From the NCBI GenBank assembly GCA_045643945.1, contig JAZRGA010000009.1, forward strand, positions 1,190 through 65,189: a DNA stretch of 64,000 bases. Reading direction: 5' to 3'. This DNA comes from Eubacteriales bacterium. GTDB lineage: Bacteria > Bacillota > Clostridia > Oscillospirales > CAG-272. The notes under the pieces were generated by a model. The model saw only the letters and a program-made list of their open reading frames with translations. It did no database searches and was not told the DNA's origin. Positions within the stretch are counted from its first letter, which is position 1. Each line of letters begins with the position of its first letter. Position numbers and translations under genes: made by a program. Positions 1 through 64,000 of the stretch are shown piece by piece.

Positions 1-2691
1 GTGATAATTTATTATACGCAATATCTCGCAACGCAAATTGGTATTTTCCTCTGGCACTGCCGCAATAATAATATCGAGGTCGGGTTGATTTTTGTAGGGC
101 GTGAGGTCGGCGCAAAGAGCATAACCGTCAAAATTACAGTTTGCTCCGTCAGATGCATCAAATGTGACGTAATTTGTATCACTCACATACCCAACCGTTT
201 GTTGGTTCAATCTCTGCTCGACTCCACCCTCAGCATAATACCATCCGTCAACAGTAAAAGTACTACCATCCTTATCCTTAATATTTCGATCTGCCATTAC
301 GTTAGTTCCGGTAAAGGTCATATCGTGCCATGTCTTGCCACCGTCTGCCGAATATACGTACTTATTTATTCCGCCCTTACAGACCGCCCAACCGTCAAGA
401 TATATCTTATAATCGTTAGCAGTACCGGGAGCAACCGAAAACTTTCTCGCATCTATTATAGGCGCGTAGATATTTCCCACCGCAAAGTAATTTCCCGTAT
501 CATAGCCTCTTGCGTCACAGTTCTGACCCGTACCGTTCCAGCCTCTGTAGTTAGCGAAAACGTTATCAGACGTTACATCGTTTATTCCATTATATTTTAT
601 ATGAGTTGTGCCTATTTGAGTATCGGCAATCTTAACACCGTTCGACTCAATTTCCGAGCTAAACTGCACAACCTCCTGAATACGCACGTTGTCAATTCTT
701 ATATTGTACCAGCCTGCATGCTCAAGCGCATCTATCTGCCATATCCAATAAAGGTCCTTTATATAGCCTCTTTCATCCGTTCCAAGCGTGTTTTTTGTAG
801 AGTCTATATTAAAGGAAAATGTAGTATTATAAAATGTTATCCAGTTTATGCCCTGCTGACTGTTCTGCTCGATATGCTGAATAGCATTAAACCAATTGCG
901 GCACTTTGTGGCATCAATTGAAAGCGTCTCTTCGTTTACGTCTTCTCCCGTCCAATCTAAAATAGCAGCGTTAAAAGGGTCATTAACAGTTCCGTCCTCA
1001 TCCACCGTAGTATAATTAGGAAATTGATTAAATTTATCAGATACCTGCGCCATATTATAACGGGTAACAAAGTTATATTTTGTAAGAGAAAAATCGCCCT
1101 TATCTGCAGTAATGTTTCTATTATTCCAGTCCTTATGAGCATATACTATCTGTTCTCTGTTATCAAAATGATTTTCATTAGAAATTCCAATACCGGCATC
1201 TAAATTACTTGAACTGTATAAATATGAACGGAACTGAGTATCAGCCGTCATTGAAGGAAATATCTCCTCGAACGCGGCATAATCATACAAATTTTTACCG
1301 TAGCTTGTATTTGTTGTATTATTATTTGTACCAAGCATGTCATCAAATAAGGTATCAAAACCCGCATTGTTCAAAATACTGTTTCCAACGTCAGTGTTTC
1401 CCTGTCTTGCAAGTGAAATATCAAAGGTTACCTTATAGGTAGTATCATACCTTATATTCTTTACGGGAATCTGCAAGGAAACGGGATTAGCTTTGTTTGG
1501 ATCTGCTCTATTTGTGAAAACTGGGTTCTTATCTTGTGCATTCGTCGTAACCGAACGGTAAAGAGATTCAGCTCTAAGCCCAAGACTGTTTTCGGTTGCC
1601 TCGGTGATAAACGTGCCTCTGCCATCACTGTATTCAGTTTTTCCTGGAACATTACTTCCTCGATAATATATACCGTCGTCTTCAACTTTCATTCCTTCCG
1701 AGTATAAGTAAACCTGATTATTAGTAAACGAGGTCTGTGGGAACATAAAATATGGGTCAACGCTTGAGCGGTAATCGGTTGTTCCGTCGAGATTCATAAC
1801 CTTGTTTATATCAAGCCCTTGAATACTGATTCGGTAATTGTGTTGTCCCTTTATACCCGTAAAGTCCCATGCCCAAATAACATAGCCCTTTGTAACGTCG
1901 GCAGCGGTTGCCTTAAAGGAAAGCTTTACCGTTTCGGCACGAGTGGGAGTAAGCGTCTTCCACTGATATACAGAGTGTTCTTCCTTATCGGCATAGTAAA
2001 TTTTTTCATCATGGTATTTCGTCTGCGTTTCTGACATTGAAACTCGGTTAGCCATGTTAAGAGGTGTGTTACTTCCAAAAGTAAATCCATCATCAGAATT
2101 AAGCACCTCACAACCCATACAATACTGATAGCTCTGTGTGAAAACGCTGTCATCGAAATATTCATTGTCAGGGTGATCGTATCCGTAGGTATTTCCCCCT
2201 TTGTCGTTGTATCCATATTTGTTAAGATCACTTTGATACGGTTCGTTAGTCACACCGAAAAGAAAATCCACGGTAAAATCAAGAGTATAATAGCCAGCCT
2301 CATCAACGGGAATTTTTATTTGATATACGATACTGTCACCAAAGTAATATGTTGGATACTTTGTCGTACCATTTTCTGTATACTTCCAGTAATCTTTATT
2401 TTGCTTAGGATCTTTCATTCCAACCGCAATATCTTGCAAAATATTTTTAGCGTCCTTGTAGACACCAAATTTTGGAGTATATTTGTCGGTCATATGTTGA
2501 CCGGTCTGACCTTCCCCATTTCCATCGACAAGATAATACTGAAGCTCCAAATCGGACCTTGCCTCGAAATCGAGAGCCTTGGAGAGCTTTTTAAAATACT
2601 CCGCCTTTGTGACTCCGAGAATGGAGCTTAGCAATATTGAGGATAACAAGGTTATCGCTATTAAAATTATTAAAAATGACCTTTTTTTCAT
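1..2691 (-). CDS. large secreted multidomain protein, C-terminus lies beyond the window (>=897 aa)
   Basis: Absent from the supplied ORF track because it has no in-window stop. My manual minus-strand translation from ATG 2691..2689 (GGGGGAAA RBS about 8 nt upstream) stays open to nt 1. The N-terminus MKKRSFLIILIAITLLSSILLSSILGVTKA|EYFKKLSKALDFEAR is a signal peptide. Jelly-roll/CBM-like module ends are present (YTLDFTVDF, WYNIRIDNVRIQEV). One Asp-box, YSADGGKTWHDM, is encoded at about 328-351. Confidence 0.8.
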   Translation of the reverse strand, partial: MKKRSFLIILIAITLLSSILLSSILGVTKAEYFKKLSKALDFEARSDLELQYYLVDGNGEGQTGQHMTDKYTPKFGVYKDAKNILQDIAVGMKDPKQNKDYWKYTENGTTKYPTYYFGDSIVYQIKIPVDEAGYYTLDFTVDFLFGVTNEPYQSDLNKYGYNDKGGNTYGYDHPDNEYFDDSVFTQSYQYCMGCEVLNSDDGFTFGSNTPLNMANRVSMSETQTKYHDEKIYYADKEEHSVYQWKTLTPTRAETVKLSFKATAADVTKGYVIWAWDFTGIKGQHNYRISIQGLDINKVMNLDGTTDYRSSVDPYFMFPQTSFTNNQVYLYSEGMKVEDDGIYYRGSNVPGKTEYSDGRGTFITEATENSLGLRAESLYRSVTTNAQDKNPVFTNRADPNKANPVSLQIPVKNIRYDTTYKVTFDISLARQGNTDVGNSILNNAGFDTLFDDMLGTNNNTTNTSYGKNLYDYAAFEEIFPSMTADTQFRSYLYSSSNLDAGIGISNENHFDNREQIVYAHKDWNNRNITADKGDFSLTKYNFVTRYNMAQVSDKFNQFPNYTTVDEDGTVNDPFNAAILDWTGEDVNEETLSIDATKCRNWFNAIQHIEQNSQQGINWITFYNTTFSFNIDSTKNTLGTDERGYIKDLYWIWQIDALEHAGWYNIRIDNVRIQEVVQFSSEIESNGVKIADTQIGTTHIKYNGINDVTSDNVFANYRGWNGTGQNCDARGYDTGNYFAVGNIYAPIIDARKFSVAPGTANDYKIYLDGWAVCKGGINKYVYSADGGKTWHDMTFTGTNVMADRNIKDKDGSTFTVDGWYYAEGGVEQRLNQQTVGYVSDTNYVTFDASDGANCNFDGYALCADLTPYKNQPDLDIIIAAVPEENTNLRCEILRIINYH

Positions 2692-2889
2692 AATTCATTT
2701 CCCCCGTATCAAATATATATTCGATATTTAGTTATAGTTATAATTATAATTATACATATTAATTATAACACAATACGGAGCTTTTTTCAAGATTTTTTTA
2801 TGCCTTTTTATTAACTTTGTGTAAATTTTCCGAATATATATTTGATTTTGCGCAAAAACGAGGAAATTTTCTATTTCTATATACTTCTT

Positions 2890-3681
2890 CTATCCTCTGT
2901 CTAATTTATTTTTCAAATCACCGTAGACGGGAGTTGCAAGTCCAAATCCGCCCGAAACCGTCAAAATTTGCCCAGTTATATATGCGGAATCGTCACTCGC
3001 AAAATATACCACCGCCGAGGCGATTTCCTCGGGGAGTCCCATTCGCTCAAGAGGAATATGCTTTAAAAACAGTGTACGAAAATCCTCCGATAGCTTTTCT
3101 CTAACCGCATCGGTTGCCGTCATTCCCGGCAGAACGGCGTTACATCTGATTTTGTGCTTTGCTTCATGCACGGCTATAAGCTTTGTCAAATGATTAATTG
3201 CCGCCTTTGCCGTTCCGTAAGCAATCTGCGATATATCGGGAACGCTGCCTCCAACCGAGGATATATTAATAATACTTCCACCGTTTTTCATATACCCTAT
3301 TACCGATTTACTTGCCATAAACACGCTTCGCAAATTTAGCGAAACGGTATCTATAAAGACATCGGCATCGGTGTTTGCAAGGTCAAGGTCGCGTTTGGGG
3401 TCAGACGTGCCGAAATTATTAACAAGCACGTCTATTCTTCCCTCTCTTTCTGCAACCGTTTCCGCCATAGAAGCATAGGACTCGGGAACGCTTGCATCGT
3501 TATATACACACCTTACCTTAAATCCTACGTTATTCAGGCGTTCCGCCTCCCTCTCGGCTCTTTCAAGATTTCTTGCCGCCATATAAACTATAGCTCCCTC
3601 CTTAGCGCAAGCCTCGGTTACGGCAAGACCTATACCTCTTGTTGAGGCTGTTACAATTACAACTTTATCCTTTAGCTTCAT
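2890..3681 (-). CDS. SDR-family short-chain dehydrogenase/reductase
   Basis: Has TASTRGIGLA (TGxxxGxG) and YGTAKAA (YxxxK). Start moved from ORF-track 3759 to MKLKDKVVIV (ATG 3681). Overlaps the stop of the upstream MFS gene by 17 nt. Confidence 0.85.
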   Translation of the reverse strand: MKLKDKVVIVTASTRGIGLAVTEACAKEGAIVYMAARNLERAEREAERLNNVGFKVRCVYNDASVPESYASMAETVAEREGRIDVLVNNFGTSDPKRDLDLANTDADVFIDTVSLNLRSVFMASKSVIGYMKNGGSIINISSVGGSVPDISQIAYGTAKAAINHLTKLIAVHEAKHKIRCNAVLPGMTATDAVREKLSEDFRTLFLKHIPLERMGLPEEIASAVVYFASDDSAYITGQILTVSGGFGLATPVYGDLKNKLDRG

Positions 3682-5092
3682 TTTTATTTTCCTTTCTTGT
3701 ATGAATTTTAGGCAATAAAGCGACAGCCACAAGACCCAAAGCAACGCAAGCAATTTCACTTATCGCCAATAATTTTATAGAGTCAACCGCCGCAGAAATT
3801 TCATCACTTCCCTTATTAATATTTGCCGTTACCCGATTTGTAAACAAAGGAACGAAAATCGCAACTCCGAACGGTGCGGCAAGATCACGGAATAGCCCGT
3901 ACGTTCCCGTAGCCGTACCCGCTTTTTTAGTGGATATTCCCGAAAGCACTACCCTCATAAAAATAGTTGCGTTAGCGCCAAGACCAAAGCCGAGCAGACC
4001 AAGCGAAGCCGCTAACGTCAAAATCGAGGTCGCAGAGGAAAATAAAAGCATTAAAGCGCTTCCGAATCCCGTAATGACGAACGATACACTTAAAATTCTC
4101 TTTGGCTCAAATTTATCGGCAAGCGGTCCGAGCAGAATCGAGCCTAACGACATTCCTACATACATGATTGATATAGCATACCCCGATATAACTGTGTTTT
4201 CGGGTTGAGTATAATTGACAAACACGATAATATTAGTCATATTTGCTTGCATCAAGCCTTGCGTTAAAAAAAGCGCAACAACCGATAGAACAAAGGAACG
4301 CCGCTTCATAAAGCTACCCTCCAAAATAGGAGTTTTCGCCCTTTTCTCGACAAAAGCAAGAGCAAAAAACGATATTACGGCGGCGATTAATACAATAGCA
4401 AACGGTATCGAGCGCCACCCAAAGTTTTGACCGAACGAGGGAACGCAAAGTATCAGGCTAAAGAATATCAATACAAGCACACTACCAAGCGCATCAAAGC
4501 CCGAAAGTGATTTTTTAACAGTCCTCTTTTCTTTATTCGTCAAAAGGCAAGCCAAAAATACGACAACCGAGATTGCGACGCATATCCACATCATCACGCG
4601 CCAGCCCCACCTATTTATAATAAGTCCTCCGAGCGTTGGTCCAAATATAACGGCAGCGCTCGATATAAGCATATAAAGCGAAAAACCGCCCGATATCTTA
4701 TCCGATGGAAATTCTCCCACTATATACGCAATTACTACGGGAGCAATAGCCGCGCTTCCTACTCCAACCACAAATCGTGCCGCAAGCATAAATATAAGCG
4801 ACGTTGCAGCTGCGGTCATAATATTTCCAAGAATAAAAATCAAAATCCCGAGGAGCAGTGTAATTCGTCTGCCGATAACGTCGCCAAGCTTTCCAAGAAT
4901 TGGGGCAAAAACGGCAGTAGATATAGACATAGCAAGTGCCGTCCAGGTTGTATTATTATAATCAAGTCCGAGGTCCTTTACAAATGCAGGTCCTAAAACC
5001 GTTGTAAATCCGCCGATAATACCTATTAAAAAAGCCGCAAGTGCATAAGGAATAAAGCCCAAGAGATAGCGCTTTGAATCCGTTCTTTCCAT
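3665..5092 (-). CDS. MFS transporter, DHA2/EmrB-like drug:H+ antiporter type
   Basis: Polytopic hydrophobic profile with MFS motif A, GKLGDVIGRR. Start moved to MERTDSK (ATG 5092), 5 nt after the RBS AAAGGAGAG. Confidence 0.8.
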   Translation of the reverse strand: MERTDSKRYLLGFIPYALAAFLIGIIGGFTTVLGPAFVKDLGLDYNNTTWTALAMSISTAVFAPILGKLGDVIGRRITLLLGILIFILGNIMTAAATSLIFMLAARFVVGVGSAAIAPVVIAYIVGEFPSDKISGGFSLYMLISSAAVIFGPTLGGLIINRWGWRVMMWICVAISVVVFLACLLTNKEKRTVKKSLSGFDALGSVLVLIFFSLILCVPSFGQNFGWRSIPFAIVLIAAVISFFALAFVEKRAKTPILEGSFMKRRSFVLSVVALFLTQGLMQANMTNIIVFVNYTQPENTVISGYAISIMYVGMSLGSILLGPLADKFEPKRILSVSFVITGFGSALMLLFSSATSILTLAASLGLLGFGLGANATIFMRVVLSGISTKKAGTATGTYGLFRDLAAPFGVAIFVPLFTNRVTANINKGSDEISAAVDSIKLLAISEIACVALGLVAVALLPKIHTRKENKNEAKG

Positions 5093-5223
5093 AAACTCTC
5101 CTTTTAAATCGTTGTCGTTTCGTAGTATATCCATTTTTTCGCTGAATTATTTACGCAAAAGTCGGGAATAATCTATTTTAAAAAGAGGTCAACCTCTAAA
5201 AAACCAAAAGGAGATATATTTTT

Positions 5224-5787
5224 ATGTCAATGATAGGTAAAGAAATTGCAGATTTTAAGGCTCACGCATTTCACGAAAACAATTTTAAAACGGTATCCAA
5301 AGAGGATATTTTGGGTAAATGGAGCGTATTTTTCTTTTATCCCGCAGATTTTACCTTTGTATGCCCTACCGAGCTTGAGGATCTTGCCGAGAAGTACGAT
5401 GCTTTTAAAAACGTAGGCTGTGAAATCTATTCGGTATCCACCGATACGCATTTTGTGCATAAGGCGTGGCATGATGCCTCGGAGCGAATTAAAAAAATAA
5501 AATATCCTATGCTTGCCGATCCCACTCACAAAATTTCAAGAGATTTCGAGGTTTTAATCGAGTCCGACGGTCTTGCGGAGCGCGGAACGTTTATTATCAA
5601 TCCCGACGGAAAAATAGTTGGATATGAGGTAACGGCAGGTAACGTAGGAAGAAACGCCGAGGAGCTTTTCCGCCGCGTTCAGGCATGTCAATTCGTTCAC
5701 GCTCACGGTGACGAGGTCTGCCCTGCAAATTGGAAGCCCGGAGCAGAAACACTCAAGCCAAGTCTTGATCTTGTGGGTCAGCTTTAA
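5224..5787 (+). CDS. ahpC: peroxiredoxin AhpC (typical 2-Cys)
   Basis: 187 aa. FVCPTE is the peroxidatic Cys motif and EVCPANW carries the resolving Cys. RBS is AAAGGAG. The stop TAA overlaps the next ATG (TAATG). Confidence 0.93.
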   Translation: MSMIGKEIADFKAHAFHENNFKTVSKEDILGKWSVFFFYPADFTFVCPTELEDLAEKYDAFKNVGCEIYSVSTDTHFVHKAWHDASERIKKIKYPMLADPTHKISRDFEVLIESDGLAERGTFIINPDGKIVGYEVTAGNVGRNAEELFRRVQACQFVHAHGDEVCPANWKPGAETLKPSLDLVGQL

Positions 5788-7439
5788 TGAGCGCTACTCA
5801 AAATTATGATAAAAATAAGCTTTATGACGTAATTGTCATAGGCGGCGGTCCTTCGGGGCTAACTGCCGCGCTCTATCTCTCACGCGCAAAATACAGAGTA
5901 TTGGTGCTTGAAAAAGAGCAATTCGGAGGACAGATAACTATTACTCACGAGGTGGTAAATTATCCCGGAATCGGCAAGGCAAGCGGCAAGGAAATCACAG
6001 AAACAATGAAGTCTCAGGGCGAAATCTTCGGAGCTGAGTTTTTGCTTGCAGAAGCAACTGCGCTTGAGCTTAGCGAGGACGTAAAAACCGTCACGACCGA
6101 TAAGGGAAACTTTTATTGCTTGGGTATTCTTATTGCTACGGGCGCTCATCCGAGAGCTATCGGCTTTAAGGGCGAGGCTGAACACAAGGGGCGCGGTGTG
6201 GCTTACTGCGCAACCTGCGACGGAGAATTTTTTACGGGTAAGGAAATTTTTGTGATTGGCGGAGGATATGCTGCCGCAGAGGAAAGTGTTTTCTTAACTA
6301 AATTTGCGCGCCACGTTACTATTTTAATGAGAAGCGACGATTTCACCTGCGCGGCGGCGGTTGCAGAGCCTGCAAAAAATCACAAAAGCATTACCGTTCT
6401 TACGAATACCGTAGTTGAAGAAGTATCGGGCGAGGGCGGACTTAATTATATTCGCTACAAAAACACCAAAAGCGGAAAGATTACCGAATACCGAGCAGAT
6501 GAAGGTGATTTCTTCGGCGTGTTCGTTTTAGCGGGATATATGCCCGATACAAAAATCGTAAAAAATCTTGTAGAGCTTAACGAGCAAGGATATATCGTTA
6601 CCGACTCAGAGCAACGCACAAGCGTCGACGGTGTATACGCGGCAGGCGACGTTTGCATAAAGCCACTCCGTCAGGTAGTTACCGCTACTGCCGACGGCGC
6701 TCTTGCGGCTACCGAGCTTGAAAAATACGTCGCTTCGGTGCAAAGCAGAACGGGTATTGCCGCAATATCCCCTATTTCAAAGAGCCATACCGCAGATAAC
6801 AACGTCAAGCTCGTCGATAGCCAAGACTTAAGCGAGGGGTTACTTTCGGATGATATGAAATCGCAGCTGCGGACACTGTTCGAAAAAATGCAAGGCAACG
6901 CTATCCTCAAGCTTTACCTTGACAATCGGGATATATCGAAAGAGCTTGAGGCTTATATGCGAGAGCTTGCCCTGCTTTCGAACAAGCTTACGGTTGACGT
7001 AATAGACGTTAACGCCTCGTCCGACCTCGCTCCGTGCGTACGTTTATGCTACTCTGACGGAACGGAATCGGGTCTTGCCTTTCACGGTGTTCCGGGCGGA
7101 CACGAATTTTCTTCATTCGTTTTAGGTATCTATAATGCAATCGGTCCGGGGCAATCGATTGATGAAAAGGCAAAAGAAGCTATTCAAAAAATAAGCAAGC
7201 CAATAAATATCAAGGTACTTGTGTCATTATCTTGCACAATGTGCCCCGATACCGTAATAGCCGCTCAATATATTGCGTCAAAAAGCAAAAACGTAACGGC
7301 AGAAATATACGATATTCACCATTTTGAGGAAATAAGAAAAAAATACAACGTAATGAGCGTTCCCTGCATCGTAATAAATGATAGCGACGTTTCATTTGGA
7401 AAAAAGAATATCGAGCAGATACTCGAGCTGATAGGGTAA
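5787..7439 (+). CDS. AhpF-like NAD(P)H peroxiredoxin reductase with TrxR module first and AhpF-NTD-like double thioredoxin fold last
   Basis: N-terminal half has GGGPSGLTAA (FAD), CATCDG (redox CxxC) and GGGYAAAEE (NAD). C-terminal roughly 200 aa carries a CTMCPD CxxC and VPCIVIND, as in the AhpF N-terminal domain. Translationally coupled to ahpC. Confidence 0.8.
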   Translation: MSATQNYDKNKLYDVIVIGGGPSGLTAALYLSRAKYRVLVLEKEQFGGQITITHEVVNYPGIGKASGKEITETMKSQGEIFGAEFLLAEATALELSEDVKTVTTDKGNFYCLGILIATGAHPRAIGFKGEAEHKGRGVAYCATCDGEFFTGKEIFVIGGGYAAAEESVFLTKFARHVTILMRSDDFTCAAAVAEPAKNHKSITVLTNTVVEEVSGEGGLNYIRYKNTKSGKITEYRADEGDFFGVFVLAGYMPDTKIVKNLVELNEQGYIVTDSEQRTSVDGVYAAGDVCIKPLRQVVTATADGALAATELEKYVASVQSRTGIAAISPISKSHTADNNVKLVDSQDLSEGLLSDDMKSQLRTLFEKMQGNAILKLYLDNRDISKELEAYMRELALLSNKLTVDVIDVNASSDLAPCVRLCYSDGTESGLAFHGVPGGHEFSSFVLGIYNAIGPGQSIDEKAKEAIQKISKPINIKVLVSLSCTMCPDTVIAAQYIASKSKNVTAEIYDIHHFEEIRKKYNVMSVPCIVINDSDVSFGKKNIEQILELIG

Positions 7440-7446
7440 ACGAAAA

Positions 7447-7480
7447 CGGCGATGATTAAAACTGTCATCGCCTATTTTTA
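7447..7480 (+). terminator. rho-independent terminator after the ahpC/ahpF-like pair
   Basis: Stem CGGCGATGA / TCATCGCC with a 9-nt loop, followed by TATTTTTA. Confidence 0.8.
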
Positions 7481-7611
7481 ATTTGATAAATTTTGTTTTT
7501 CTTTTTTTGAAAAGCTACGAGCATAAATATCTAAAATCTTGACTTTTCACTAAAAATGTGATACAATTATCAAGTTAAAAGCATTACAAAAAACAAAAGA
7601 GAGAAAATAAC

Positions 7612-8406
7612 GTGAAAAAATACAAAATAATCGACTCACACTGTCACATATATCCCGATAAAATTGCAGAAAAGGCGGCGGCAAGCACTGGAAATTTTTA
7701 CGACCTCCCCGCTGCTCTTGACGGAAAGATATCTACCCTGCTCGAGCATGGCAAGAGGGCGGGCATTGAGCATTTTATCGTTCAATCGGTTGCAACAACG
7801 CCAAAGCAGGTTTCAAGCATAAATCACTTTATACACGACTCTGTTGCCGCAAGTGACGGACATTTTACGGGTCTTGGAACGCTCCACCCCGACAGTGAGG
7901 ATATTGAGGCCGACGTAAATGAAATTATTGCCTTGGGACTTAAGGGCGTAAAGCTTCATCCCGATATACAAAAAGTTGCAATAGATGACCCTCGAATGCA
8001 TAAAATTTATGAGCTTTGCGAGGGCAGACTTCCAATGCTGCTTCACACGGGAGATTACCGCTATGACCTTTCAAACCCCAACCGAGTAATACCGATACTT
8101 GAGCAATACCCCGACCTCACGGTTATCGGCGCTCACTTTGGCGGTTGGTCTATTTGGGAGGAGGCTACCGAAAAGCTTTGCAAATACAAGAATTTTTTAG
8201 TTGATTGCTCGTCCTCGCTTTACGCAATAACGCCCGAAACGGCAAAGGAGCTTATCCACGTTTACGGTGTTGAGCGCGTGTTGTTTGGTACAGACTACCC
8301 TCTCTGGACTCCCGAGGAAGAAATTGAGAGATTTATGAAGATAGACCTAACCGAAGAAGAACGTGAAAACATCTTTTATAATAACGCCGCAAAATTATTT
8401 TTTTAA
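7612..8406 (+). CDS. amidohydrolase-2 type TIM-barrel metal-dependent hydrolase
   Basis: 264 aa with a GTG start. N-terminal DSHCHIYP metal-ligand motif, internal KLHPD and LHTGD, C-terminal FGTDYP. Confidence 0.75.
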   Translation: MKKYKIIDSHCHIYPDKIAEKAAASTGNFYDLPAALDGKISTLLEHGKRAGIEHFIVQSVATTPKQVSSINHFIHDSVAASDGHFTGLGTLHPDSEDIEADVNEIIALGLKGVKLHPDIQKVAIDDPRMHKIYELCEGRLPMLLHTGDYRYDLSNPNRVIPILEQYPDLTVIGAHFGGWSIWEEATEKLCKYKNFLVDCSSSLYAITPETAKELIHVYGVERVLFGTDYPLWTPEEEIERFMKIDLTEEERENIFYNNAAKLFF

Positions 8407-8415
8407 ATAAAAAGC

Positions 8416-8460
8416 ACCGCTTTATTGTCGATAAACGATAGTAAAGCGGTAATTTATTAT
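8416..8460 (+). terminator. rho-independent terminator
   Basis: Perfect 9-bp stem ACCGCTTTA / TAAAGCGGT (8416-8424 / 8442-8450), followed by a T-rich tail. Confidence 0.7.
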
Positions 8461-8565
8461 ATTTTTTATTTATTTTACATTTTATCCAATTTAATATTGA
8501 AAAACTATTAAAAATATGTTATAATAAATAAAATAACTTCAACTTCCTACGAAACGGAGAAAATT

Positions 8566-9900
8566 ATGAAGCTTGATACTAAAAAAACATTTTTAGTCGG
8601 CTTTGCCTTTCTTGCGATAACCGCATTTTGGCAGATGTACGACGGTCTTATTCCTAAAATGCTTGATGAAACCTTTAATCTCGGTCAGACCCTTTCGGGC
8701 GTGATTATGGCTGCCGACAACGTTCTTGCGCTATTTCTTCTCCCCCTTTTTGGACGTCTTTCCGACCGTTGTAACACTCGAATAGGAAAACGCCGTCCCT
8801 TTATTATCGTCGGTATGATAATGACTCTAATTCTTATGATTTGGATTCCGATTATCGACAACTCCTATTTTGCAGCCCCCTCAACGGCTAAAATTATACT
8901 CTTTATAGGCGTTTTGGCGATGCTCCTTATAACTATGGCTCTTTACAGAAGCCCTGCGGTTGCTCTTATGCCCGATATAACACCTAAGCCTCTGCGTAGC
9001 AAGGCTAACGCAATAATAAATCTTATGGGTGCTGTCGGTGGTGTGCTTTATCTTTTATTCACCGCGGTTATGTATCCCGAAAGCAAGACTCAAGGTCTTG
9101 AGCACGTCAACTACGTTCCCCTCTTTATAGCGGTTATGGCGGTTATACTCATTTCTCTCGCTATGATAATCTTCTTCGTAAACGAGCCAAAGCTTGCTAA
9201 AAAGCAGCAGGAATACGAGGAGGCTCACCCCGAGGAAAATCTTACCGAAACTACTGAAAACAGTAAAACCGTTATGCCTAAGCCCGTAAAGCGCAGTCTT
9301 ATCTTTCTGCTTTTATCGGTTGCCTTCTGGTATATCGGATATAACGGAATTTCCACCTTCTTTACTACCTTTACCGAGGAGGTTTGGGGGGTCGGAATTG
9401 GTGGCGCTTCGCTCTGTCTTACGATTGCAACCGCGGCGGCAATCGTTTGCTACATTCCCGCAGGTATTCTCGCAAGCAAGATAGGACGTAAAAAAACTAT
9501 TATTGCAGGCGTTCTGCTCCTTGCGATAAGTTTTCTCGTCGGATTTATCTACACCCTTTGCGTAAACACATTCCACCCTGCCCTTTACGTTCTTTTCGCA
9601 TTCGTCGGAATTGCGTGGGCAACCATTAACGTAAATAGCTTTCCTATGGTCGTTGAAATGTGTCACGGAAGCGATATCGGTAAATTTACGGGACTTTACT
9701 ATACCTTTAGTATGGCGGCTCAAATAATTACTCCTATTGCCGCAGGCTTCTTAATTGAAAAAATAGACTTCAAGGTCCTTTTCCTCTATTCGGCAATATT
9801 CGTATTCCTCTCCTTTATCACAATGTGCTTCGTTATGCACGGTGATACAAGGGTCGAGCGCAAAAAAGGTCTTGAGGCATTCGACGTTGACGTTGATTAA
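8566..9900 (+). CDS. MFS transporter, GPH/SLC45-like sugar:cation symporter type
   Basis: 444 aa with 12 predicted TM segments. The LSDRCNTRIGKRRPFII motif is typical of the glycoside-pentoside-hexuronide / sucrose-transporter-like branch. Confidence 0.7.
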   Translation: MKLDTKKTFLVGFAFLAITAFWQMYDGLIPKMLDETFNLGQTLSGVIMAADNVLALFLLPLFGRLSDRCNTRIGKRRPFIIVGMIMTLILMIWIPIIDNSYFAAPSTAKIILFIGVLAMLLITMALYRSPAVALMPDITPKPLRSKANAIINLMGAVGGVLYLLFTAVMYPESKTQGLEHVNYVPLFIAVMAVILISLAMIIFFVNEPKLAKKQQEYEEAHPEENLTETTENSKTVMPKPVKRSLIFLLLSVAFWYIGYNGISTFFTTFTEEVWGVGIGGASLCLTIATAAAIVCYIPAGILASKIGRKKTIIAGVLLLAISFLVGFIYTLCVNTFHPALYVLFAFVGIAWATINVNSFPMVVEMCHGSDIGKFTGLYYTFSMAAQIITPIAAGFLIEKIDFKVLFLYSAIFVFLSFITMCFVMHGDTRVERKKGLEAFDVDVD

Positions 9901-9960
9901 ATTTACGTCACAAGCACTCTTTTAAAATCAAACTAAAGACAGATACGAAAGGAGAGCAAA

Positions 9961-10170
9961 ATGCTTAAAAAATCATTACGCACCGCTATATCAAGCAGTC
10001 CATTTCCTCCGCGAAAGCCTGTGCCGATTAAATACATATGTAAAAAGTGCAATAACATATGGAAGGTTGAGCGTAGATATGCATACCATCCATACTGTCG
10101 AAAATGCAAAAGCACAGACGTTATGCCCTATATAACCCACAAGGCTTTACAGGAGCAAAATAAAAAATAA
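9961..10170 (+). CDS. small zinc-ribbon protein (69 aa)
   Basis: Strong RBS GAAAGGAGAG, with the GGAG core 7 nt before the ATG. Two CxxC pairs (CKKCNN ... CRKCKS). Confidence 0.6.
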   Translation: MLKKSLRTAISSSPFPPRKPVPIKYICKKCNNIWKVERRYAYHPYCRKCKSTDVMPYITHKALQEQNKK

Positions 10171-10194
10171 AAAATAAAAAACAAAATAAAAAAG

Positions 10195-10230
10195 CATCGC
10201 TTCACCATCAATTACGATAACGAAGCGATG
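10195..10230. terminator. bidirectional terminator between convergent genes
   Basis: Stem CATCGCTTC / GAAGCGATG, flanked by an A-run on the left and a T-run on the right. Confidence 0.75.
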
Positions 10231-10248
10231 TTTTATTTTTATATTTTT

Positions 10249-11688
10249 TTAAGACTCATTAACTATTTTAATAAGAATTTCACGAAGCACCTGAGGGTCA
10301 CAGTTGCCGCGAAGGTCCTTCATACATCTACCAAAGAGAGCCATAAGAGCCTTCTCCTTGCCGCCCTTGTAATCGCTTACAGTTTTGGGGTCGGATGCAA
10401 CCACTGCGCGAACGATTTCCTCTATCTTGCCCGTATCGTTAGAAACGATATATCCGTTAGTCTCTGCGTAGCTTGCGGGGTCGATATCCTCATCAAACAT
10501 AGCCTCAAGTATCTTCTTTGCATTTGCGTGACCAACCTTACCGTCTGCAACAAGCTTAATAAGCTTACCGAGTGCCGTACCGTTTATGCTCAACATATCG
10601 GCAGTAAGCTGCTTGCGGTTAAGAATGTTCATACAGTTGGATATTATCCAGTTAGCCGCTTCCTTTGCAAGACCCGATACCTCGTAAGCCGCCTCAAAGC
10701 AATCACAAAGCGCACGGCTCTGAGTAAGGATATCGGCATCGTACTCCCCAAGACCAAGCTCGGAAATATAACGCGCCTTCTTTACTGCGGGAAGCTCAGG
10801 GAGGGATTTTTCAATTCTATCATACCATTCATCATCAATGAATATAGGCATTACGTTGGGGTCGGGGAAATAACGGTAGTCGCCTGCCGTTTCCTTATTA
10901 CGCATAGCAAAGCTCATACCCTTGATATCGTCCCAACGGCGAGTTTCCTGAACAAGCTCCTCTGTGCCGTTTTCGATAGCGTCGATATGTCTTGCGGTTT
11001 CATAAGCGATAGCGCGCTCAATTGCCGAAATAGAGTTCATATTCTTCATTTCGGTTCTAACCCCAAGCTTATCACTTCCCTCGGGACGTACCGAAAGGTT
11101 TACGTCGCAACGCATAGAGCCCTGCTCCATTCTACACTCGGAAACCTTTGCAAAGCGAAGGAGCAAGCGAAGCTGCTCGAGATAAGCAACTACCTCCTCT
11201 GCGCTATTCAAATCGGGTTGGCTTACTATTTCAATAAGCGGAACAGAGGTACGGTTGAAGTCAACGAGCGTCGTATCGGTCCAATCGTCATGAACGAGCT
11301 TACCTGCGTCCTCCTCCATATGGATTTGCTTTATACGAATAAACTTTTCGCCCTTAGAGGTTTCTATTCTAACCTTTCCGTTTACCGCAACGGGTGAAAA
11401 CCACTGTGTTGTCTGGTAAGAGCCGGGAAGGTCGGGATAATAGTAGCTCTTTTTATCAAAGGTTGTAATGCGGTTGATGTCACAGTTAAGCATCATTCCC
11501 GCAGTCATTCCAAGGTCAACAACTCTCTTATTTACAACGGGAAGCATACCCGGCATACCGCAGCAAGCGGGGCAAACGTGGTCATTCTGCTCTCCGCCAA
11601 ACTTTGCGGAGCAGGAGCAAAATATTTTTGAGTTTGTCGCCATTTCTATATGGACCTCAAGACCAATGACTGTTTCATACTTTGCCAT
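10249..11688 (-). CDS. gatB: aspartyl/glutamyl-tRNA amidotransferase subunit B
   Basis: Motifs VIGLEVH, EEDAGK, RCDVNLS and YRYFPDPN, plus a C-terminal YqeY-like tail. Start moved to MAKYETV (ATG 11688). Overlaps the gatA stop by 14 nt. Confidence 0.93.
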   Translation of the reverse strand: MAKYETVIGLEVHIEMATNSKIFCSCSAKFGGEQNDHVCPACCGMPGMLPVVNKRVVDLGMTAGMMLNCDINRITTFDKKSYYYPDLPGSYQTTQWFSPVAVNGKVRIETSKGEKFIRIKQIHMEEDAGKLVHDDWTDTTLVDFNRTSVPLIEIVSQPDLNSAEEVVAYLEQLRLLLRFAKVSECRMEQGSMRCDVNLSVRPEGSDKLGVRTEMKNMNSISAIERAIAYETARHIDAIENGTEELVQETRRWDDIKGMSFAMRNKETAGDYRYFPDPNVMPIFIDDEWYDRIEKSLPELPAVKKARYISELGLGEYDADILTQSRALCDCFEAAYEVSGLAKEAANWIISNCMNILNRKQLTADMLSINGTALGKLIKLVADGKVGHANAKKILEAMFDEDIDPASYAETNGYIVSNDTGKIEEIVRAVVASDPKTVSDYKGGKEKALMALFGRCMKDLRGNCDPQVLREILIKIVNES

Positions 11689-12871
11689 TTGCATTGACCT
11701 CCAAATCATAAAGTTCTACAAGTCCTATAAGCGCATTTTCAGAGAATGCAGGACCTACAAGCTGAACTCCGCCAAACACGATTGCGGGAAGTCCGCTAAT
11801 AGAGGCGGGAGCGATATAGCTTGCCTCGTCGAATGAAATATACTTGTTTTCCTTAACGTCGTTCTCGGTGTAAGCAGTCTTTGAGCATACAGGCATAAGA
11901 ACTGCGCCGTAGGATTCGAATATCTCCGCAAATTTCTCACAAATAACTCTGCGAATTCTCAACGCCTTATCGTAAACAGGCATATAATTTTCGGTTGAAA
12001 GCGCCTCCGAGCCAAAGAGTATCGCTGTCTTTAAAAGCTCTCCAAAAGCCTCTGTACGGCTATTTGTATAAAGCTCGTCGATATTGGTATAATTTTTAGA
12101 ACGGTAACCGTATTTGATTCCGTCATATTTAGATACGTTATTGCAAAGCTCTGCGCACATAAGCACGTTCCAAGCGGTCTTTGCGGCAAGAAGAATAGAA
12201 TCGTCTATCGGCTCAACCTCGATACCGCAATTTTTAAAGGTATCAACCACTGCGTGAAGCTTTTCTCTCGTAGAAGCATCTGCCGACTGTGCAAGCGATT
12301 TTGCAACCGCAACCTTTTTAATAGGAGTATAACGAGCCTCTGCGTTTAATCTTTGGCACTCAGCCTCGGAAAGGCTTGTTCCGTCCTTATCATCGTGACC
12401 TATAATAACATTAAGAACGTCGCGTGCGTCGGCATGGTTGTTTGCCGTTACGCAAACCGCCTCGCCCGAGCAAGCAACCGAAACAGTTCCAAATCGGGAA
12501 ACCGTTCCGTAGGTGGGCTTTATCGCAACCTGACCCGAAAGAGCCGCCGCGCGTCTTATAGCGCCACCCGCATCGAGTCCAACGCAAGCAAAAACGTCGG
12601 TGGATTTAAGAAGCTCGCTTGATTCAAGGCTCAAATTGCCATTTTCATCAAAAGTAGAGCCAAAATACGAGGTTTCACCCAAAAGTCCGAGTGAAAGCTC
12701 GCCAACATTTGATTTTCCTACGATGTCAAAGCCCGCTTTTTTCAATTTTGAAGCGACCTCGGCTTCGAAAAGGCTCTTATAACCCTCAAGCATTTTTGAG
12801 CCTGCGGTAGTGGGAAAATCGGTAGTAAGAATCATATCATCAAGAACTATTTTACAATCTGTAAAGCTCAT
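11675..12871 (-). CDS. gatA: GatA-like amidotransferase subunit A homologue, short (398 aa) with a degenerate amidase signature
   Basis: Clear GatA-like blocks TTAGSKMLEGY, KPTYGTVSRFG, GHDDKDGTS and GLPAIV. The position of the catalytic Lys (IKDN) reads LDDM, GGSSGGS reads LSLESSEL, and the nucleophile block DTGGSIR reads DAGGAIR. Confidence 0.8.
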   Translation of the reverse strand: MSFTDCKIVLDDMILTTDFPTTAGSKMLEGYKSLFEAEVASKLKKAGFDIVGKSNVGELSLGLLGETSYFGSTFDENGNLSLESSELLKSTDVFACVGLDAGGAIRRAAALSGQVAIKPTYGTVSRFGTVSVACSGEAVCVTANNHADARDVLNVIIGHDDKDGTSLSEAECQRLNAEARYTPIKKVAVAKSLAQSADASTREKLHAVVDTFKNCGIEVEPIDDSILLAAKTAWNVLMCAELCNNVSKYDGIKYGYRSKNYTNIDELYTNSRTEAFGELLKTAILFGSEALSTENYMPVYDKALRIRRVICEKFAEIFESYGAVLMPVCSKTAYTENDVKENKYISFDEASYIAPASISGLPAIVFGGVQLVGPAFSENALIGLVELYDLEVNANGKV

Positions 12872-12883
12872 ACCGATACCTCC

Positions 12884-13183
12884 TTATTCTACAAGTCTTG
12901 GCACTTGCCAATAACCGTCCATAGTTTCGGGAGCGCCTGCCTGAAGCTCCTCGCGTGTAAACTTCTTTACTACAACGTCCTCACGAACTACCGTAAGAAT
13001 CGGCATAACGTGAACCATACGCTCAACGCTCTCGGTGTCGATTGCGCAAAGTGTGTCCATTTCCGCGCGTTGCTTCTCAAAGAACGCAAGCACGTCGCTC
13101 TCCTCAGCCTCGGTAAGCTTAAGCTGATTTAGCTTTTGAAGTCGCCTTAATATATCGCTATTCATATAAAACATAAAAAGCAC
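12884..13183 (-). CDS. gatC: aspartyl/glutamyl-tRNA amidotransferase subunit C
   Basis: 99 aa, sited between aspS and gatA. GatC-like ...LTEAEESDV...VPRLVE. RBS GAGGTG lies 6 nt upstream. Confidence 0.8.
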   Translation of the reverse strand: MLFMFYMNSDILRRLQKLNQLKLTEAEESDVLAFFEKQRAEMDTLCAIDTESVERMVHVMPILTVVREDVVVKKFTREELQAGAPETMDGYWQVPRLVE

Positions 13184-13191
13184 CTCGTTTT

Positions 13192-14967
13192 TTAATCTCT
13201 AACCTTTATGTGTACCTCACGGAGCTGCTGCTCGGTAACGTTACCGGGAGCGCCCATCATAACGTCCTGTGCGTTTCCGTTAAGCGGGAATGCGATAACG
13301 TCACGAATGGTGTCCTCCTCTGCGATAAGCATTATCATTCTGTCAACACCGGGAGCCATACCTGCGTGAGGAGGCGCACCGTAGGAGAATGCAGTGTAAA
13401 GAGCGCCAAACTTAGCCTTAACGTCTTCTTCACCGTAGCCTGCTATCTCAAACGCCTTCTTCATTATTTCGGGATTATGGTTTCTAACCGCACCCGAGGA
13501 AAGCTCTACGCCGTTGCAGACGATATCGTACTGATATGCAAAAATCTCAAGCGGGTCCTTGTTAAGAAGCGCGTCCATACCGCCCTGAGGCATTGAGAAA
13601 GGATTGTGAGTAAAGTCTATCTTCTTTGCCTCCTCGTTGTATTCATACATCGGGAAGTCAACTATGAAGCAAAATTCAAAGGAATCGTTCTTAATAAGTC
13701 CAAGCTCGTTTGCAATCCACGTTCTCATTTCGCCCGCAAGCTTATTAATAACGGCAGGAGCGTCGCTGATAAAGAACAAGGAGTCACCCTCTTTAATTCC
13801 ACAAAGCTCGCAAAGCTCTGTCTTCTGCTCGTCGGTCAAGAACTTAGCAATCGGGCCCTTGAACTCGCCGTCCTCAAGCGTAATATAACCGCATCCGAAC
13901 TTCATTCCGATACTTCTTGAATAAGTGTCGATAGCCTTCTCGAAAGCCTTCTTACCGTCACCCTCACCGTCACGCTTTACAAGATAGTTAGCAACTATAC
14001 CGCGAACGAGCTTGTTCTTAAAGGGTATCGTTCTACCGTTTATCTCGTTAAATTCGTGAGTTGCAAAGAACTCTGTGAGGTCATTAATAATAAGAGGGTT
14101 ACGAAGGTCGGGCTTATCTGTACCGTATTTAAGCATAGCCTCGTTAAACGCAATACGACGGAACGGAGGCTTGCTAACCTCTTTCTTGGAAAATTCCTTA
14201 AAGGTATTGTAAACAACGGTTTCAGCTACCTCGAATACGTCCTCTTGCGTTGCAAATGACATCTCGAAGTCGAGCTGATAAAATTCTCCGGGGGAACGGT
14301 CCTGACGAGCGTCCTCATCTCTAAAGCAAGGAGCTATCTGGAAGTAACGGTCAAAGCCCGAAGCCATAAGAAGCTGCTTAAACTGCTGAGGAGCCTGAGG
14401 GAGCGCATAGAACTTGCCCTTGTGCTTACGGCTGGGAACAAGATAGTCACGAGCGCCCTCGGGAGAGGATGCGGTGAGGATAGGAGTCTGAATTTCAAGG
14501 AATCCGAGTGCCTCCATCTGCTTACGCAAATAGCTTAAAATATTTGCTCGAAGAATTATATTGTTGTGAATGTCGGGATTACGAAGGTCAAGGAAACGGT
14601 ACTTAAGTCTTACGTCCTCTCTTGTATCGGTTGAATGAGCAGGCTCAAACGGAAGAGCGAGCTGACAAGGACCGAGAATTTCAAGAGAATCAACGCGAAC
14701 CTCGATAAGACCCGTCGCAATCTTGGGGTTAACGGTATCCTCGTCACGCTTGGTAACAACACCGCAAACCGAAACAACGGTTTCACGGGTCACACCGTTA
14801 AGCAACGAATCGTTAGAAAGAACGACCTGAGTTACGCCGTAATGGTCGCGAAGGTCAACGAAAATAACGCCGCCGTGGTCACGAACAGTATCAACCCAGC
14901 CCGCAAGAGTTACGCTCTCGCCTATATGCTTGGTAGAAAGCTCGTTACAATTGTGAGTTCTTAACAT
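13192..14967 (-). CDS. aspS: aspartate--tRNA ligase (bacterial type; likely non-discriminating given the operon context)
   Basis: 591 aa class II aaRS. FRDEDARQDR is motif 2 and GAPPHAGMAPGVDR is motif 3. It has an OB-fold N-terminus. The non-discriminating call is inferred from context only. Confidence 0.93.
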   Translation of the reverse strand: MLRTHNCNELSTKHIGESVTLAGWVDTVRDHGGVIFVDLRDHYGVTQVVLSNDSLLNGVTRETVVSVCGVVTKRDEDTVNPKIATGLIEVRVDSLEILGPCQLALPFEPAHSTDTREDVRLKYRFLDLRNPDIHNNIILRANILSYLRKQMEALGFLEIQTPILTASSPEGARDYLVPSRKHKGKFYALPQAPQQFKQLLMASGFDRYFQIAPCFRDEDARQDRSPGEFYQLDFEMSFATQEDVFEVAETVVYNTFKEFSKKEVSKPPFRRIAFNEAMLKYGTDKPDLRNPLIINDLTEFFATHEFNEINGRTIPFKNKLVRGIVANYLVKRDGEGDGKKAFEKAIDTYSRSIGMKFGCGYITLEDGEFKGPIAKFLTDEQKTELCELCGIKEGDSLFFISDAPAVINKLAGEMRTWIANELGLIKNDSFEFCFIVDFPMYEYNEEAKKIDFTHNPFSMPQGGMDALLNKDPLEIFAYQYDIVCNGVELSSGAVRNHNPEIMKKAFEIAGYGEEDVKAKFGALYTAFSYGAPPHAGMAPGVDRMIMLIAEEDTIRDVIAFPLNGNAQDVMMGAPGNVTEQQLREVHIKVRD

Positions 14968-15029
14968 AAATTTTATTCCTCCAAAATTATATATCTTAAA
15001 TTATTATTTGCAATTTTAAAATAAAAATC

Positions 15030-15290
15030 AAAAAAAGATGCCAACGCCCCAAATGGGACGAAAGACATCTTCCGCGGTACCACCCATATTGACTCTAAAG
15101 CAAGAGTCCTCTTAAATCGCCGTCACGAGGCGCAAACGTGCAAGTCTAATAGCCGAATTAAACGGCGTTCTTTTGCAAGCTCCGAAGCGTTATTCACACG
15201 TTGTCCGATGCCCTTCTTCCACCAAGCGAAAGGCTCTCTGTAACCGTTCAAGCGCGCTACTCTCTCCATCATAGCCTATATATTCAATAC
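15030..15290 (-). promoter_or_regulatory. T-box riboswitch leader of aspS-gatCAB, specifier AAC (Asn)
   Basis: Read on the minus strand: GA/K-turn GATGGAGAGAGTAG, AG bay CAGAGAG, distal loop TTGGTGGAAG. The specifier loop GUGUG-AAU-AAC-G-CUUC aligns with the glyQS pattern GAA-codon-A-stem, placing the AAC codon at 15189..15191. T-box sequence AATATGGGTGGTACCGCGG lies at 15071..15089. Terminator hairpin 15036..15070 is followed by U7. Confidence 0.85.
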
Positions 15291-15296
15291 AAAGAT

Positions 15297-15325
15297 ATTA
15301 TACTATATTGTATAAAATATGTCAA
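15297..15325 (-). promoter_or_regulatory. sigma-A type promoter of the T-box/aspS operon
   Basis: TTGACA (15325..15320), 17-nt spacer, TATAAT (15302..15297). Confidence 0.7.
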
Positions 15326-15330
15326 TAGTT

Positions 15331-15368
15331 TTTTTAAAAAAAATGAAAGCCACTTTTTGGTGGCCTTC
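15331..15368 (-). terminator. rho-independent terminator after the TasA-like gene P1
   Basis: Minus-strand GAAGGCCACC-AAAAA-GTGGCTTTC followed by ATTTTTTTT. Confidence 0.75.
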
Positions 15369-15387
15369 AAATTTTGGTATTATTTTT

Positions 15388-16137
15388 TTAATTGTTGGCT
15401 GCAGCCTCGGTGTCAATACCCTCAAACTCACCCGCATAGCCGGGATTTTCCTGTCTTGACATTACCGAAACGGTAATAGCATTAGACGAGAAAACATACT
15501 TTGAGGTATTACCATCTGAAGGCATCATCGTATTGTTGTACGCGGTTATTACAAGGCGGTATTTTGCTACGATTGGCTTGTTGTTTGCGTCAGTACCGCT
15601 GCTTCCGTCGGGGTTCTTGTGAGGCTCTGTATTCGTTTTATAGGTCCAAGTTTTGATTTTATTACCGCTATTATCTATACTATCTTTCTCCTCGCAATCC
15701 TCGCCCTCAATCTTAACGTATTCCTTAGAGTCAGGGTCATAGCGATAAACCTCGTAATCGCACCAGATTCCGTCCTCAAATCTGTTTTCTCTTGCCTTAT
15801 TAATCATAGCAGTAATCTTACTGTTAAAATCAACGGTAACAAAATACTCAGCGGCAACCTCGGATGCAGAGGTTTTTACCGAAAAATCAAAGCTTTTCTT
15901 CGCCTCGGTGTAGCCTATGGGAGCGCCCGGCTCTCCGTCTACGGCAAAGTTAAACTCTATCGCTTCATCTCTCGGTGAATTCATAACCAACTCAAACACT
16001 GCGGGGCGCGCAGATGCATTAGCATCACCCTTAGAAACGTATTTTGCGTAAACGGCAGATAAAACAACCGTTGAAATCAGTGCGACAACTAAAGCAATTA
16101 TTATAATTCTTGGCAGGATTTTACTTTTGTCCTTCAT
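15388..16137 (-). CDS. secreted TasA/camelysin-like protein P1 with a SipW-cognate-like signal peptide
   Basis: 249 aa. The N-terminus MKDKSKILPRIIIIALVVALISTVVLSAVYA|KYVSKGDANASARPAVFEL has V-x-A at -3/-1. Further in are GEPGAPIG...FDFSVK...SEVAAEYFV. It has its own promoter and terminator. The family assignment rests on motif and context only. Confidence 0.6.
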   Translation of the reverse strand: MKDKSKILPRIIIIALVVALISTVVLSAVYAKYVSKGDANASARPAVFELVMNSPRDEAIEFNFAVDGEPGAPIGYTEAKKSFDFSVKTSASEVAAEYFVTVDFNSKITAMINKARENRFEDGIWCDYEVYRYDPDSKEYVKIEGEDCEEKDSIDNSGNKIKTWTYKTNTEPHKNPDGSSGTDANNKPIVAKYRLVITAYNNTMMPSDGNTSKYVFSSNAITVSVMSRQENPGYAGEFEGIDTEAAANN

Positions 16138-16212
16138 TCAAAGTCCCCCTTGCTTTCAAAATCTTAAACTGTTATAATTCATATTTATTGTGATATAACT
16201 ATACACAATACA

Positions 16213-16241
16213 ATTTTACCACAGAACTGCTTTTTTTGCAA
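16213..16241 (-). promoter_or_regulatory. sigma-A type promoter of P1
   Basis: TTGCAA (16241..16236), 17-nt spacer ending in TGG (extended -10), TAAAAT (16218..16213). Confidence 0.6.
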
Positions 16242-16302
16242 TAGTTTTTTCAAAAAATATTTATTTATTGAAGAAAAAATAAAAAAATAATAAGAAAAAC
16301 CG

Positions 16303-17460
16303 CTATTTTTTCATTTGCCGTATCGCCTTGCACAAGCTTATAACGTCGGACTCACCGTTGAAAATTCCAAAGCTTGCGCGAACGCCTCCGCTTTCCGACG
16401 TGCCAATCGCCCTATGAGCAAGAGCCGCGCAGTGAAATCCACCTCGAACACAGATGCCCTTGCTTGAAAGATAGGCGCAGACTCGCTCGCAATCGTAGCC
16501 GTCAACCGAGAAAAGAAGCACCGAGCCGCTATAATCGGGACAGTGAATTTTCACGCCCTCAATTTTTGAAAGCTCCGACCTTGCAAGCTCAAAAAGTCCT
16601 CGCTCGTGCTGCTCGATTTTCTCAATTCCTATCCCCTCAACGGCAGAAATTCCCTCACAAAGACCGAATATCGACGGCAAAGGCAGAGTTCCCGCTTCAT
16701 ATCTCTCGGGCGCATCCTCGGACATTTCACCGATAAGAGAGTCGACTCCGTTTCCGCCCTCGATAAGGGTTTGCATCTTAATTTCATCACCCAAAAGCAC
16801 CGCTCCGCACCCTTGAGGGCCAAGCAAGCCCTTGTGAGCAGGCACGCAAAGAGCGTCTATCTTCATTTTTTTGAGTGACAAGGCAAAATGACCTGCCGCC
16901 TGCGCACCGTCAACAATAAATAGCACTCCCCTTTCTCGGCAAAGCTCACCGATTTTTTCAAGAGGTAGTCTGACAGAGCAAATATTGCTTGCCGCAGTGC
17001 AGATTAGCATAGTTGTATTTCTTTGTAATTTTTTTAATATATCAAGTAAAATTTCTTCATCGTCAAGCCGAGCCTCGCCACGCATAACGGTAAAGCAATC
17101 GTAATCTATATATCCTCTTTGCGAAAGCTTGTATATTGGACGGTAGACTGCATTATGCTCGATATTTGAAATCAAAACGTGCTGACCGCGCCGCAAAAGC
17201 CCCTTTATACACATATTTATTCCCTGCGTGGTGTTCATAGTAAAAAAGGCAGAGCCGTTTTGCGGTGAGTCGAAGAATTTAGAAAGTCGCATACGGCAAT
17301 CGAAAACGCCCTCCGCCGCTTGCATAGCCGTAGAGTAGCCGCCTCGACCCGCATTTCCGCCACAGTAGAGCATATATTTTTTAACGGCATCGCAAACCGC
17401 ATAAGGCTTTGGATAAGAGGTAGCGGCGTTGTCAAGGTATATCAAGTCGTTTTTGTCCAT
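16303..17460 (-). CDS. class V aminotransferase-fold cysteine desulfurase / selenocysteine lyase-like enzyme
   Basis: 385 aa. YLDNAATS, PLP-Lys block AHKGLLGPQG, and the active-site Cys in RGGFHCA. Confidence 0.8.
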   Translation of the reverse strand: MDKNDLIYLDNAATSYPKPYAVCDAVKKYMLYCGGNAGRGGYSTAMQAAEGVFDCRMRLSKFFDSPQNGSAFFTMNTTQGINMCIKGLLRRGQHVLISNIEHNAVYRPIYKLSQRGYIDYDCFTVMRGEARLDDEEILLDILKKLQRNTTMLICTAASNICSVRLPLEKIGELCRERGVLFIVDGAQAAGHFALSLKKMKIDALCVPAHKGLLGPQGCGAVLLGDEIKMQTLIEGGNGVDSLIGEMSEDAPERYEAGTLPLPSIFGLCEGISAVEGIGIEKIEQHERGLFELARSELSKIEGVKIHCPDYSGSVLLFSVDGYDCERVCAYLSSKGICVRGGFHCAALAHRAIGTSESGGVRASFGIFNGESDVISLCKAIRQMKK

Positions 17461-17675
17461 CTTCTCACCTTAACCCCCGTATTCATCAAAATATGCTCAA
17501 TATTTTCACTTTGAGCGCATATAAAGGAAAGACCGTAAACGCAACCACGGTTTGACGAGGAATTAGTTTTTATAACGGTTGTCGGTATAGCGGACTCGGC
17601 TAAGATACGTTGCGCGCGCATCGATTGAGTCATAGAGCCTATCTCGGCAACACATTCACTGTAAAAATCATTCAA
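17442..17675 (-). CDS. DUF3343-like small protein (putative S/Se carrier partner of the desulfurase)
   Basis: 77 aa. Overlaps the desulfurase start by 19 nt. The pattern ...AQRILAESAIPTTVIKTNSS..RGCVYGLSF... resembles DUF3343 as I recall it. RBS is GGAGGTGAAAGG. Confidence 0.55.
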   Translation of the reverse strand: MNDFYSECVAEIGSMTQSMRAQRILAESAIPTTVIKTNSSSNRGCVYGLSFICAQSENIEHILMNTGVKVRRWTKTT

Positions 17676-17788
17676 GCCCTTTCACCTCCTCATTATATAG
17701 TATGCGATAATCGAATTTGAGTGAATATTTTTTAGACGGATGAGGTGGAAAAAGCTTCGAATTTTGCCTTTCTTCATTCATAACGCCT

Positions 17789-17893
17789 ACGGCTACACCT
17801 CACCACCTGCTACGCAGGAGCCGTCTCGCTGCGGCTCGGTCACGCTACGGCTCTAACAGTCCACCGGACTGTTATTCACTACCGTAGCGCCGC
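17789..17893. other. GC-rich nested-hairpin intergenic element (possible small RNA or REP-like element)
   Basis: Hairpin A: ACGGCT (17789-94) pairs with AGCCGT (17819-24), with inner CCTGC-tac-GCAGG. Hairpin B: GCGG (17831-34) pairs with CCGC (17890-93), CGCTACGG (17843-50) pairs with CCGTAGCG (17882-89), and the inner hairpin is CAGTCC-acc-GGACTG (17857-71). The element sits in an otherwise AT-rich spacer. Confidence 0.4.
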
Positions 17894-17964
17894 TTCGCTA
17901 CCTCAAGGAGAAGCCTTTTATGTGCAGTGCTAACACAGTTATAATTTTGAAGAAAACTAATTAC

Positions 17965-17998
17965 GCAAAAAAGAGAGGCGCAAAACCTCTCTTTTTTA
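17965..17998. terminator. bidirectional terminator (terminates sipW1 on the minus strand)
   Basis: AAAAAAGAGAGG-cgcaaaa-CCTCTCTTTTTT. Confidence 0.85.
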
Positions 17999-18009
17999 AT
18001 TCTAACAGA

Positions 18010-18645
18010 TTACTTTTTATTTTTCTGCTCGACCTCTTTACGGAGGGCGTCGATTTGTGCTTGGATATCCTCCATTGTGCTATCGGCATCATCGCCCTTA
18101 AGACTTGCAATCTCCTGCTTGATTTTAGTAAGCTCGGCTTGGTCTTGCTCTTTCTCTTTCTTGGTGGAAAGATACAAAAGCATCGCAATTATCAATATCG
18201 AAAGCATTATTATAAGCGGTGACTGCATTATGCTGACGAACGGTCCGAGTCCCGCAAAGTTCTTTACTACCTTACCGATAATATATCTCTCCTGAAGCGG
18301 CATATCGTCCTTTGAGTTACCGATATAATCACCCTTAGTTACAAACGTTCCGTCCTCGTTTTCCTCGATAATTCGGTGTGTGACAATCATCGAGCCGTCC
18401 TCAAATGCAACTATGTCGCCGACCTTATATTCGTCCTGCGGAACAACCATAATAACGTCGCCCGTTTTAATCGTGGGGTACATACTGTCGCTCAAAACCT
18501 CTGCAAGACCGAAGCCAAGAGGCATAGGAATAGCCTTACCGACCATTGACGAGTTCCAAGAATAAATACCGAAGCCAAGCAATATGCTTATAATTACTAT
18601 GAGTATTCCTTTAATTATTATAAACTTTTTCTTTTTCATAACCAT
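18010..18645 (-). CDS. sipW: SipW-like (ER/archaeal-type, S26B) signal peptidase I, paralogue 1
   Basis: 211 aa with an N-terminal TM. SDSMYPTIKTGD is the Ser box, VTHRI the His box, and TKGDYIGNSKDD the Asp box. A second TM (LIIMLSILIIAMLLYL) is followed by a charged coiled-coil tail. Confidence 0.8.
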   Translation of the reverse strand: MVMKKKKFIIIKGILIVIISILLGFGIYSWNSSMVGKAIPMPLGFGLAEVLSDSMYPTIKTGDVIMVVPQDEYKVGDIVAFEDGSMIVTHRIIEENEDGTFVTKGDYIGNSKDDMPLQERYIIGKVVKNFAGLGPFVSIMQSPLIIMLSILIIAMLLYLSTKKEKEQDQAELTKIKQEIASLKGDDADSTMEDIQAQIDALRKEVEQKNKK

Positions 18646-18720
18646 TGACCTCTTTTTTTATCTTTTAAACGTCCCCGAAAAATCGGGAGCATTTGAAAAA
18701 CAAAAAAAACAAATTTCTAT

Positions 18721-18760
18721 AAAAACGAGGTGACCACCTCGCCACCAAGGCGGTCACCCG
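18721..18760 (-). terminator. rho-independent terminator after the TasA-like gene P2
   Basis: Minus-strand GGTGACC-gccttggtggcgaggt-GGTCACC followed by TCGTTTTT. Confidence 0.7.
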
Positions 18761-18819
18761 TTTTATTATTTAGAAGTTAATTTTTAATTAAAATAAATGT
18801 TTTAATTTAAAATTAGTTG

Positions 18820-19608
18820 TTAGGGCTGAGCAGTGTAAGTATCAACCTGCTGTGCTTCTACGCTGAAAGAAATCTGAATTGTAGGATCATCCTGTGTATC
18901 AGTGTTTGCCGCAGCATCACCAAGCAAGGAATCTTTCTCATTATCAATATTATTATCAGCAGACTCATCAAAATCCCAACGCCAACTTACAGCAACACCA
19001 TCGTTAGCAGCACTATTCACCGGGGTATTAGGAGCATAAGTCTTAATATACTCACTATCTCCATTAGCAGTAGGAACTTCACCAAGTATAGCAGTAACGA
19101 TAGCGTTTTCAACAGCCGTTTCGAAGGCTGCCATGCTAGTATAGTCCATACCATCATATTCAGTACCATCTACAGTGATGATAAGAGGACAATAATACGT
19201 CTTAGATGCACTCTCGCCAACTTCCCAACCACTAAGAGCAAGATTAGCCTTAACAATAAGCTGATATGCTACTTCAGGCTGACCCTCAACTTTAATAGCA
19301 AAAGCATCAGACGCATTAGATGTTCCAGGAGCAACAACAATTGCATCGGAATGTCCCTCAACAGAAAGATCACCCTCACCATCGTATGAGTTAAGGAAGA
19401 GTTTGATGTTCTTATCTTCATCGAGTTCAGACGTAGCAGGAGCAGTAGCAGTTATAGTCAAGCCCCACTTTGCTGCTCGAGCCATGTTAGATGCAACTTC
19501 TTTTTCAGCAGTTACATACTTAGCAAAAGTGCTTGAAATAGCGCAAGTTGTGAGAAGAACAGCAACCATAAGTACGGAAGCGATCTTTAACATAACATTC
19601 TTTTTCAT
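18820..19608 (-). CDS. secreted TasA/camelysin-like protein P2 with a SipW-cognate-like signal peptide
   Basis: 262 aa. The N-terminus MKKNVMLKIASVLMVAVLLTTCAISSTFA|KYVTAEKEVASNMARAAKWGL has T-x-A at -3/-1. Further in are VAPGTSNASDAFAIKVEG..EVAYQLIV. Strong RBS AAAGGAGAA. Codon usage is visibly different from the neighbouring genes. The family assignment rests on motif and context only. Confidence 0.6.
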   Translation of the reverse strand: MKKNVMLKIASVLMVAVLLTTCAISSTFAKYVTAEKEVASNMARAAKWGLTITATAPATSELDEDKNIKLFLNSYDGEGDLSVEGHSDAIVVAPGTSNASDAFAIKVEGQPEVAYQLIVKANLALSGWEVGESASKTYYCPLIITVDGTEYDGMDYTSMAAFETAVENAIVTAILGEVPTANGDSEYIKTYAPNTPVNSAANDGVAVSWRWDFDESADNNIDNEKDSLLGDAAANTDTQDDPTIQISFSVEAQQVDTYTAQP

Positions 19609-19704
19609 AGTATCAAAATTCTCCTTTATAGATTTTTTTGAAATAGGTCATATTTTATCGTTCTCAAATGTGGCGGGAGAACGTAATGCCTCATAAATAA
19701 TTAA

Positions 19705-20598
19705 TTATTCTTTCGAATTTTCGTCTACGGGCTTGTCTGCCTCGGTAGCGTTTTCGGAAGAATCGTTTTCAGGTACGCCTGCACCCTCGGCAGCCGCCTT
19801 TGCCGCCTTAAGAGCCTCGAGCTCTGCAAGAAGCGCGTTCATATCCTGCGCCTTGCTCTTGTCCTTCTTCTTTCTGCTTATAAACTCATAAGCTATGAAC
19901 AAAAGAAGCGGAACCGCTATACAAATTACCCAGCCCCAAGTGGTCTGCATAAACATTGAAACCTTACCAACGAAAGGAACTCTTGTGTAGGTGTATGCAC
20001 CAACCAGCTCCTTATCAGTAAGCTCAACGGGCTTGGAGTCCTTATGTCCATCGTAAACTACGTATTCATACTCGGGACGCTTCTCGTCCTTAATGATTGT
20101 AGCCTTATTCTCAACCTCTGCAAGCAATCCGTCGGGATTGTTCTTGTCGTTACGAGCATTTGCGCGATCTCTTTCGTAATCGTTGCTTGCGTTGAAGTCA
20201 CCGGCAGTCGTTGCATATCTTACACCGTCTTTTTCTTCAATTGCGATAACACGGTGGGTTAAGATTGCATCTGTGGGGCTTGAGGGGTCAAAGAACGAAA
20301 TTACGTCGCCTACGTTAACGCTATCGGGGTCGCAAGCCTGAGCGATGATTATGTCACCCTCCTCTATAAGCGGGCTCATAGATGGCGAAAGAACAATCAT
20401 AGGCGTATATCCAAACAAGGACGGCGGTTTATCGGGCTGGGTAAATCCAACAACGATAAGCGCACAGTTTATAATAAGTATCGGAACTAAGATTACGCAA
20501 AGGACTATGCCGATTATAAGCGAAACCTTGTTGCCCGTCGTACTCGGCTCTTTTTCTTTGGTCTTTGCAACCGAATTCTTGTTAGCATTGTTGTTCAT
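19705..20598 (-). CDS. sipW: SipW-like (S26B) signal peptidase I, paralogue 2, with an insertion and a long C-terminal tail
   Basis: 297 aa. LSPSMSPLIEEGD is the Ser box, LTHRV the His box, and TAGDFNASND the Asp box (KGD reads AGD). A roughly 55-aa charged insertion precedes VPFVGKV. The C-terminal TM WGWVICIAVPLLLFIAYEFI is followed by an Ala/Glu-rich tail. Confidence 0.75.
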   Translation of the reverse strand: MNNNANKNSVAKTKEKEPSTTGNKVSLIIGIVLCVILVPILIINCALIVVGFTQPDKPPSLFGYTPMIVLSPSMSPLIEEGDIIIAQACDPDSVNVGDVISFFDPSSPTDAILTHRVIAIEEKDGVRYATTAGDFNASNDYERDRANARNDKNNPDGLLAEVENKATIIKDEKRPEYEYVVYDGHKDSKPVELTDKELVGAYTYTRVPFVGKVSMFMQTTWGWVICIAVPLLLFIAYEFISRKKKDKSKAQDMNALLAELEALKAAKAAAEGAGVPENDSSENATEADKPVDENSKE

Positions 20599-20662
20599 CG
20601 GTATTAACTTTTCTCCTGTGTTTTTATGTTATTTAAAGGCAATTTGCATTTCAACCAAGTAT

Positions 20663-20686
20663 AAGGATGATATCGATATCACCCTT
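20663..20686 (-). promoter_or_regulatory. 24-nt near-perfect palindrome in the sipW2 5' UTR
   Basis: Minus-strand AAGGGTGATATC|GATATCATCCTT with one G-U position. It lies between the predicted TSS (about 20714) and the start codon at 20598. Confidence 0.4.
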
Positions 20687-20720
20687 ACTTGTCTGCGCCT
20701 GTCTTTTCTTCGTTGTAATG

Positions 20721-20749
20721 ATTATACCATTTTTTCACATAGTTGTCAA
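20721..20749 (-). promoter_or_regulatory. consensus sigma-A promoter of sipW2-P2
   Basis: TTGACA (20749..20744), 17-nt spacer ending in TGG, TATAAT (20726..20721). Confidence 0.75.
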
Positions 20750-20909
20750 TAGCTTTTTTAATAATTTTTCACAAAATTTTCATTGTCTTGGTTATTATTT
20801 TGGCAATAAGCGCATACGGTGCTATTTTGCGGCAAAAATTGTGTTCGTTTTGTGAAGATGGGGGATACAACAGAATTGCCATAACGGCATTATATAATTA
20901 ATGTAGAAA

Positions 20910-21125
20910 TTATTCTTCCCCGCCCTTGTCCTTTTTCAACACCTTACGCGTTCCGTCTGGGTATTCGATGACGGTATTATCGAGGATTGCGCCGAAAGAG
21001 AGTCTAATTTCGTTGATGTACTCTTGATGCAACGCCGCGCGCTCGATTGCTTCTTCCTCGGTGAGCGTTCCCTCTTTCTTCTTTTTTGCGAGCGCGTTTA
21101 TTCTGTCAAGCTTTGCTTGTTCCAT
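20910..21125 (-). CDS. DUF896 / UPF0291 (YnzC-like) small protein
   Basis: MEQAKLDRINALAKKKKEGTLTEEEAIERAALHQEYI. Start moved to ATG 21125, 6 nt after the AAGGAG RBS. The ORF-track TTG at 21149 is unlikely to be the start. Confidence 0.75.
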   Translation of the reverse strand: MEQAKLDRINALAKKKKEGTLTEEEAIERAALHQEYINEIRLSFGAILDNTVIEYPDGTRKVLKKDKGGEE

Positions 21126-21218
21126 TTTTATCTCCTTAACATTTTCCAAGCCTCCCTTATTTATACGTCGCTTATATCGCCATATATAATATAAGGAAGG
21201 CTTTATTTTATTTTTAAA

Positions 21219-23009
21219 TTATTTAATCTCCTCAAAATCGGCTGCGGGGTGCTTACATATCGGGCAAACGATATCGTCGGGCAATTTATCTCCCTCATAA
21301 ACCCAGCCGCAGATTTTGCAGACGTAGCCTTTCTTTCCGTCGGTTTCGGGCTTCGGCTTTACGTTCTCCAAATAATAATTATACGTCATCGTTTCTCTAT
21401 CCGAGATAACGCGCGCCTCGGTTACCGAGCAAATAAACATTCCATGCGTTCCGAGGTCGACGTACTGCTCTACCTTGAGCGAAATAAGCGAATTGATATA
21501 TTTATCAAGAAGAACGAGTCCGTTATCACTTCTCAAAGGCGTCACGCCCTCGAATTTATCGGCATTTCGTCCACTCTTAAATCCAAAATTCTCAAACACC
21601 GAGAAAGGCGCGTCGACCGACAAGCAGTTGACGTTCATCTTTCCGCTCTGCTTAATTACATGATGCGAATAGCTATCCTTATTTATAGTTACGCCTATTC
21701 TGTTAGGTGTATTCGTGAGCTGTGTTATCGCATTAACCACGATGCCGTTATCACGCTTACCGTCATTTGAGGTAACGACGTAAAGACCGTAGCCAATCTT
21801 AAAGAGCGCAGAAAGGTCATTCTTATTTGCAAGCTCGGAATCGTGCGCTATATATTCCTGACAAAGCTCCTCTGCAAGCGCTTCGATTTCGTCCTTATTT
21901 TCGTTATTAATAGCCGACATAATTCTTACGCCCGCCTCTGTGTAAGTAATATTCTTGCACTCGGAAAGCATATTTTTCATAACCTTTGTTGCAAGCGGCG
22001 CCCAGCTACCGTTTTCGATAAATCCTATCGTTCTGTTTTGGTAGCTTCTTTCGGTTAAAGCCGAAATAAACGTTCTCATAAACGGGAAAATATCGGCATT
22101 ATAGGTTGTTGTAGCGAGGACAAGCTTACCGTATCTGAATGCGTCCTCAACCGCCTCTGCCATATCCTCTCTTGCAAGGTCGCAAACTACAACCTTAGGG
22201 CAGCACTTTTCCTTAAGCTTCTGTGCAAGAAGCTCAACCGCTTTTTTGGTATTTCCGTAAACCGAGGTATATGCTATCATTATGCCCTCGCTTTCGGGAC
22301 GGTAAGAGGACCAGGTATTATAAAGGTCGAGATAATATCCGAGATTTTCGGTAAGCACAGGACCGTGAAGCGGGCAGATTATTTCGATATCAAGTCCTGC
22401 GGCTTTCTTCAAAAGCGACTGAACCTGCGCGCCGTATTTTCCTACGATGCCGAAATAATATCTTCTTGCCTCGCACGCCCATTCCTCGTCAACGTCAAGC
22501 GCACCGAACTTTCCAAAGCCGTCTGCCGAGAAAAGTATTTTATCAAGCGAATCATACGTTACGATAACCTCGGGCCAATGCACCATTGGTGCGGTTACAA
22601 AGGTAAGGGTATGCTCACCGAGTGAAAGCGTGCTTCCCTCGCCTACCTCGATTGCTCTATCTGCGTAATCTGTGCCGAAGAAGTTATTCATCATAACAAA
22701 AGCCTTTTTCGAGGAAACTATCTGCGTTGTGGGATAGTTCTTCATAAAGCGGTCTATATTTGCCGAGTGGTCGGGCTCCATATGTTGAACGATAAGATAA
22801 TCGGGCGCTTTGCCGCCAAGCTCTCTTTCGATATTATCAAGCCACTCGTGCGTAAAGCGAGCGTCTACCGTATCGATAACTGCGGTTTTCTTATCGAGAA
22901 TGACGTAAGAGTTATAAGCCATTCCATTGGGAACAACGTATTGTCCCTCAAAAAGATCGATGCTATGGTCATTAACACCGACGTATTTTACGGAATTAGT
23001 TATTTTCAT
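21219..23009 (-). CDS. multidomain flavodiiron protein (diiron MBL-like + flavodoxin + flavin-reductase-like + rubredoxin)
   Basis: HMEPDHS diiron ligands, flavodoxin block IAYTSVYGNTKK, flavin-reductase-like block YVVTSNDGKRDNGIVVNA, and a C-terminal rubredoxin CKICGWVY...CPICKH. Start moved to MKITNSVKYVGV (ATG 23009) behind an AAGGAAG RBS. Confidence 0.85.
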   Translation of the reverse strand: MKITNSVKYVGVNDHSIDLFEGQYVVPNGMAYNSYVILDKKTAVIDTVDARFTHEWLDNIERELGGKAPDYLIVQHMEPDHSANIDRFMKNYPTTQIVSSKKAFVMMNNFFGTDYADRAIEVGEGSTLSLGEHTLTFVTAPMVHWPEVIVTYDSLDKILFSADGFGKFGALDVDEEWACEARRYYFGIVGKYGAQVQSLLKKAAGLDIEIICPLHGPVLTENLGYYLDLYNTWSSYRPESEGIMIAYTSVYGNTKKAVELLAQKLKEKCCPKVVVCDLAREDMAEAVEDAFRYGKLVLATTTYNADIFPFMRTFISALTERSYQNRTIGFIENGSWAPLATKVMKNMLSECKNITYTEAGVRIMSAINNENKDEIEALAEELCQEYIAHDSELANKNDLSALFKIGYGLYVVTSNDGKRDNGIVVNAITQLTNTPNRIGVTINKDSYSHHVIKQSGKMNVNCLSVDAPFSVFENFGFKSGRNADKFEGVTPLRSDNGLVLLDKYINSLISLKVEQYVDLGTHGMFICSVTEARVISDRETMTYNYYLENVKPKPETDGKKGYVCKICGWVYEGDKLPDDIVCPICKHPAADFEEIK

Positions 23010-23064
23010 AGTTTTTTCTTCCTTATTTATATAATATATTATTAATACAGTTATTAACGTATAT

Positions 23065-23093
23065 ATTATAGCATTTTTTGCTTGCGGTGTCAA
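23065..23093 (-). promoter_or_regulatory. consensus sigma-A promoter of the flavodiiron gene
   Basis: TTGACA (23093..23088), 17-nt spacer, TATAAT (23070..23065). Confidence 0.7.
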
Positions 23094-23130
23094 TAACGTA
23101 AATATTTTTTGAAAAAATTTCAAAATTCTA

Positions 23131-23159
23131 TTGACAATACGGGGTTAATATGATATACT
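23131..23159 (+). promoter_or_regulatory. sigma-A promoter of ylxM-ffh
   Basis: TTGACA (23131-36), 17-nt spacer, TATACT (23154-59). Confidence 0.7.
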
Positions 23160-23203
23160 TGTAAAGTATTTTGCTTTACAGCTAATTAAGTTGAAAGGCG
23201 GCT

Positions 23204-23551
23204 TTGAATATTTTTATGTTTGAAAAAAATTTAGAGCTTGGTTATTTGCTTGATTTTTACGGAGAGCTTCTTTCCGAAAGAAAGCGCGCTGTTATGGATA
23301 TGTACTACAACGAGGATTTATCGCTTTCGGAGATTGCCTCGGAAATTGGTATTTCACGTCAAGGAGCGCGCGATATAATTAAAAAATGCGAGGAAGAATT
23401 GTTATTTTTCGAGGAAAAGCTTGGTCTTGCGCAGAAAATGCAGAGCGTTTCAAGATGCGCCACAGAGTTAAAGGAGTTATCCTCAAGGCTTTCGCTCCCC
23501 TCCGAGCTTCAAGAAAAGCTTGACGAGTTGATTTTAACCGTTGAAAAATAA
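23204..23551 (+). CDS. ylxM: YlxM/UPF0122 putative DNA-binding protein upstream of ffh
   Basis: LLDFYGELLSERKRAVMDMYYNEDLSLSEIASEIGISRQGARD. The start is ambiguous: TTG 23204 or ATG 23216. Confidence 0.85.
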   Translation: MNIFMFEKNLELGYLLDFYGELLSERKRAVMDMYYNEDLSLSEIASEIGISRQGARDIIKKCEEELLFFEEKLGLAQKMQSVSRCATELKELSSRLSLPSELQEKLDELILTVEK

Positions 23552-23641
23552 TTTTTCGAGCAATAGCCTGAATAAACATTTGCAATTTACCAAATATAAC
23601 AGATATAAAACAAAAAATCAATAAGAATCAGGAGGTAGGAT

Positions 23642-24979
23642 ATGTTCCAAAGCTTAAGCGAAAAGCTTGAAAATGCCTTCCGCAAGTTCAGAAACAAAGG
23701 AAAGCTTACCGAGTCCGACATCAAGGCGGGAATGCGTGAGATAAAGCTTGCGCTTCTCGAGGCCGACGTAAATTTTAAGGTCGTTAAGGATTTTATAAGC
23801 AGTGTATCCGCTCGCGCAGTTGGCGCTGACGTGCTTGAATCGTTACTCCCTGCTCAGCAGATAGTTAAAATCGTAAACGAGGAGCTTACCGCTATAATGG
23901 GCGGCTCACAGTCAAAGCTCACTATTTCCTCAAGACCTCCGACGATCGTTATGATGGTCGGTCTTCAGGGTGCGGGTAAAACCACTCACGCAGGAAAGCT
24001 TGCAGGTCTTTACAAAAAGCAGGGCAAAAATCCTTTGCTCGTTGCGTGTGATATTTACCGTCCTGCGGCTATTAAGCAGCTTGAAATCGTTGGTGAGAAG
24101 CTGGGTATTCCCGTATTTACTCTCGGCGACAAGGTATCCCCCGTTAAAATTGCGGAGGAAGGTATAAAATACGCAAACCAAAAGGGCTACGATATGGTAT
24201 TTATCGATACCGCGGGCCGTTTGCATATAGACGAGGCTCTTATGAAGGAGCTTCAAGACATTAAATCTAAGGTTGCGCCTACCGAAATATTGCTCACAAT
24301 AGATGCGATGATAGGTCAGGATGCGGTTAACGTCGCAAGCACATTTAACGATTTGCTTGACGTTACGGGCGTTATCCTTACAAAGCTCGACGGTGATACC
24401 CGAGGCGGCGCGGCTCTCTCTGTTCGTCACGTTACGGGCAAGCCAATAAAGTTTATCGGTGTCGGTGAAAAGCTTGATGCTATCGAGCCCTTCCACCCCG
24501 ACAGAATGGCGTCGAGAATTCTCGGTATGGGCGACGTGCTTTCGCTTATTGAAAAGGCGGAGCAGGCTTATGACGAGAAAAAGGCGGCAGAGCTTGAGAA
24601 GAAGATACGCGAATCAACCTTTACCCTCGACGATTATCTCGAGCAGTTCTCGCAGATAAAGAATATGGGTAATATGGAGCAGCTTATGGCTATGATGCCG
24701 GGTATGAAGTCGAATGCTCTTAAGGATGCAAAAATCGACGAAAAGGCTCTTGCACATCAAGAAGCAATCATCAAAGCGATGACAAAGCGCGAGCGTGAGA
24801 AGCCCGATATTCTCAATGCGTCACGCAAAAAGAGAATTGCGGCAGGTAGCGGTACGACGGTTGAGGAGGTCAATAAGCTCCTTAAGCAGTTCGAGCAGAT
24901 TCGCGCCTTTATGAAGCAGTTCTCTGACCCCAAAAAGCTTTCTAAGCTTGGCAGAGGAAAGATGAAAATTCCGTTCTAA
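23642..24979 (+). CDS. ffh: signal recognition particle protein Ffh
   Basis: GTPase motifs GLQGAGKTT, DTAGR and TKLDGD, plus a Met-rich M domain (MAMMPGM). Confidence 0.95.
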   Translation: MFQSLSEKLENAFRKFRNKGKLTESDIKAGMREIKLALLEADVNFKVVKDFISSVSARAVGADVLESLLPAQQIVKIVNEELTAIMGGSQSKLTISSRPPTIVMMVGLQGAGKTTHAGKLAGLYKKQGKNPLLVACDIYRPAAIKQLEIVGEKLGIPVFTLGDKVSPVKIAEEGIKYANQKGYDMVFIDTAGRLHIDEALMKELQDIKSKVAPTEILLTIDAMIGQDAVNVASTFNDLLDVTGVILTKLDGDTRGGAALSVRHVTGKPIKFIGVGEKLDAIEPFHPDRMASRILGMGDVLSLIEKAEQAYDEKKAAELEKKIRESTFTLDDYLEQFSQIKNMGNMEQLMAMMPGMKSNALKDAKIDEKALAHQEAIIKAMTKREREKPDILNASRKKRIAAGSGTTVEEVNKLLKQFEQIRAFMKQFSDPKKLSKLGRGKMKIPF

Positions 24980-25045
24980 TTCGGATTTTTATAAATAAAA
25001 TAAAAAAATAAAAAATAAAACATTATAATTTTGGAGGAAACAAAA

Positions 25046-25285
25046 ATGGCAGTAAAAATGAGACTTAGAAGAATGGGCGCAAAGAAGGCTCCCACCTACC
25101 GCGTTATTATCGCTGATAGCCGTTCTCCCAGAGACGGTCGCTTCATCGAGGAGATTGGTTACTTCAACCCCCGCACAGATGAAATCAAAATCGACGCAGA
25201 AAAGGCTAAGACTTGGATAAAGAACGGAGCTCAGCCCACTGACACCGTTCGTGCGCTTCTTAAAAAGTCAAGTATCGTTGACTAA
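25046..25285 (+). CDS. rpsP: 30S ribosomal protein S16
   Basis: [35 protein letters not shown]. The ORF-track TTG at 25031 is really the GGAGG RBS. Confidence 0.93.
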
Positions 25286-25307
25286 TTCTTTTTACGGGTG
25301 ATTTCTG

Positions 25308-25544
25308 ATGACAGATTTAAAGGAAATGTTGAGTGGTATTGCTAAGGCAATCGTAGACTCCCCCGAGGACGTTACCGTTATCGAAGCGGTTGACGGAAAA
25401 AGAGTTAATCTTACGTTAAGCGTTGCCGAGGATGATATGGGTATGGTTATCGGTAAGCACGGAAAAATAGCAAAGGCTATCCGTAGCATTATGAAAACCG
25501 CCGCAATCGCAGACGGCAAAGAGGTTAACGTAGAAATAAGATAA
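25308..25544 (+). CDS. KH-domain RNA-binding protein (YlqC/UPF0109)
   Basis: 78 aa with VIGKHGKIAKAIRSI (a GxxG KH motif). In the conserved position after rpsP. Confidence 0.85.
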   Translation: MTDLKEMLSGIAKAIVDSPEDVTVIEAVDGKRVNLTLSVAEDDMGMVIGKHGKIAKAIRSIMKTAAIADGKEVNVEIR

Positions 25545-25557
25545 GCGTTACATCAAT

Positions 25558-25595
25558 AGGGTGGACCGTTCAAGCGGTACACCCTGTTATTTTTA
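25558..25595 (+). terminator. rho-independent terminator after the KH gene
   Basis: AGGGTG...CACCCT with inner ACCG/CGGT pairing, followed by GTTATTTTT. Confidence 0.75.
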
Positions 25596-25626
25596 CTATA
25601 ATTTACTATAACAATAACAAAATAAA

Positions 25627-26088
25627 ATGAACGAACAATTAAAATTATCACAGTTAACAATATCTGCGCAATCTGTATCTATTATAAACGGATTGATAAA
25701 CGCCGCAGAAAAATTTATGAATAGCTTTAATCAAAGCGAGCTTTTAATCTCATTTTCCAATCGCAACAGTACCGAAAAATGCAAGGAATACGAGATGAAA
25801 TACCTTTCGTTTTTTTCGCAAATATCACCTATGATATCCGAATTGTCCTCTTTGAACGCTCGACTCGCTTCCCTTATTATAAAATCGGACAAAGCGATGG
25901 AAATAGAGCTTACGGCGCTTTGCGAGAGCAAATTTAACGCATTCGAGGCATTTGAGCGCACGCTTTACGAATATATTGAGGCTATGGAGGCATCATTTGA
26001 ACGCTCGAGCGCCACTCCCCTTTCGATAGTAAATTCAACGCAAAGGCTGGTAAACGCACTCAAGGCATTAAAAGAAATAAACCTTTAA
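25627..26088 (+). CDS. hypothetical helical protein (153 aa)
   Basis: Clean ORF with no motif I recognise. Predicted all-helical. Its stop overlaps the convergent GT4 gene by 4 nt. Confidence 0.5.
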   Translation: MNEQLKLSQLTISAQSVSIINGLINAAEKFMNSFNQSELLISFSNRNSTEKCKEYEMKYLSFFSQISPMISELSSLNARLASLIIKSDKAMEIELTALCESKFNAFEAFERTLYEYIEAMEASFERSSATPLSIVNSTQRLVNALKALKEINL

Positions 26089-27206
26089 CGAGCTTTATTT
26101 TTTAGCATCTCAAAATAATATTTCTCTGTTTCGCGCGTCATACGCTCTGCGTTAAGCTCGGAAAAAAATCGCTTTTTTGCATTTTGCGAAAGCTGCGTAT
26201 ATAAAGCCTTATCGCTTGTCAGGTCGATAATGCATTTTGCTAAGCGCTTATAATTTCCTTGTGGGAAAATCAACCCATTTACCCCATTTTTCACCATATA
26301 TTTATTTCCCGAATAATCGCTTACTATCGCAGGAATGCCTATACTCATTCCCTCGGAAAGGGATAGCGACGAGGTTTCAGTTCCGATAGAGCAATTTACG
26401 TTTATATCGGTTATATTCATTATTTTGGAAACGTCCTCAACGAAGCCCAAAAGCCTGACCCGACGGTCAAGCCCGAGTCGCTCGGCGTATTTCTTCAATT
26501 CGGCTTCAAGAGTACCGTTTCCGACGATAAGGAAATATATATTTTTATCATTCTTCAACAATTTAGCCGCGCGCAAAAGCGTTTTATGGTCCTTATAAGC
26601 CTCAAGGCGGGCAAAAATACTCACTACAGTAGCATTGGCAGGGATATTAAGCTCTGCCTTTATTTTTTTCTTTTCCTCGCTCCCCAGAGTGCTAACACAA
26701 TCAGCCCCGTTAATTATGACCTTGATGCTTTTTTCCTTTGCGCCAAGCAATAAAAGATTTTTCTTTGCCGAATAAGAAACCGCAATTATGCCATCGGTAA
26801 TTAAATCGCTTAAAACACCAAAAACTTTTCGTATTAACGGCATCGAAAATGCACCTTTGACCGAAAAATCACAGTGTCGGGTATAAATATTAACATCAAC
26901 TCCCGCCATTTTACCCGCAATTCGAGCAGAAATGCAGGCGTGGGAATTTACAAGGTCGGGAGATATTTTTTTGATTGCTTTGTATAAAGAAAAAAAGCCT
27001 TTAATATCAAAAGACCTATCATGGCATCCGTCTATTTCTACTATACCGACACCAATCTGCTTTAACCGTGGCGTCAGCATACTTCCCTTAGGCAAAATAA
27101 CGGTATAATTAATTTTTTCTCGATCAGAGTATTTCATTCTATTCAGCAAGAGTCTCCCTGCTCCGCCTATATTAGTATCGCTTATTACCTCTACTACCCT
27201 TATCAC
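26085..27206 (-). CDS. GT-B fold glycosyltransferase, family 4-like
   Basis: 373 aa with a GTG start behind an AAAGGAG RBS. The N-terminus has NIGGAGR. The C-terminal block SLSEGMSIGIPAIVSD is the EX7E-type motif. Confidence 0.8.
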   Translation of the reverse strand: MIRVVEVISDTNIGGAGRLLLNRMKYSDREKINYTVILPKGSMLTPRLKQIGVGIVEIDGCHDRSFDIKGFFSLYKAIKKISPDLVNSHACISARIAGKMAGVDVNIYTRHCDFSVKGAFSMPLIRKVFGVLSDLITDGIIAVSYSAKKNLLLLGAKEKSIKVIINGADCVSTLGSEEKKKIKAELNIPANATVVSIFARLEAYKDHKTLLRAAKLLKNDKNIYFLIVGNGTLEAELKKYAERLGLDRRVRLLGFVEDVSKIMNITDINVNCSIGTETSSLSLSEGMSIGIPAIVSDYSGNKYMVKNGVNGLIFPQGNYKRLAKCIIDLTSDKALYTQLSQNAKKRFFSELNAERMTRETEKYYFEMLKNKAR

Positions 27207-27243
27207 GAAATCATCTCCTTTTCGTTAGTATTCCAAGAAAATC

Positions 27244-27272
27244 AAAAAAATACGCGCCGAAGCGCGTATTTT
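27244..27272 (-). terminator. rho-independent terminator after the XRE-S24 gene
   Basis: ATACGCGC-ttcg-GCGCGTAT followed by T7 on the minus strand. Confidence 0.8.
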
Positions 27273-27300
27273 AGGAGGTTTGTTTATTTTTTAATGCCAA

Positions 27301-28116
27301 TCACTTACGCTTAAGCTTTCCGACAACACGTCCGCAGCATACAGACTCAACGTAATCTCTAAGCAATATATCACCGTACTCCTCGTTCAAGGAAATCAAG
27401 CGATCGCCACCGTATTTTTTGAAATAGCCGTTTCCGTCAAGAATAAATATACCAAGCTCTCCGACGTTAACGCTCTCGGCATTCTCAACGAGAACGATAT
27501 CTCCATCGTGATATTTTGGCTCCATACTGTTACCGCTTATCCTCAAGGCAAAGGATACGCTCTCGGTCTTATCGTTCATAGGAATACTTATCGGCTCTGC
27601 CAATTCATCGTCAAGGTAAACACCGGGACCTGCCGAAACGGGAAGATCGTAAAGCAGGATAGACTTTTTAGCAAAATCATATGAATAATCGATGCTTGCA
27701 GTTTGCGGTATAGAAAGAATCTTAGCGCTTTTCTGCGGCTCTGCGGCAAGTGCGGGAGTCTGTACGGCAGCAGTGCTTTCACTTATAACTCCAAGTCGGT
27801 CAAGCTCCTTTTGCGCAACCGTTTCTACAAGGTCCTTTCCGTAAAAATCAAGCTGGCGATATATCTCTATAAATTCTATTTCCTTATCGTTCAACATATA
27901 ATTATTATTATTCTCGGGCGTGCCACTGACGATATAATCGAGCGTGCAACCGAGCGCCCTCGCAATAAGCACCATATTTGAAAGCTTTGGAGAGTCACTG
28001 ATGCCCGCAAGTATCTTACTGACAGTGCTTAACGGAATACCCGTAAGCTCCGAAAGCTTCTCGTTTGTAATCTTTTTTTCACTCTTTACTTGTTTTATTC
28101 TGCTAATATAATCCAC
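27301..28116 (-). CDS. XRE-family HTH repressor fused to an S24 (LexA/CI-like) autopeptidase domain
   Basis: HTH LSELTGIPLSTVSKILAG. S24 Ser box ISGNSMEPKYHDGDIV and a downstream Lys (FKKYG). Start moved to GTG 28116, 6 nt after the AAGGTGGGG RBS. Confidence 0.8.
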   Translation of the reverse strand: MDYISRIKQVKSEKKITNEKLSELTGIPLSTVSKILAGISDSPKLSNMVLIARALGCTLDYIVSGTPENNNNYMLNDKEIEFIEIYRQLDFYGKDLVETVAQKELDRLGVISESTAAVQTPALAAEPQKSAKILSIPQTASIDYSYDFAKKSILLYDLPVSAGPGVYLDDELAEPISIPMNDKTESVSFALRISGNSMEPKYHDGDIVLVENAESVNVGELGIFILDGNGYFKKYGGDRLISLNEEYGDILLRDYVESVCCGRVVGKLKRK

Positions 28117-28395
28117 GAAAATCCCCACCTTTCCATTTACGGAATTATTATACCATACAATCGCCCTTTTGTAAAGAGGTTTTTATAAAAAATATTCCAT
28201 TTTTGAAACTTTTTTATCGTTCAATTTTTGTAATGTAAAAAATGCACAATAAACAAGCGCATATATTGTGCAAATATCCAAAAGTATAAATCTTGTATTT
28301 TTTAAGATTGATTTTATTTATAAAAAATGGTATAATATAAACTGTATATTAACGTGCTTTAAAAGCCGTTAAAGCTATAGGAGGTCTACAAAAAT

Positions 28396-30255
28396 ATGGA
28401 CAACACGAATAATATTAATAATGCGAAAAAGGCGAAAAAGGCTTTAGCCGTTTTGCTCTGCCTTGTGATGATTTTATCGTCCTTCGCAGGATGTGGCAAA
28501 AAGGAGATGGAAAACGACGGCGCTGAGATCAAAATGTACATAAGCGACCCCGTTTACAACTTTGACCCCGCAGAGGCATACAAGAACGAGGCGGCTCTCA
28601 AGGTCGTTTCTCTTATGTTCGACAACCTTTTCATTATGAACTCGAACGGCAAGGTTGAGAAATCTCTTGTCAAGAGTTACAAAATAGACAAAGAAAAAAA
28701 TTCAATGTTTATCGAGTTAAGAACCGACACCTTTTGGTCTGACGGTAACGCTATAACCGCTAACGACGTTGTTTTCGCTTGGCAGAGATTGCTCGATCCC
28801 GCAAACTCGTTTGAAGCCGCTTCCCTCCTTTACGATATTAAAAACGCAAAGGCTGCAAAGGAAGGCTTGGTAACAATCGACGATATCGGTATTTCCGCGC
28901 TCAATAATACCGACGTGGAAATCATTTTCGAGGATCGCGCTATTGATTACGATAGCTTTATAAACAAGCTTACAAGCTATGCGCTCGTTCCTCTCCGCGA
29001 TGACGTTCTTTCAAGATCTGCGGTTGCAAATGACTGGGCAAAGAGCCCGACGCTGATGGTTTCAAGCGGTCCCTTCCGTTTAAGAACCATAAACTACAAG
29101 TCCGAAAAGCCCGACCCCAAGGCAAAGAAGGCAGAGCTTATACTCGAGAGAAACGCTTACTACCGCAGAAACTTTATGGAGGATGCCGTTGATAAAGCGG
29201 TTACGCCTTTTAGATTAATAGTTGACTTTACCAAAACCGGCGATGAAATAATGTCCGCATTTGAAGCAGGTGAGATATTCTTCGTTGGCGATATTCCCCT
29301 TTCCTCACGTTCAAAGCACACGCTTGAGGAGTGGAAGAAGATAGCAGATGTATCCAATGCTTTAAGCACTCACACCTACATTCTCAATGAAAATGCAGAG
29401 ATAAACGGTGTAAAGCTCTTTGCAGACAAGAACGTTCGCACTGCGCTTTCTCTTGCTATCAACCGTCAGGAGATTGCTAATGCAATAGTATTTGCAGAGG
29501 CGGCAAGCGGTATAGTTCCTAATGGAGTATTCAACGCAAACAACGATAAGAAGACCTTTAGAGAGGCTTCTACAAGCACAGTTTCGGCAAATCCCGCAAA
29601 GGATGCTGCTCTTGCAAAGCTTGCCGAGTCAAAGATTACTCCTTCCAAGTTTACTTTCAGCATTTCTGTTCCCGCTTATGACGAAGTTCATATAAAGATT
29701 GCCGAAATGGTTGCCGCTTCCTGGTGCGACCTCGGATTTAAGGTTACCGTTAACAAGGTCGCTCTTAAGGACAACAGCGATAAGGCGCTTACAACGGGTG
29801 AAAAAATTGCCGGTGTAAAGGATGATATCTTCGCAGAAAATCTTTCGGCAGGTAAGTTTGAGGTTGCCGCAATCGATTACGTTGCATATTCGGCAGATGC
29901 CTTCTCTACCCTCGCACTCTTTGCAAAGGGATATGCAGGAACTGCAACCGGTACGCACGATTCTCCTGTATTTGAGGTAAAGCCTCACATTAGCGGATAC
30001 GATAATGCTACTTACGTTGAGAAGATTGCTGCCGCAGAAAAGGAAACAAATCCCGAAGCGCGCGCAACAATCTTACACGAGGCAGAGGCTATTCTCTTAG
30101 AGGATATGCCCGTTATTCCGATAGTATTCAATATGAACGTTACTATGCAAAGCAAGGAGCTTTCCGATATCGACGTTAGCTACTATCAGACAAATATCTT
30201 CACAAAAACAGAGTTGAAGGATTATGAGAAATATCTCAACACCGTTCAACAGTAA
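28396..30255 (+). CDS. ABC transporter substrate-binding lipoprotein, family 5 (Opp/Dpp-like), with no adjacent permease or ATPase genes
   Basis: 619 aa. Lipobox SSFAGC|GK. Family-5 SBP-like length and blocks (WSDGNAITANDVVFAW). Promoter TTGATT-17-TATAAT lies at 28308-28336. Confidence 0.8.
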   Translation: MDNTNNINNAKKAKKALAVLLCLVMILSSFAGCGKKEMENDGAEIKMYISDPVYNFDPAEAYKNEAALKVVSLMFDNLFIMNSNGKVEKSLVKSYKIDKEKNSMFIELRTDTFWSDGNAITANDVVFAWQRLLDPANSFEAASLLYDIKNAKAAKEGLVTIDDIGISALNNTDVEIIFEDRAIDYDSFINKLTSYALVPLRDDVLSRSAVANDWAKSPTLMVSSGPFRLRTINYKSEKPDPKAKKAELILERNAYYRRNFMEDAVDKAVTPFRLIVDFTKTGDEIMSAFEAGEIFFVGDIPLSSRSKHTLEEWKKIADVSNALSTHTYILNENAEINGVKLFADKNVRTALSLAINRQEIANAIVFAEAASGIVPNGVFNANNDKKTFREASTSTVSANPAKDAALAKLAESKITPSKFTFSISVPAYDEVHIKIAEMVAASWCDLGFKVTVNKVALKDNSDKALTTGEKIAGVKDDIFAENLSAGKFEVAAIDYVAYSADAFSTLALFAKGYAGTATGTHDSPVFEVKPHISGYDNATYVEKIAAAEKETNPEARATILHEAEAILLEDMPVIPIVFNMNVTMQSKELSDIDVSYYQTNIFTKTELKDYEKYLNTVQQ

Positions 30256-30260
30256 ATTTT

Positions 30261-30312
30261 AAAAAATAATGGAGCTGTTTCAAACGCAAATTTGTTACAG
30301 CTCCTTTTTATT
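30261..30312. terminator. bidirectional terminator between the SBP gene and dinB
   Basis: GGAGCTGT (30271-78) pairs with ACAGCTCC (30297-304), with an A-run before and a T-run after. Confidence 0.8.
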
Positions 30313-31530
30313 TTATTTTTTAGTATCCTTACCGACCCTTATATTTTTCTTGTATATTCCTCCACGGACTATGGTATCCTTACCGAACTTATTTCTTATA
30401 CTGTCAACAGTCTTATCTATCGCCCTTTCCTTATCCTTTTTGTCGGAGTCAAAGATAGAAAGCTGGATATCGTCCTCATCGGTGACGTCACTCAAGGTCA
30501 CTCCCAACAAGCGCAAGGGCTTTTTTGTATCCCAAAGCTCGTTAATCAAGGACTGACACACGGAAAAAATCTCGGTGGTGATATCACTTGATGCGCTCAA
30601 TCTTTTTTGGTGCGATTTATCGTTAAAATCTATATCACGGATACTAACCGAAACGCAACGTGCCTTCATTCCGTCGGCTCTCATTCTTGCCGCTGTGCTA
30701 TCCGATAACGCAAGAAGAATTTTATAAGCATCGGAGAAGGATTTTACATCATATTCAAGTGTAATCGAATTACCGTAGCCCTTTGCCCTTTCTCGATTTT
30801 CAAGCACGGGAGAATCGTCTATTCCATTAGCGTAATTGTGTAAATGCTCGCCCGCCTTAACTCCAAGAATAGATTTCACAACCGCTACGTCCATTCGGGC
30901 AAGCTCGCCTATTGTTTTTATATATGAGCGTTCAAGCTTTTGCGCGGTAGATTCTCCAACCGAAAAAAGCTCACGCACGGGCAAATGCCACATTTTTTCC
31001 TCTATCTCATAATCAAACAAGGTATGCACCTTATCGGGCTTTTCAAAATCGCTTGCCATTTTAGCAAGTAATTTATTAGAGCCAACACCGACGTTTACCG
31101 TAAATCCAAGCTCGGTTTTTATTCTGTCCTTTATTTCTCTTGCAACCGCCAAAATATCGGGATAAATTTTTTCCATTCCCGACATATCAAGAAAGCACTC
31201 GTCAATAGAAAACTTTTCAAGCGTTGGTGTATATTCCCTGCAAATATCCATAAAAGCCTTAGAGGATGCCTCATATAAAGAAAAGTCTGGGTGTGCCAAA
31301 ATTAATGACGGACATTTTTTTAACGCCATTCCAACCGGCTCTCCTGTTTTTACACCGTATTTTTTGGCGGGAATTGATTTAGCCAATATGACTCCTGTGC
31401 GCGTTTCTCTGTCACCGCCGATTGCCGAGGGAACAAGCCTTAAATCGTTCATTCCCTGCTTTACGCGCCGAGTTGCCTCCCAAGAGAGAAAAGCACTGTT
31501 AACGTCTATATGAAATACTACTCTTTTCAC
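30313..31530 (-). CDS. dinB: DNA polymerase IV (Y-family)
   Basis: HIDVNSAFLSWE, SIDECFLDMSG, and little-finger region conservation. 405 aa with a GTG start. Confidence 0.9.
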   Translation of the reverse strand: MKRVVFHIDVNSAFLSWEATRRVKQGMNDLRLVPSAIGGDRETRTGVILAKSIPAKKYGVKTGEPVGMALKKCPSLILAHPDFSLYEASSKAFMDICREYTPTLEKFSIDECFLDMSGMEKIYPDILAVAREIKDRIKTELGFTVNVGVGSNKLLAKMASDFEKPDKVHTLFDYEIEEKMWHLPVRELFSVGESTAQKLERSYIKTIGELARMDVAVVKSILGVKAGEHLHNYANGIDDSPVLENRERAKGYGNSITLEYDVKSFSDAYKILLALSDSTAARMRADGMKARCVSVSIRDIDFNDKSHQKRLSASSDITTEIFSVCQSLINELWDTKKPLRLLGVTLSDVTDEDDIQLSIFDSDKKDKERAIDKTVDSIRNKFGKDTIVRGGIYKKNIRVGKDTKK

Positions 31531-31625
31531 GCTCGTTTCCTCCTATTGCAAAATAATTAAGCAACGCAACCAATTAATAAAGGCTATCCCAAAGCAGCGG
31601 AGATAGCCCTTATTTTATTAATCAA

Positions 31626-32603
31626 TTAATCAATCTTAATAAATCCTTCGCCGTTTACGTCAAACTTAAAGGAATTACACTCCTCAAATACAAAGTTACC
31701 GTTTGCATCAATGCTTATGGGAGCAAAATAATAGCAAGACTCCATATACTGGAAATGATTGAGATCAAGGTCCCAATTACTTCCGCCCCATCTGTCGCCC
31801 ACATATACAAACTGCTTCTTTCCGTTAAGCTCAAGCGTAAGGACGAAAGCGGGTTGAGTTCTGTATGTGGTATCGTCACCGAACGGAATATTTTCCTGCC
31901 ATTCACCCTCTACCGTCTTTGACTTCGACCAACCGCACTGATTAGGACACCAGTTTGTGCATTGAGAGGTAAGCAAATAAATATCCTCGCCATTGTCAAA
32001 GAATGCGGGAGCTTCTCTGAACTTACCGGGGAAAAGCACGTTAACAAGCTTTTCTGCCTTAAGGCAATCATCGGTCATAGAATAAATATGAAGATCGGCA
32101 TTATCAACCGCCGCCGATGCAAAATAAGGCTTTCCGCATCTGTCAATAAATATCGTGCAATCTCTTGACATCTCGCCCATAGGATTATAATATCCGTGAT
32201 ATGTAAAATCACCGTCGGGCGTATCGCAGGTAGCAACCGCAATTGCCGCCTGAAGATAGTTTTTACCGTTTTCGTAATGTATCCAAAGAACGTACTTACC
32301 AAGCTTTTCGCTATAAATCATCTTAGGACGCTCAAGATTTATCTTTGCTCCGTCATTCATAAGACTTATATCGTCTGTTATACCGATATTCTCAATCTTA
32401 GAATCTGTTGTAAGAAGATGATTTCTAAACTCCCAGTTCATAAGGTCCTTTGAAGCATAGCAGCTTATATAAATATTATCACGTCTATCCTCACCATACC
32501 AATAATAAGTATCGCCCTTTTTTATAATTCCGCCACCGTGAGCGTGAATTATATTTCCGTCTGTATCAAACCATTTCTCACCGTTTTTCAAAATCGTGTT
32601 CAT
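31626..32603 (-). CDS. glycoside hydrolase family 43 beta-propeller (resembles exo-beta-1,3-galactanase-type GH43 as I recall it)
   Basis: WFDTDGNIIHAHGGGIIKKGDTYYWYGEDR is GH43-like. No signal peptide. Start taken at the second ATG (32603), 6 nt after the AGGAGA RBS. Confidence 0.65.
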   Translation of the reverse strand: MNTILKNGEKWFDTDGNIIHAHGGGIIKKGDTYYWYGEDRRDNIYISCYASKDLMNWEFRNHLLTTDSKIENIGITDDISLMNDGAKINLERPKMIYSEKLGKYVLWIHYENGKNYLQAAIAVATCDTPDGDFTYHGYYNPMGEMSRDCTIFIDRCGKPYFASAAVDNADLHIYSMTDDCLKAEKLVNVLFPGKFREAPAFFDNGEDIYLLTSQCTNWCPNQCGWSKSKTVEGEWQENIPFGDDTTYRTQPAFVLTLELNGKKQFVYVGDRWGGSNWDLDLNHFQYMESCYYFAPISIDANGNFVFEECNSFKFDVNGEGFIKID

Positions 32604-32635
32604 ATACATTCTCCTAATATAAACTAAAATAAAAA

Positions 32636-33235
32636 TTAAACGTCGCGTCTTCCCTCAAGCGCTCTACCAAGAGTTATCTCATCGGCATATTCAAGGTCCG
32701 AGCCTACGGGAACACCGTATGCAAGTCGAGTTACCTTGACTCCGAGCGGCTTTAAATATTTTGAAATATACATAGCCGTAACCTCTCCGTCGGGGGTCGG
32801 ATTAGTCGCTACGATAACCTCCTCGACCTCATCGTTATTAACGCGCGAGATAAGCTCAGCAAACCGAATTTTATCGGGTGTTACACCGTTTATCGGGGAT
32901 ATAACTCCACCCAAAACGTGATATACACCGTTAAACTCTCTGACCTTTTCGATAGACATTACCGCTCTTACATCCTCAACGACACAAATAAGCTTTTTAT
33001 TACGTCGCTCGTCCTCACAAACCGCGCAAAGCTCCTTATCGGTAAGATTTCCGCAAATCGGACATTCGTGAATTTTTTGCTTCGCCTCAATAATAGCCTC
33101 GGCAAACTCCTGCGCCGCCTCCGCATCAAGGTCGATAACCGCAAAAGCCATTCTTATAGCCGTCTTTCTTCCTACGCCCGACAGTCTGCCGAACTGCTCC
33201 GCAAGCCTCTGTATAGCCTCAATATATTCGGTCAT
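32636..33235 (-). CDS. recR: recombination protein RecR
   Basis: 199 aa with a Cys4 finger, CPICGNLTDKELCAVC, and a Toprim region, VVEDVRAVMSIE. Confidence 0.93.
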   Translation of the reverse strand: MTEYIEAIQRLAEQFGRLSGVGRKTAIRMAFAVIDLDAEAAQEFAEAIIEAKQKIHECPICGNLTDKELCAVCEDERRNKKLICVVEDVRAVMSIEKVREFNGVYHVLGGVISPINGVTPDKIRFAELISRVNNDEVEEVIVATNPTPDGEVTAMYISKYLKPLGVKVTRLAYGVPVGSDLEYADEITLGRALEGRRDV

Positions 33236-33262
33236 ATCGATTTTTATTATTCCTTATTTATT

Positions 33263-33610
33263 TTAGAAAAGTCCCGGAACCGACATATTACCGGTTATCT
33301 TGGACATCTCCGCACTGTTGGTTTCCTCTACTCTCTTAATAGCCTCGTTAACTGCCGCAACAAGTATATCGGAAAGAGTCTCGATATCGTCGGGGTCTAC
33401 TATTTCAGGCTTAATATCGATAGAAAGTATTTCCTTTTTACCGTTTATCTTAACGCTTACAACACCGCCGCCCGCAGAAATATCATACTCTCTCTCGTCA
33501 AGCTCTGCCTGAAGCGCTTCCATATCCTCCTGCATCTTTTGAGCCTGCTTAATCATTGCGTTCATATTCTGAGGACCGCCGCCCATTCCCTTAGGTAAAT
33601 TTGCTCTCAT
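33263..33610 (-). CDS. ybaB: YbaB/EbfC nucleoid-associated protein
   Basis: 115 aa with MNAMIKQAQKMQEDMEALQAEL. In the conserved dnaX-ybaB-recR position. Confidence 0.9.
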   Translation of the reverse strand: MRANLPKGMGGGPQNMNAMIKQAQKMQEDMEALQAELDEREYDISAGGGVVSVKINGKKEILSIDIKPEIVDPDDIETLSDILVAAVNEAIKRVEETNSAEMSKITGNMSVPGLF

Positions 33611-33628
33611 TTTTATATCTCCTTAATT

Positions 33629-35242
33629 TTAATTTAAATTCAATTCATCAAGCTCCTCGAGCTCGTTTTCATTTCCCTCAAAAATTCCGTAATGAATATT
33701 TTCATCGGGTATCTGCTTTTTTAGCAAAATGCAAAGCGCAGCTCTTAAATCATTCTTCAAGCTTTTCTTCGCAAGCGCCATATTCATAGCAAACTGATTT
33801 GGAAATCTTATATAAACACATCCGTTTACGTCAACGAATGCTTTTGCCGTCTTTAAAAATCCGAGAACCGAATCATCTCCCGCAGTTGCCTGCTCGACAA
33901 TTTCATTCCATCCACGAAGCGACTTCAAGGTAGCTTGACTCTCGTTTTGCGGCTTATTTTCAGTTGTTTCAATTGCGTTACCGTCGGATGCTTTAACTTC
34001 AATCGGAGCTGCGTTTGTGCCGCTATCCTCTGCCTTAACGGTATCCGCAGGCTTTGTATTTATATTCGTATTCATATTCATAGGTTGAAATGCGCCTATC
34101 GCAATAGCATTTTCGAGCTTTGACACTCTTGAAAGTATCGCATCGGTCTTTTCATCCAAGGAATTATCACACATTCGTATCAAAGCCATTTCCGCCACTA
34201 TTCTCTTTGCAGCTCCCGCTCTCTGTATCGCATAATACGTTTCGTCGAGTATGCGACAGTGATAAAGCAAGGATTCCTTTGTAAAGAGTGAGGCAACCTT
34301 GAAAAGCTTTTCATACTCGTCATCTGTAAGGTCAAGATATCTCTTTGCCGCAGAGGTGGTTCTCGCAACGAGCATATCTCGATAAAACGAGCTTATATCC
34401 TGCCAAAAAACCGCAATATCCTTAGAGGAGCTTACAACCTCCTCAACGGTTTCAAAAACAACGTCGAAATTTGAAGCAGAAATCGCTCTTACTATTCGCT
34501 CCGCATTATCCCTACCGCCAACACCGAGGGTATCGTTAACAAGCTCCGCAGTGATTTTTTGGCGTGTTCCCGCGCAAAGCTCAAGCAGACTTATTGCATC
34601 TCTCATTCCGCCCTGAGCCATTTTTGCGATAATTCGCAGAGCATCATGAGTATATTCAAGCTTCTCATTATCGGCAATAAGCGAAAGCCTTTCTATTATC
34701 GTATCGGTCGTAATTCGTCTGAAATCATATCTTTGACAACGTGAAATTATCGTTGCAGGAAGCTTATGAAGCTCGGTAGTTGCTAATACAAATATAGCGT
34801 GCGCGGGCGGCTCCTCGAGAGTTTTTAACAATGCGTTAAATGCGCTTGCGCTAAGCATATGAACCTCGTCGACGATATAAACTCTGTATTTAAGCCCCGA
34901 GGGAGTATAAACTATTTCATCACGAATATCACGGATATTACCAACACCGTTGTTAGATGCCGCATCCATTTCAAGAACGTCGGTTGCCGTTCCCGCATCT
35001 ATGGCTTTGCAGGATGCGCAAGAATTGCAGGGATTACCGTTTATAGGCGACTCACAGTTGACTGCCTTAGAAAGAATCTTAGCGCAGGTGGTTTTACCCG
35101 TACCGCGCGAGCCGCAGAAAAGATATGCGTGAGAAAACTTATTATTCTGCGTTTCGTATTTAAGAATTGAGGTTATATGCTCCTGTCCGTAAACGTCGTC
35201 AAAGGTTTGAGGACGCCATTTTCTGTATAATGCCTGATGCAT
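33629..35242 (-). CDS. dnaX: DNA polymerase III subunit gamma/tau
   Basis: Walker A GSRGTGKTT, zinc module CNSCASC, VYIVDEVHML, and SRC motif IISRCQRYDF. 537 aa. Confidence 0.93.
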   Translation of the reverse strand: MHQALYRKWRPQTFDDVYGQEHITSILKYETQNNKFSHAYLFCGSRGTGKTTCAKILSKAVNCESPINGNPCNSCASCKAIDAGTATDVLEMDAASNNGVGNIRDIRDEIVYTPSGLKYRVYIVDEVHMLSASAFNALLKTLEEPPAHAIFVLATTELHKLPATIISRCQRYDFRRITTDTIIERLSLIADNEKLEYTHDALRIIAKMAQGGMRDAISLLELCAGTRQKITAELVNDTLGVGGRDNAERIVRAISASNFDVVFETVEEVVSSSKDIAVFWQDISSFYRDMLVARTTSAAKRYLDLTDDEYEKLFKVASLFTKESLLYHCRILDETYYAIQRAGAAKRIVAEMALIRMCDNSLDEKTDAILSRVSKLENAIAIGAFQPMNMNTNINTKPADTVKAEDSGTNAAPIEVKASDGNAIETTENKPQNESQATLKSLRGWNEIVEQATAGDDSVLGFLKTAKAFVDVNGCVYIRFPNQFAMNMALAKKSLKNDLRAALCILLKKQIPDENIHYGIFEGNENELEELDELNLN

Positions 35243-35271
35243 ATTTACCCCCTTTAATTTATTTTAAAATA

Positions 35272-35593
35272 AAATGAACTGCAAAGTAAGACCATACACC
35301 ACTAAATCGAATCTCGCCGCCACACGATATCCGCATCTTCTACTCAGAGCAGGCTGCCTCGCGGCACATCGAGTCAATTGCTTAATGCTGCTTGGTTCCC
35401 CACCTGACATGGTTCACAACCCCCGATTGCGCAAGACCCACTCGTCAACGCAGAAGTTACGGGTCAGGCTGCTTTGGTCCAACCCTCAAAAATGGAATTC
35501 ACCCCTGCTGTAGCGGATTTCAGGTACAGGGCTCCGCTAATTCCCCGACTAGTATGGCCTTATTTTACAGTTCATCTTTTGCACTATGCGTGC
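35272..35593 (-). ncRNA. ffs: signal recognition particle RNA (long Bacillus/Clostridium type with Alu domain)
   Basis: The minus strand contains the domain IV motif GTCAGGTGGGGAACCAAGCAGC (compare GUCAGGUCCGGAAGGAAGCAGC). The 5' segment GAACTGTAAAATAAGGCCATA pairs with the 3' segment TATGGTCTTACTTTGCAGTTC. It sits immediately upstream of dnaX, as in Bacillus. The ends are approximate. Confidence 0.85.
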
Positions 35594-35599
35594 CTATAT

Positions 35600-35628
35600 A
35601 GTATAACAGATTTTACTCAATTTTGCAA
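35600..35628 (-). promoter_or_regulatory. sigma-A promoter of the SRP RNA
   Basis: TTGCAA (35628..35623), 17-nt spacer, TATACT (35605..35600). Confidence 0.7.
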
Positions 35629-35683
35629 TAGCTTTTGCAAAAAAATATAAATTATTGCCTTAAAATTTACACAAAATCGCAAA

Positions 35684-37099
35684 TTACTGAAGCATATATT
35701 TAGTTTGCACCGCCTCCTTAAGCTCGCTCACTGCCTTAACCGTCATTCCAACGAGCAAAAGTGCAAATATCAAGCTTAACAAGGTCATCCAACCGAAATT
35801 TTTGTTTAAAAACGCATAAAACGCTCCATAAAGAGAAGCAAAGGTATCTGCAAGAGCGCAAAGCACCGCAAAGTCAATTAAGGAAGAAAAGTTCTTATTC
35901 AAACGGTTTTGTACCGCCAATATCTGCTTTTTCTCGCCCTCGCTCTCGATTTCTCTGCCTACAACGTAGCCTGTATGCTCGGACACAACAAAACGCAAGG
36001 CTCTTGCAATTGCCACATAAAGTAAAACGAATATTGCGCCCTCAACCGCAACGACAATTACGGTTGCAAGATAATATCCAAACGCCTCGCCGTTTTTATT
36101 TATTGCGTTATAATAAAAATTATCCGCAAAGTAATATCTTATATAATCCTCAAAAAGAGTTGCAACGGTAAAAAGTAAAAACGTAACAACGGCAAAGCTT
36201 TTTTTGATTTTTGCGGCTCTTGCGAAATAAATCAAAGATATCGACAAGGCTATAACCACAAGAATATCGGGCAAAATGTTAACTCCGTCGAAGCTAAAAT
36301 CAATAGTGAAGATGCTTGCCATTACCAAAAATATGCTTGCAATCCTTACGTCCTTAATAACGAAAGCACCGTTTCTCGTTATTTTCTTTTTCGCATACTC
36401 CTCGTTTATCGCATTTACGAAATCCTTATCATTGGAAGCTCTGCGAAAATATTTAATTGCGCTAACTAACCACGCAAAGCCGACCGCCAAAACGGGTATA
36501 ATACAAAATCCGCGTATAACGCCTATATAACGGTAAAGGTCAACCAAATAAGAGGTTTCATCATATTGCGAGGCGGTAAGTGCCGTAAGCTCGGGAAGAA
36601 CGGTTAAAAGCGCCTTGAATATTACGAAAAATATTGAGAAGGACTTTATCGCATCGGTATAGCTTGCTCCTTTAGCGCCCTTTCTGCCAAGTATTGCGAC
36701 GTTTGGATAAAAATTACCCAAAGAGGTCAATCCGTCAAAAAGCTTTATGTAAGCGGGTATAGCGAATATACACTCCAAAACCGCAAAAACAAAGCTCCAA
36801 AGCAAAAGCGAAATATTTCGCTCGCTCAAAGCATCCATTCCGAACACCCAAAATATCGATACGATTTTACCCGCATCGACTATTACAAGTCGCTCAAAGG
36901 CTCTTTTTGCGTCGTAAAGCGATTCGCTTATCATAGATATTTTTGAAAGCGCAACGCTCAAAATCAAATAACCGAAAATATCAGGCAAAGGGTCTATTAT
37001 CGCCATATTCGGATTAAAAAGAAAGAGAAACGCCACTGCGAGCATACCGAATGAAATCTTATTTTTTCTCGCTTCTCTTATATCCTTAGTAAGCATCAA
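35684..37099 (-). CDS. polytopic membrane protein, unknown family (471 aa; internally duplicated module)
   Basis: About 12 hydrophobic segments. The module FN.......D.LPDI.GY.I...AL.K appears at the N-terminus (FNPNMAIIDPLPDIFGYLILSVALSK) and again mid-protein (FSFDGVNILPDILVVIALSISL). Confidence 0.7.
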   Translation of the reverse strand: MMLTKDIREARKNKISFGMLAVAFLFLFNPNMAIIDPLPDIFGYLILSVALSKISMISESLYDAKRAFERLVIVDAGKIVSIFWVFGMDALSERNISLLLWSFVFAVLECIFAIPAYIKLFDGLTSLGNFYPNVAILGRKGAKGASYTDAIKSFSIFFVIFKALLTVLPELTALTASQYDETSYLVDLYRYIGVIRGFCIIPVLAVGFAWLVSAIKYFRRASNDKDFVNAINEEYAKKKITRNGAFVIKDVRIASIFLVMASIFTIDFSFDGVNILPDILVVIALSISLIYFARAAKIKKSFAVVTFLLFTVATLFEDYIRYYFADNFYYNAINKNGEAFGYYLATVIVVAVEGAIFVLLYVAIARALRFVVSEHTGYVVGREIESEGEKKQILAVQNRLNKNFSSLIDFAVLCALADTFASLYGAFYAFLNKNFGWMTLLSLIFALLLVGMTVKAVSELKEAVQTKYMLQ

Positions 37100-37107
37100 A
37101 GCCCTCC

Positions 37108-37842
37108 TTATTTTTTTCGTTTTTTACTTGATTTATTTGTTTTCTCGGCATACTCATCAAGAATTTTTTGACGCTCTGCCTCCTGCTCCTCACGTTTTTT
37201 ATTAACAAACTCAAAGCGTGATGGCTTCTGCTTCATTTCGGTATCACCCGAATCGCATATTTTCGCATAGCAGCTAAATATCATATAAAGATTAAGTATC
37301 CAACACAAAAGCTCTATAATAAGCAACGCCGATACAAATACAGGTCTGTAAACCGTTACCCAATCAAAGGGCATAAAGGAAAGCGCCTGAACTGCAAACA
37401 AAATGCAGTAAAAAACGAAATTTCTCGTTGCCGCAATTTCAATTTTCTTTATTCCCGTATCCTGCGCAATCTGCTTTATCGCAATACAAAGCGTTGCAAC
37501 AAAAAATATAACAGCGATGAATGATGCGTAATCCACAATCATTGAATCCTTTATAAACGTGATAGCCTCAGAAAATGGTAACGCAACTATTTGATTATCG
37601 GTAAGAAATAGGCTAACATCCACAACCGCCTCAAAAGCCGAAATTAACGTCGGCAAAAGAGAGGATACAACAAGTGCCGCAAAACCGTTACTGTATTCAG
37701 AAAGCCTTTTAGCGGCTATTATTATCAATATATAGCCAAAAAGCTTAACAAATCCGCCAAGGTCTATCGGCAACATTCTCGACAACGGAATTGACATCAT
37801 CGTTGTTGCAAAATAACCTAAAAACAGTATTCCAAAGCCCAT
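37108..37842 (-). CDS. polytopic membrane protein, paralogous to the N-terminal module of 35684..37099 (244 aa)
   Basis: N-terminal FGILFLGYF...LPIDLGGFVKLFGYILIIIAAKRLSEYSNGF parallels the downstream gene. It has a Lys/Glu-rich cytoplasmic tail. RBS is GAGGAGGA. Confidence 0.7.
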   Translation of the reverse strand: MGFGILFLGYFATTMMSIPLSRMLPIDLGGFVKLFGYILIIIAAKRLSEYSNGFAALVVSSLLPTLISAFEAVVDVSLFLTDNQIVALPFSEAITFIKDSMIVDYASFIAVIFFVATLCIAIKQIAQDTGIKKIEIAATRNFVFYCILFAVQALSFMPFDWVTVYRPVFVSALLIIELLCWILNLYMIFSCYAKICDSGDTEMKQKPSRFEFVNKKREEQEAERQKILDEYAEKTNKSSKKRKK

Positions 37843-37871
37843 TGTATCCTCCTCGCTTTATTTTTTATCTT

Positions 37872-37907
37872 TTGTTTTACTTATTTTACTTATTTTACTT
37901 ATTTTAC
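37872..37907. repeat. 9-bp tandem repeat, 4 copies (TTATTTTAC x3 plus TTGTTTTAC)
   Basis: Copies at 37872-80 (one mismatch), 37881-89, 37890-98 and 37899-907. The last copy contains the secA stop codon. In mRNA sense the repeat is GTAAAATAA. Confidence 0.9.
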
Positions 37908-40642
37908 TGCTTAGTGGGTGAGCCGCAGCACTTTTTATATTTTTTACCCGAGCCGCAAGGACAAAGGTCATTTCTTCCAACCGATTCCTCCGCCTTTTTT
38001 GCTATGGTAATTTTCTTAGGCTTCTTCGTATTGTCACCCTCAAAGCCCTCGGAAATAGGATTAGCCACCTGAACTCGCTTAACCTCGGAAACGTTAGGTA
38101 CTACCGAGAGAACCATTCTGACTGTTCTGTCACGAATATCTGCTATCATAGCGTCAAACATATCCGCGCCCTGCAAGCGATACTCATTTATCGGGTCACG
38201 CTGAGCATAAGCCTGAAGTCTTATAGTATCCTTAAGGTCATCCATAGCGTCGATATGCTCCATCCAGTTATAGTCTACGTTCTGAAGCAAAATAGCTCTT
38301 TCTATCTCACGGAATTTTTCAGCGCCGAAAAGCTCCTCCTTACCCTTATAAATTTCTATCGCTCTATCGTAAAGCAAATTAGCGATATCATCGGGCTTGA
38401 CCTTCTTAAGCTCCTTCTCACTGTATTCAAAGTCCTCGGGCGTGGTAAGGAGTCCCTTATACGCCTCACGGAGTCCGACGAAATCCCAAAGAGTATGGTC
38501 ATCACCGTTAAGATAAGCGCTTACGTTTTCAATTATCGTCGACTCTATCATCTTTGTTATAGTGCCGCTTATATCGTCACCGTTAAGAACGCTATTACGC
38601 TGAGAATAAATAATATTTCTCTGCTGATTCATAACGTCATCGTAGGAAAGAACGTATTTACGGCGCTTAAAATTCTGGTCCTCTATTCTCTTTTGCGCAG
38701 ATTCTATCGTATTCGAAAGTATCTTTGCATCTATCGGAGCATCCTCGGGAAGACCGAGCGCATTAACTATTCCTATCATTTTCTCCGAGCCGAACAAACG
38801 CATAAGGTCGTCCTCAAAGGAAATGAAAAATCTCGACTCACCGGGGTCGCCCTGACGTCCCGAGCGTCCGCGAAGCTGGTTATCAATTCGACGGCTCTCG
38901 TGTCTTTCAGTACCGAGAATAAACAAGCCGCCCGCTTCTCTTACCTGCTCTGCCTCGGGTGCTATTTCCTCTTTAAATCTTTCATAAAGCTCCTTAAAGG
39001 TCTTTCTTGCGTTAAGGATATCCTCGTTATCGGTTTCAGCAGTTCCCGTTGCAAGAGCAATAAGCTCCTCGTCTATTTCCATCTTGCGCATTTCACGCTT
39101 TGCCATATATTCGGGATTTCCGCCGAGCATAATATCTGTTCCACGTCCCGCCATATTAGTAGAAATAGTTACCGCTCCAAGCTTACCCGCCTGAGCTACT
39201 ATCTCCGCCTCTTTTTCGTGATGCTTTGCATTAAGAACGGTGTGCGGGATACCCTCTCTCTTAAGTCTGTGAGAAAGCTCCTCGGACTTTTCAATAGAAA
39301 CTGTACCTACAAGCACGGGTTGTCCCTTTTCGTAACACTCCTTAACCTGCTCAACGATAGCATTATACTTTCCGCTAACGGATTTGTAAACGACGTCATT
39401 GTGGTCCTTTCTTATCATAGGACGGTTTGTGGGTATTTCTATTACGTCAAGAGAATATATTTCTCTGAATTCCGACTCCTCGGTAAGCGCAGTACCCGTC
39501 ATACCCGAAAGCTTATCATACATTCTAAAGTAATTCTGGAAGGTAATGGTTGCAACGGTCTTGTTCTCGTTTTCAACCTTTACTCCCTCCTTTGCCTCAA
39601 TTGCTTGATGCAATCCGTTGGAATAACGGCGTCCGGGCATAATACGTCCGGTAAATGCATCGACTATCATTACGCCGTTCTGGTTAACAACGTAGTCAAC
39701 GTCGCGCTTCATAATTCCGTGAGCGCGTATTGCTTGATTGATGTGATGCGCTATCTCGGTATTCTCGGGGTCGGAAAGATTTTCAATTTCAAAAAATTCC
39801 TCAGCCTTTGCAGTTCCCGAGGGAGTGAGAATTGCATTATTAGCCTTCTCGTCAACGATATAATCGGCCTCTATATCGTCGTAGCTCTCCTTTGAATCCA
39901 TTTCCTTAATAACGAATTTACGAAGTCTTCTCGCAAAAGCGTCTGCCTTATCATACATTTCGGTAGACTTTGTTCCGTAGCCCGAAATGATAAGCGGAGT
40001 TCTCGCTTCGTCAACGAGAATAGAGTCTACCTCGTCAACGATTGCAAAATTATGTCCTCTTTGAACGGTTCTTTCCTTATAAACCACCATATTATCACGA
40101 AGATAATCAAAGCCGAATTCATTATTAGTTCCGTAAGTGATATCGGCATTATAAGACTCCTGCTTCTCTGTAAGAGAAAGTCCGTGAACTATAAGTCCCG
40201 TAGAAAGTCCCATAAATTCATAAACTCTACCCATTTCCTCGCTGTCACGTCTTGCAAGGTAATCGTTTACCGTTACAACGTGAACACCCTTGCCCGAAAG
40301 CGCATTAAGATATGCGGGCATGGTTGCGACGAGAGTTTTACCCTCACCTGTTTTCATTTCGGCAATTCTTCCCTGATGAAGAATAATTCCACCTATAAGC
40401 TGAACTCTAAAGGGTCTTTTTCCGAGAACTCGGTCATCTGCCTCTCTTATTGCCGCAAATGCATCGGGAAGAATATCGTCAAGAGTTTCTCCCTTTGCAA
40501 GGCGCTCCTTAAGCACTCCCGTCGTTGCGGAAAGCTCCTCATCGCTCATAGCCGCATACTTAGGTGCGAGAGCTTCGATAAGCTTTACTATTTTATCTAT
40601 TTTTTTAAGTTGTCTTTCGCTATACGTTCCAAACAGTCCCAT
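37904..40642 (-). CDS. secA: preprotein translocase ATPase SecA
   Basis: 912 aa. MKTGEGKTL (Walker A), DEVDSILVDEARTPLIISG, and the C-terminal zinc finger CPCGSGKKYKKCCG. Confidence 0.96.
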   Translation of the reverse strand: MGLFGTYSERQLKKIDKIVKLIEALAPKYAAMSDEELSATTGVLKERLAKGETLDDILPDAFAAIREADDRVLGKRPFRVQLIGGIILHQGRIAEMKTGEGKTLVATMPAYLNALSGKGVHVVTVNDYLARRDSEEMGRVYEFMGLSTGLIVHGLSLTEKQESYNADITYGTNNEFGFDYLRDNMVVYKERTVQRGHNFAIVDEVDSILVDEARTPLIISGYGTKSTEMYDKADAFARRLRKFVIKEMDSKESYDDIEADYIVDEKANNAILTPSGTAKAEEFFEIENLSDPENTEIAHHINQAIRAHGIMKRDVDYVVNQNGVMIVDAFTGRIMPGRRYSNGLHQAIEAKEGVKVENENKTVATITFQNYFRMYDKLSGMTGTALTEESEFREIYSLDVIEIPTNRPMIRKDHNDVVYKSVSGKYNAIVEQVKECYEKGQPVLVGTVSIEKSEELSHRLKREGIPHTVLNAKHHEKEAEIVAQAGKLGAVTISTNMAGRGTDIMLGGNPEYMAKREMRKMEIDEELIALATGTAETDNEDILNARKTFKELYERFKEEIAPEAEQVREAGGLFILGTERHESRRIDNQLRGRSGRQGDPGESRFFISFEDDLMRLFGSEKMIGIVNALGLPEDAPIDAKILSNTIESAQKRIEDQNFKRRKYVLSYDDVMNQQRNIIYSQRNSVLNGDDISGTITKMIESTIIENVSAYLNGDDHTLWDFVGLREAYKGLLTTPEDFEYSEKELKKVKPDDIANLLYDRAIEIYKGKEELFGAEKFREIERAILLQNVDYNWMEHIDAMDDLKDTIRLQAYAQRDPINEYRLQGADMFDAMIADIRDRTVRMVLSVVPNVSEVKRVQVANPISEGFEGDNTKKPKKITIAKKAEESVGRNDLCPCGSGKKYKKCCGSPTKQ

Positions 40643-40834
40643 TGTTAAATCTCCTTAAAGCAATATATATCTATTATACTTTATTTTTCAAAAAAATTCA
40701 AGTCCTTTGTTAATATTAGATATAATATAATTGTAAACTTTTAAATTTTTCAACTTATTTTGCATTAACACTTGCAAAAAGTAAAAAAAAATACTATAAT
40801 ATCTATGCAAGAAATTAAAATTAAGGATAACGGT

Positions 40835-41350
40835 ATGAATACAAGCAATAAAATAAACATCATTCTACACGAGCCCGAAATTCCTCAAAACACGGGCAAC
40901 ATAGCAAGGACCTGTGCGGCTACGGGCGCTTCTCTGCACATTATCAAGCCTATGGGATTTACAATTGATGACAAAAAGCTAAAGCGCGCGGGGCTTGACT
41001 ACTGGGATAAGCTCGATATTGCCTACTACGAAAATTACGCAGACTTTCTCGAAAAGCATCCCGAGGCTATCGGAAGCACGTATTTTTTCACCACTAAAGC
41101 GCCTAAAGCCTACACCGAGGTTGCAGAATATCCCAAAAACGTATTTATTATGTTCGGAAAGGAAACCAAAGGGCTACCCGAGGAGCTTTTATACGATAAC
41201 CGTGACTACTGCGTAAGAATCCCCATGCGTGACACACTACGCTCGCTTAATCTTTCAAACTCCGTAGCTATTGCGGTTTACGAAATACTTCGCAGATGGG
41301 ATTTCGAGGGCTTGCGTGAGGACGGCAATCTCACAACTCGAAGCTGGTAA
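40835..41350 (+). CDS. trmL: tRNA (cytidine/uridine(34)-2'-O)-methyltransferase, SpoU/TrmL type
   Basis: ILHEPEIPQNTGNIARTC and the SPOUT knot LNLSNSVAIAVYE. Start moved to ATG 40835. Confidence 0.85.
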   Translation: MNTSNKINIILHEPEIPQNTGNIARTCAATGASLHIIKPMGFTIDDKKLKRAGLDYWDKLDIAYYENYADFLEKHPEAIGSTYFFTTKAPKAYTEVAEYPKNVFIMFGKETKGLPEELLYDNRDYCVRIPMRDTLRSLNLSNSVAIAVYEILRRWDFEGLREDGNLTTRSW

Positions 41351-41369
41351 GCTCTAAAAGGAGATACAT

Positions 41370-42440
41370 ATGAATAAAAAAAGAGTTCTCGTCGCTATGA
41401 GCGGAGGTGTTGACAGTGCCGCCGCCGCTCTTTTGCTAAAGCGTGACGGATACGATATATCGGGAGTCACTATGCGCCTTTGGAATGAATGCTCATTTCT
41501 AAAAGGTTGTAAAAGCGATGACCCCGACGAAAATTCAATTCAAGCAAAGGAAATTGCAGACACGCTATGCTTTGAGCATTTCTCGGTAGATATGTCGAGC
41601 GATTTTAACGAGGGAGTGGTTATTCCATTTATAAATGATTACAAAAACGGAAAAACGCCCAACCCTTGCGTCGAATGTAACAAAAGACTTAAATTCGGTC
41701 GCCTTTTGGACCTCGCTTGTGAAAAGCATTTTGATTTTTTGGCTACGGGTCATTACGCAAGAATAGAAAAAGGCTATAACGGAGAAATGACTCTAAAAAA
41801 AGCCCGCGATGAAAAAAAGGACCAATCCTATTTTCTTTGGTCGATAAAAAAAGAAAATCTCTCTAAAATAATTTTACCGCTCGGTGAATTTACAAAGCCG
41901 CAAATTCGTGAAATAGCGCGAGAAAACGGATTTTCAAATGCAGACAGAGGCGATAGTCAGGATATTTGCTTCATTCCCGACGGCGACTATACCGCTTTTC
42001 TTGAGAAATTCGGCTGCGTTAGCTTTACTAAAGGAAATTTTATCGACCTTAGCGGCAACGTATTAGGCGTACATAACGGACTTGAACGATACACCGTCGG
42101 TCAACGAAAGGGCTTGGGAATTGCTCTTGGCAAGCCTATGTTCGTATGCGAAAAAAACGTCACCGACAACACGGTAACGCTTTGCGACGATATTGAGCTA
42201 TACAAAAAAGAGCTTACCGCCTCTCAAATAAACCTCTTAGTAAATGACACGCTTGAGGGTGACAGGCGGGTAGAGGCAAAAATCCGCTACCGCCACAAGA
42301 GCGCCACCGCTACCGTAAGACGAATTGACGGCGATACCCTCTCGGTTATCTTCGACGAGCCTCAACGCGCTATAACCAAAGGACAATCCCTCGTTCTTTA
42401 TGATGGCGATACCGTTATCGGTGGAGGAATAATAAATTAA
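41370..42440 (+). CDS. mnmA: tRNA 2-thiouridine(34) synthase MnmA
   Basis: PP-loop VAMSGGVDSAAAA, catalytic Cys region NPCVECN, and DQSYFLW. Confidence 0.93.
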   Translation: MNKKRVLVAMSGGVDSAAAALLLKRDGYDISGVTMRLWNECSFLKGCKSDDPDENSIQAKEIADTLCFEHFSVDMSSDFNEGVVIPFINDYKNGKTPNPCVECNKRLKFGRLLDLACEKHFDFLATGHYARIEKGYNGEMTLKKARDEKKDQSYFLWSIKKENLSKIILPLGEFTKPQIREIARENGFSNADRGDSQDICFIPDGDYTAFLEKFGCVSFTKGNFIDLSGNVLGVHNGLERYTVGQRKGLGIALGKPMFVCEKNVTDNTVTLCDDIELYKKELTASQINLLVNDTLEGDRRVEAKIRYRHKSATATVRRIDGDTLSVIFDEPQRAITKGQSLVLYDGDTVIGGGIIN

Positions 42441-42469
42441 AATATTTTTAAATTTAATATTTAAACAAC

Positions 42470-42498
42470 AAAACCATCCGAAAAGCTCGGATGGTTTT
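42470..42498. terminator. bidirectional terminator
   Basis: AAACCATCCG-aaaagct-CGGATGGTTT, flanked by A- and T-rich runs. Confidence 0.8.
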
Positions 42499-42512
42499 GT
42501 TATATCTGAAAA

Positions 42513-42869
42513 TTACTTTTCAGCCTTCTTGTATGTAAGAACGCCTATCTTGATAGAACCGTCCTCAAGCTCCTCGAAAGACTGTGTAAGTGTCTTTTCC
42601 TCGCCGGCTGCGTTCTTGTAAGTAATCTTGATCTCGTTATCCTTGATCTCGTACTTACCCTCAAAAGAGTCGTCGCCAACCTTATTGCCGAGTACAAAAG
42701 CCTCTACAGTAACCTTGCTACCCTTAAAGGTGTAGGTAGTGTAGGTCTTTGTAACTGACTTGTCACCCATATAGTACTCGCCCGAGAGGGTCTTACCGCA
42801 GGATGCAAGGCAAAGACAAAGCATTACAGCAACCATTGCAAACGCAACAATTCTAAGTGTCTTTTTCAT
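42513..42869 (-). CDS. small lipoprotein (118 aa)
   Basis: Signal plus lipobox MKKTLRIVAFAMVAVMLCLCLASC|GK. The mature part is predicted to be beta-rich. Confidence 0.8.
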   Translation of the reverse strand: MKKTLRIVAFAMVAVMLCLCLASCGKTLSGEYYMGDKSVTKTYTTYTFKGSKVTVEAFVLGNKVGDDSFEGKYEIKDNEIKITYKNAAGEEKTLTQSFEELEDGSIKIGVLTYKKAEK

Positions 42870-42942
42870 AGTTTTCGTTCCTTTCCAGAGATTATTTGCC
42901 GCTAATACGACAATGCTATTCTATCACAATTTCATCACAAAG

Positions 42943-44574
42943 TCAAGTCTTTTTACGACTTTTATTGATTTTATAAGCTATCATTTCGAGTATTAACACC
43001 GATAAAAGCAATATACATATATATACAAATCCGTTTCCGAGATAATACCGCGCGGTTTTGTTATCCCTCTTATGAACGTCATAAATAAGCACTCCCTCGG
43101 TATCCGCCTCAACCCTTGAAAGCACCTCTCCTCTCGGAGAAATGACCGTTGAAATCCCCGTGCTTGCGCATCTTGTGATATATCTTCCGCTCTCGATTGC
43201 GCGAAGCTGGGCGTGCGAATTATGAATACTCAAAGCCGCAGAGCCAGAAAACCAAGAATCGTTTGTCGAAAGGCAAATTATATCCGCTCCGTCACGAACG
43301 CTATCAAGAGTCAATCCGTCATAAATTGAGTCAAAGCAGATAAGGCAGCCAACGTCACAATTGCCGATATTCATTATGCTCGAAGACTCGCCCTCGGATA
43401 TATCGTCAAAGGTTATAAGGATTTTAGTTAACGGAGGAATAAGCTTTTCAAAAACGGCTCTGAGCGGAACGAACTCTCCAAACGGAACTAATCTTCGCTT
43501 ATTATAAACAGTTTCATATCTCTCGCCCTCGGGAGTATAGCAGACCAAGGAATTATAGCTTTTCTCACCGTCATTAGTATATGCTCCAACGATAATATAT
43601 ACCTTAGTTTCCTTTGCAAGCTCCTTGCATCTCACGTCATATTTCGAGTAAAGTCCTGCATTAATATCAAAAGGTATAGCGGTTTCAGGCCAAAGAACTA
43701 TCTCTGCACCCGCCTTAGCCGCCTCTCGCGTTTGCTCCCAATATACTCTCTCGAGCTGCTTTAGCGTATCAACGGTCCATTTATTGCTTGCCGAAATATT
43801 TCCCTGAGCGCAAGCAACCTTGACGCTTTCACCCTCGTTTATATCGGTAGTAAACCATATAAGAAGTCCCGTAGAATACTGAAAAGCAATAACGGACAGA
43901 GCAATAATTGCCGAAAGCCTCAATGTCTTAGTTCTTGTCGAATTTAAAAGACCGTAAGCGAGCAAGCAATTGACTAAAACAATAGCAAAGGTTATAAAAT
44001 ACGAGCCAAGCCACGAAGCGTTTTGAACTCCTATCAAATACTTGGTTTGTCCGAGCGGAAGCTTTCCCCACGGAACTCCCCACCAACCAAAGTTTTGACT
44101 CCACTCAAAGACCGCCCATACTGCGGCAACCGTTATCGGCTTCAATATTCCGACCTTTTCACAAATTCGTACTCTGAATATCAGTGACGATATCAAAAAA
44201 ACAAATCCGCCAAAAAGCGATTGCAAAAGCGCAAGTCCAAACCATGATATCGCAACGACCGCCGCCGCAGTACCCTTGTTTACGCCATCTATAAAATCGA
44301 GCGGATACATACTCAAAAAGAAATGCCAACAAACAAGATAATAGCCGTAGAAAAAGACAAGTCCGTCCAAATAGAGCGATTTTAATTTTACCGCTTTATC
44401 ACTTCCCCGACGTAGCAAAATCACAAGCGCGGGGGCTATCGTTATCCATTCTAAAAATCCAACCGTGGGGAAAGCAACGGTAAGTCCCGTCAAAAGCCCG
44501 CTTAACAGTAGCACAAGAAATCTTATGCCGCGCTTTGTTTCTTTATTCAGTAAATCGGAAATTCTTTTAAGCAA
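42943..44574 (-). CDS. lnt: apolipoprotein N-acyltransferase homologue (polytopic N-domain plus CN-hydrolase domain)
   Basis: 543 aa with a TTG start behind an AAAGGGGAG RBS. The CN-hydrolase triad context is LWPETAIP (Glu), YNKRRLVPFGEFVP (Lys) and GCLICFDSIY (Cys). Confidence 0.8.
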   Translation of the reverse strand: MLKRISDLLNKETKRGIRFLVLLLSGLLTGLTVAFPTVGFLEWITIAPALVILLRRGSDKAVKLKSLYLDGLVFFYGYYLVCWHFFLSMYPLDFIDGVNKGTAAAVVAISWFGLALLQSLFGGFVFLISSLIFRVRICEKVGILKPITVAAVWAVFEWSQNFGWWGVPWGKLPLGQTKYLIGVQNASWLGSYFITFAIVLVNCLLAYGLLNSTRTKTLRLSAIIALSVIAFQYSTGLLIWFTTDINEGESVKVACAQGNISASNKWTVDTLKQLERVYWEQTREAAKAGAEIVLWPETAIPFDINAGLYSKYDVRCKELAKETKVYIIVGAYTNDGEKSYNSLVCYTPEGERYETVYNKRRLVPFGEFVPLRAVFEKLIPPLTKILITFDDISEGESSSIMNIGNCDVGCLICFDSIYDGLTLDSVRDGADIICLSTNDSWFSGSAALSIHNSHAQLRAIESGRYITRCASTGISTVISPRGEVLSRVEADTEGVLIYDVHKRDNKTARYYLGNGFVYICILLLSVLILEMIAYKINKSRKKT

Positions 44575-44598
44575 GGCCTTACTCCCCTTTCTTTATTT

Positions 44599-45555
44599 TT
44601 AATCATTTAAAAACCATATATCCTTTTCATCAAGCTTAAAGGTGCGACCGTCAAGATAAGACAAAATATTATCGTCATCGGTCTGCTTAAAATAAAGCTT
44701 ATATGCATAAAGAGCTTGATATTTATAGCCCTTAGCGCGCTCGTCACGGTTAATTCCATACTTTCCGTCGCCTATAAGACTGTGACCTATATGCGCCATA
44801 TGCGCTCTTATCTGGTGAGTTCTGCCTGTTATCAAATCAATCTCAAGCAATGCCTTTTCTTGTCCGTATGCTTTTAAAACCTTATAAACGGTTATTATGT
44901 TTTTCGAGCCTGCAAACTCCTTGTCACGCACCTCTACGGTATTATCCTTGCTATTCTTTCTTAAATATGCGTGAAGCTCGGCTTTTTTAGGACTCGGCAC
45001 ACCATGAACTAAGCAAAGATAGCTTTTCGTAAGCTTATCATACTTTATTTTTTCATTCATAACACGCAAGGCCTCGGCATTTTTAGCGGCTATAACGATT
45101 CCGCCCGTGTTTCTATCGATACGGTTACAGAGCGCAGGCGCAAAGGATTGCTCCTCATCGGGGTCGTACTCTCCCTTTTGAGCAAGATACGCCTTTATAT
45201 GCATTATAAGTGTATTTTCGCTTGCCGAATCGTCCTCGTGAACAAGCACACCGGGGCGCTTGTTAAGAAGCATAATATTTTCATCCTCATAAAGAATATT
45301 AAGCTTAGGCGTAATGCGAAAGAGCGCCCCCGTATCCTTTTCAGGCGAGTCGAAAAATTCCTCCTTGATAAAAAGCTGAATTTCATCGCCCTCACAAAGA
45401 ATATATTTTTGCTCGGTACGCTTTCTGTTCACCTTGATTTTTTTAGTTCTTATTAATTTATACATCATCGACGTAGGAAGACCCTTGACAGCCTTTGAAA
45501 GAAACTTATCAAGCCTCTGCCCTGCATCATTCTTTTTTACAGTTAAAATCCGCAT
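44599..45555 (-). CDS. RluA-family 23S rRNA/tRNA pseudouridine synthase (RluC/D-like)
   Basis: S4-like N-terminus (GQRLDKFL), catalytic block NRIDRNTGG, and GRTHQIRAH. Start moved to MRILTVKK (ATG 45555). Confidence 0.88.
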   Translation of the reverse strand: MRILTVKKNDAGQRLDKFLSKAVKGLPTSMMYKLIRTKKIKVNRKRTEQKYILCEGDEIQLFIKEEFFDSPEKDTGALFRITPKLNILYEDENIMLLNKRPGVLVHEDDSASENTLIMHIKAYLAQKGEYDPDEEQSFAPALCNRIDRNTGGIVIAAKNAEALRVMNEKIKYDKLTKSYLCLVHGVPSPKKAELHAYLRKNSKDNTVEVRDKEFAGSKNIITVYKVLKAYGQEKALLEIDLITGRTHQIRAHMAHIGHSLIGDGKYGINRDERAKGYKYQALYAYKLYFKQTDDDNILSYLDGRTFKLDEKDIWFLND

Positions 45556-45711
45556 AGCAAAATCCAATTCTATAATTAATTTACTATGTAATTCTAACAC
45601 ATAAATACGCTTTTGTCAACTTTATTAAATATAACGGCGTTAAAATCTTTACAAAACGCTCTTTTTATGTTACAATATTTATGATTACAATTAGGAGCTT
45701 TATATTTATAT

Positions 45712-47043
45712 ATGGAAAATAAACTTAATCGCACCGTGGGTATCTACACTCTCGGTTGCAAGGTAAATCAATATGAATCCGAGGCCATTGCGGAGCATCT
45801 TGAAAAAAACGGATGCTCGGTTATTTCTGCGTCCGAGTCTTGCGACGCATATATAATCAACACCTGCACCGTAACTGCCGAGTCCGACAGAAAGGCTCGT
45901 CAATTTATCCGCAGGGCTATATCGAAAAATAAAAGCGCTTATATAATAGTGACAGGCTGCTTTGCTCAAAGCTCTCCCGAGGATATCGCAAAAATCGAGG
46001 GCGTTGACTTCATCTGTGGAAACGGTGAAAAGCTTACCGCCGCAAAGAAATTAATTGAATATTTTAATACCGAAAAAACAAAAGGCGCGCCCGAAATATC
46101 CGTCGGTGACATCGATAAGGCTCGCTTTGAGGAAATGTCAATAACCAAATTCGAGCGCACAAGAGCCTATGTTAAAATCGAGGACGGATGCGAAAACCAT
46201 TGCGCTTATTGCATTATTCCCTCGGCTCGCGGCAAGGTACGCTCAAAAGCTCCTCAAAGCATTATTTTCGAGGTCGAAGCGCTCGTTAAAAACGGATGCA
46301 AGGAAATTGTGCTTACGGGTATAGAAACCGCATCCTACGGCAAGGATTTAGGTGACGTTACCCTTGCCGACCTTCTTTGCAGAGTCGATAAGATAAACGG
46401 TCTTGAAAGAGTTCGCTTAGGCTCGCTCGACCCCTCTCTTATTACGCCTAAATTCGTAGATAAAATTTCTCGCTTGACAAAGCTTGCCCCACATTTTCAC
46501 CTCTCGCTTCAAAGCGGCAGCAGTCGAGTTCTTGCGCTTATGAGAAGAAAATACAATGCAGATATGGCTATGAACGCAATTAAGCTTTTGCGAGAGAGTA
46601 TCCCACACGTTTCCTTTACCACCGACGTAATAGTCGGATTTCCGCAGGAGAGCGAGGAGAATTTTGAGGAAACCGTAGAATTTGTCAAAAACGCAAAATT
46701 CTTAATGGTACATATATTCCCATACTCCTCCCGAAAGGGCACGGAGGCATCAAAAATGAAAGGACAGATAAGCACGGAGGAAAAGGCGCGTAGGCTTCAC
46801 CGTCTTGAGAAAATTGCAAATGCCGCAAGACAGGAGATACTTCAAGGCGAATGTGCATCAGGCTTACCCAAAAAGGTACTGTTTGAAACCTATGACGGTG
46901 TATATGCATACGGACACACCGATAACTTTATTGAGGTTGCGGTAATATCCGAGCTTGATTTAAAATCACAAATTTTAAACGTAAGGCTTACCCATACCGA
47001 CGGAGCGCATTGCTTCGGTACTCTTAGCGATACGGTTCTTTAA
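45712..47043 (+). CDS. mtaB: MiaB-family radical-SAM tRNA methylthiotransferase (MtaB-like)
   Basis: UPF0004 Cys residues (TLGCKVN, NTCTVT, VTGC), the radical-SAM cluster CENHCAYC, and a TRAM-like C-terminus. Confidence 0.88.
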   Translation: MENKLNRTVGIYTLGCKVNQYESEAIAEHLEKNGCSVISASESCDAYIINTCTVTAESDRKARQFIRRAISKNKSAYIIVTGCFAQSSPEDIAKIEGVDFICGNGEKLTAAKKLIEYFNTEKTKGAPEISVGDIDKARFEEMSITKFERTRAYVKIEDGCENHCAYCIIPSARGKVRSKAPQSIIFEVEALVKNGCKEIVLTGIETASYGKDLGDVTLADLLCRVDKINGLERVRLGSLDPSLITPKFVDKISRLTKLAPHFHLSLQSGSSRVLALMRRKYNADMAMNAIKLLRESIPHVSFTTDVIVGFPQESEENFEETVEFVKNAKFLMVHIFPYSSRKGTEASKMKGQISTEEKARRLHRLEKIANAARQEILQGECASGLPKKVLFETYDGVYAYGHTDNFIEVAVISELDLKSQILNVRLTHTDGAHCFGTLSDTVL

Positions 47044-47052
47044 GGAGTAAAA

Positions 47053-48870
47053 ATGATTAACAATTACAATCCAAATATCTCCCCCGAGGAGCTTAACGGC
47101 TTTATAGGCGGATTTTCCTTTCTGTCAAACGACGAGCTTTCCGAATTTATAAGCATCTATAATTTATCCTTCTCCTTAGAGCAGATGATATATATTCGCG
47201 ATTATTTCAAAAACGTAAAGAAAATGTTCCCGACCTATAATCAAATATTTTTCTTCGATGAAATAAATAAAATTCGCAAATCCGAGAAAAAGAATTATTC
47301 TATATACTCCGCAAGCGGTGTCGAGGGCACAGAGCCTATTTTAAGGGCAAGCAAGGACCTTCTCGCAAAGCGAAACGCTATCAACCGCTCAGTTATTGGC
47401 GCTATGCCTATCTCCTTTGCCGCCGAAATAGCCTCTGAATATTTAAAGCGTATAGACTACTCACAAGCCGCTCCGCTTTTCACCCCCGCAAATAATAAAA
47501 TAAACGCTCGGTATTATATTCACACCGATAACGGCACTCCTCTTTTCACTTACGGCGCGCAAGAGGCTACGTCACGCTCATCCGCGGCTCATAACGTAAC
47601 CGCTATGCTTTGCCCCGCCTACGATATGTCGTACGGTGAATACGTTTCTCACGTCGAGGAATTTTTCTCTACTCCCGAAATAGCGGAAATAACCTCCGAA
47701 AGAGCAACTGTAAAATCACCTTACGGTATTTTCGAGAATCTGCTTAAGGAAAGCGAGGGAGTATTTGTAAATTTTTCAAGCATTCCCGAAATTGAGAAGA
47801 ACGATAGCGATAAGGTTACAGACCTTCGCTCCGCAATTAACTCCTGCATCGGACGGCATATATTCTCGGCAAGCAATATCGCAATCGGCATATTAAGTCG
47901 AATTGCCGACGAGCATAATTTAAAGGTGTTCATATTTGCCGTTAAAAACAGTTCGCACTCGCTTACCTTTGAAAACACTAAAAATCCAATGTTTTCCTTT
48001 GATTTTGATTTTATCAAGGCGATAACAAATTTTACCGAGCATCGTGAATATACCTTCGGTAATGAAATTGATTTTCCTATTGGAGAAAAGAAAAGGGTAT
48101 ATCTTACCGATATGACAAATTCGGCAAACCAAACATATAATGCCGAAAGGCTTTTCAATTTTGGAAAGCACGTTGCCTGCGCAACCGCTCGAAAATTAGA
48201 TAAATCCCCATACAAAACCTCTGCCCTCGCTATCGTTGACACTATAAACTCACTTATAGCAAAGGGCGTATCCAAAAACGCTATTTCTCTGTCTATTCAC
48301 TATTCCCTGCTATGCGGAACAGATAACTCGACAGAGCTTGGAAAAAATCTTGCCGCAATACTCGGCGCATACCGTTCCATGATGGAGCTTTGCGTTTCCG
48401 ATACATCTCCTCAAATAAGCTACAACAAAAACGAACGAAGCATTGTAGCGCTCGCCTCGTCAAAAGCGCCTATAAGACCTATAAGGAGTGCGTTTTCAAA
48501 TAAAAACACTCACATATATCTTTATGAGCTTAAGTATGACGGGGACGGACTACCCGATTACGAGAAATACCGTGTATTTATAAAATTTTTCTATTCACTG
48601 ATAGAGCAAAGCTCGGTGCTTTCGGCTTTTTCGGTTAACGAAAATATTTTAAATATTCTGCAAAGCGCATCGACCGACGTTTCCTTAAGCTTCAACCCCG
48701 ACCTTTCAACCGAGTCGCTCTCCCTATCTCACGGAATGTTGTTTGAAACAAATTATAAGCTACCGCTAAATCTTGACGGAATTGACGGTATATTCGATGA
48801 TATCGACGGTAATTTACGTTTTATATCTAACGATATTTTTTACGTTGCAAGCACCGACGAAAAATATTAA
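47053..48870 (+). CDS. PurL (FGAM synthase)-like protein lacking the catalytic motifs (605 aa)
   Basis: RBS AAGGAG. Block LSFSLEQMIYIRDYFKNVKKMFPTYNQIFFFDEINKIRKSEKK parallels the single-chain PurL linker (LAMS.EDL.F.Q.YFK.E.R.PT.TEI.V.DTYWSDHCRH), but WSDHCRH is absent. GKNLAAILGAYRSMMEL parallels GKPFAALLGAY, but GGKDSMSG is absent. SAFSVNENILNIL parallels SAHDVSDGGLA. Confidence 0.6.
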   Translation: MINNYNPNISPEELNGFIGGFSFLSNDELSEFISIYNLSFSLEQMIYIRDYFKNVKKMFPTYNQIFFFDEINKIRKSEKKNYSIYSASGVEGTEPILRASKDLLAKRNAINRSVIGAMPISFAAEIASEYLKRIDYSQAAPLFTPANNKINARYYIHTDNGTPLFTYGAQEATSRSSAAHNVTAMLCPAYDMSYGEYVSHVEEFFSTPEIAEITSERATVKSPYGIFENLLKESEGVFVNFSSIPEIEKNDSDKVTDLRSAINSCIGRHIFSASNIAIGILSRIADEHNLKVFIFAVKNSSHSLTFENTKNPMFSFDFDFIKAITNFTEHREYTFGNEIDFPIGEKKRVYLTDMTNSANQTYNAERLFNFGKHVACATARKLDKSPYKTSALAIVDTINSLIAKGVSKNAISLSIHYSLLCGTDNSTELGKNLAAILGAYRSMMELCVSDTSPQISYNKNERSIVALASSKAPIRPIRSAFSNKNTHIYLYELKYDGDGLPDYEKYRVFIKFFYSLIEQSSVLSAFSVNENILNILQSASTDVSLSFNPDLSTESLSLSHGMLFETNYKLPLNLDGIDGIFDDIDGNLRFISNDIFYVASTDEKY

Positions 48871-48998
48871 AAGTTTTTTAGACTTTTTTTGCAAAACCTC
48901 TTGCAATTTTTTTACGAATATGATATAATATCAAATGTTCTATGGTTTCATAAAATAATGTTATTTATGCGTATAAGCGTATTTTAGGAGGTGTCAAT

Positions 48999-49184
48999 AT
49001 GGCAAAGTGTAGTGTTTGCGGAAAAGGCGTTGTATTCGGACAGGCCGTTTCTCACTCGCATCGTAAAACAAACAGAGCTTGGAAGCCCAACATTCGCAAA
49101 GTAAAGGCTATTGTTGATGGCACGCCCAAGACCGTAGCTGTTTGCGCTCGTTGCCTTCGTTCAGGCAAGGTTAACAGAGCCTAA
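48999..49184 (+). CDS. rpmB: 50S ribosomal protein L28
   Basis: MAKCSVCGKGVVFGQAVSHSHRKTNRAWKPNIRKV. Promoter TTGCAA-17-TATAAT lies at 48901-48929. Confidence 0.93.
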   Translation: MAKCSVCGKGVVFGQAVSHSHRKTNRAWKPNIRKVKAIVDGTPKTVAVCARCLRSGKVNRA

Positions 49185-49197
49185 GCTCTGTAAGCAT

Positions 49198-49232
49198 AAA
49201 AAGCAGTTTCTTTTCGAAGCTGCTTTTTTGTT
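49198..49232 (+). terminator. rho-independent terminator after rpmB
   Basis: AAGCAGTTTC-ttttc-GAAGCTGCTT followed by TTTTTG. Confidence 0.8.
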
Positions 49233-49265
49233 TTTTAATTTTCATTTTTTATCTTGGAGATTATT

Positions 49266-50015
49266 ATGTCGGCAAACAAAAAAAGTCCTCTCGCGCTTAT
49301 CGGAGAGGGAGCAAACGAATTTATAAAAATCGGGTTAAGTGAAAACGGCTTTAACGTAATACCCCTCCCCGCTGACAACCGTCTTGCGCCGCAGGTTTCA
49401 TCGCACGCAGATATGCTTTTACTTGCAATCGAGGATACCGTTTTTTGTAGTACCGCCTACTGTGAAAAAAATAAATCTATTTTTGATTTGATTGCAGATT
49501 ACGGATACAAAATATGCAAATGCGACTTTGAGGTATCAAATAAATATCCAAACGACGTATCTCTCAACCAAGCAGTTATTGCAAAAAATATTATCGGACG
49601 TGAGCAAAGCTGCGCAAAATCGGTTTTGGAATATGCCGCCACGCACGGATTTACCTATAATTCGATAAATCAAGGATATGCAAAATGCTCTACGCTAATT
49701 CTCAATGAAAAAGCGGTAATAAGCGCCGACACATCGGTTATCGCTACTGTCGAGCGCCTCGGCATGAGCGCATTGAAAATCAGAAACGGAGTCAACGAGA
49801 TAACTCTTGACGGATATGATTACGGATTTATTGGCGGCGCTTCCGCTGTATATGAGGACAAGGTATATTTTTTCGGCAATCTATCGCTACACACCGACTC
49901 GGATGAAATAACTAAATTCTGCCAAAGCAACGGTATGAATCCGATTTCTCTCGGAAAAGACAAGCTTTGCGATATTGGCGGAGCAATTATTTTACCGTAC
50001 CTTAAAGCGGAATAA
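49266..50015 (+). CDS. hypothetical cytoplasmic protein (249 aa)
   Basis: Clean ORF with the host codon bias. The start is probably ATG 49266 (the ORF track gives TTG 49254). I cannot name a family with confidence. Confidence 0.55.
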   Translation: MSANKKSPLALIGEGANEFIKIGLSENGFNVIPLPADNRLAPQVSSHADMLLLAIEDTVFCSTAYCEKNKSIFDLIADYGYKICKCDFEVSNKYPNDVSLNQAVIAKNIIGREQSCAKSVLEYAATHGFTYNSINQGYAKCSTLILNEKAVISADTSVIATVERLGMSALKIRNGVNEITLDGYDYGFIGGASAVYEDKVYFFGNLSLHTDSDEITKFCQSNGMNPISLGKDKLCDIGGAIILPYLKAE

Positions 50016-50919
50016 TTGCATCTGCCTCACCGTTTGATAACAAATTGCGCAAAAATGTTGGCTCTGCGTCGATATTCCTTACAAACACAAGCGGAACTGT
50101 ATTTAAAAATTCAATAAGCATATTAATATTTTCCTTATTGCAATAAAGCTCTAAGGAAATATTTTTTTTGCTATAAAGCATTAAAAGCTCATAAAGCCTA
50201 CCGCAACCGTCAAAATTTGATACGTCTATCAAAAGTCTTATGCTGCTCGAAAGTCCGAGGCGATAGATAAGTGCTAAAATATCCTCTGCTTTTTTCGCGC
50301 TATCTACCGATAAGACAAGCTCTAAATCTGCATTCATAAGAATACGGCAAAGCAACCAAAGCAAAGCAAGCGAGCCGTCGGAGCTTTTTGTCTTTAGCGC
50401 TTCATAATCCCTCTGCGCGTGATAATCGTCGGGACGTGCAAAGACTATATTCTGCGCATCAAGGTAAAGAGCGTCTGCGTTATCTGTCTTTATTTTGTTA
50501 AGCGTTTTATCAAGCAAAAGATAGATATTTTCGCAAGAGCCGTCGAATACCGAATTAATAGAAAAAGCATTATCGGCTTTCCTATCAAATAAATTTATTT
50601 TAACGTCAGGCGCTCCTAATGTCTTTGGAGGAATAATACTGTCATCAACGAATATTTTTTGCCAAAGTGCCTTTCTAAATTCCAAATCGTAAAGCATCTC
50701 GAATGTCACGTCAATTGACGAATATTTTCGAAAAAACGACAAAAACTCATCACGCATCGGATGCCCCGCAAGCAGATAGATATTCTCACAGAGTGCATTA
50801 AAAACGTCAAAATCCGATGCTAAAAGAGTATCCATAATGCTGTTTTTTAGGGTAGGCGTTTTAGATGCAATAGTCCGTATATTTTCATCCCTTAGAAAAA
50901 GTAATAATTCGTTATCCAT
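50002..50919 (-). CDS. hypothetical cytoplasmic protein (305 aa)
   Basis: Strong RBS AAAGGAGG. No family recognised. Its 3' end overlaps the convergent gene by 14 nt. Confidence 0.55.
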   Translation of the reverse strand: MDNELLLFLRDENIRTIASKTPTLKNSIMDTLLASDFDVFNALCENIYLLAGHPMRDEFLSFFRKYSSIDVTFEMLYDLEFRKALWQKIFVDDSIIPPKTLGAPDVKINLFDRKADNAFSINSVFDGSCENIYLLLDKTLNKIKTDNADALYLDAQNIVFARPDDYHAQRDYEALKTKSSDGSLALLWLLCRILMNADLELVLSVDSAKKAEDILALIYRLGLSSSIRLLIDVSNFDGCGRLYELLMLYSKKNISLELYCNKENINMLIEFLNTVPLVFVRNIDAEPTFLRNLLSNGEADAIIPL

Positions 50920-51088
50920 CCTTGCGCCTCCTTTTTTAAATCATAAAACAATTATATCAAAGTAAGACCTTTTTTTCAATAGCTTTAAACGGAAATAATA
51001 AGGAAATTAATGATATTTTTGATTTTTTTCGTATATTTCTATGGACTTTGAAGGCAATATATGATATAATATAATGTAATTTTATGTT

Positions 51089-51748
51089 TTGGAGGTGGTA
51101 TATATTAAGATATTCACTGTATGTCCAAAATCATTTGCCTCAAACACCTATCTTTTAGTTTCAGGCAAGGAGGCTATCGTAATAGATCCGTCGGTTTCGA
51201 TAGACGCCCTCGAAAAGGAATTAGCGCCACATAATGCAACGCTTATAGGTGCGCTTCTCACTCACGGACATTTTGACCACACCGTTTCAATCGATACACT
51301 GCGTAAGCGGCATTCTGTTCCGATTTATATTCATAAGGACGATGCCTGTATGATTACAGACGGCAAGCTAAATGGCTTCTATACGCTTTTTGGCAGAGAA
51401 TGTGTTCACTCCCCTGCCGATATTCTACTTAATGACGGCGACGAAATTTTTGTCGGTGATGAGAAAATAAAAGTCCTTCACACACCGGGACATTCACAAG
51501 GCTCTTGCTCCTTTATTTTTAATGATGAAGAAGGAAAAACAGCAATAATAACGGGTGACACTCTGTTTTCAAGCTCGTTTGGCAGAACCGACCTTTACGG
51601 CGGCAATATACATATGCTTAAGAAGTCGATACAAAGGCTTGCTATGCTTGACAGAGCCGCTCGGATATATCCGGGGCATAACGAATCAAGCACTCTTGGC
51701 GATGCCGTCGATATCGCACTCAAATATTTAAGCTTCAATATCGATTAA
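51089..51748 (+). CDS. MBL-fold metallo-hydrolase (glyoxalase II-like)
   Basis: THGHFDHT (HxHxDH), HTPGHS and GDTLF. The start is uncertain. The GGAGGTGG RBS at 51091-98 lies inside the ORF-track start region, so translation may begin at ATT 51104 (MKIFTVCP...) or at GTG 51095. Confidence 0.8.
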   Translation: MEVVYIKIFTVCPKSFASNTYLLVSGKEAIVIDPSVSIDALEKELAPHNATLIGALLTHGHFDHTVSIDTLRKRHSVPIYIHKDDACMITDGKLNGFYTLFGRECVHSPADILLNDGDEIFVGDEKIKVLHTPGHSQGSCSFIFNDEEGKTAIITGDTLFSSSFGRTDLYGGNIHMLKKSIQRLAMLDRAARIYPGHNESSTLGDAVDIALKYLSFNID

Positions 51749-51812
51749 AATATAATTTAAATAAAATAAGTTTATATAAAGTTAATGCGGATTTAAGAAA
51801 GGAATAATAAAA

Positions 51813-53501
51813 ATGACAGATTTTGAAAAGCTTGCCGAGCTTCTGTTCCCTAACGTTACAGAGCTTCCGACAGATATTGAAAATAAATTTCCCAAGCGCT
51901 CCCTACCCGAGGGCGCAAAGGTAACGAGATTTGCTCCAAGCCCCACGGGATTCGTTCACTTCGGAGGACTTTTCCCCTCAACCGTCGGTGAAAGACTCGC
52001 TCACCAATCGGGCGGTGTTTTCTACCTTAGAATAGAGGATACCGATGCAAAGCGAGAGGTCGAGGGCGCTGCCGAGGGTCTTATAAAGACTCTTGCAAAA
52101 TACGGCATTTACTTTGACGAGGGCGCAATTCTTGACGAGAGCGGCGCTATTGCCGACAAGGGTAACTACGGACCTTACAAACAGAGCAAGCGCGGACCTA
52201 TATATCAAGCCTACGCAAAGCAGCTCGTTCGCGAGGGCAAGGCTTACCCCTGCTTTACAACAGAGGAGGAGCTTGAGGAGCTTCACAGTATAGATAAAAA
52301 GCAAGAAATAAAAAATACCGACTGGCAAGCAGAGGCAGACTCTCGCAGAGCCGAAATGCTTAAGCGTCGAGAGATAACTATGGAAGAAATCGAAAAAAAC
52401 CTCAAGGCAGGAAATCCCTTCGTCCTTCGCATACTTGCAGACGGTGACCCCGAAAAGAAAATCAAATTTACCGATCTTGTAAAGGGCGCTATTGAAATTC
52501 CCGAAAATGACGAGGACTTCGTTCTTCTTAAATCCGACGGAATTCCTACCTACCACTTTGCGCATGCGGTAGACGATCACCTTATGGGCACTACCCATGT
52601 AATTCGTGGCGAGGAATGGTTGCCAAGCCTTGCAAAGCATCTTCAGCTTTTCCGCTATCTCGGATTTAAGCTTCCGAAATATATGCACATCGCTCAGATA
52701 ATGCGTCTTGATGAGGCAGGAAATAAGAAAAAGCTTTCAAAGCGTGATATGGGCGCTAATATGGACGATTACACCCGTCTTGGATACTGTCCCGAGGCTG
52801 TTTGCGAATACGTTATGACACTTCTTAACTCGAACTACGAGGAGTGGCATATGCAAAATCCCGACAAGCCTTATACCGACTTTCCCTTCAACATAAAGAA
52901 GATGTCCTCCTCGGGCTGCTTGTTCGACTTCAACAAGCTTAATGACGTATCGAAAAACGTAATTTCCAAGATGACAGCTGACGAGGTCACCGATAAGGTT
53001 ACAGATTGGGCGCTTGAATTTGACGTTGAATTTGGCAAGCTTCTTAACAACGATAAGGACTATGCTAAAAAGATTTTTGCAATAGGCAGAGGCGGTAAAA
53101 AGCCGAGAAAGGACCTTACCACCTGGGCAGATGCAAAGGCATATATGGGATTCTTCTACGATGAGCTTTACACTCTTGAGGACTCCTACGACGAAAAATA
53201 CGATAAAGCCGACATCAAGGCTACACTTGAAGCATTTACAAAAACCTTCGACGAAAGCGACGATATGAACACTTGGTTTGATAAAATCAAGGCTATCGGC
53301 GAGGGATTGGGATACACCTCGGATATGAAGGCTTATAAGGCATCTCCCGAAAGCTTTAAGGGTAGCGTTGCCGATATAAGTATGTTTATCCGCGTTGCGG
53401 TTACAGGAAAGCTTAACTCTCCCGATATGTATGCGGTTATGCAAATACTCGGCAAGGACCGCGTATTCGCGCGTATCGAAAATATGATATCAAAGCTCTA
53501 A
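51813..53501 (+). CDS. gltX: glutamate--tRNA ligase
   Basis: APSPTGFVHFGG (HIGH variant), RIEDTD, and KKKLSKRD (KMSKS). 562 aa. Confidence 0.9.
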   Translation: MTDFEKLAELLFPNVTELPTDIENKFPKRSLPEGAKVTRFAPSPTGFVHFGGLFPSTVGERLAHQSGGVFYLRIEDTDAKREVEGAAEGLIKTLAKYGIYFDEGAILDESGAIADKGNYGPYKQSKRGPIYQAYAKQLVREGKAYPCFTTEEELEELHSIDKKQEIKNTDWQAEADSRRAEMLKRREITMEEIEKNLKAGNPFVLRILADGDPEKKIKFTDLVKGAIEIPENDEDFVLLKSDGIPTYHFAHAVDDHLMGTTHVIRGEEWLPSLAKHLQLFRYLGFKLPKYMHIAQIMRLDEAGNKKKLSKRDMGANMDDYTRLGYCPEAVCEYVMTLLNSNYEEWHMQNPDKPYTDFPFNIKKMSSSGCLFDFNKLNDVSKNVISKMTADEVTDKVTDWALEFDVEFGKLLNNDKDYAKKIFAIGRGGKKPRKDLTTWADAKAYMGFFYDELYTLEDSYDEKYDKADIKATLEAFTKTFDESDDMNTWFDKIKAIGEGLGYTSDMKAYKASPESFKGSVADISMFIRVAVTGKLNSPDMYAVMQILGKDRVFARIENMISKL

Positions 53502-53535
53502 GAATTAATATATACAGAAAACAGAGGAAAAAACA

Positions 53536-55194
53536 ATGAACGAAATCGCAAGTAATTTTATACACGATATTATCGATGCCGACCTTTCCGAGCATCCCGA
53601 CACAAAAATCCACACACGTTTCCCTCCCGAGCCTAACGGATATCTTCACATAGGCTCTGCAAAGGCTATCCTTATCAACTTTGAAACCGCAAAGAAATAC
53701 GGGGGACTCTTTAATCTTCGTTATGACGATACCAACCCCGCAAAGGAGGACACCGAATACGTTGACTCTATTTTAGAGGACCTTACTTGGCTTGGCGCTA
53801 TTCCAAACGGTGGAATTTTCTACGGCTCGGATTATTTTGACAAGTGCTACGAGTATGCCGAAAAGCTTATAATGGACGGAAAGGCTTACGTTTGCGACCT
53901 CTCCGCAGAGGAAATGAAGGAGTACAGAGGAACTCTTACCACTCCAGGCAAGGAAAGCCCCTACCGTAACAGAAGCGTTGAAGAAAATCTCGACCTTTTC
54001 CGCAGAATGAAGGCCGGTGAATTTGCCGACGGTACTCACACACTCAGAGCAAAAATTGATATGGCGTCCCCAAATATTAATATGCGTGACCCCGCTATTT
54101 ACAGAATAGTTCACACCTCCCATCACCGTCAGGGTGATAAATGGTGCATCTACCCTCTTTACGATTACGCTCATCCTATTCAGGACGCGCTTGAGGGTAT
54201 AACCTATTCCCTTTGCTCGCTTGAGTTTGAAAACCACAGACCCCTTTACGAGTGGGTTATCGAAAACATTGGAATTTTCAATCCCGAGCCTAAGCAGAGA
54301 GAGTTTGCAAGACTTAACGTCACAAATACTGTAATGTCAAAGAGATATCTCCGCTACCTCGTTGAAAACGATATGGTTGACGGTTGGGATGACCCCCGCT
54401 TGCCCACTATCTGCGCACTTCGCAGACGTGGATACACGCCTACCTCTATTTTTAACTTTGTAAGAGCCGCAGGCGTTTCTAAGGCTAACAGCTTGGTTGA
54501 TATTAATATGCTTGAGCATTGTATCCGTGAGGAGCTTAACGAAAACGCTCCCCGCCGTATTGCTATTGCTCATCCTATTAAGGTCGTTATCGACAACTAC
54601 CCTGCCGATACCGAGGAAACCTTTGAGCTTCCCAACCATCCCCAAAAGCCCGAGCTTGGAACACGTCCTCTTGCATTTACCCGTGAGATATACATTGATG
54701 CGTCGGATTTTGCCGAGGTTCCGCCTCCAAAGTTTTTCCGCTTAAAGCCCGAGGGTGAGGTTCGTCTTATGGGTGCGTATATCATTAAGTGCGGCGAGAT
54801 AGTTAAGGATGCAGACGGAAATATAGTTGAAATTCACGCAACCGCAGATCTTGAAACAAGAAACGGCAACCCCGTTGACGGAAGAAAGATTAAGGGTACT
54901 ATTCATTGGCTCTCCGCAAAATATGCAGAGGAAACTACGCTTATGCTCTATGATAAGCTCTTTACCATTGAAAACGTAAACGATATTCCCGAGGATAAGA
55001 CCTACAACGATTATCTCAATCCCGAATCCCTTACAGTTGTTGCGAATGCAAAAATAGAGCCTGCTCTTGCTAATGCTAAGGACGGAGAGAAATTCCAGTT
55101 CGTTCGTGACGGTTATTATTGCAAGGATACAAAGCATCCCAACACCTTTAACCGTGTAGTCGGTCTTAAGGATAGCTTCCCCGCTAAAAAATAA
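53536..55194 (+). CDS. glnS: glutamine--tRNA ligase
   Basis: FPPEPNGYLHIGSAKA (HIGH), RYDDTNP, VMSKRY (KMSKS), and a beta-barrel anticodon-binding C-terminus. 552 aa. Confidence 0.92.
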   Translation: MNEIASNFIHDIIDADLSEHPDTKIHTRFPPEPNGYLHIGSAKAILINFETAKKYGGLFNLRYDDTNPAKEDTEYVDSILEDLTWLGAIPNGGIFYGSDYFDKCYEYAEKLIMDGKAYVCDLSAEEMKEYRGTLTTPGKESPYRNRSVEENLDLFRRMKAGEFADGTHTLRAKIDMASPNINMRDPAIYRIVHTSHHRQGDKWCIYPLYDYAHPIQDALEGITYSLCSLEFENHRPLYEWVIENIGIFNPEPKQREFARLNVTNTVMSKRYLRYLVENDMVDGWDDPRLPTICALRRRGYTPTSIFNFVRAAGVSKANSLVDINMLEHCIREELNENAPRRIAIAHPIKVVIDNYPADTEETFELPNHPQKPELGTRPLAFTREIYIDASDFAEVPPPKFFRLKPEGEVRLMGAYIIKCGEIVKDADGNIVEIHATADLETRNGNPVDGRKIKGTIHWLSAKYAEETTLMLYDKLFTIENVNDIPEDKTYNDYLNPESLTVVANAKIEPALANAKDGEKFQFVRDGYYCKDTKHPNTFNRVVGLKDSFPAKK

Positions 55195-55223
55195 ACGGAT
55201 AACAGAATAAAGAGGAAATTATT

Positions 55224-55505
55224 ATGCTTTTAAAAATTCTTTTCGCCTATCTTGCGGTTATATCCGTCATATCTATCATCGTTTGCATTTGGGATAAAAA
55301 AATTTCCAAAAAGAACAAGGTAGAGCTTAGAATTCCCGAGGCAGTATTGCTTTTACTTAGCGCACTCGGCGGCTCTGTTGCTATGTTTATAACTATGCTT
55401 TTAATGCGTCACAAAACAAAGCATGTAAAATTTATGCTTGGAATTCCCGTTATAATGATTTTGCAGGCTGCCGCCGCAGTAGCTTGCGTAATGCTTTTGA
55501 GATAA
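55224..55505 (+). CDS. DUF1294 small membrane protein
   Basis: 93 aa with WDKKISKKNKVELRIPE and MRHKTKH, typical of DUF1294. Confidence 0.75.
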   Translation: MLLKILFAYLAVISVISIIVCIWDKKISKKNKVELRIPEAVLLLLSALGGSVAMFITMLLMRHKTKHVKFMLGIPVIMILQAAAAVACVMLLR

Positions 55506-55543
55506 TAAGACACAAACAAAAGTCCTAAAATAAAGGAGTTACT

Positions 55544-57181
55544 ATGGAAAAAACAGAAAAGCTCTTAAACGAAATCGACTTATCAAAGTTCAGTCTGATA
55601 TATCCCGATGAAGAATCGCAAACAAATCACTATGAGGGCAAGGAAGCGCCCATTATCGATATGTTTGTTCTTGAAGAGCTTGGCTTGCTTGAGGTTTTTA
55701 ACCTAAAAAATAGCGACCTTGATGAATATTTTACCACCAATCCAAGGGTTATCGAGCATAGAATGGCGGTATTTTCCGATATGCTCGAGTTCCCGCAGAT
55801 TTCGGTAACGCTTAACAGACTTATCCCAATTCTTACCGATATTATGGAGCTTCGCCGTCTTGAAGCCGATTTTGGCGACAACACAGAATCATATCTTGAG
55901 AGCATCACCGAAATCGAGCTTTATATAGCAAGCATTTCAACGCTTCACGAGGGCTTTGCCGACATAGGAGATAAGGTTAAGAGCGATGCCTTTAAGGCTC
56001 TTGCGAAGCGTATAAACGACCTTGTATGCTCAGAATATTATTCAGAGCTTAACGCAAAGCTTTCCGAGCTTACAAACAGAGTTCGTGATATCAAGAGCGT
56101 AACTATTGGTGTAAATCTTGATGCTCAGCTTCGTCCCTCAAGCGCAGGAGTTCTTTCGATAAATCCCGAATCCTTCCGCTCGGGCGATGTGCTTGATAAG
56201 ATACTTCGTCTTAACTTTAAGGACGACGAATACACCTGCATCGCCAACCTCGTTCCCTTTAGCAAAAAGCAATCCGAAAATCAGCGCACAGCACTTAGCC
56301 TTGCGTTTAATTCGGCAATAAACGACGTATATAAGCAATCCTTGCGTTCTTGGAAAAAGATAGTTCAAAGCTTCGTGCTTGAAAACACCGATTTTCTTCT
56401 CAATCTTATGCCTGAGATAGAATTTTTGGTTAAAGGAACAAATCTTCTCCGCGCGCTTAAAGAAAAGGGACTTACCCTCTGCAAGCCAAAAATCGTTACA
56501 GATAAGAACGTATTCGTTGCAAACGAGATATACAACCCCTGCGTAGCGCTTAAGGTTGATGATGAGATAATAACGAATGACGTTGAATTTAAGGACGATA
56601 TAATGATATTCGTTCTTACAGGACCAAACCGTGGCGGTAAGTCTGTTATAACCTGCGCAATAGGTCTTGCTCAGGCTATGCTTCAGCTCGGTATGTTCGT
56701 TCCCGCAAGCAGTGCGGAAATAAGCATCGCCGACGGAATTTATACTCACTTCCCTACCGGTGCAGATGATACAATAGACAAGGGACGTCTTGGCGAGGAA
56801 TGTGCAAGACTTCGTGACATATTCGAGGACGTGACGAGTGATAGCCTTGTGTTGCTTGACGAATCGCTCTCCTCAACCGGCTCTTATGAGGCATCATATA
56901 TTGCCGCAGAGGTGCTTGCAGGCTTTAGCCGTATTGGATGCCGTTGTCTTTTCTCGACTCACCTTCACGAATTGGCGGCAGAGATTGATAACATAAACGC
57001 TCGCACTGCCCCCGACGGTGGAACGAGGATAGACTCGCTCGTTGCGGGAATAGAGGACGGAAAGCGCTCATTTAAGATATACCGTATGAAGCCCGACGGA
57101 AAGAGCTATGCTCGAGATATTGCCGATAAATACGGTCTTTCCTACGAAAACATCGTGGCTACCGCATTAAATAATAATTGA
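55544..57181 (+). CDS. MutS-family ATPase lacking the mismatch-recognition N-terminal domain
   Basis: Walker A TGPNRGGKS, Walker B LVLLDESLSSTG, and STHLHEL. At only 545 aa it is not canonical MutS or MutS2. Confidence 0.8.
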   Translation: MEKTEKLLNEIDLSKFSLIYPDEESQTNHYEGKEAPIIDMFVLEELGLLEVFNLKNSDLDEYFTTNPRVIEHRMAVFSDMLEFPQISVTLNRLIPILTDIMELRRLEADFGDNTESYLESITEIELYIASISTLHEGFADIGDKVKSDAFKALAKRINDLVCSEYYSELNAKLSELTNRVRDIKSVTIGVNLDAQLRPSSAGVLSINPESFRSGDVLDKILRLNFKDDEYTCIANLVPFSKKQSENQRTALSLAFNSAINDVYKQSLRSWKKIVQSFVLENTDFLLNLMPEIEFLVKGTNLLRALKEKGLTLCKPKIVTDKNVFVANEIYNPCVALKVDDEIITNDVEFKDDIMIFVLTGPNRGGKSVITCAIGLAQAMLQLGMFVPASSAEISIADGIYTHFPTGADDTIDKGRLGEECARLRDIFEDVTSDSLVLLDESLSSTGSYEASYIAAEVLAGFSRIGCRCLFSTHLHELAAEIDNINARTAPDGGTRIDSLVAGIEDGKRSFKIYRMKPDGKSYARDIADKYGLSYENIVATALNNN

Positions 57182-57200
57182 TTGACGGGAACTTGAAAAT

Positions 57201-57728
57201 ATGGTTAGAAAAGCAACGTCAAACGATATTAAATCAATAGCGACTCTTTACGATAGAGTAATAGATTTCCAAGCCGCAAACGGTAGCTATATGAGTTGGA
57301 TTAAAGGCGTTTATCCGACCAAAAAAACCGCCTCCGACGCTCTTTCGCTTGATACGCTGTATGTGTACGATTCAAACGGAAAGGTAGCAGGCTCGGTTAT
57401 TTTAGACTGTGTTCAGCCTACGGATTACCAAAGCCTAAGCTGGTCTACCGCAGACGATTCCCGTGATGCCGTTATTATACATACCCTTTGCGTTGACCCC
57501 GATTTTATGGGCATCGGTATAGCAACCGAAATGCTTTCCTTTGCAAAGGAGCTTGCGAGGTCGCTAAACTGCGCATCTATCAGGCTTGCCACAAATTCCA
57601 AAAACCTCGGAGCAATTAATCTTTACGAAAAGAACGGCTTTACTATAATCGGTTATAGCACTGCTCTGCTTGACGGCAAGATAAGCTGCCCCCGTCAGTG
57701 CTTTATGGAATACGTAATAAAAGACTAA
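57201..57728 (+). CDS. GNAT-family N-acetyltransferase
   Basis: 175 aa. Acetyl-CoA binding block LCVDPDFMGIGIATEML, then YEKNGF. Confidence 0.8.
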   Translation: MVRKATSNDIKSIATLYDRVIDFQAANGSYMSWIKGVYPTKKTASDALSLDTLYVYDSNGKVAGSVILDCVQPTDYQSLSWSTADDSRDAVIIHTLCVDPDFMGIGIATEMLSFAKELARSLNCASIRLATNSKNLGAINLYEKNGFTIIGYSTALLDGKISCPRQCFMEYVIKD

Positions 57729-57736
57729 AAGAAAAA

Positions 57737-57782
57737 CACCGCTTTACAGTCCCCAAACGGAGATTGAAGCGGTGCTTTTTTA
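57737..57782 (+). terminator. rho-independent terminator after the GNAT gene
   Basis: CACCGCTT (57737-44) pairs with AAGCGGTG (57767-74), followed by CTTTTTT. Confidence 0.75.
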
Positions 57783-57794
57783 ACATTAAAGCTT

Positions 57795-57830
57795 TGCTTG
57801 GCGCATTATCAAACACGCCAAGCATTTTTT
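57795..57830. terminator. second hairpin terminator, probably shared with the convergent giant gene
   Basis: TGCTTGGCG (57795-803) pairs with CGCCAAGCA (57816-24), followed by TTTTTTGTTTTT. Confidence 0.65.
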
Positions 57831-57858
57831 GTTTTTATAATTTTTGTATTACTACGGT

Positions 57859-60800
57859 CTACTCGGTGAAGGTAAGCGTTCCATGCCTTATCGTAATATG
57901 ATAATTTCCGGTAACGGTCTTTCCATTTGCATTAACTATTTTTAGACTTTCTAAATCTATCGGATTGTCTGTTTTTCCGATATAATTAAGCTGACCTATT
58001 GCCTCAGCCTCTAAAACGTCGCCCTCCGCAAGCGGTCCTACGGATACGTAGACCTTCTTGTTTTCAAGAACCGCGCCCTCGATGTACTGCGCTTCAGACG
58101 AGCCTGTGGTTAATTCAATTACTCGAGGAGTTATCTTAACCACAATGTAATCATCAAGACTTAACTTATCACTCGGAGAAACAAGCCTTAGACGGAAATT
58201 TCGGCTTATGTCATCGCCCTTATCGTTAGTTACGCTAAAATCAAAATATGAGCCGATAGATTCATTAATAGCCGTTGCCGAAAGCTCGTGAACGTTTACT
58301 TCACTAAAGGTTTCTACAAGCTTAAGCTCAAAGCCCGATTTTATAAAGTCCTCGCTCTTTACAGAGAAGAAATTATCCTCATCATATCTTGCAGGCTTAC
58401 CGTCATACGGCTTATAAATATTAAATACCGAAATATCTATAGTTGCGGGAGTAATTTTCAAAATTCCCGTTCGGGTATTAACATTAAACCTATAAGTTAT
58501 ATTATTGCCGTTAGCATCCAAAATGCGAACGTCCGTAATACCACTCGAGATACTTCCAACGTCAATAATTTCTCCGCTATACGTTCCTTCAATCTTATAT
58601 CCGTTGTCCTCAAAAAGCTTTTTAAGCTCCTCGGACGCACCGTAAAGCTCTGCATTAGTAGCGGTAAGAGGAGTACCGTCGTAAATCTTTGAGTCATCCT
58701 CAGGCTTAACGAAAATATCTATTTTTTCATCCAAGGAAGCTTCTATCTGCATCCAACCGTACGAATCAACAAATACCTCTACCCAATGATATTTATCCTT
58801 TACCTCTGTCTTTTGATTAGCCACTGCATCTACCATATATCCCTCAACGTATCTTGCGGGAACGCCCAACGCTCTGTAAAGCATTGTAGTAGCAATAGCG
58901 AAATGCTTTGACGAGCCTACTTTATAGGTGGTCAAGAACTCAACTGCTATGTCCTCTGAGCTATCGAGCGACTCATCGTAATTAGTATCATAAACCGCAG
59001 TGTTTTTAACGAATGCGGCTATTGCGGATATGCGCTCATCGGTAGTCATATCGCTAAAGTCTATATCGCTTACCAAAGCTAACAAGGCGATCTTGGTATC
59101 ATTCGGAATATTAAGATAATTATCATAAACCCAAGTTGTATATCGAGAATATCCCGAGGGAGTATATCTATAAAGTCCGCTCGTTCCCTCCGCTTCATAA
59201 TTGTAATTATAGTAATAAAGGCTATAATCGGTCTTATTGCTTAAGGTTGTATAATCCTCTGAATTGTAGAGAGGCATATCGTAATTTCCGCCAAAGGTCA
59301 TATAATAAGGAAGCATATAAGTTGTCGCATTGGAAATTCTGATATAATTCTCGGTATAATTGCTTTTCAAAAGATTAATTGACGACCAAAGCATAAAGCT
59401 GCAAGTATGATAAGTGCCGCCATAGTTATAGCGGAATGAGCGTCCTGCCGCAGGAGCAGGGCCAAAGCTATCACCGTTGTAATCACCGTAGGACTTCGTC
59501 TTTAAGTAAATACGTCCGCCCTCGGTAGATTGTACGTTAGCAACCACCACCTTGTAAACCTCAAGTGTTCCCTCTACGTATTTTATATCGTAATTACGCG
59601 AATAATCAATACCGTTTCCATCTAAGATTTTCGCATCGTTATTCATCTTATTCGAGGATTTTCCCTCCTCGGTTTGACTTCCGTGAGCAACGATATCAAG
59701 CGTATGACCGTCAAGCAAGGTATGCTCGCTATTTACGGAGATGCTGCAATCGGATGCTCTAAGCGGTCTTCCGTCATATTCCTTCTTTGCGCTTGCAGAC
59801 TCGACTATTATGCTTCGCTTTTGAACTGTGAGGGTATATTCGCCGTCTACAACGATTTCGTAATTGTGGTCAACACGAGCATCCCCATCATAAATAACCG
59901 CAGGATTGAGCGAATCGGGCTTTATATCAATCGTTCCCGCATCGGTTATAGATTCAAAGTTTATTTCGATTATTCTATGATTGCCAATAAGTCCTTCATC
60001 GTTTGCCGAATCCGAAATATCAATATAATTTATACATTCAAGCGGAAGTCCGTCATAAAGCTTAATCGTTTCGTCGGGCAAAGGCTTAACCCTTATCACT
60101 CTTGGCTCAACGGTAAGAGTACCGTAATTTTCAATTATCTTATAATTACCAAGAGCAGTTATGTCCTCGCCATTTTCATCGAAAATCTTAATCTCTACCG
60201 CATTAGGAGTAGAGCCTGCGTCGGTTATAGTTCCAATCGCCTCTATAGAAGCGCTATGCCCTTCTAAAATCTTTTCCAAATAATCCGATGTATATGACAG
60301 ATAAACGAGCGGTGACCCATCATAGGTCTTTGATTTCGAAGCTGTGGTTACGGTTATCTCAATAGGAAGAATTTCCAACTTACCTATATTTTGAGTAACC
60401 TCATAATATTGCTTAACGCTTTCGCCTCTTTCGTCAAGAATATCAAGCTCGTGGATTTCATTATCGTATATACCCGCGTTTATTACCGATACAGGTAAAG
60501 AATAAACTATACTGTGACCCTCCAACAAACCGTCATTCATATCTGAAATCGGGTCGATAGTCAATTCTGTTCCGCGAAGTGGCTTCTTATCGTAAAGCTT
60601 TGTTTCACTGTTAGAGGAAACAGAAAGCTTTCTCAAAAGGACCTCGAGAATACCGTTTACGCATTGAACATCATAATTTTCAGTCATATTAACTTCATTT
60701 GCGTCTACGATAACAACACTGCCGTCAACGATAATATTTTCCCATCTGCCAACAATACCCGCATCGGTTGCGCCCACAATTTCCTTAATCGTAAATTTTA

Positions 60801-62823
60801 TATCGGATATTCTGTGTCCCTCGATAAGCTCGCCCGTTATAATCTCATATTCGGGAAGAACAAAGTCCTCACCGTCGTAAGGCTTTTGTCCGCTTGCGGA
60901 TTGAAGTACAAGCTTTCTCGGAAGTATAGTAATCACGCCCGGAGCTGCACTTATCTCAAAGTTAGCGGTAGCATCCTCTCCTGCATAGACAACTGTGGTT
61001 TTATCAAGGTCTACCTCGGCATCGTGAACACCAACGTTTGACGTTAAGTGCTTATATACTACGTTTAACGTATGACCTGCGGGAATTTCTCCCTCAAGTA
61101 TTTCATACTCAAGCTCGGAAAACTCCAAGCCATCGTATTCCTTGGAATTATCTAACACCTTAAGCGCAATCTTGCACTTCTCTATCTCTACGGTGCCGTA
61201 GACCTCGGTAATTTCGTAATTTCTATAAGCATCAAGCGATTTAATACCCGTTGAACGCTTAGAATATATCTTAGCGGTAAGTATCTTATTTTCATTTTCA
61301 TATCTGCCTGCCTGAGAAAAGCTTGGGAACGTAAGCTCTAAGGTATCGTTCTCGGCAAGCGAGCCGCTTGTTATATTATAGTTTTTGAAAACTCGCTCTG
61401 TACCGTCATAAACAAGATTATCGGGCCCGTTTTCGTGAGTAACGGTAATAGGACGCTTTGTAACCTCAACAGTGCCTATATCACCGAATATAAGCTCGTA
61501 ATTATTCAAAACATCCTTGCCCTCGGCATTACGCACCGACTTTATCTCAACGGTATTCTCCTCGACGCCTACGTCGATAACCGTCGGCCATGAGGCGGTT
61601 ACAGAATGTCCCGCTATAAAGCCCTCCATATGTATATCGGCATAATGCTCTTGACCGTCATACATCCATTTTCCGCTTTCCGAGGATATAGTCACAGGTC
61701 TTGGAGTTACCTCAAGCCAGCCTCTTTCGTAAAAGAGCGAGTAATTATGAGTTTTATCCTCGCCAACGGAATTTTTAATTTCAATAGCAAGCACGTTTTC
61801 AACAAAATCAACGTCGGTTATCGAGGTGCTTGATACACATTCGGCAATATGTCCGTCGACAATATCGTACTCGCCTATTATCTTATAATCGGGATTCGAA
61901 AGCGCCGTATCATCGTAAACCTTTTCTGCGCTCGGTGTTTCGATTATCAAAGGACGATAATCAACCTTAAGCGTTCCTATATGAGTTGAAATAATGTAGT
62001 GAACGCTTACGTCTAAGCTATCAGAGGATATAACGCTAAGCGTAGGAGTGTTTTCAATCTCGCCAACGTCGATAAGATATTTATCGAAAACCGCTTGAAG
62101 CGTGTCGCCCTCTGCAAGAGTTCCGCCGCTAAGCTCATATCCGTCATAAGAAAGCCTTGTATCGTTATAAATAAGCTCCTTATCCGACACAGTGACTAAT
62201 ATAGGTCGAGGCAATACCGTTATTTGCGTCGAAACGGGAATAATATTATAAAGCGCCGTTACGTCCTCACCGTGAGAATTTTCTATTTTTATGCTCTCCT
62301 TATTAGGTGCTACGTCGGTAACCGTCGCTAAGCGATCGGCATAAACGAAGCTCTTACAAGCAAGAGTATCACCGCTTGCAAGCTCGGCAAAAACGGACGG
62401 CGTCGCTCCGTAAACGATCTCCTTATCGGTAACCGACACATTTGCGCTTCTCGCCTTTAATACAAAGCTGTAAGTCTTACCGTATTTAGTTTGACCGAAC
62501 AAGGTCTTAGCCGTTGCTCTTACACTGTGCTCGCCCAACGATTTTGGAGGCTCTGCGCTCCAATCTGTACCGTTTGAGGAATATTCATATACTACCCTTG
62601 CAAGGATAGCCTTGGAGTTAAGCGGCAAAGCATCTCCGTATGTCACCTCAAAGCCGTCAGCATCAGACTCATCGTCAATCACTATTCCCTTTGTCACCAT
62701 AAAAGCGATAATGGCGGCAATAACAAGAACAGTGACAATGCTTATCAGCACTATATGCTTAAATATTTTTCTTAGGGTATCAACCACCCTTGAGATTTTT
62801 TTATGGTAGCTATCGTATAACAT
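57859..62823 (-). CDS. giant membrane-anchored surface protein: N-terminal TM, about 11 YDG/MBG-like repeats, transglutaminase-like core with Cys replaced by Ser, then 3 more repeats (1654 aa)
   Basis: TM segment HIVLISIVTVLVIAAIIAFMV. Repeats of roughly 85-90 aa recur with the pattern K.YDG..L....Y.I..G.L..GH/GD.....G..N........G.D.T.NY.I....G.L.V. The core reads VGSSKHFAIATTMLYRALGVPARYVEGY...YHWVEVFVDSYGWMQIEAS. RBS is AAAGGTGG. Confidence 0.85.
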   Translation of the reverse strand: MLYDSYHKKISRVVDTLRKIFKHIVLISIVTVLVIAAIIAFMVTKGIVIDDESDADGFEVTYGDALPLNSKAILARVVYEYSSNGTDWSAEPPKSLGEHSVRATAKTLFGQTKYGKTYSFVLKARSANVSVTDKEIVYGATPSVFAELASGDTLACKSFVYADRLATVTDVAPNKESIKIENSHGEDVTALYNIIPVSTQITVLPRPILVTVSDKELIYNDTRLSYDGYELSGGTLAEGDTLQAVFDKYLIDVGEIENTPTLSVISSDSLDVSVHYIISTHIGTLKVDYRPLIIETPSAEKVYDDTALSNPDYKIIGEYDIVDGHIAECVSSTSITDVDFVENVLAIEIKNSVGEDKTHNYSLFYERGWLEVTPRPVTISSESGKWMYDGQEHYADIHMEGFIAGHSVTASWPTVIDVGVEENTVEIKSVRNAEGKDVLNNYELIFGDIGTVEVTKRPITVTHENGPDNLVYDGTERVFKNYNITSGSLAENDTLELTFPSFSQAGRYENENKILTAKIYSKRSTGIKSLDAYRNYEITEVYGTVEIEKCKIALKVLDNSKEYDGLEFSELEYEILEGEIPAGHTLNVVYKHLTSNVGVHDAEVDLDKTTVVYAGEDATANFEISAAPGVITILPRKLVLQSASGQKPYDGEDFVLPEYEIITGELIEGHRISDIKFTIKEIVGATDAGIVGRWENIIVDGSVVIVDANEVNMTENYDVQCVNGILEVLLRKLSVSSNSETKLYDKKPLRGTELTIDPISDMNDGLLEGHSIVYSLPVSVINAGIYDNEIHELDILDERGESVKQYYEVTQNIGKLEILPIEITVTTASKSKTYDGSPLVYLSYTSDYLEKILEGHSASIEAIGTITDAGSTPNAVEIKIFDENGEDITALGNYKIIENYGTLTVEPRVIRVKPLPDETIKLYDGLPLECINYIDISDSANDEGLIGNHRIIEINFESITDAGTIDIKPDSLNPAVIYDGDARVDHNYEIVVDGEYTLTVQKRSIIVESASAKKEYDGRPLRASDCSISVNSEHTLLDGHTLDIVAHGSQTEEGKSSNKMNNDAKILDGNGIDYSRNYDIKYVEGTLEVYKVVVANVQSTEGGRIYLKTKSYGDYNGDSFGPAPAAGRSFRYNYGGTYHTCSFMLWSSINLLKSNYTENYIRISNATTYMLPYYMTFGGNYDMPLYNSEDYTTLSNKTDYSLYYYNYNYEAEGTSGLYRYTPSGYSRYTTWVYDNYLNIPNDTKIALLALVSDIDFSDMTTDERISAIAAFVKNTAVYDTNYDESLDSSEDIAVEFLTTYKVGSSKHFAIATTMLYRALGVPARYVEGYMVDAVANQKTEVKDKYHWVEVFVDSYGWMQIEASLDEKIDIFVKPEDDSKIYDGTPLTATNAELYGASEELKKLFEDNGYKIEGTYSGEIIDVGSISSGITDVRILDANGNNITYRFNVNTRTGILKITPATIDISVFNIYKPYDGKPARYDEDNFFSVKSEDFIKSGFELKLVETFSEVNVHELSATAINESIGSYFDFSVTNDKGDDISRNFRLRLVSPSDKLSLDDYIVVKITPRVIELTTGSSEAQYIEGAVLENKKVYVSVGPLAEGDVLEAEAIGQLNYIGKTDNPIDLESLKIVNANGKTVTGNYHITIRHGTLTFTE

Positions 62824-62837
62824 TTTACCACCTTTTT

Positions 62838-64000
62838 CTATTCAAAATAAACCGTAAGAGTTCCCTTTTCAAAGGAAAGCAAATAATTCTTTGTAACGTC
62901 CTCGCCGTTTGCGTTAATGATTTTCAAGCTTGAAGGCTCAATTACGTTAGCGGATGTTCCGGGCATCCTCTGAGAGCCCGTTATCGTGTATGCGGAAATT
63001 GTATCACCCTCGATAAGCGAGCCGCCTACAATTTCATACTCGTTGCAGGTAAGCTCGGTATCGTCATATACCTTGCTTGCGCTACCCGCTCTTATAACAA
63101 GATGATTTGCATTTATATCAACACTACCGAATTTCTTGACGAGCTTATATAGCTTTGTAACGTCATTTCCATCCGCATCGGTTATTAATACTCCAAATGC
63201 GTGAGGATGCTCGCCAAGCTCATTAGATAATGTTTTCGGCACTATTTCAATATTATAGCCCTCGGGAAGCTCCTGCCCCTCAATAAACACCGCCCTACAC
63301 ATATCTACCTGCGAAATCGGAGGCTTTCCGTTATACATATAGGTGAAATTATCACTTTCCAATGAGAAAGCGCCTGCATAAACAAGAATTTCTCCCGTTT
63401 CAAAGATAAATTTAAATTTAGACGTTACGTCAACTCCACTTGGGTCATATACCGTAAAGGATTCTATTGCGCTTGCGGATATTCCAGGCTCTGTTCGCTC
63501 GCCCGAAATTACGGCGCTATATGTATATCCCTTTTCCTCATACTCCTCAAAGCCCTCTACCTTAGGCTCGGGAATTAAGGGTGTACCGTCATACATTTTG
63601 TTAACGTCTATCGGATTTATCGTAAGCTCGGTATCAAGGCGTTGAGGCGTTACCTCAAGCATTTTCCAACCAAAGCCCTCTACATAGAATTCAACCCAAG
63701 CGTGAGCATCAAGCTTTGTAAGCTGTATCCATTCGCCCGCCTCGGTTTCGGTTACATAGCCTACAACGTATCTTGCGGGGACGTTTAACGCTCTGAAAAG
63801 CAAGGTAGCAACCGAAGCAAAGTGCTTACACGTTCCCTCCCTGTATTTTTCAATAAAGGCTATCGCTACGTTTTCCTCCTCATCAAGCTGAGTATTATAA
63901 GCCATCGAGTAAGTACCAAGCCCCTCAACGTATTCAGCAATTCTTTCGGGAAGATTGTAAGCGTATTCGTTAAATTCCTGTTGTCTTGCAATATCTAACA
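62838..64000 (-). CDS. transglutaminase-like surface protein with 3 C-terminal YDG/MBG-like repeats; its 5' end lies beyond the window
   Basis: The frame stays open upstream of the ORF-track Met (63905) to nt 64000 (...LDIARQQEFNEYAYNLPERIAEYVEGLGTYSMAYN...). The core reads EGTCKHFASVATLLFRALNVPARYVVGY...AHAWVEFYVEGFGWKMLEVTP, with the Cys codon at 63828..63830. Confidence 0.85.
   Translation of the reverse strand, partial: LDIARQQEFNEYAYNLPERIAEYVEGLGTYSMAYNTQLDEEENVAIAFIEKYREGTCKHFASVATLLFRALNVPARYVVGYVTETEAGEWIQLTKLDAHAWVEFYVEGFGWKMLEVTPQRLDTELTINPIDVNKMYDGTPLIPEPKVEGFEEYEEKGYTYSAVISGERTEPGISASAIESFTVYDPSGVDVTSKFKFIFETGEILVYAGAFSLESDNFTYMYNGKPPISQVDMCRAVFIEGQELPEGYNIEIVPKTLSNELGEHPHAFGVLITDADGNDVTKLYKLVKKFGSVDINANHLVIRAGSASKVYDDTELTCNEYEIVGGSLIEGDTISAYTITGSQRMPGTSANVIEPSSLKIINANGEDVTKNYLLSFEKGTLTVYFE

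Follow-up and report, generated by a model that had tools for sequence, protein, structure and literature searches.

Several extracellular polymers are known whose subunits are exported through dedicated signal peptidases. In TasA fibers, the segment directly following the SipW cleavage site serves as the donor strand, the N-terminus of TapA mimics that strand, and the signals of the family are cleaved by SipW; monomeric TasA self-complements in crystals, yet forms fibers (PMC9674648). Members of the BsaA/TasA family are extremely divergent and are encoded in operons with a signal peptidase, LPxTG proteins, sortases, and several paralogs, the peptidase, LPxTG, and sortase genes often lying adjacent, and a model of donor-strand assembly has been put forward for them (10.1101/2024.11.04.621531). 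Similarly, the AbpA archaeal bundling pili and AbpX matrix proteins are TasA-like donor-strand polymers that depend upon an archaeal/ER-type signal peptidase (PMC9245690; 10.64898/2026.01.04.697558).

Here we describe a four-gene locus within a 64-kb stretch of DNA, referred to below as the window, that on balance we regard as encoding the export and assembly of an uncharacterized cell-surface or matrix fiber resembling the SipW/TasA/TapA and SipW/BsaA systems. The cluster to which it belongs is real and widespread among uncultured gut and rumen Clostridia, and is unannotated, uncharacterized, and hypervariable between strains.

Organization of the locus

All four open reading frames lie on the minus strand, at precisely the coordinates given in the original prediction. 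Two genes encoding S26B signal peptidases I, sipW2 (19705-20598; 297 aa; ER/archaeal-type) and sipW1 (18010-18645; 211 aa), flank P2 (18820-19608; 262 aa), the putative major subunit; P1 (15388-16137; 249 aa), a P2 paralog and putative minor subunit, follows further downstream. A putative promoter for the sipW2-P2 unit, recognized by its consensus match and located approximately 120 nt 5' of the sipW2 start codon, is found on the minus strand at 20721-20749 (TTGACA-17-TATAAT with an extended -10 TG; 12/12 positions), where it had been placed originally. Likewise, intrinsic terminators after P2 (18728-18759, minus strand; 14-bp stem with 8 G-C pairs and a T-run) and P1 (15344-15369, minus strand; 10-bp stem and T-run) were recovered in a consensus scan; the terminator-like hairpin after sipW1 (about 17967-17991, minus strand; GAGAGG/CCTCTC plus a T-run) is visible on reading the sequence and is not among the terminators listed by the scan. 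The promoter formerly assigned to P1 fared less well: the weak promoter-like site upstream of this gene (16213-16241, minus strand) is a 9/12 match with a TG, no better than the background level for such matches.

Two SipW-type signal peptidases

In agreement with the assignment of two dedicated S26B (SipW-type) peptidases to the locus, sipW1 and sipW2 score 79.2 and 78.3 bits, respectively, against TIGR02228 (sigpep_I_arch; curated cutoff, 51.85 bits), and the catalytic Ser and His are conserved. Specifically, among 71 orthologs of each, the Ser of S-M, the His of T-H, and the tail motif LL.ELE.L of sipW2, as well as the S-M, H-R, and GD..N..D of sipW1, are each conserved in at least 90%. All of the boxes quoted originally are present (S-D-S-M-Y-P and S-P-S-M-S-P; V-T-H-R and L-T-H-R), the last being A-G-D-F-N in sipW2 and K-G-D-Y-I-G-N in sipW1, where the spacing departs from the pattern claimed. 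The two peptidases share only 38% identity over 84 residues. Each has a membrane segment toward either terminus and a tail resembling a coiled coil, charged in the case of sipW2, and the catalytic domain of sipW2 contains an insertion of approximately 60 aa. A second membrane segment and tail had been considered unusual; since a second membrane segment and cytoplasmic tail are already known in SipW (PMC8767453), this arrangement is not in itself so.

P1 and P2 are full-length paralogs with a common export signal

The N-termini of P1 and P2 read exactly as first quoted. In P2, residues 1-29 form a signal of the SipW type, with cleavage predicted at TFA|KYV, and a beta-rich mature domain follows; P1 carries a signal of the same type (VYA|KYVS ... 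ARPAVFEL). No other protein encoded in the window has AKY[VSTIA] following a hydrophobic stretch at its N-terminus. The proposal of a common N-terminal sorting module was borne out, at a similarity exceeding chance, by BLASTP (E = 7e-5 over 53 residues), by profile-profile comparison of the N-termini (94%), and by hhalign of the P1 family against the P2 superfamily with a more diverse profile (99.4%, E = 3e-21, 209 columns). In this last alignment, the PG and EVA motifs noted earlier in the downstream parts of both proteins fall opposite each other, and the relationship extends to regions previously regarded as merely diverged: P1 and two paralogs from other genomes, X and Y, are all full-length homologs of P2 (99.4-99.6%). 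Y, a small paralog that in other genomes follows sipW1, resembles P1 (phmmer E = 2e-7).

A profile of the N-terminal signal matches 4,264 protein cluster representatives, always at residues 1-55, and these clusters are covered by no Pfam or NCBIfam model. Residues A29, K30, and Y31 are invariant in the signal module; K30, at mature position +1, is invariant in P2 and P1, and the Y paralog has Arg at +1. P2 itself has more than 1,273 homologs, among which the N-terminus is near-invariant; none is annotated and none has a Pfam domain. As had been suspected, the cargo belongs to no curated family of Pfam or NCBIfam.

Conservation of the cluster in related genomes

Co-occurrence of the cargo with S26B peptidases had been named beforehand as a test of the proposal, and the linkage proved very strong: the order sipW2-P2-sipW1 is present in 50 of the 51 species-level loci having both flanks, all from gut and rumen Clostridia. 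Where enough flank is available, sipW2 lies upstream of P2 in 59/60 loci and sipW1 downstream in 66/67, and the ffh, flavodiiron, and DUF896 genes remain syntenic. An extra gene separates P2 from sipW1 in 67/71 loci, and in 41 of these 67 its product, X, ends in PxTG, a membrane segment, and a charged tail. In most relatives the cluster includes a P2 paralog that carries a sortase-type wall anchor at its C-terminus, accompanied by one or two small paralogs. Neither X nor a sortase was found in the window, which carries a reduced version of the larger conserved cluster. The architecture seen in relatives, a major subunit with wall-anchored and small paralogs, is consistent with a surface fiber. 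All carriers are uncultured MAGs, and for this reason no fibers have been seen.

Codon usage and strain hypervariability of P2

What stands out most about P2 is its codon bias and the extreme degree to which it varies from strain to strain, neither of which figured in the original prediction. P2 is a codon-usage outlier: the fraction of four-fold codons ending in T is 0.67, vs 0.20-0.45 in other genes of the window, and the same bias is present in P2 orthologs, and not in X, Y, Z, or the sipW neighbors, in three other genomes. Together with the perfect upstream promoter, this bias argues for abundance of the product, and P2 is probably highly expressed; alternatively, the bias might stem from a mobile pool of alleles of foreign origin.

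Among five conspecific strains, sipW2 displays 96-99% identity and the P2 signal 91-100%, vs 31-39% for mature P2, such that the P2 body differs by approximately 65% between strains of one species. The variable portion is a cassette inside P2 (18845-19508, minus strand; mature residues 34 to about 254) with conserved DNA on both sides: in a blastn comparison with the conspecific contig L083, the alignment breaks at ~19509 and resumes at ~18844, between flanks of 96-98% identity. In a conspecific strain with 33% identity in P2, P1 retains 96.8%. We take this hypervariability as a probable sign of surface exposure.

Relation to TasA

The KYV...AR signature had been set apart from the classical SipW-cognate signal. 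In fact the signals, and only the signals, of cargo and TasA align, the cargo family consensus S-G-T-F-A-K-Y with G-G-T-W-A-A-F of TasA, giving G-T-x-A-x-[FY]; yet TIGR04088 does not match, nor do Pfam PF12389 or the NCBIfam TasA and BsaA models, even at permissive thresholds. Pairwise identity in the P2 family is 0.83 for the signal, 0.81 for +1 to +4, 0.19 for the linker, 0.62 for the next strand, and 0.36 for the rest; the corresponding TasA values are 0.73, 0.98, 0.38, 0.46, and 0.40. Judged from these alignments, the pattern of a conserved signal and first four residues, variable linker, and conserved strand is the same in both families. The suggestion that the post-cleavage strand is selectively conserved holds as regards the strand, but not its selectivity: the best-conserved stretch is the signal peptide itself with the first four mature residues, and recognition by the peptidase accounts for the pattern no less than a putative donor strand does.

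Structural comparison was likewise divided. The AF2 monomer model of P2 is confident (pLDDT 82.7, pTM 0.76), and its top PDB match by Foldseek is the TasA fiber 8aur (E = 3.4e-3, probability 0.91), with the donor-strand-complemented FimG also among its matches. This top rank accords with the TasA-like fold originally predicted, but the P2-8aur match (TM 0.30, rmsd 10.5 Å) is weak, below the level expected of a common fold; the P1 model is poor (pLDDT 67.8), its top match being an unrelated enzyme, AvmM, with TasA ranking seventh; and hhalign of cargo against a Bacillaceae TasA alignment gave 0.4-4%, and at best 26.5% (Y paralog), all non-significant. On both counts, sequence and model, the link between cargo and TasA is weak.

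Proposed mechanism and alternative explanations

Most likely, P2 is the main subunit of a TasA-like surface fiber. Under such a model, P2 would be made in large amounts and enter the Sec pathway by way of its almost invariant signal peptide, which sipW2 and/or sipW1, as ER-type peptidases, would recognize in the membrane. The cut, falling behind the invariant Ala in (S/G)-T-F-A|K-Y-V, would leave a mature N-terminus consisting of KYVT, a variable linker, and the conserved AR-V-A-K-W-G strand. By donor-strand complementation, this segment would enter the following subunit's beta-sandwich, building a linear polymer. P1, with the same signal, a related N-terminal segment, and conservation between strains, may be a minor subunit, serving as nucleator, adaptor, or tip in the way that TapA serves TasA. 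In most related genomes, attachment of the fiber to the wall would fall to the paralog whose C-terminus carries a sortase signal of the (S/P)PxTG type; in this genome the anchor paralog is absent, and so the polymer would be released or otherwise held. Recombination in the conserved sequences on either side, signal-coding and 3', would exchange the exposed P2 body from one strain to another. If this is true, P2 varies in a serotype-like manner, presumably driven by phage or host antibody.

The signal, linkage, abundance signature, and hypervariability would fit equally well if P2 and its paralogs were abundant secreted or surface proteins that do not polymerize (a strain-specific coat, adhesin, or decoy antigen), served by a private export signal and peptidases. 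The low TM-score and failed profile comparisons described above lend weight to this possibility, as does the monomer model, in which the AR-x-A-K-W-G segment (residues 41-50) is confidently placed within its own subunit (pLDDT about 91). Such placement is, however, compatible with assembly, TasA being self-complemented as a monomer and still forming fibers (PMC9674648). Moreover, multiple paralogs per locus, one wall-anchored and one hyper-expressed, form the pattern of a heteropolymeric fiber, and the conserved post-cleavage segment common to major and minor paralogs has no obvious role in a monomer. We consider a non-polymerizing protein a serious but unlikely explanation.

A covalent pilus assembled by sortase, in which the PxTG paralog is joined to P2 through the invariant +1 Lys as nucleophile and the SipW-type peptidases serve only to expose that Lys, appears improbable. 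The (S/P)PxTG-like motif, membrane segment, and charged tail of X, and the invariance of K30 in P2 and P1, are what such a pilus would entail. Nevertheless, Arg replaces Lys in Y, the window encodes neither sortase nor X, and no sortase was recognized beside the inspected loci, an upstream ORF in L010 having no Pfam match. In sortase pili, every shaft pilin requires its own sorting signal, and P1 and P2 carry no LPXTG-type signal.

Finally, that the hydrophobic N-terminus is left uncleaved, as a retained membrane anchor or a pilin-like core helix of the kind found in type IV pilins, is very improbable: its conservation far exceeds that of ordinary signal peptides (0.83 vs 0.36 for the body), but a class III signal is lacking (the hydrophobic stretch is not preceded by G|F and +5 is not Glu), the inspected loci contain no prepilin peptidase or PilB/PilC-like gene, the invariant small residue at -1 and Thr/Val at -3 are signal peptidase I-like, and TasA-family signals are similarly conserved and cleaved by SipW (PMC9674648).

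Comparison with described systems

The TasA-like fiber that we favor shares several characteristics with the products of B. subtilis tapA-sipW-tasA (PDB 8aur, 5of1/5of2). Firstly, a dedicated S26B peptidase gene adjoins the genes of its substrates, and the peptidase ends in a membrane segment and cytoplasmic tail. Secondly, the substrate signal is unusually conserved, ends in G-T-x-A|x-[FY], and shows the same N-terminal conservation profile. Additionally, the major subunit is approximately 25 kDa and beta-rich with inserted helices, the N-terminus of a minor partner resembles that of the major subunit, and the P2 model matches the TasA fiber better than any other PDB entry. There are also differences: the mature domains have no detectable sequence homology and a TM of only 0.30; two diverged peptidases, instead of one, flank the cargo, with coiled-coil-like tails of ~55 residues; positions +1 and +2 are Lys and Tyr instead of Ala and Phe; and the anchor in relatives is a sortase substrate and not TapA. 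The major subunit here is also hypervariable within a species, which to our knowledge is not a described feature of TasA.

The sipW-bsaA-bsaB-bsaC system of C. perfringens is likewise clostridial and SipW-dependent, with several TasA-like paralogs per operon and high sequence divergence (Kivimaki et al., 10.1101/2024.11.04.621531; Obana et al., PMC7395162). The locus described here differs in having two peptidases and no von Willebrand A protein or type IV pilus genes, and its cargo is matched by neither the BsaA nor the TasA model of NCBIfam. The peptidases score best on the archaeal-type TIGR02228, a point of contact with AbpA/AbpX; those proteins are archaeal, and PDB searches returned no AbpA/AbpX sequence or fold match.

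Gram-positive sortase-dependent pili have a similar arrangement of major, minor, and anchor genes, and a paralog in relatives bears a C-terminal (S/P)PxTG-like sorting signal, which resembles the clostridial class B sortase motif; unlike the subunits of those pili, P2 (the presumed shaft) and P1 have no sorting signal, pilin motif, or Cna-B/SpaA fold match, and the window has no sortase. Lastly, although flagellins and type IV pilins differ in export route, fold, and assembly machinery, they combine, as P2 does, conserved export and assembly termini, a hypervariable, recombining, exposed center, and the signatures of a highly expressed gene.

Organization of the locus

The four genes of the system lie on the minus strand of the window, where the ORF list places them at exactly the coordinates originally predicted: sipW2 (19705-20598; 297 aa) and sipW1 (18010-18645; 211 aa), encoding two SipW-type signal peptidases, and P2 (18820-19608; 262 aa) and P1 (15388-16137; 249 aa), encoding secreted cargo proteins. 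On the same strand, a consensus scan identified a perfect TTGACA-17-TATAAT promoter with an extended -10 TG (20749-20721) as well as strong terminators after P2 (18759-18728) and P1 (15369-15344), and a hairpin followed by a T-run was read from the sequence after sipW1 (~17991-17967). Two genes unrelated to the system (16303-17675, minus strand), encoding a Se/S-carrier-like small protein (PF11823) and a class V aminotransferase/cysteine desulfurase-like protein, separate sipW1 from P1. The same insertion is found in L083, a locus conspecific with the window, and is absent from more distant relatives. A second perfect TTGACA-17-TATAAT promoter (15325-15297, minus strand) precedes a T-box leader (Rfam RF00230, 106.8 bits; 15051-15281, minus strand), both being located upstream of an ORF at 13192-14967 which, judged from its translation alone, is read as an aspartyl-tRNA synthetase. 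This promoter belongs to the T-box leader and is unrelated to P1 and the cargo system; the T-box, itself unconnected with the locus, was the only element found by an Rfam scan of the 13-24 kb region of the window. Close to the window end, a very long ORF of 1,654 aa occupies 57859-62823 (minus strand).

Conservation of the locus in related genomes

A scan of one genome per GTDB species revealed 227 species that encode a relative of P2. The 80 loci that were kept derive nearly all from metagenome-assembled genomes (MAGs) of human, ruminant, and bird guts, submitted under names such as Oscillospiraceae, Acutalibacteraceae, Eubacteriales, Clostridia, Faecousia, and Vescimonas. A search of the ORFs at these loci with the window's four proteins gave nearly the same order throughout. 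The gene sipW2 lies upstream of P2 at 59 of the 60 loci with enough flanking sequence, sipW1 lies downstream at 66 of 67, and both flank P2 at 50 of 51, such that the co-occurrence of cargo with S26B peptidases in relatives, proposed beforehand as a test of the system, is borne out. The surroundings of the locus are housekeeping in nature and syntenic, and include ffh, a UPF0122 gene, a flavodiiron protein gene, and DUF896. An exact look-up for contigs encoding P2 returned no record.

The two signal peptidases

Both peptidases exceed the curated cutoff (51.85 bits) of the sigpep_I_arch model TIGR02228, with scores of 79.2 bits for sipW1 and 78.3 bits for sipW2, in keeping with the ER/archaeal-type S26B class to which they had been assigned; both also fall under the cutoff of the bacterial P-type model TIGR02227. 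Against NF046067, the equivalog model for Bacillus SipW, the two score 57.0 and 77.9 bits where the cutoff is 190. Passing TIGR02228 and failing NF046067, the peptidases are thus SipW-class enzymes, and not orthologs of B. subtilis SipW. In that protein the catalytic residues are Ser47, His87, and Asp106, not a Ser-Lys dyad (PMC8767453). The translations of both peptidases contain the S-x-S-M-x-P and T-H-R boxes, and conservation among 71 orthologs of each from other genomes reaches at least 90% for the S-M Ser and the (T)H(R) His, and likewise for the GD..N..D box of sipW1. Conservation in the acidic region of sipW2 is limited to T.G..N and a later Asp, and the catalytic acidic residue of this peptidase is therefore uncertain. 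The conservation observed across the orthologs suggests that both peptidases are catalytically competent.

The two proteins are only 38% identical to one another, over 84 residues, and each has a C-terminal tail motif that is at least 90% conserved among its 71 orthologs (LL.ELE.L in sipW2 and EI..L in sipW1). Hydrophobic stretches read from the translations span residues ~8-28 and 136-158 of sipW1 and residues ~25-52 and 213-238 of sipW2, followed in each case by a charged tail; putative N- and C-terminal membrane segments together with a tail would give both peptidases a SipW-like layout. By itself this layout is not unusual: in B. subtilis SipW, too, the C-terminus is known to comprise a membrane segment followed by a cytoplasmic tail that has a role in signalling (PMC8767453). 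What is unusual is the presence of two peptidases and the length of their tails.

The cargo proteins and their shared signal

Neither P1 nor P2 has a match in Pfam or NCBIfam, and a Pfam search at E <= 1 with both proteins and the paralogs from locus L027 likewise returned nothing. More than 1,273 homologs of P2, all unnamed and none with a Pfam domain, are present in the protein collection, together with 36 homologs of P1. Members of the P2 family scarcely vary over residues 1-33 (MKKNAMLKIAAILMVAVLLTTCAISSTFAKYVT) and are ~40% identical thereafter, while relatives of P1 keep S-x-V-Y-A-K-Y-V-S and R-P-A-x-F-E. Alignment of P1 with P2 using a small profile is confined to the N-terminal 53 columns (94%); using a profile of 94 diverse representatives, it extends over 209 columns (99.4%, E = 3e-21), identifying P1 and P2 as paralogs. 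The original prediction saw two bodies that had diverged outside a few motifs, a description that this alignment overturns, even as it pairs the PG and EVA motifs singled out at the time; it also takes in the last strand, which closes with an invariant Gln. That Gln is Q254 in P2 and Q229 in P1, the equivalent last strand of TasA relatives likewise contains a Gln (E-A-T-Q-W), and the mature domain carries one invariant Cys (Y-C-P at 139-141 in P2; C126 in P1).

Conservation along the N-terminus is unevenly distributed. Mean pairwise identity in the P2 family is 0.83 in the signal, 0.81 at +1 to +4, 0.19 over the next 8-9 residues, 0.62 in the following strand, and 0.36 in the rest of the protein; the corresponding values are 0.62, 0.94, 0.21, 0.64, and 0.47 for the P1 family and 0.73, 0.98, 0.38, 0.46, and 0.40 for Bacillaceae TasA, included as a control. 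All three families have one common conservation shape, and the profile of TasA is the same as that of the cargo. The conserved element is primarily a peptidase-recognition module composed of the signal and the flanks of the cleavage site, beyond which lie a variable linker and then, in P2, P1, and TasA alike, a conserved strand. The proposal of selective conservation of the post-cleavage strand thus survives in part: the strand is conserved, but the signal and cleavage flanks are conserved foremost.

Within the window, P1 and P2 alone carry the signal. Beyond it, 1.84 billion cluster representatives were searched with a profile built from residues 1-58 of P1- and P2-type proteins, which yielded 4,264 matches at E <= 1e-3, of which 1,693 reached E <= 1e-10; the best 150 of the 4,264 matches start at or near residue 1, in proteins mostly 200-350 residues long.

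An extended cluster in relatives

The order in most genomes is sipW2, P2, X, sipW1, Y, and often Z, where X, Y, and Z are further cargo paralogs, and the window's locus is smaller. A gene is situated between P2 and sipW1 at 67 of 71 loci. X (300-450 aa) is homologous to P2 over its full length (hhalign 99.6%, E = 1e-23), and in 41 of 67 cases its C-terminus consists of (S/P/L/I)PxTG(D), a membrane segment, and a charged tail, an end that constitutes a sortase-type wall-sorting signal and whose motif resembles the (S/P)PxTG sequence associated with class B sortase in Clostridioides difficile. Y (~175 aa; G-L-Y-A-R-Y-T) is likewise a full-length homolog (99.6%, E = 6e-24), while Z (~190 aa; A-V-A-K-Y-V) shares the signal alone (91.8%). 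The window and its closest relatives (L001, L083, and L085) lack X and Z, and P1 is the Y-like member, shifted 1.9 kb away.

Several loci depart from this arrangement. At L006, L011, L020, L033, L048, and L070, the longest ORF between P2 and sipW1 (390-450 aa) is without a PxTG end, and its C-terminus (e.g., LKEKGLIP..AKQMKILARNG...ETQGISAEARK..EAGG.V.I) recalls by eye that of ribosomal protein uL15. The X paralogs of L041, L052, L056, L069, and L081 also lack PxTG and terminate in a plain membrane end (..HGGT[IV]R.LWFILLF.N..M..FY..W.LNKR.NKW), which suggests that these proteins may be anchored in the membrane rather than the wall. A third SipW-type peptidase gene occurs among L052, L056, L065, and L072, and two tandem P2 genes are present at L035, L052, L056, L069, and L081, indicating that copy number within the cluster varies. 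At L010, an ORF directly upstream of sipW2 (3945-4529, plus strand; 194 aa) has an N-terminal membrane segment and appeared sortase-like by eye; it was rejected as a sortase, since Pfam gave no match and a catalytic Cys motif was not evident.

Codon usage and hypervariability of P2

P2 is a codon-usage outlier, with a GC3 of 0.28: T-ending codons account for 0.67 of its four-fold families, compared with 0.20-0.45 in the window's other ORFs of 150 aa or more. The same shift is observed in P2 orthologs of three other genomes, one with GC3 above 0.7, and is absent from their X, Y, Z, and sipW neighbors. Together with the consensus promoter, this codon bias points to very high expression of P2; alternatively, it may reflect the composition of a horizontally exchanged allele pool.

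Within one species, P2 is hypervariable as well. Between L083 and the window, flanking DNA is 96-98% identical, and amino-acid identity is 100% for DUF896, 97.6% for sipW2, 99.5% for sipW1, 98.7% for the aminotransferase, and 96.8% for P1. In P2, identity is 97% at residues 1-33 and 33% past those, and the DNA alignment is broken at ~19509 and resumed at ~18844. Across five conspecific strains, sipW2 is 96-99% and the P2 signal 91-100% identical, while mature P2 is 31-39% identical in every pair, with protein lengths of 227-262 aa. L085 belongs to another species (flavodiiron protein 92.6% identical), and its P2, at 60% identity, is nearer to that of the window than is any conspecific allele, which argues that alleles move between lineages. 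Conserved ends surrounding an exchanged, exposed center are likewise characteristic of flagellins and pilins.

Relationship to TasA and BsaA

Sequence comparisons with TasA employed an alignment of 30 Bacillaceae sequences, real proteins that were retrieved with a TasA query 99% identical to the database entry. Six hhalign variants were run, among them full length, mature-only at low mact, the X/Y/Z paralogs, and a merged superfamily. Probabilities were 0.4% for the P2-type alignment A1, 4% for the P1-type alignment A2, 3% for a further cargo-family alignment, A5 (signal region only), 0.6% for mature-only, 2.2% for X, and 2.3% for the merged superfamily; the best value, 26.5% for Y, is still not significant. 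Apart from the signals, alignment of cargo with TasA is confined to two colinear motifs, neither of them significant: the PG[TD]..F.L.N.G strand and a final strand that closes with Gln. None of 40 family members matched the TasA/BsaA NCBIfam models at E <= 10, control TasA relatives all contained PF12389, and neither the family HMM nor mature-domain profile comparison placed the cargo in PF12389 (Peptidase_M73). When the two family profiles were run against PDB sequences by HMM search, nothing beyond chance matches emerged.

The AlphaFold2 model of P2 is confident (pLDDT 82.7, pTM 0.76) and comprises a signal helix, a linker without structure, and a beta-sandwich in which ~10 strands are accompanied by three helices. 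The top PDB match of this model is 8aur_A, from the Bacillus TasA fiber (E = 3.4e-3, probability 0.91), but with a TM of only 0.30 and an rmsd of 10.5 A, and donor-strand-complemented FimG also appears among its matches. For P1 the model is of low quality (pLDDT 67.8), with AvmM as top match and 8aur in seventh place (E = 0.046). With regard to the signal, the early impression that it differs from the classical SipW-cognate signal is only partly upheld: the corresponding HMM, TIGR04088, has no match to the cargo, but the family consensus ISGTFAKYVT aligns with TasA GGGTWAAFND (-4 G, -3 T, -2 aromatic, -1 A, +2 aromatic), with MKKN..GTFAKY opposite KKKL..GTWAAF.

In TasA, the donor strand comprises residues 28-38, directly behind the site of SipW cleavage, and is mimicked by the N-terminus of TapA (PMC9674648). 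The BsaA/TasA family is very divergent and was assembled only via iterative HMM searches, and its operons encode signal peptidases, LPxTG proteins, sortases, and multiple paralogs (10.1101/2024.11.04.621531). On this basis, the locus likely works like a TasA/BsaA fiber.

Proposed function and alternative explanations

The best-supported reading, and one that we consider reasonably probable, is that of a SipW-coupled surface fiber. P2 would form an abundant, variable shaft, P1/Y (and Z) would serve as conserved minor subunits, X would act as a wall anchor in those genomes that have it, and sipW1 and sipW2 would constitute dedicated processing machinery and perhaps assembly machinery as well. 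We infer the cleavage site, polymerization of the cargo, and a division of labor between sipW1 and sipW2.

That the cargo is instead an abundant surface antigen which has a private export signal and does not polymerize is possible but doubtful. A covalent pilus built by sortase, to which the sorting signal of X might be thought to point, is highly improbable: Lys +1 is an unlikely nucleophile because Y has Arg at this position, an LPXTG-type sorting signal is absent from P1, P2, and every window ORF of at least 100 aa, having been seen on the X paralog of other genomes only, and neither a sortase nor an LPXTG protein is found in the window or in L001, L083, and L085. Retention of a pilin-like N-terminal helix is scarcely credible. 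Class III signals consist of a short basic leader cleaved at G|[FMLI] ahead of a hydrophobic helix with Glu at +5; the cargo N-termini (MKKNVMLKIASV... and MKDKSKILPRII...) carry no such signal, neither a Gly-Phe junction nor Glu5 occurs in 94 and 25 aligned cargo members, and a type IV pilin was rejected. An S-layer protein was also rejected, P2 being too small and the Pfam scan revealing no SLH or CWB2 domain. Lastly, the invariant Cys and Gln of the P1 and P2 families raised the idea of an internal thioester between them, or of an isopeptide lock like that of BsaA; it was dropped, since the sole Cys of Y adjoins the Gln and TasA has the invariant last-strand Gln without a cross-link.

A more ambitious reading, which together with its consequences we regard as unlikely, holds that the two diverged peptidases are not redundant and act as a joint assembly platform. 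This dedicated, possibly heteromeric membrane platform would pair via the conserved coiled-coil cytoplasmic tails, recognize an invariant transmembrane signal across a cargo class of more than 4,000 protein clusters, and couple cleavage to the ordered assembly of a heteropolymeric fiber. If true, it would represent a new secretion-and-assembly pathway specific to gut Oscillospirales, and in these abundant commensals the hypervariable major subunit would be a principal surface antigen, specific to the strain, as well as a principal phage receptor.

Significance and comparison with known systems

In this analysis the carriers, for the most part submitted as Oscillospiraceae, Acutalibacteraceae, or their relatives, are represented solely by MAGs from gut and rumen; a search of the literature on SipW in Oscillospiraceae and related taxa found nothing useful, and no published account of this part of their cell surface was found. 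As a SipW-coupled fiber, the locus would give these Clostridia a defined, probably very abundant surface structure, with recognizable machinery and an unannotated subunit family of more than 4,000 sequence clusters. The conservation of the export signal is sufficient for it to serve as a search key, and a single 58-residue profile would allow thousands of proteins now annotated as "hypothetical" to be labeled. Within one species, P2 varies in a serotype-like manner, which points to strong selective pressure from phage or host immunity and provides a natural strain marker. P2 is therefore a candidate both for a phage receptor and for a target of IgA coating, and may underlie differences between strains in their interaction with the host.

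An ER-type signal peptidase encoded beside its cognate fiber subunits is already known. Not known from described SipW-type systems are the strictly conserved two-peptidase arrangement, the K-Y version of the cognate signal, a cargo superfamily that is very large and has no curated model, a paralog apparently anchored by a sortase signal, and a serotype-like hypervariable major subunit in uncultured gut commensals. For the TasA field, the locus would extend SipW-coupled assembly to a two-peptidase layout with a sortase-anchored paralog.
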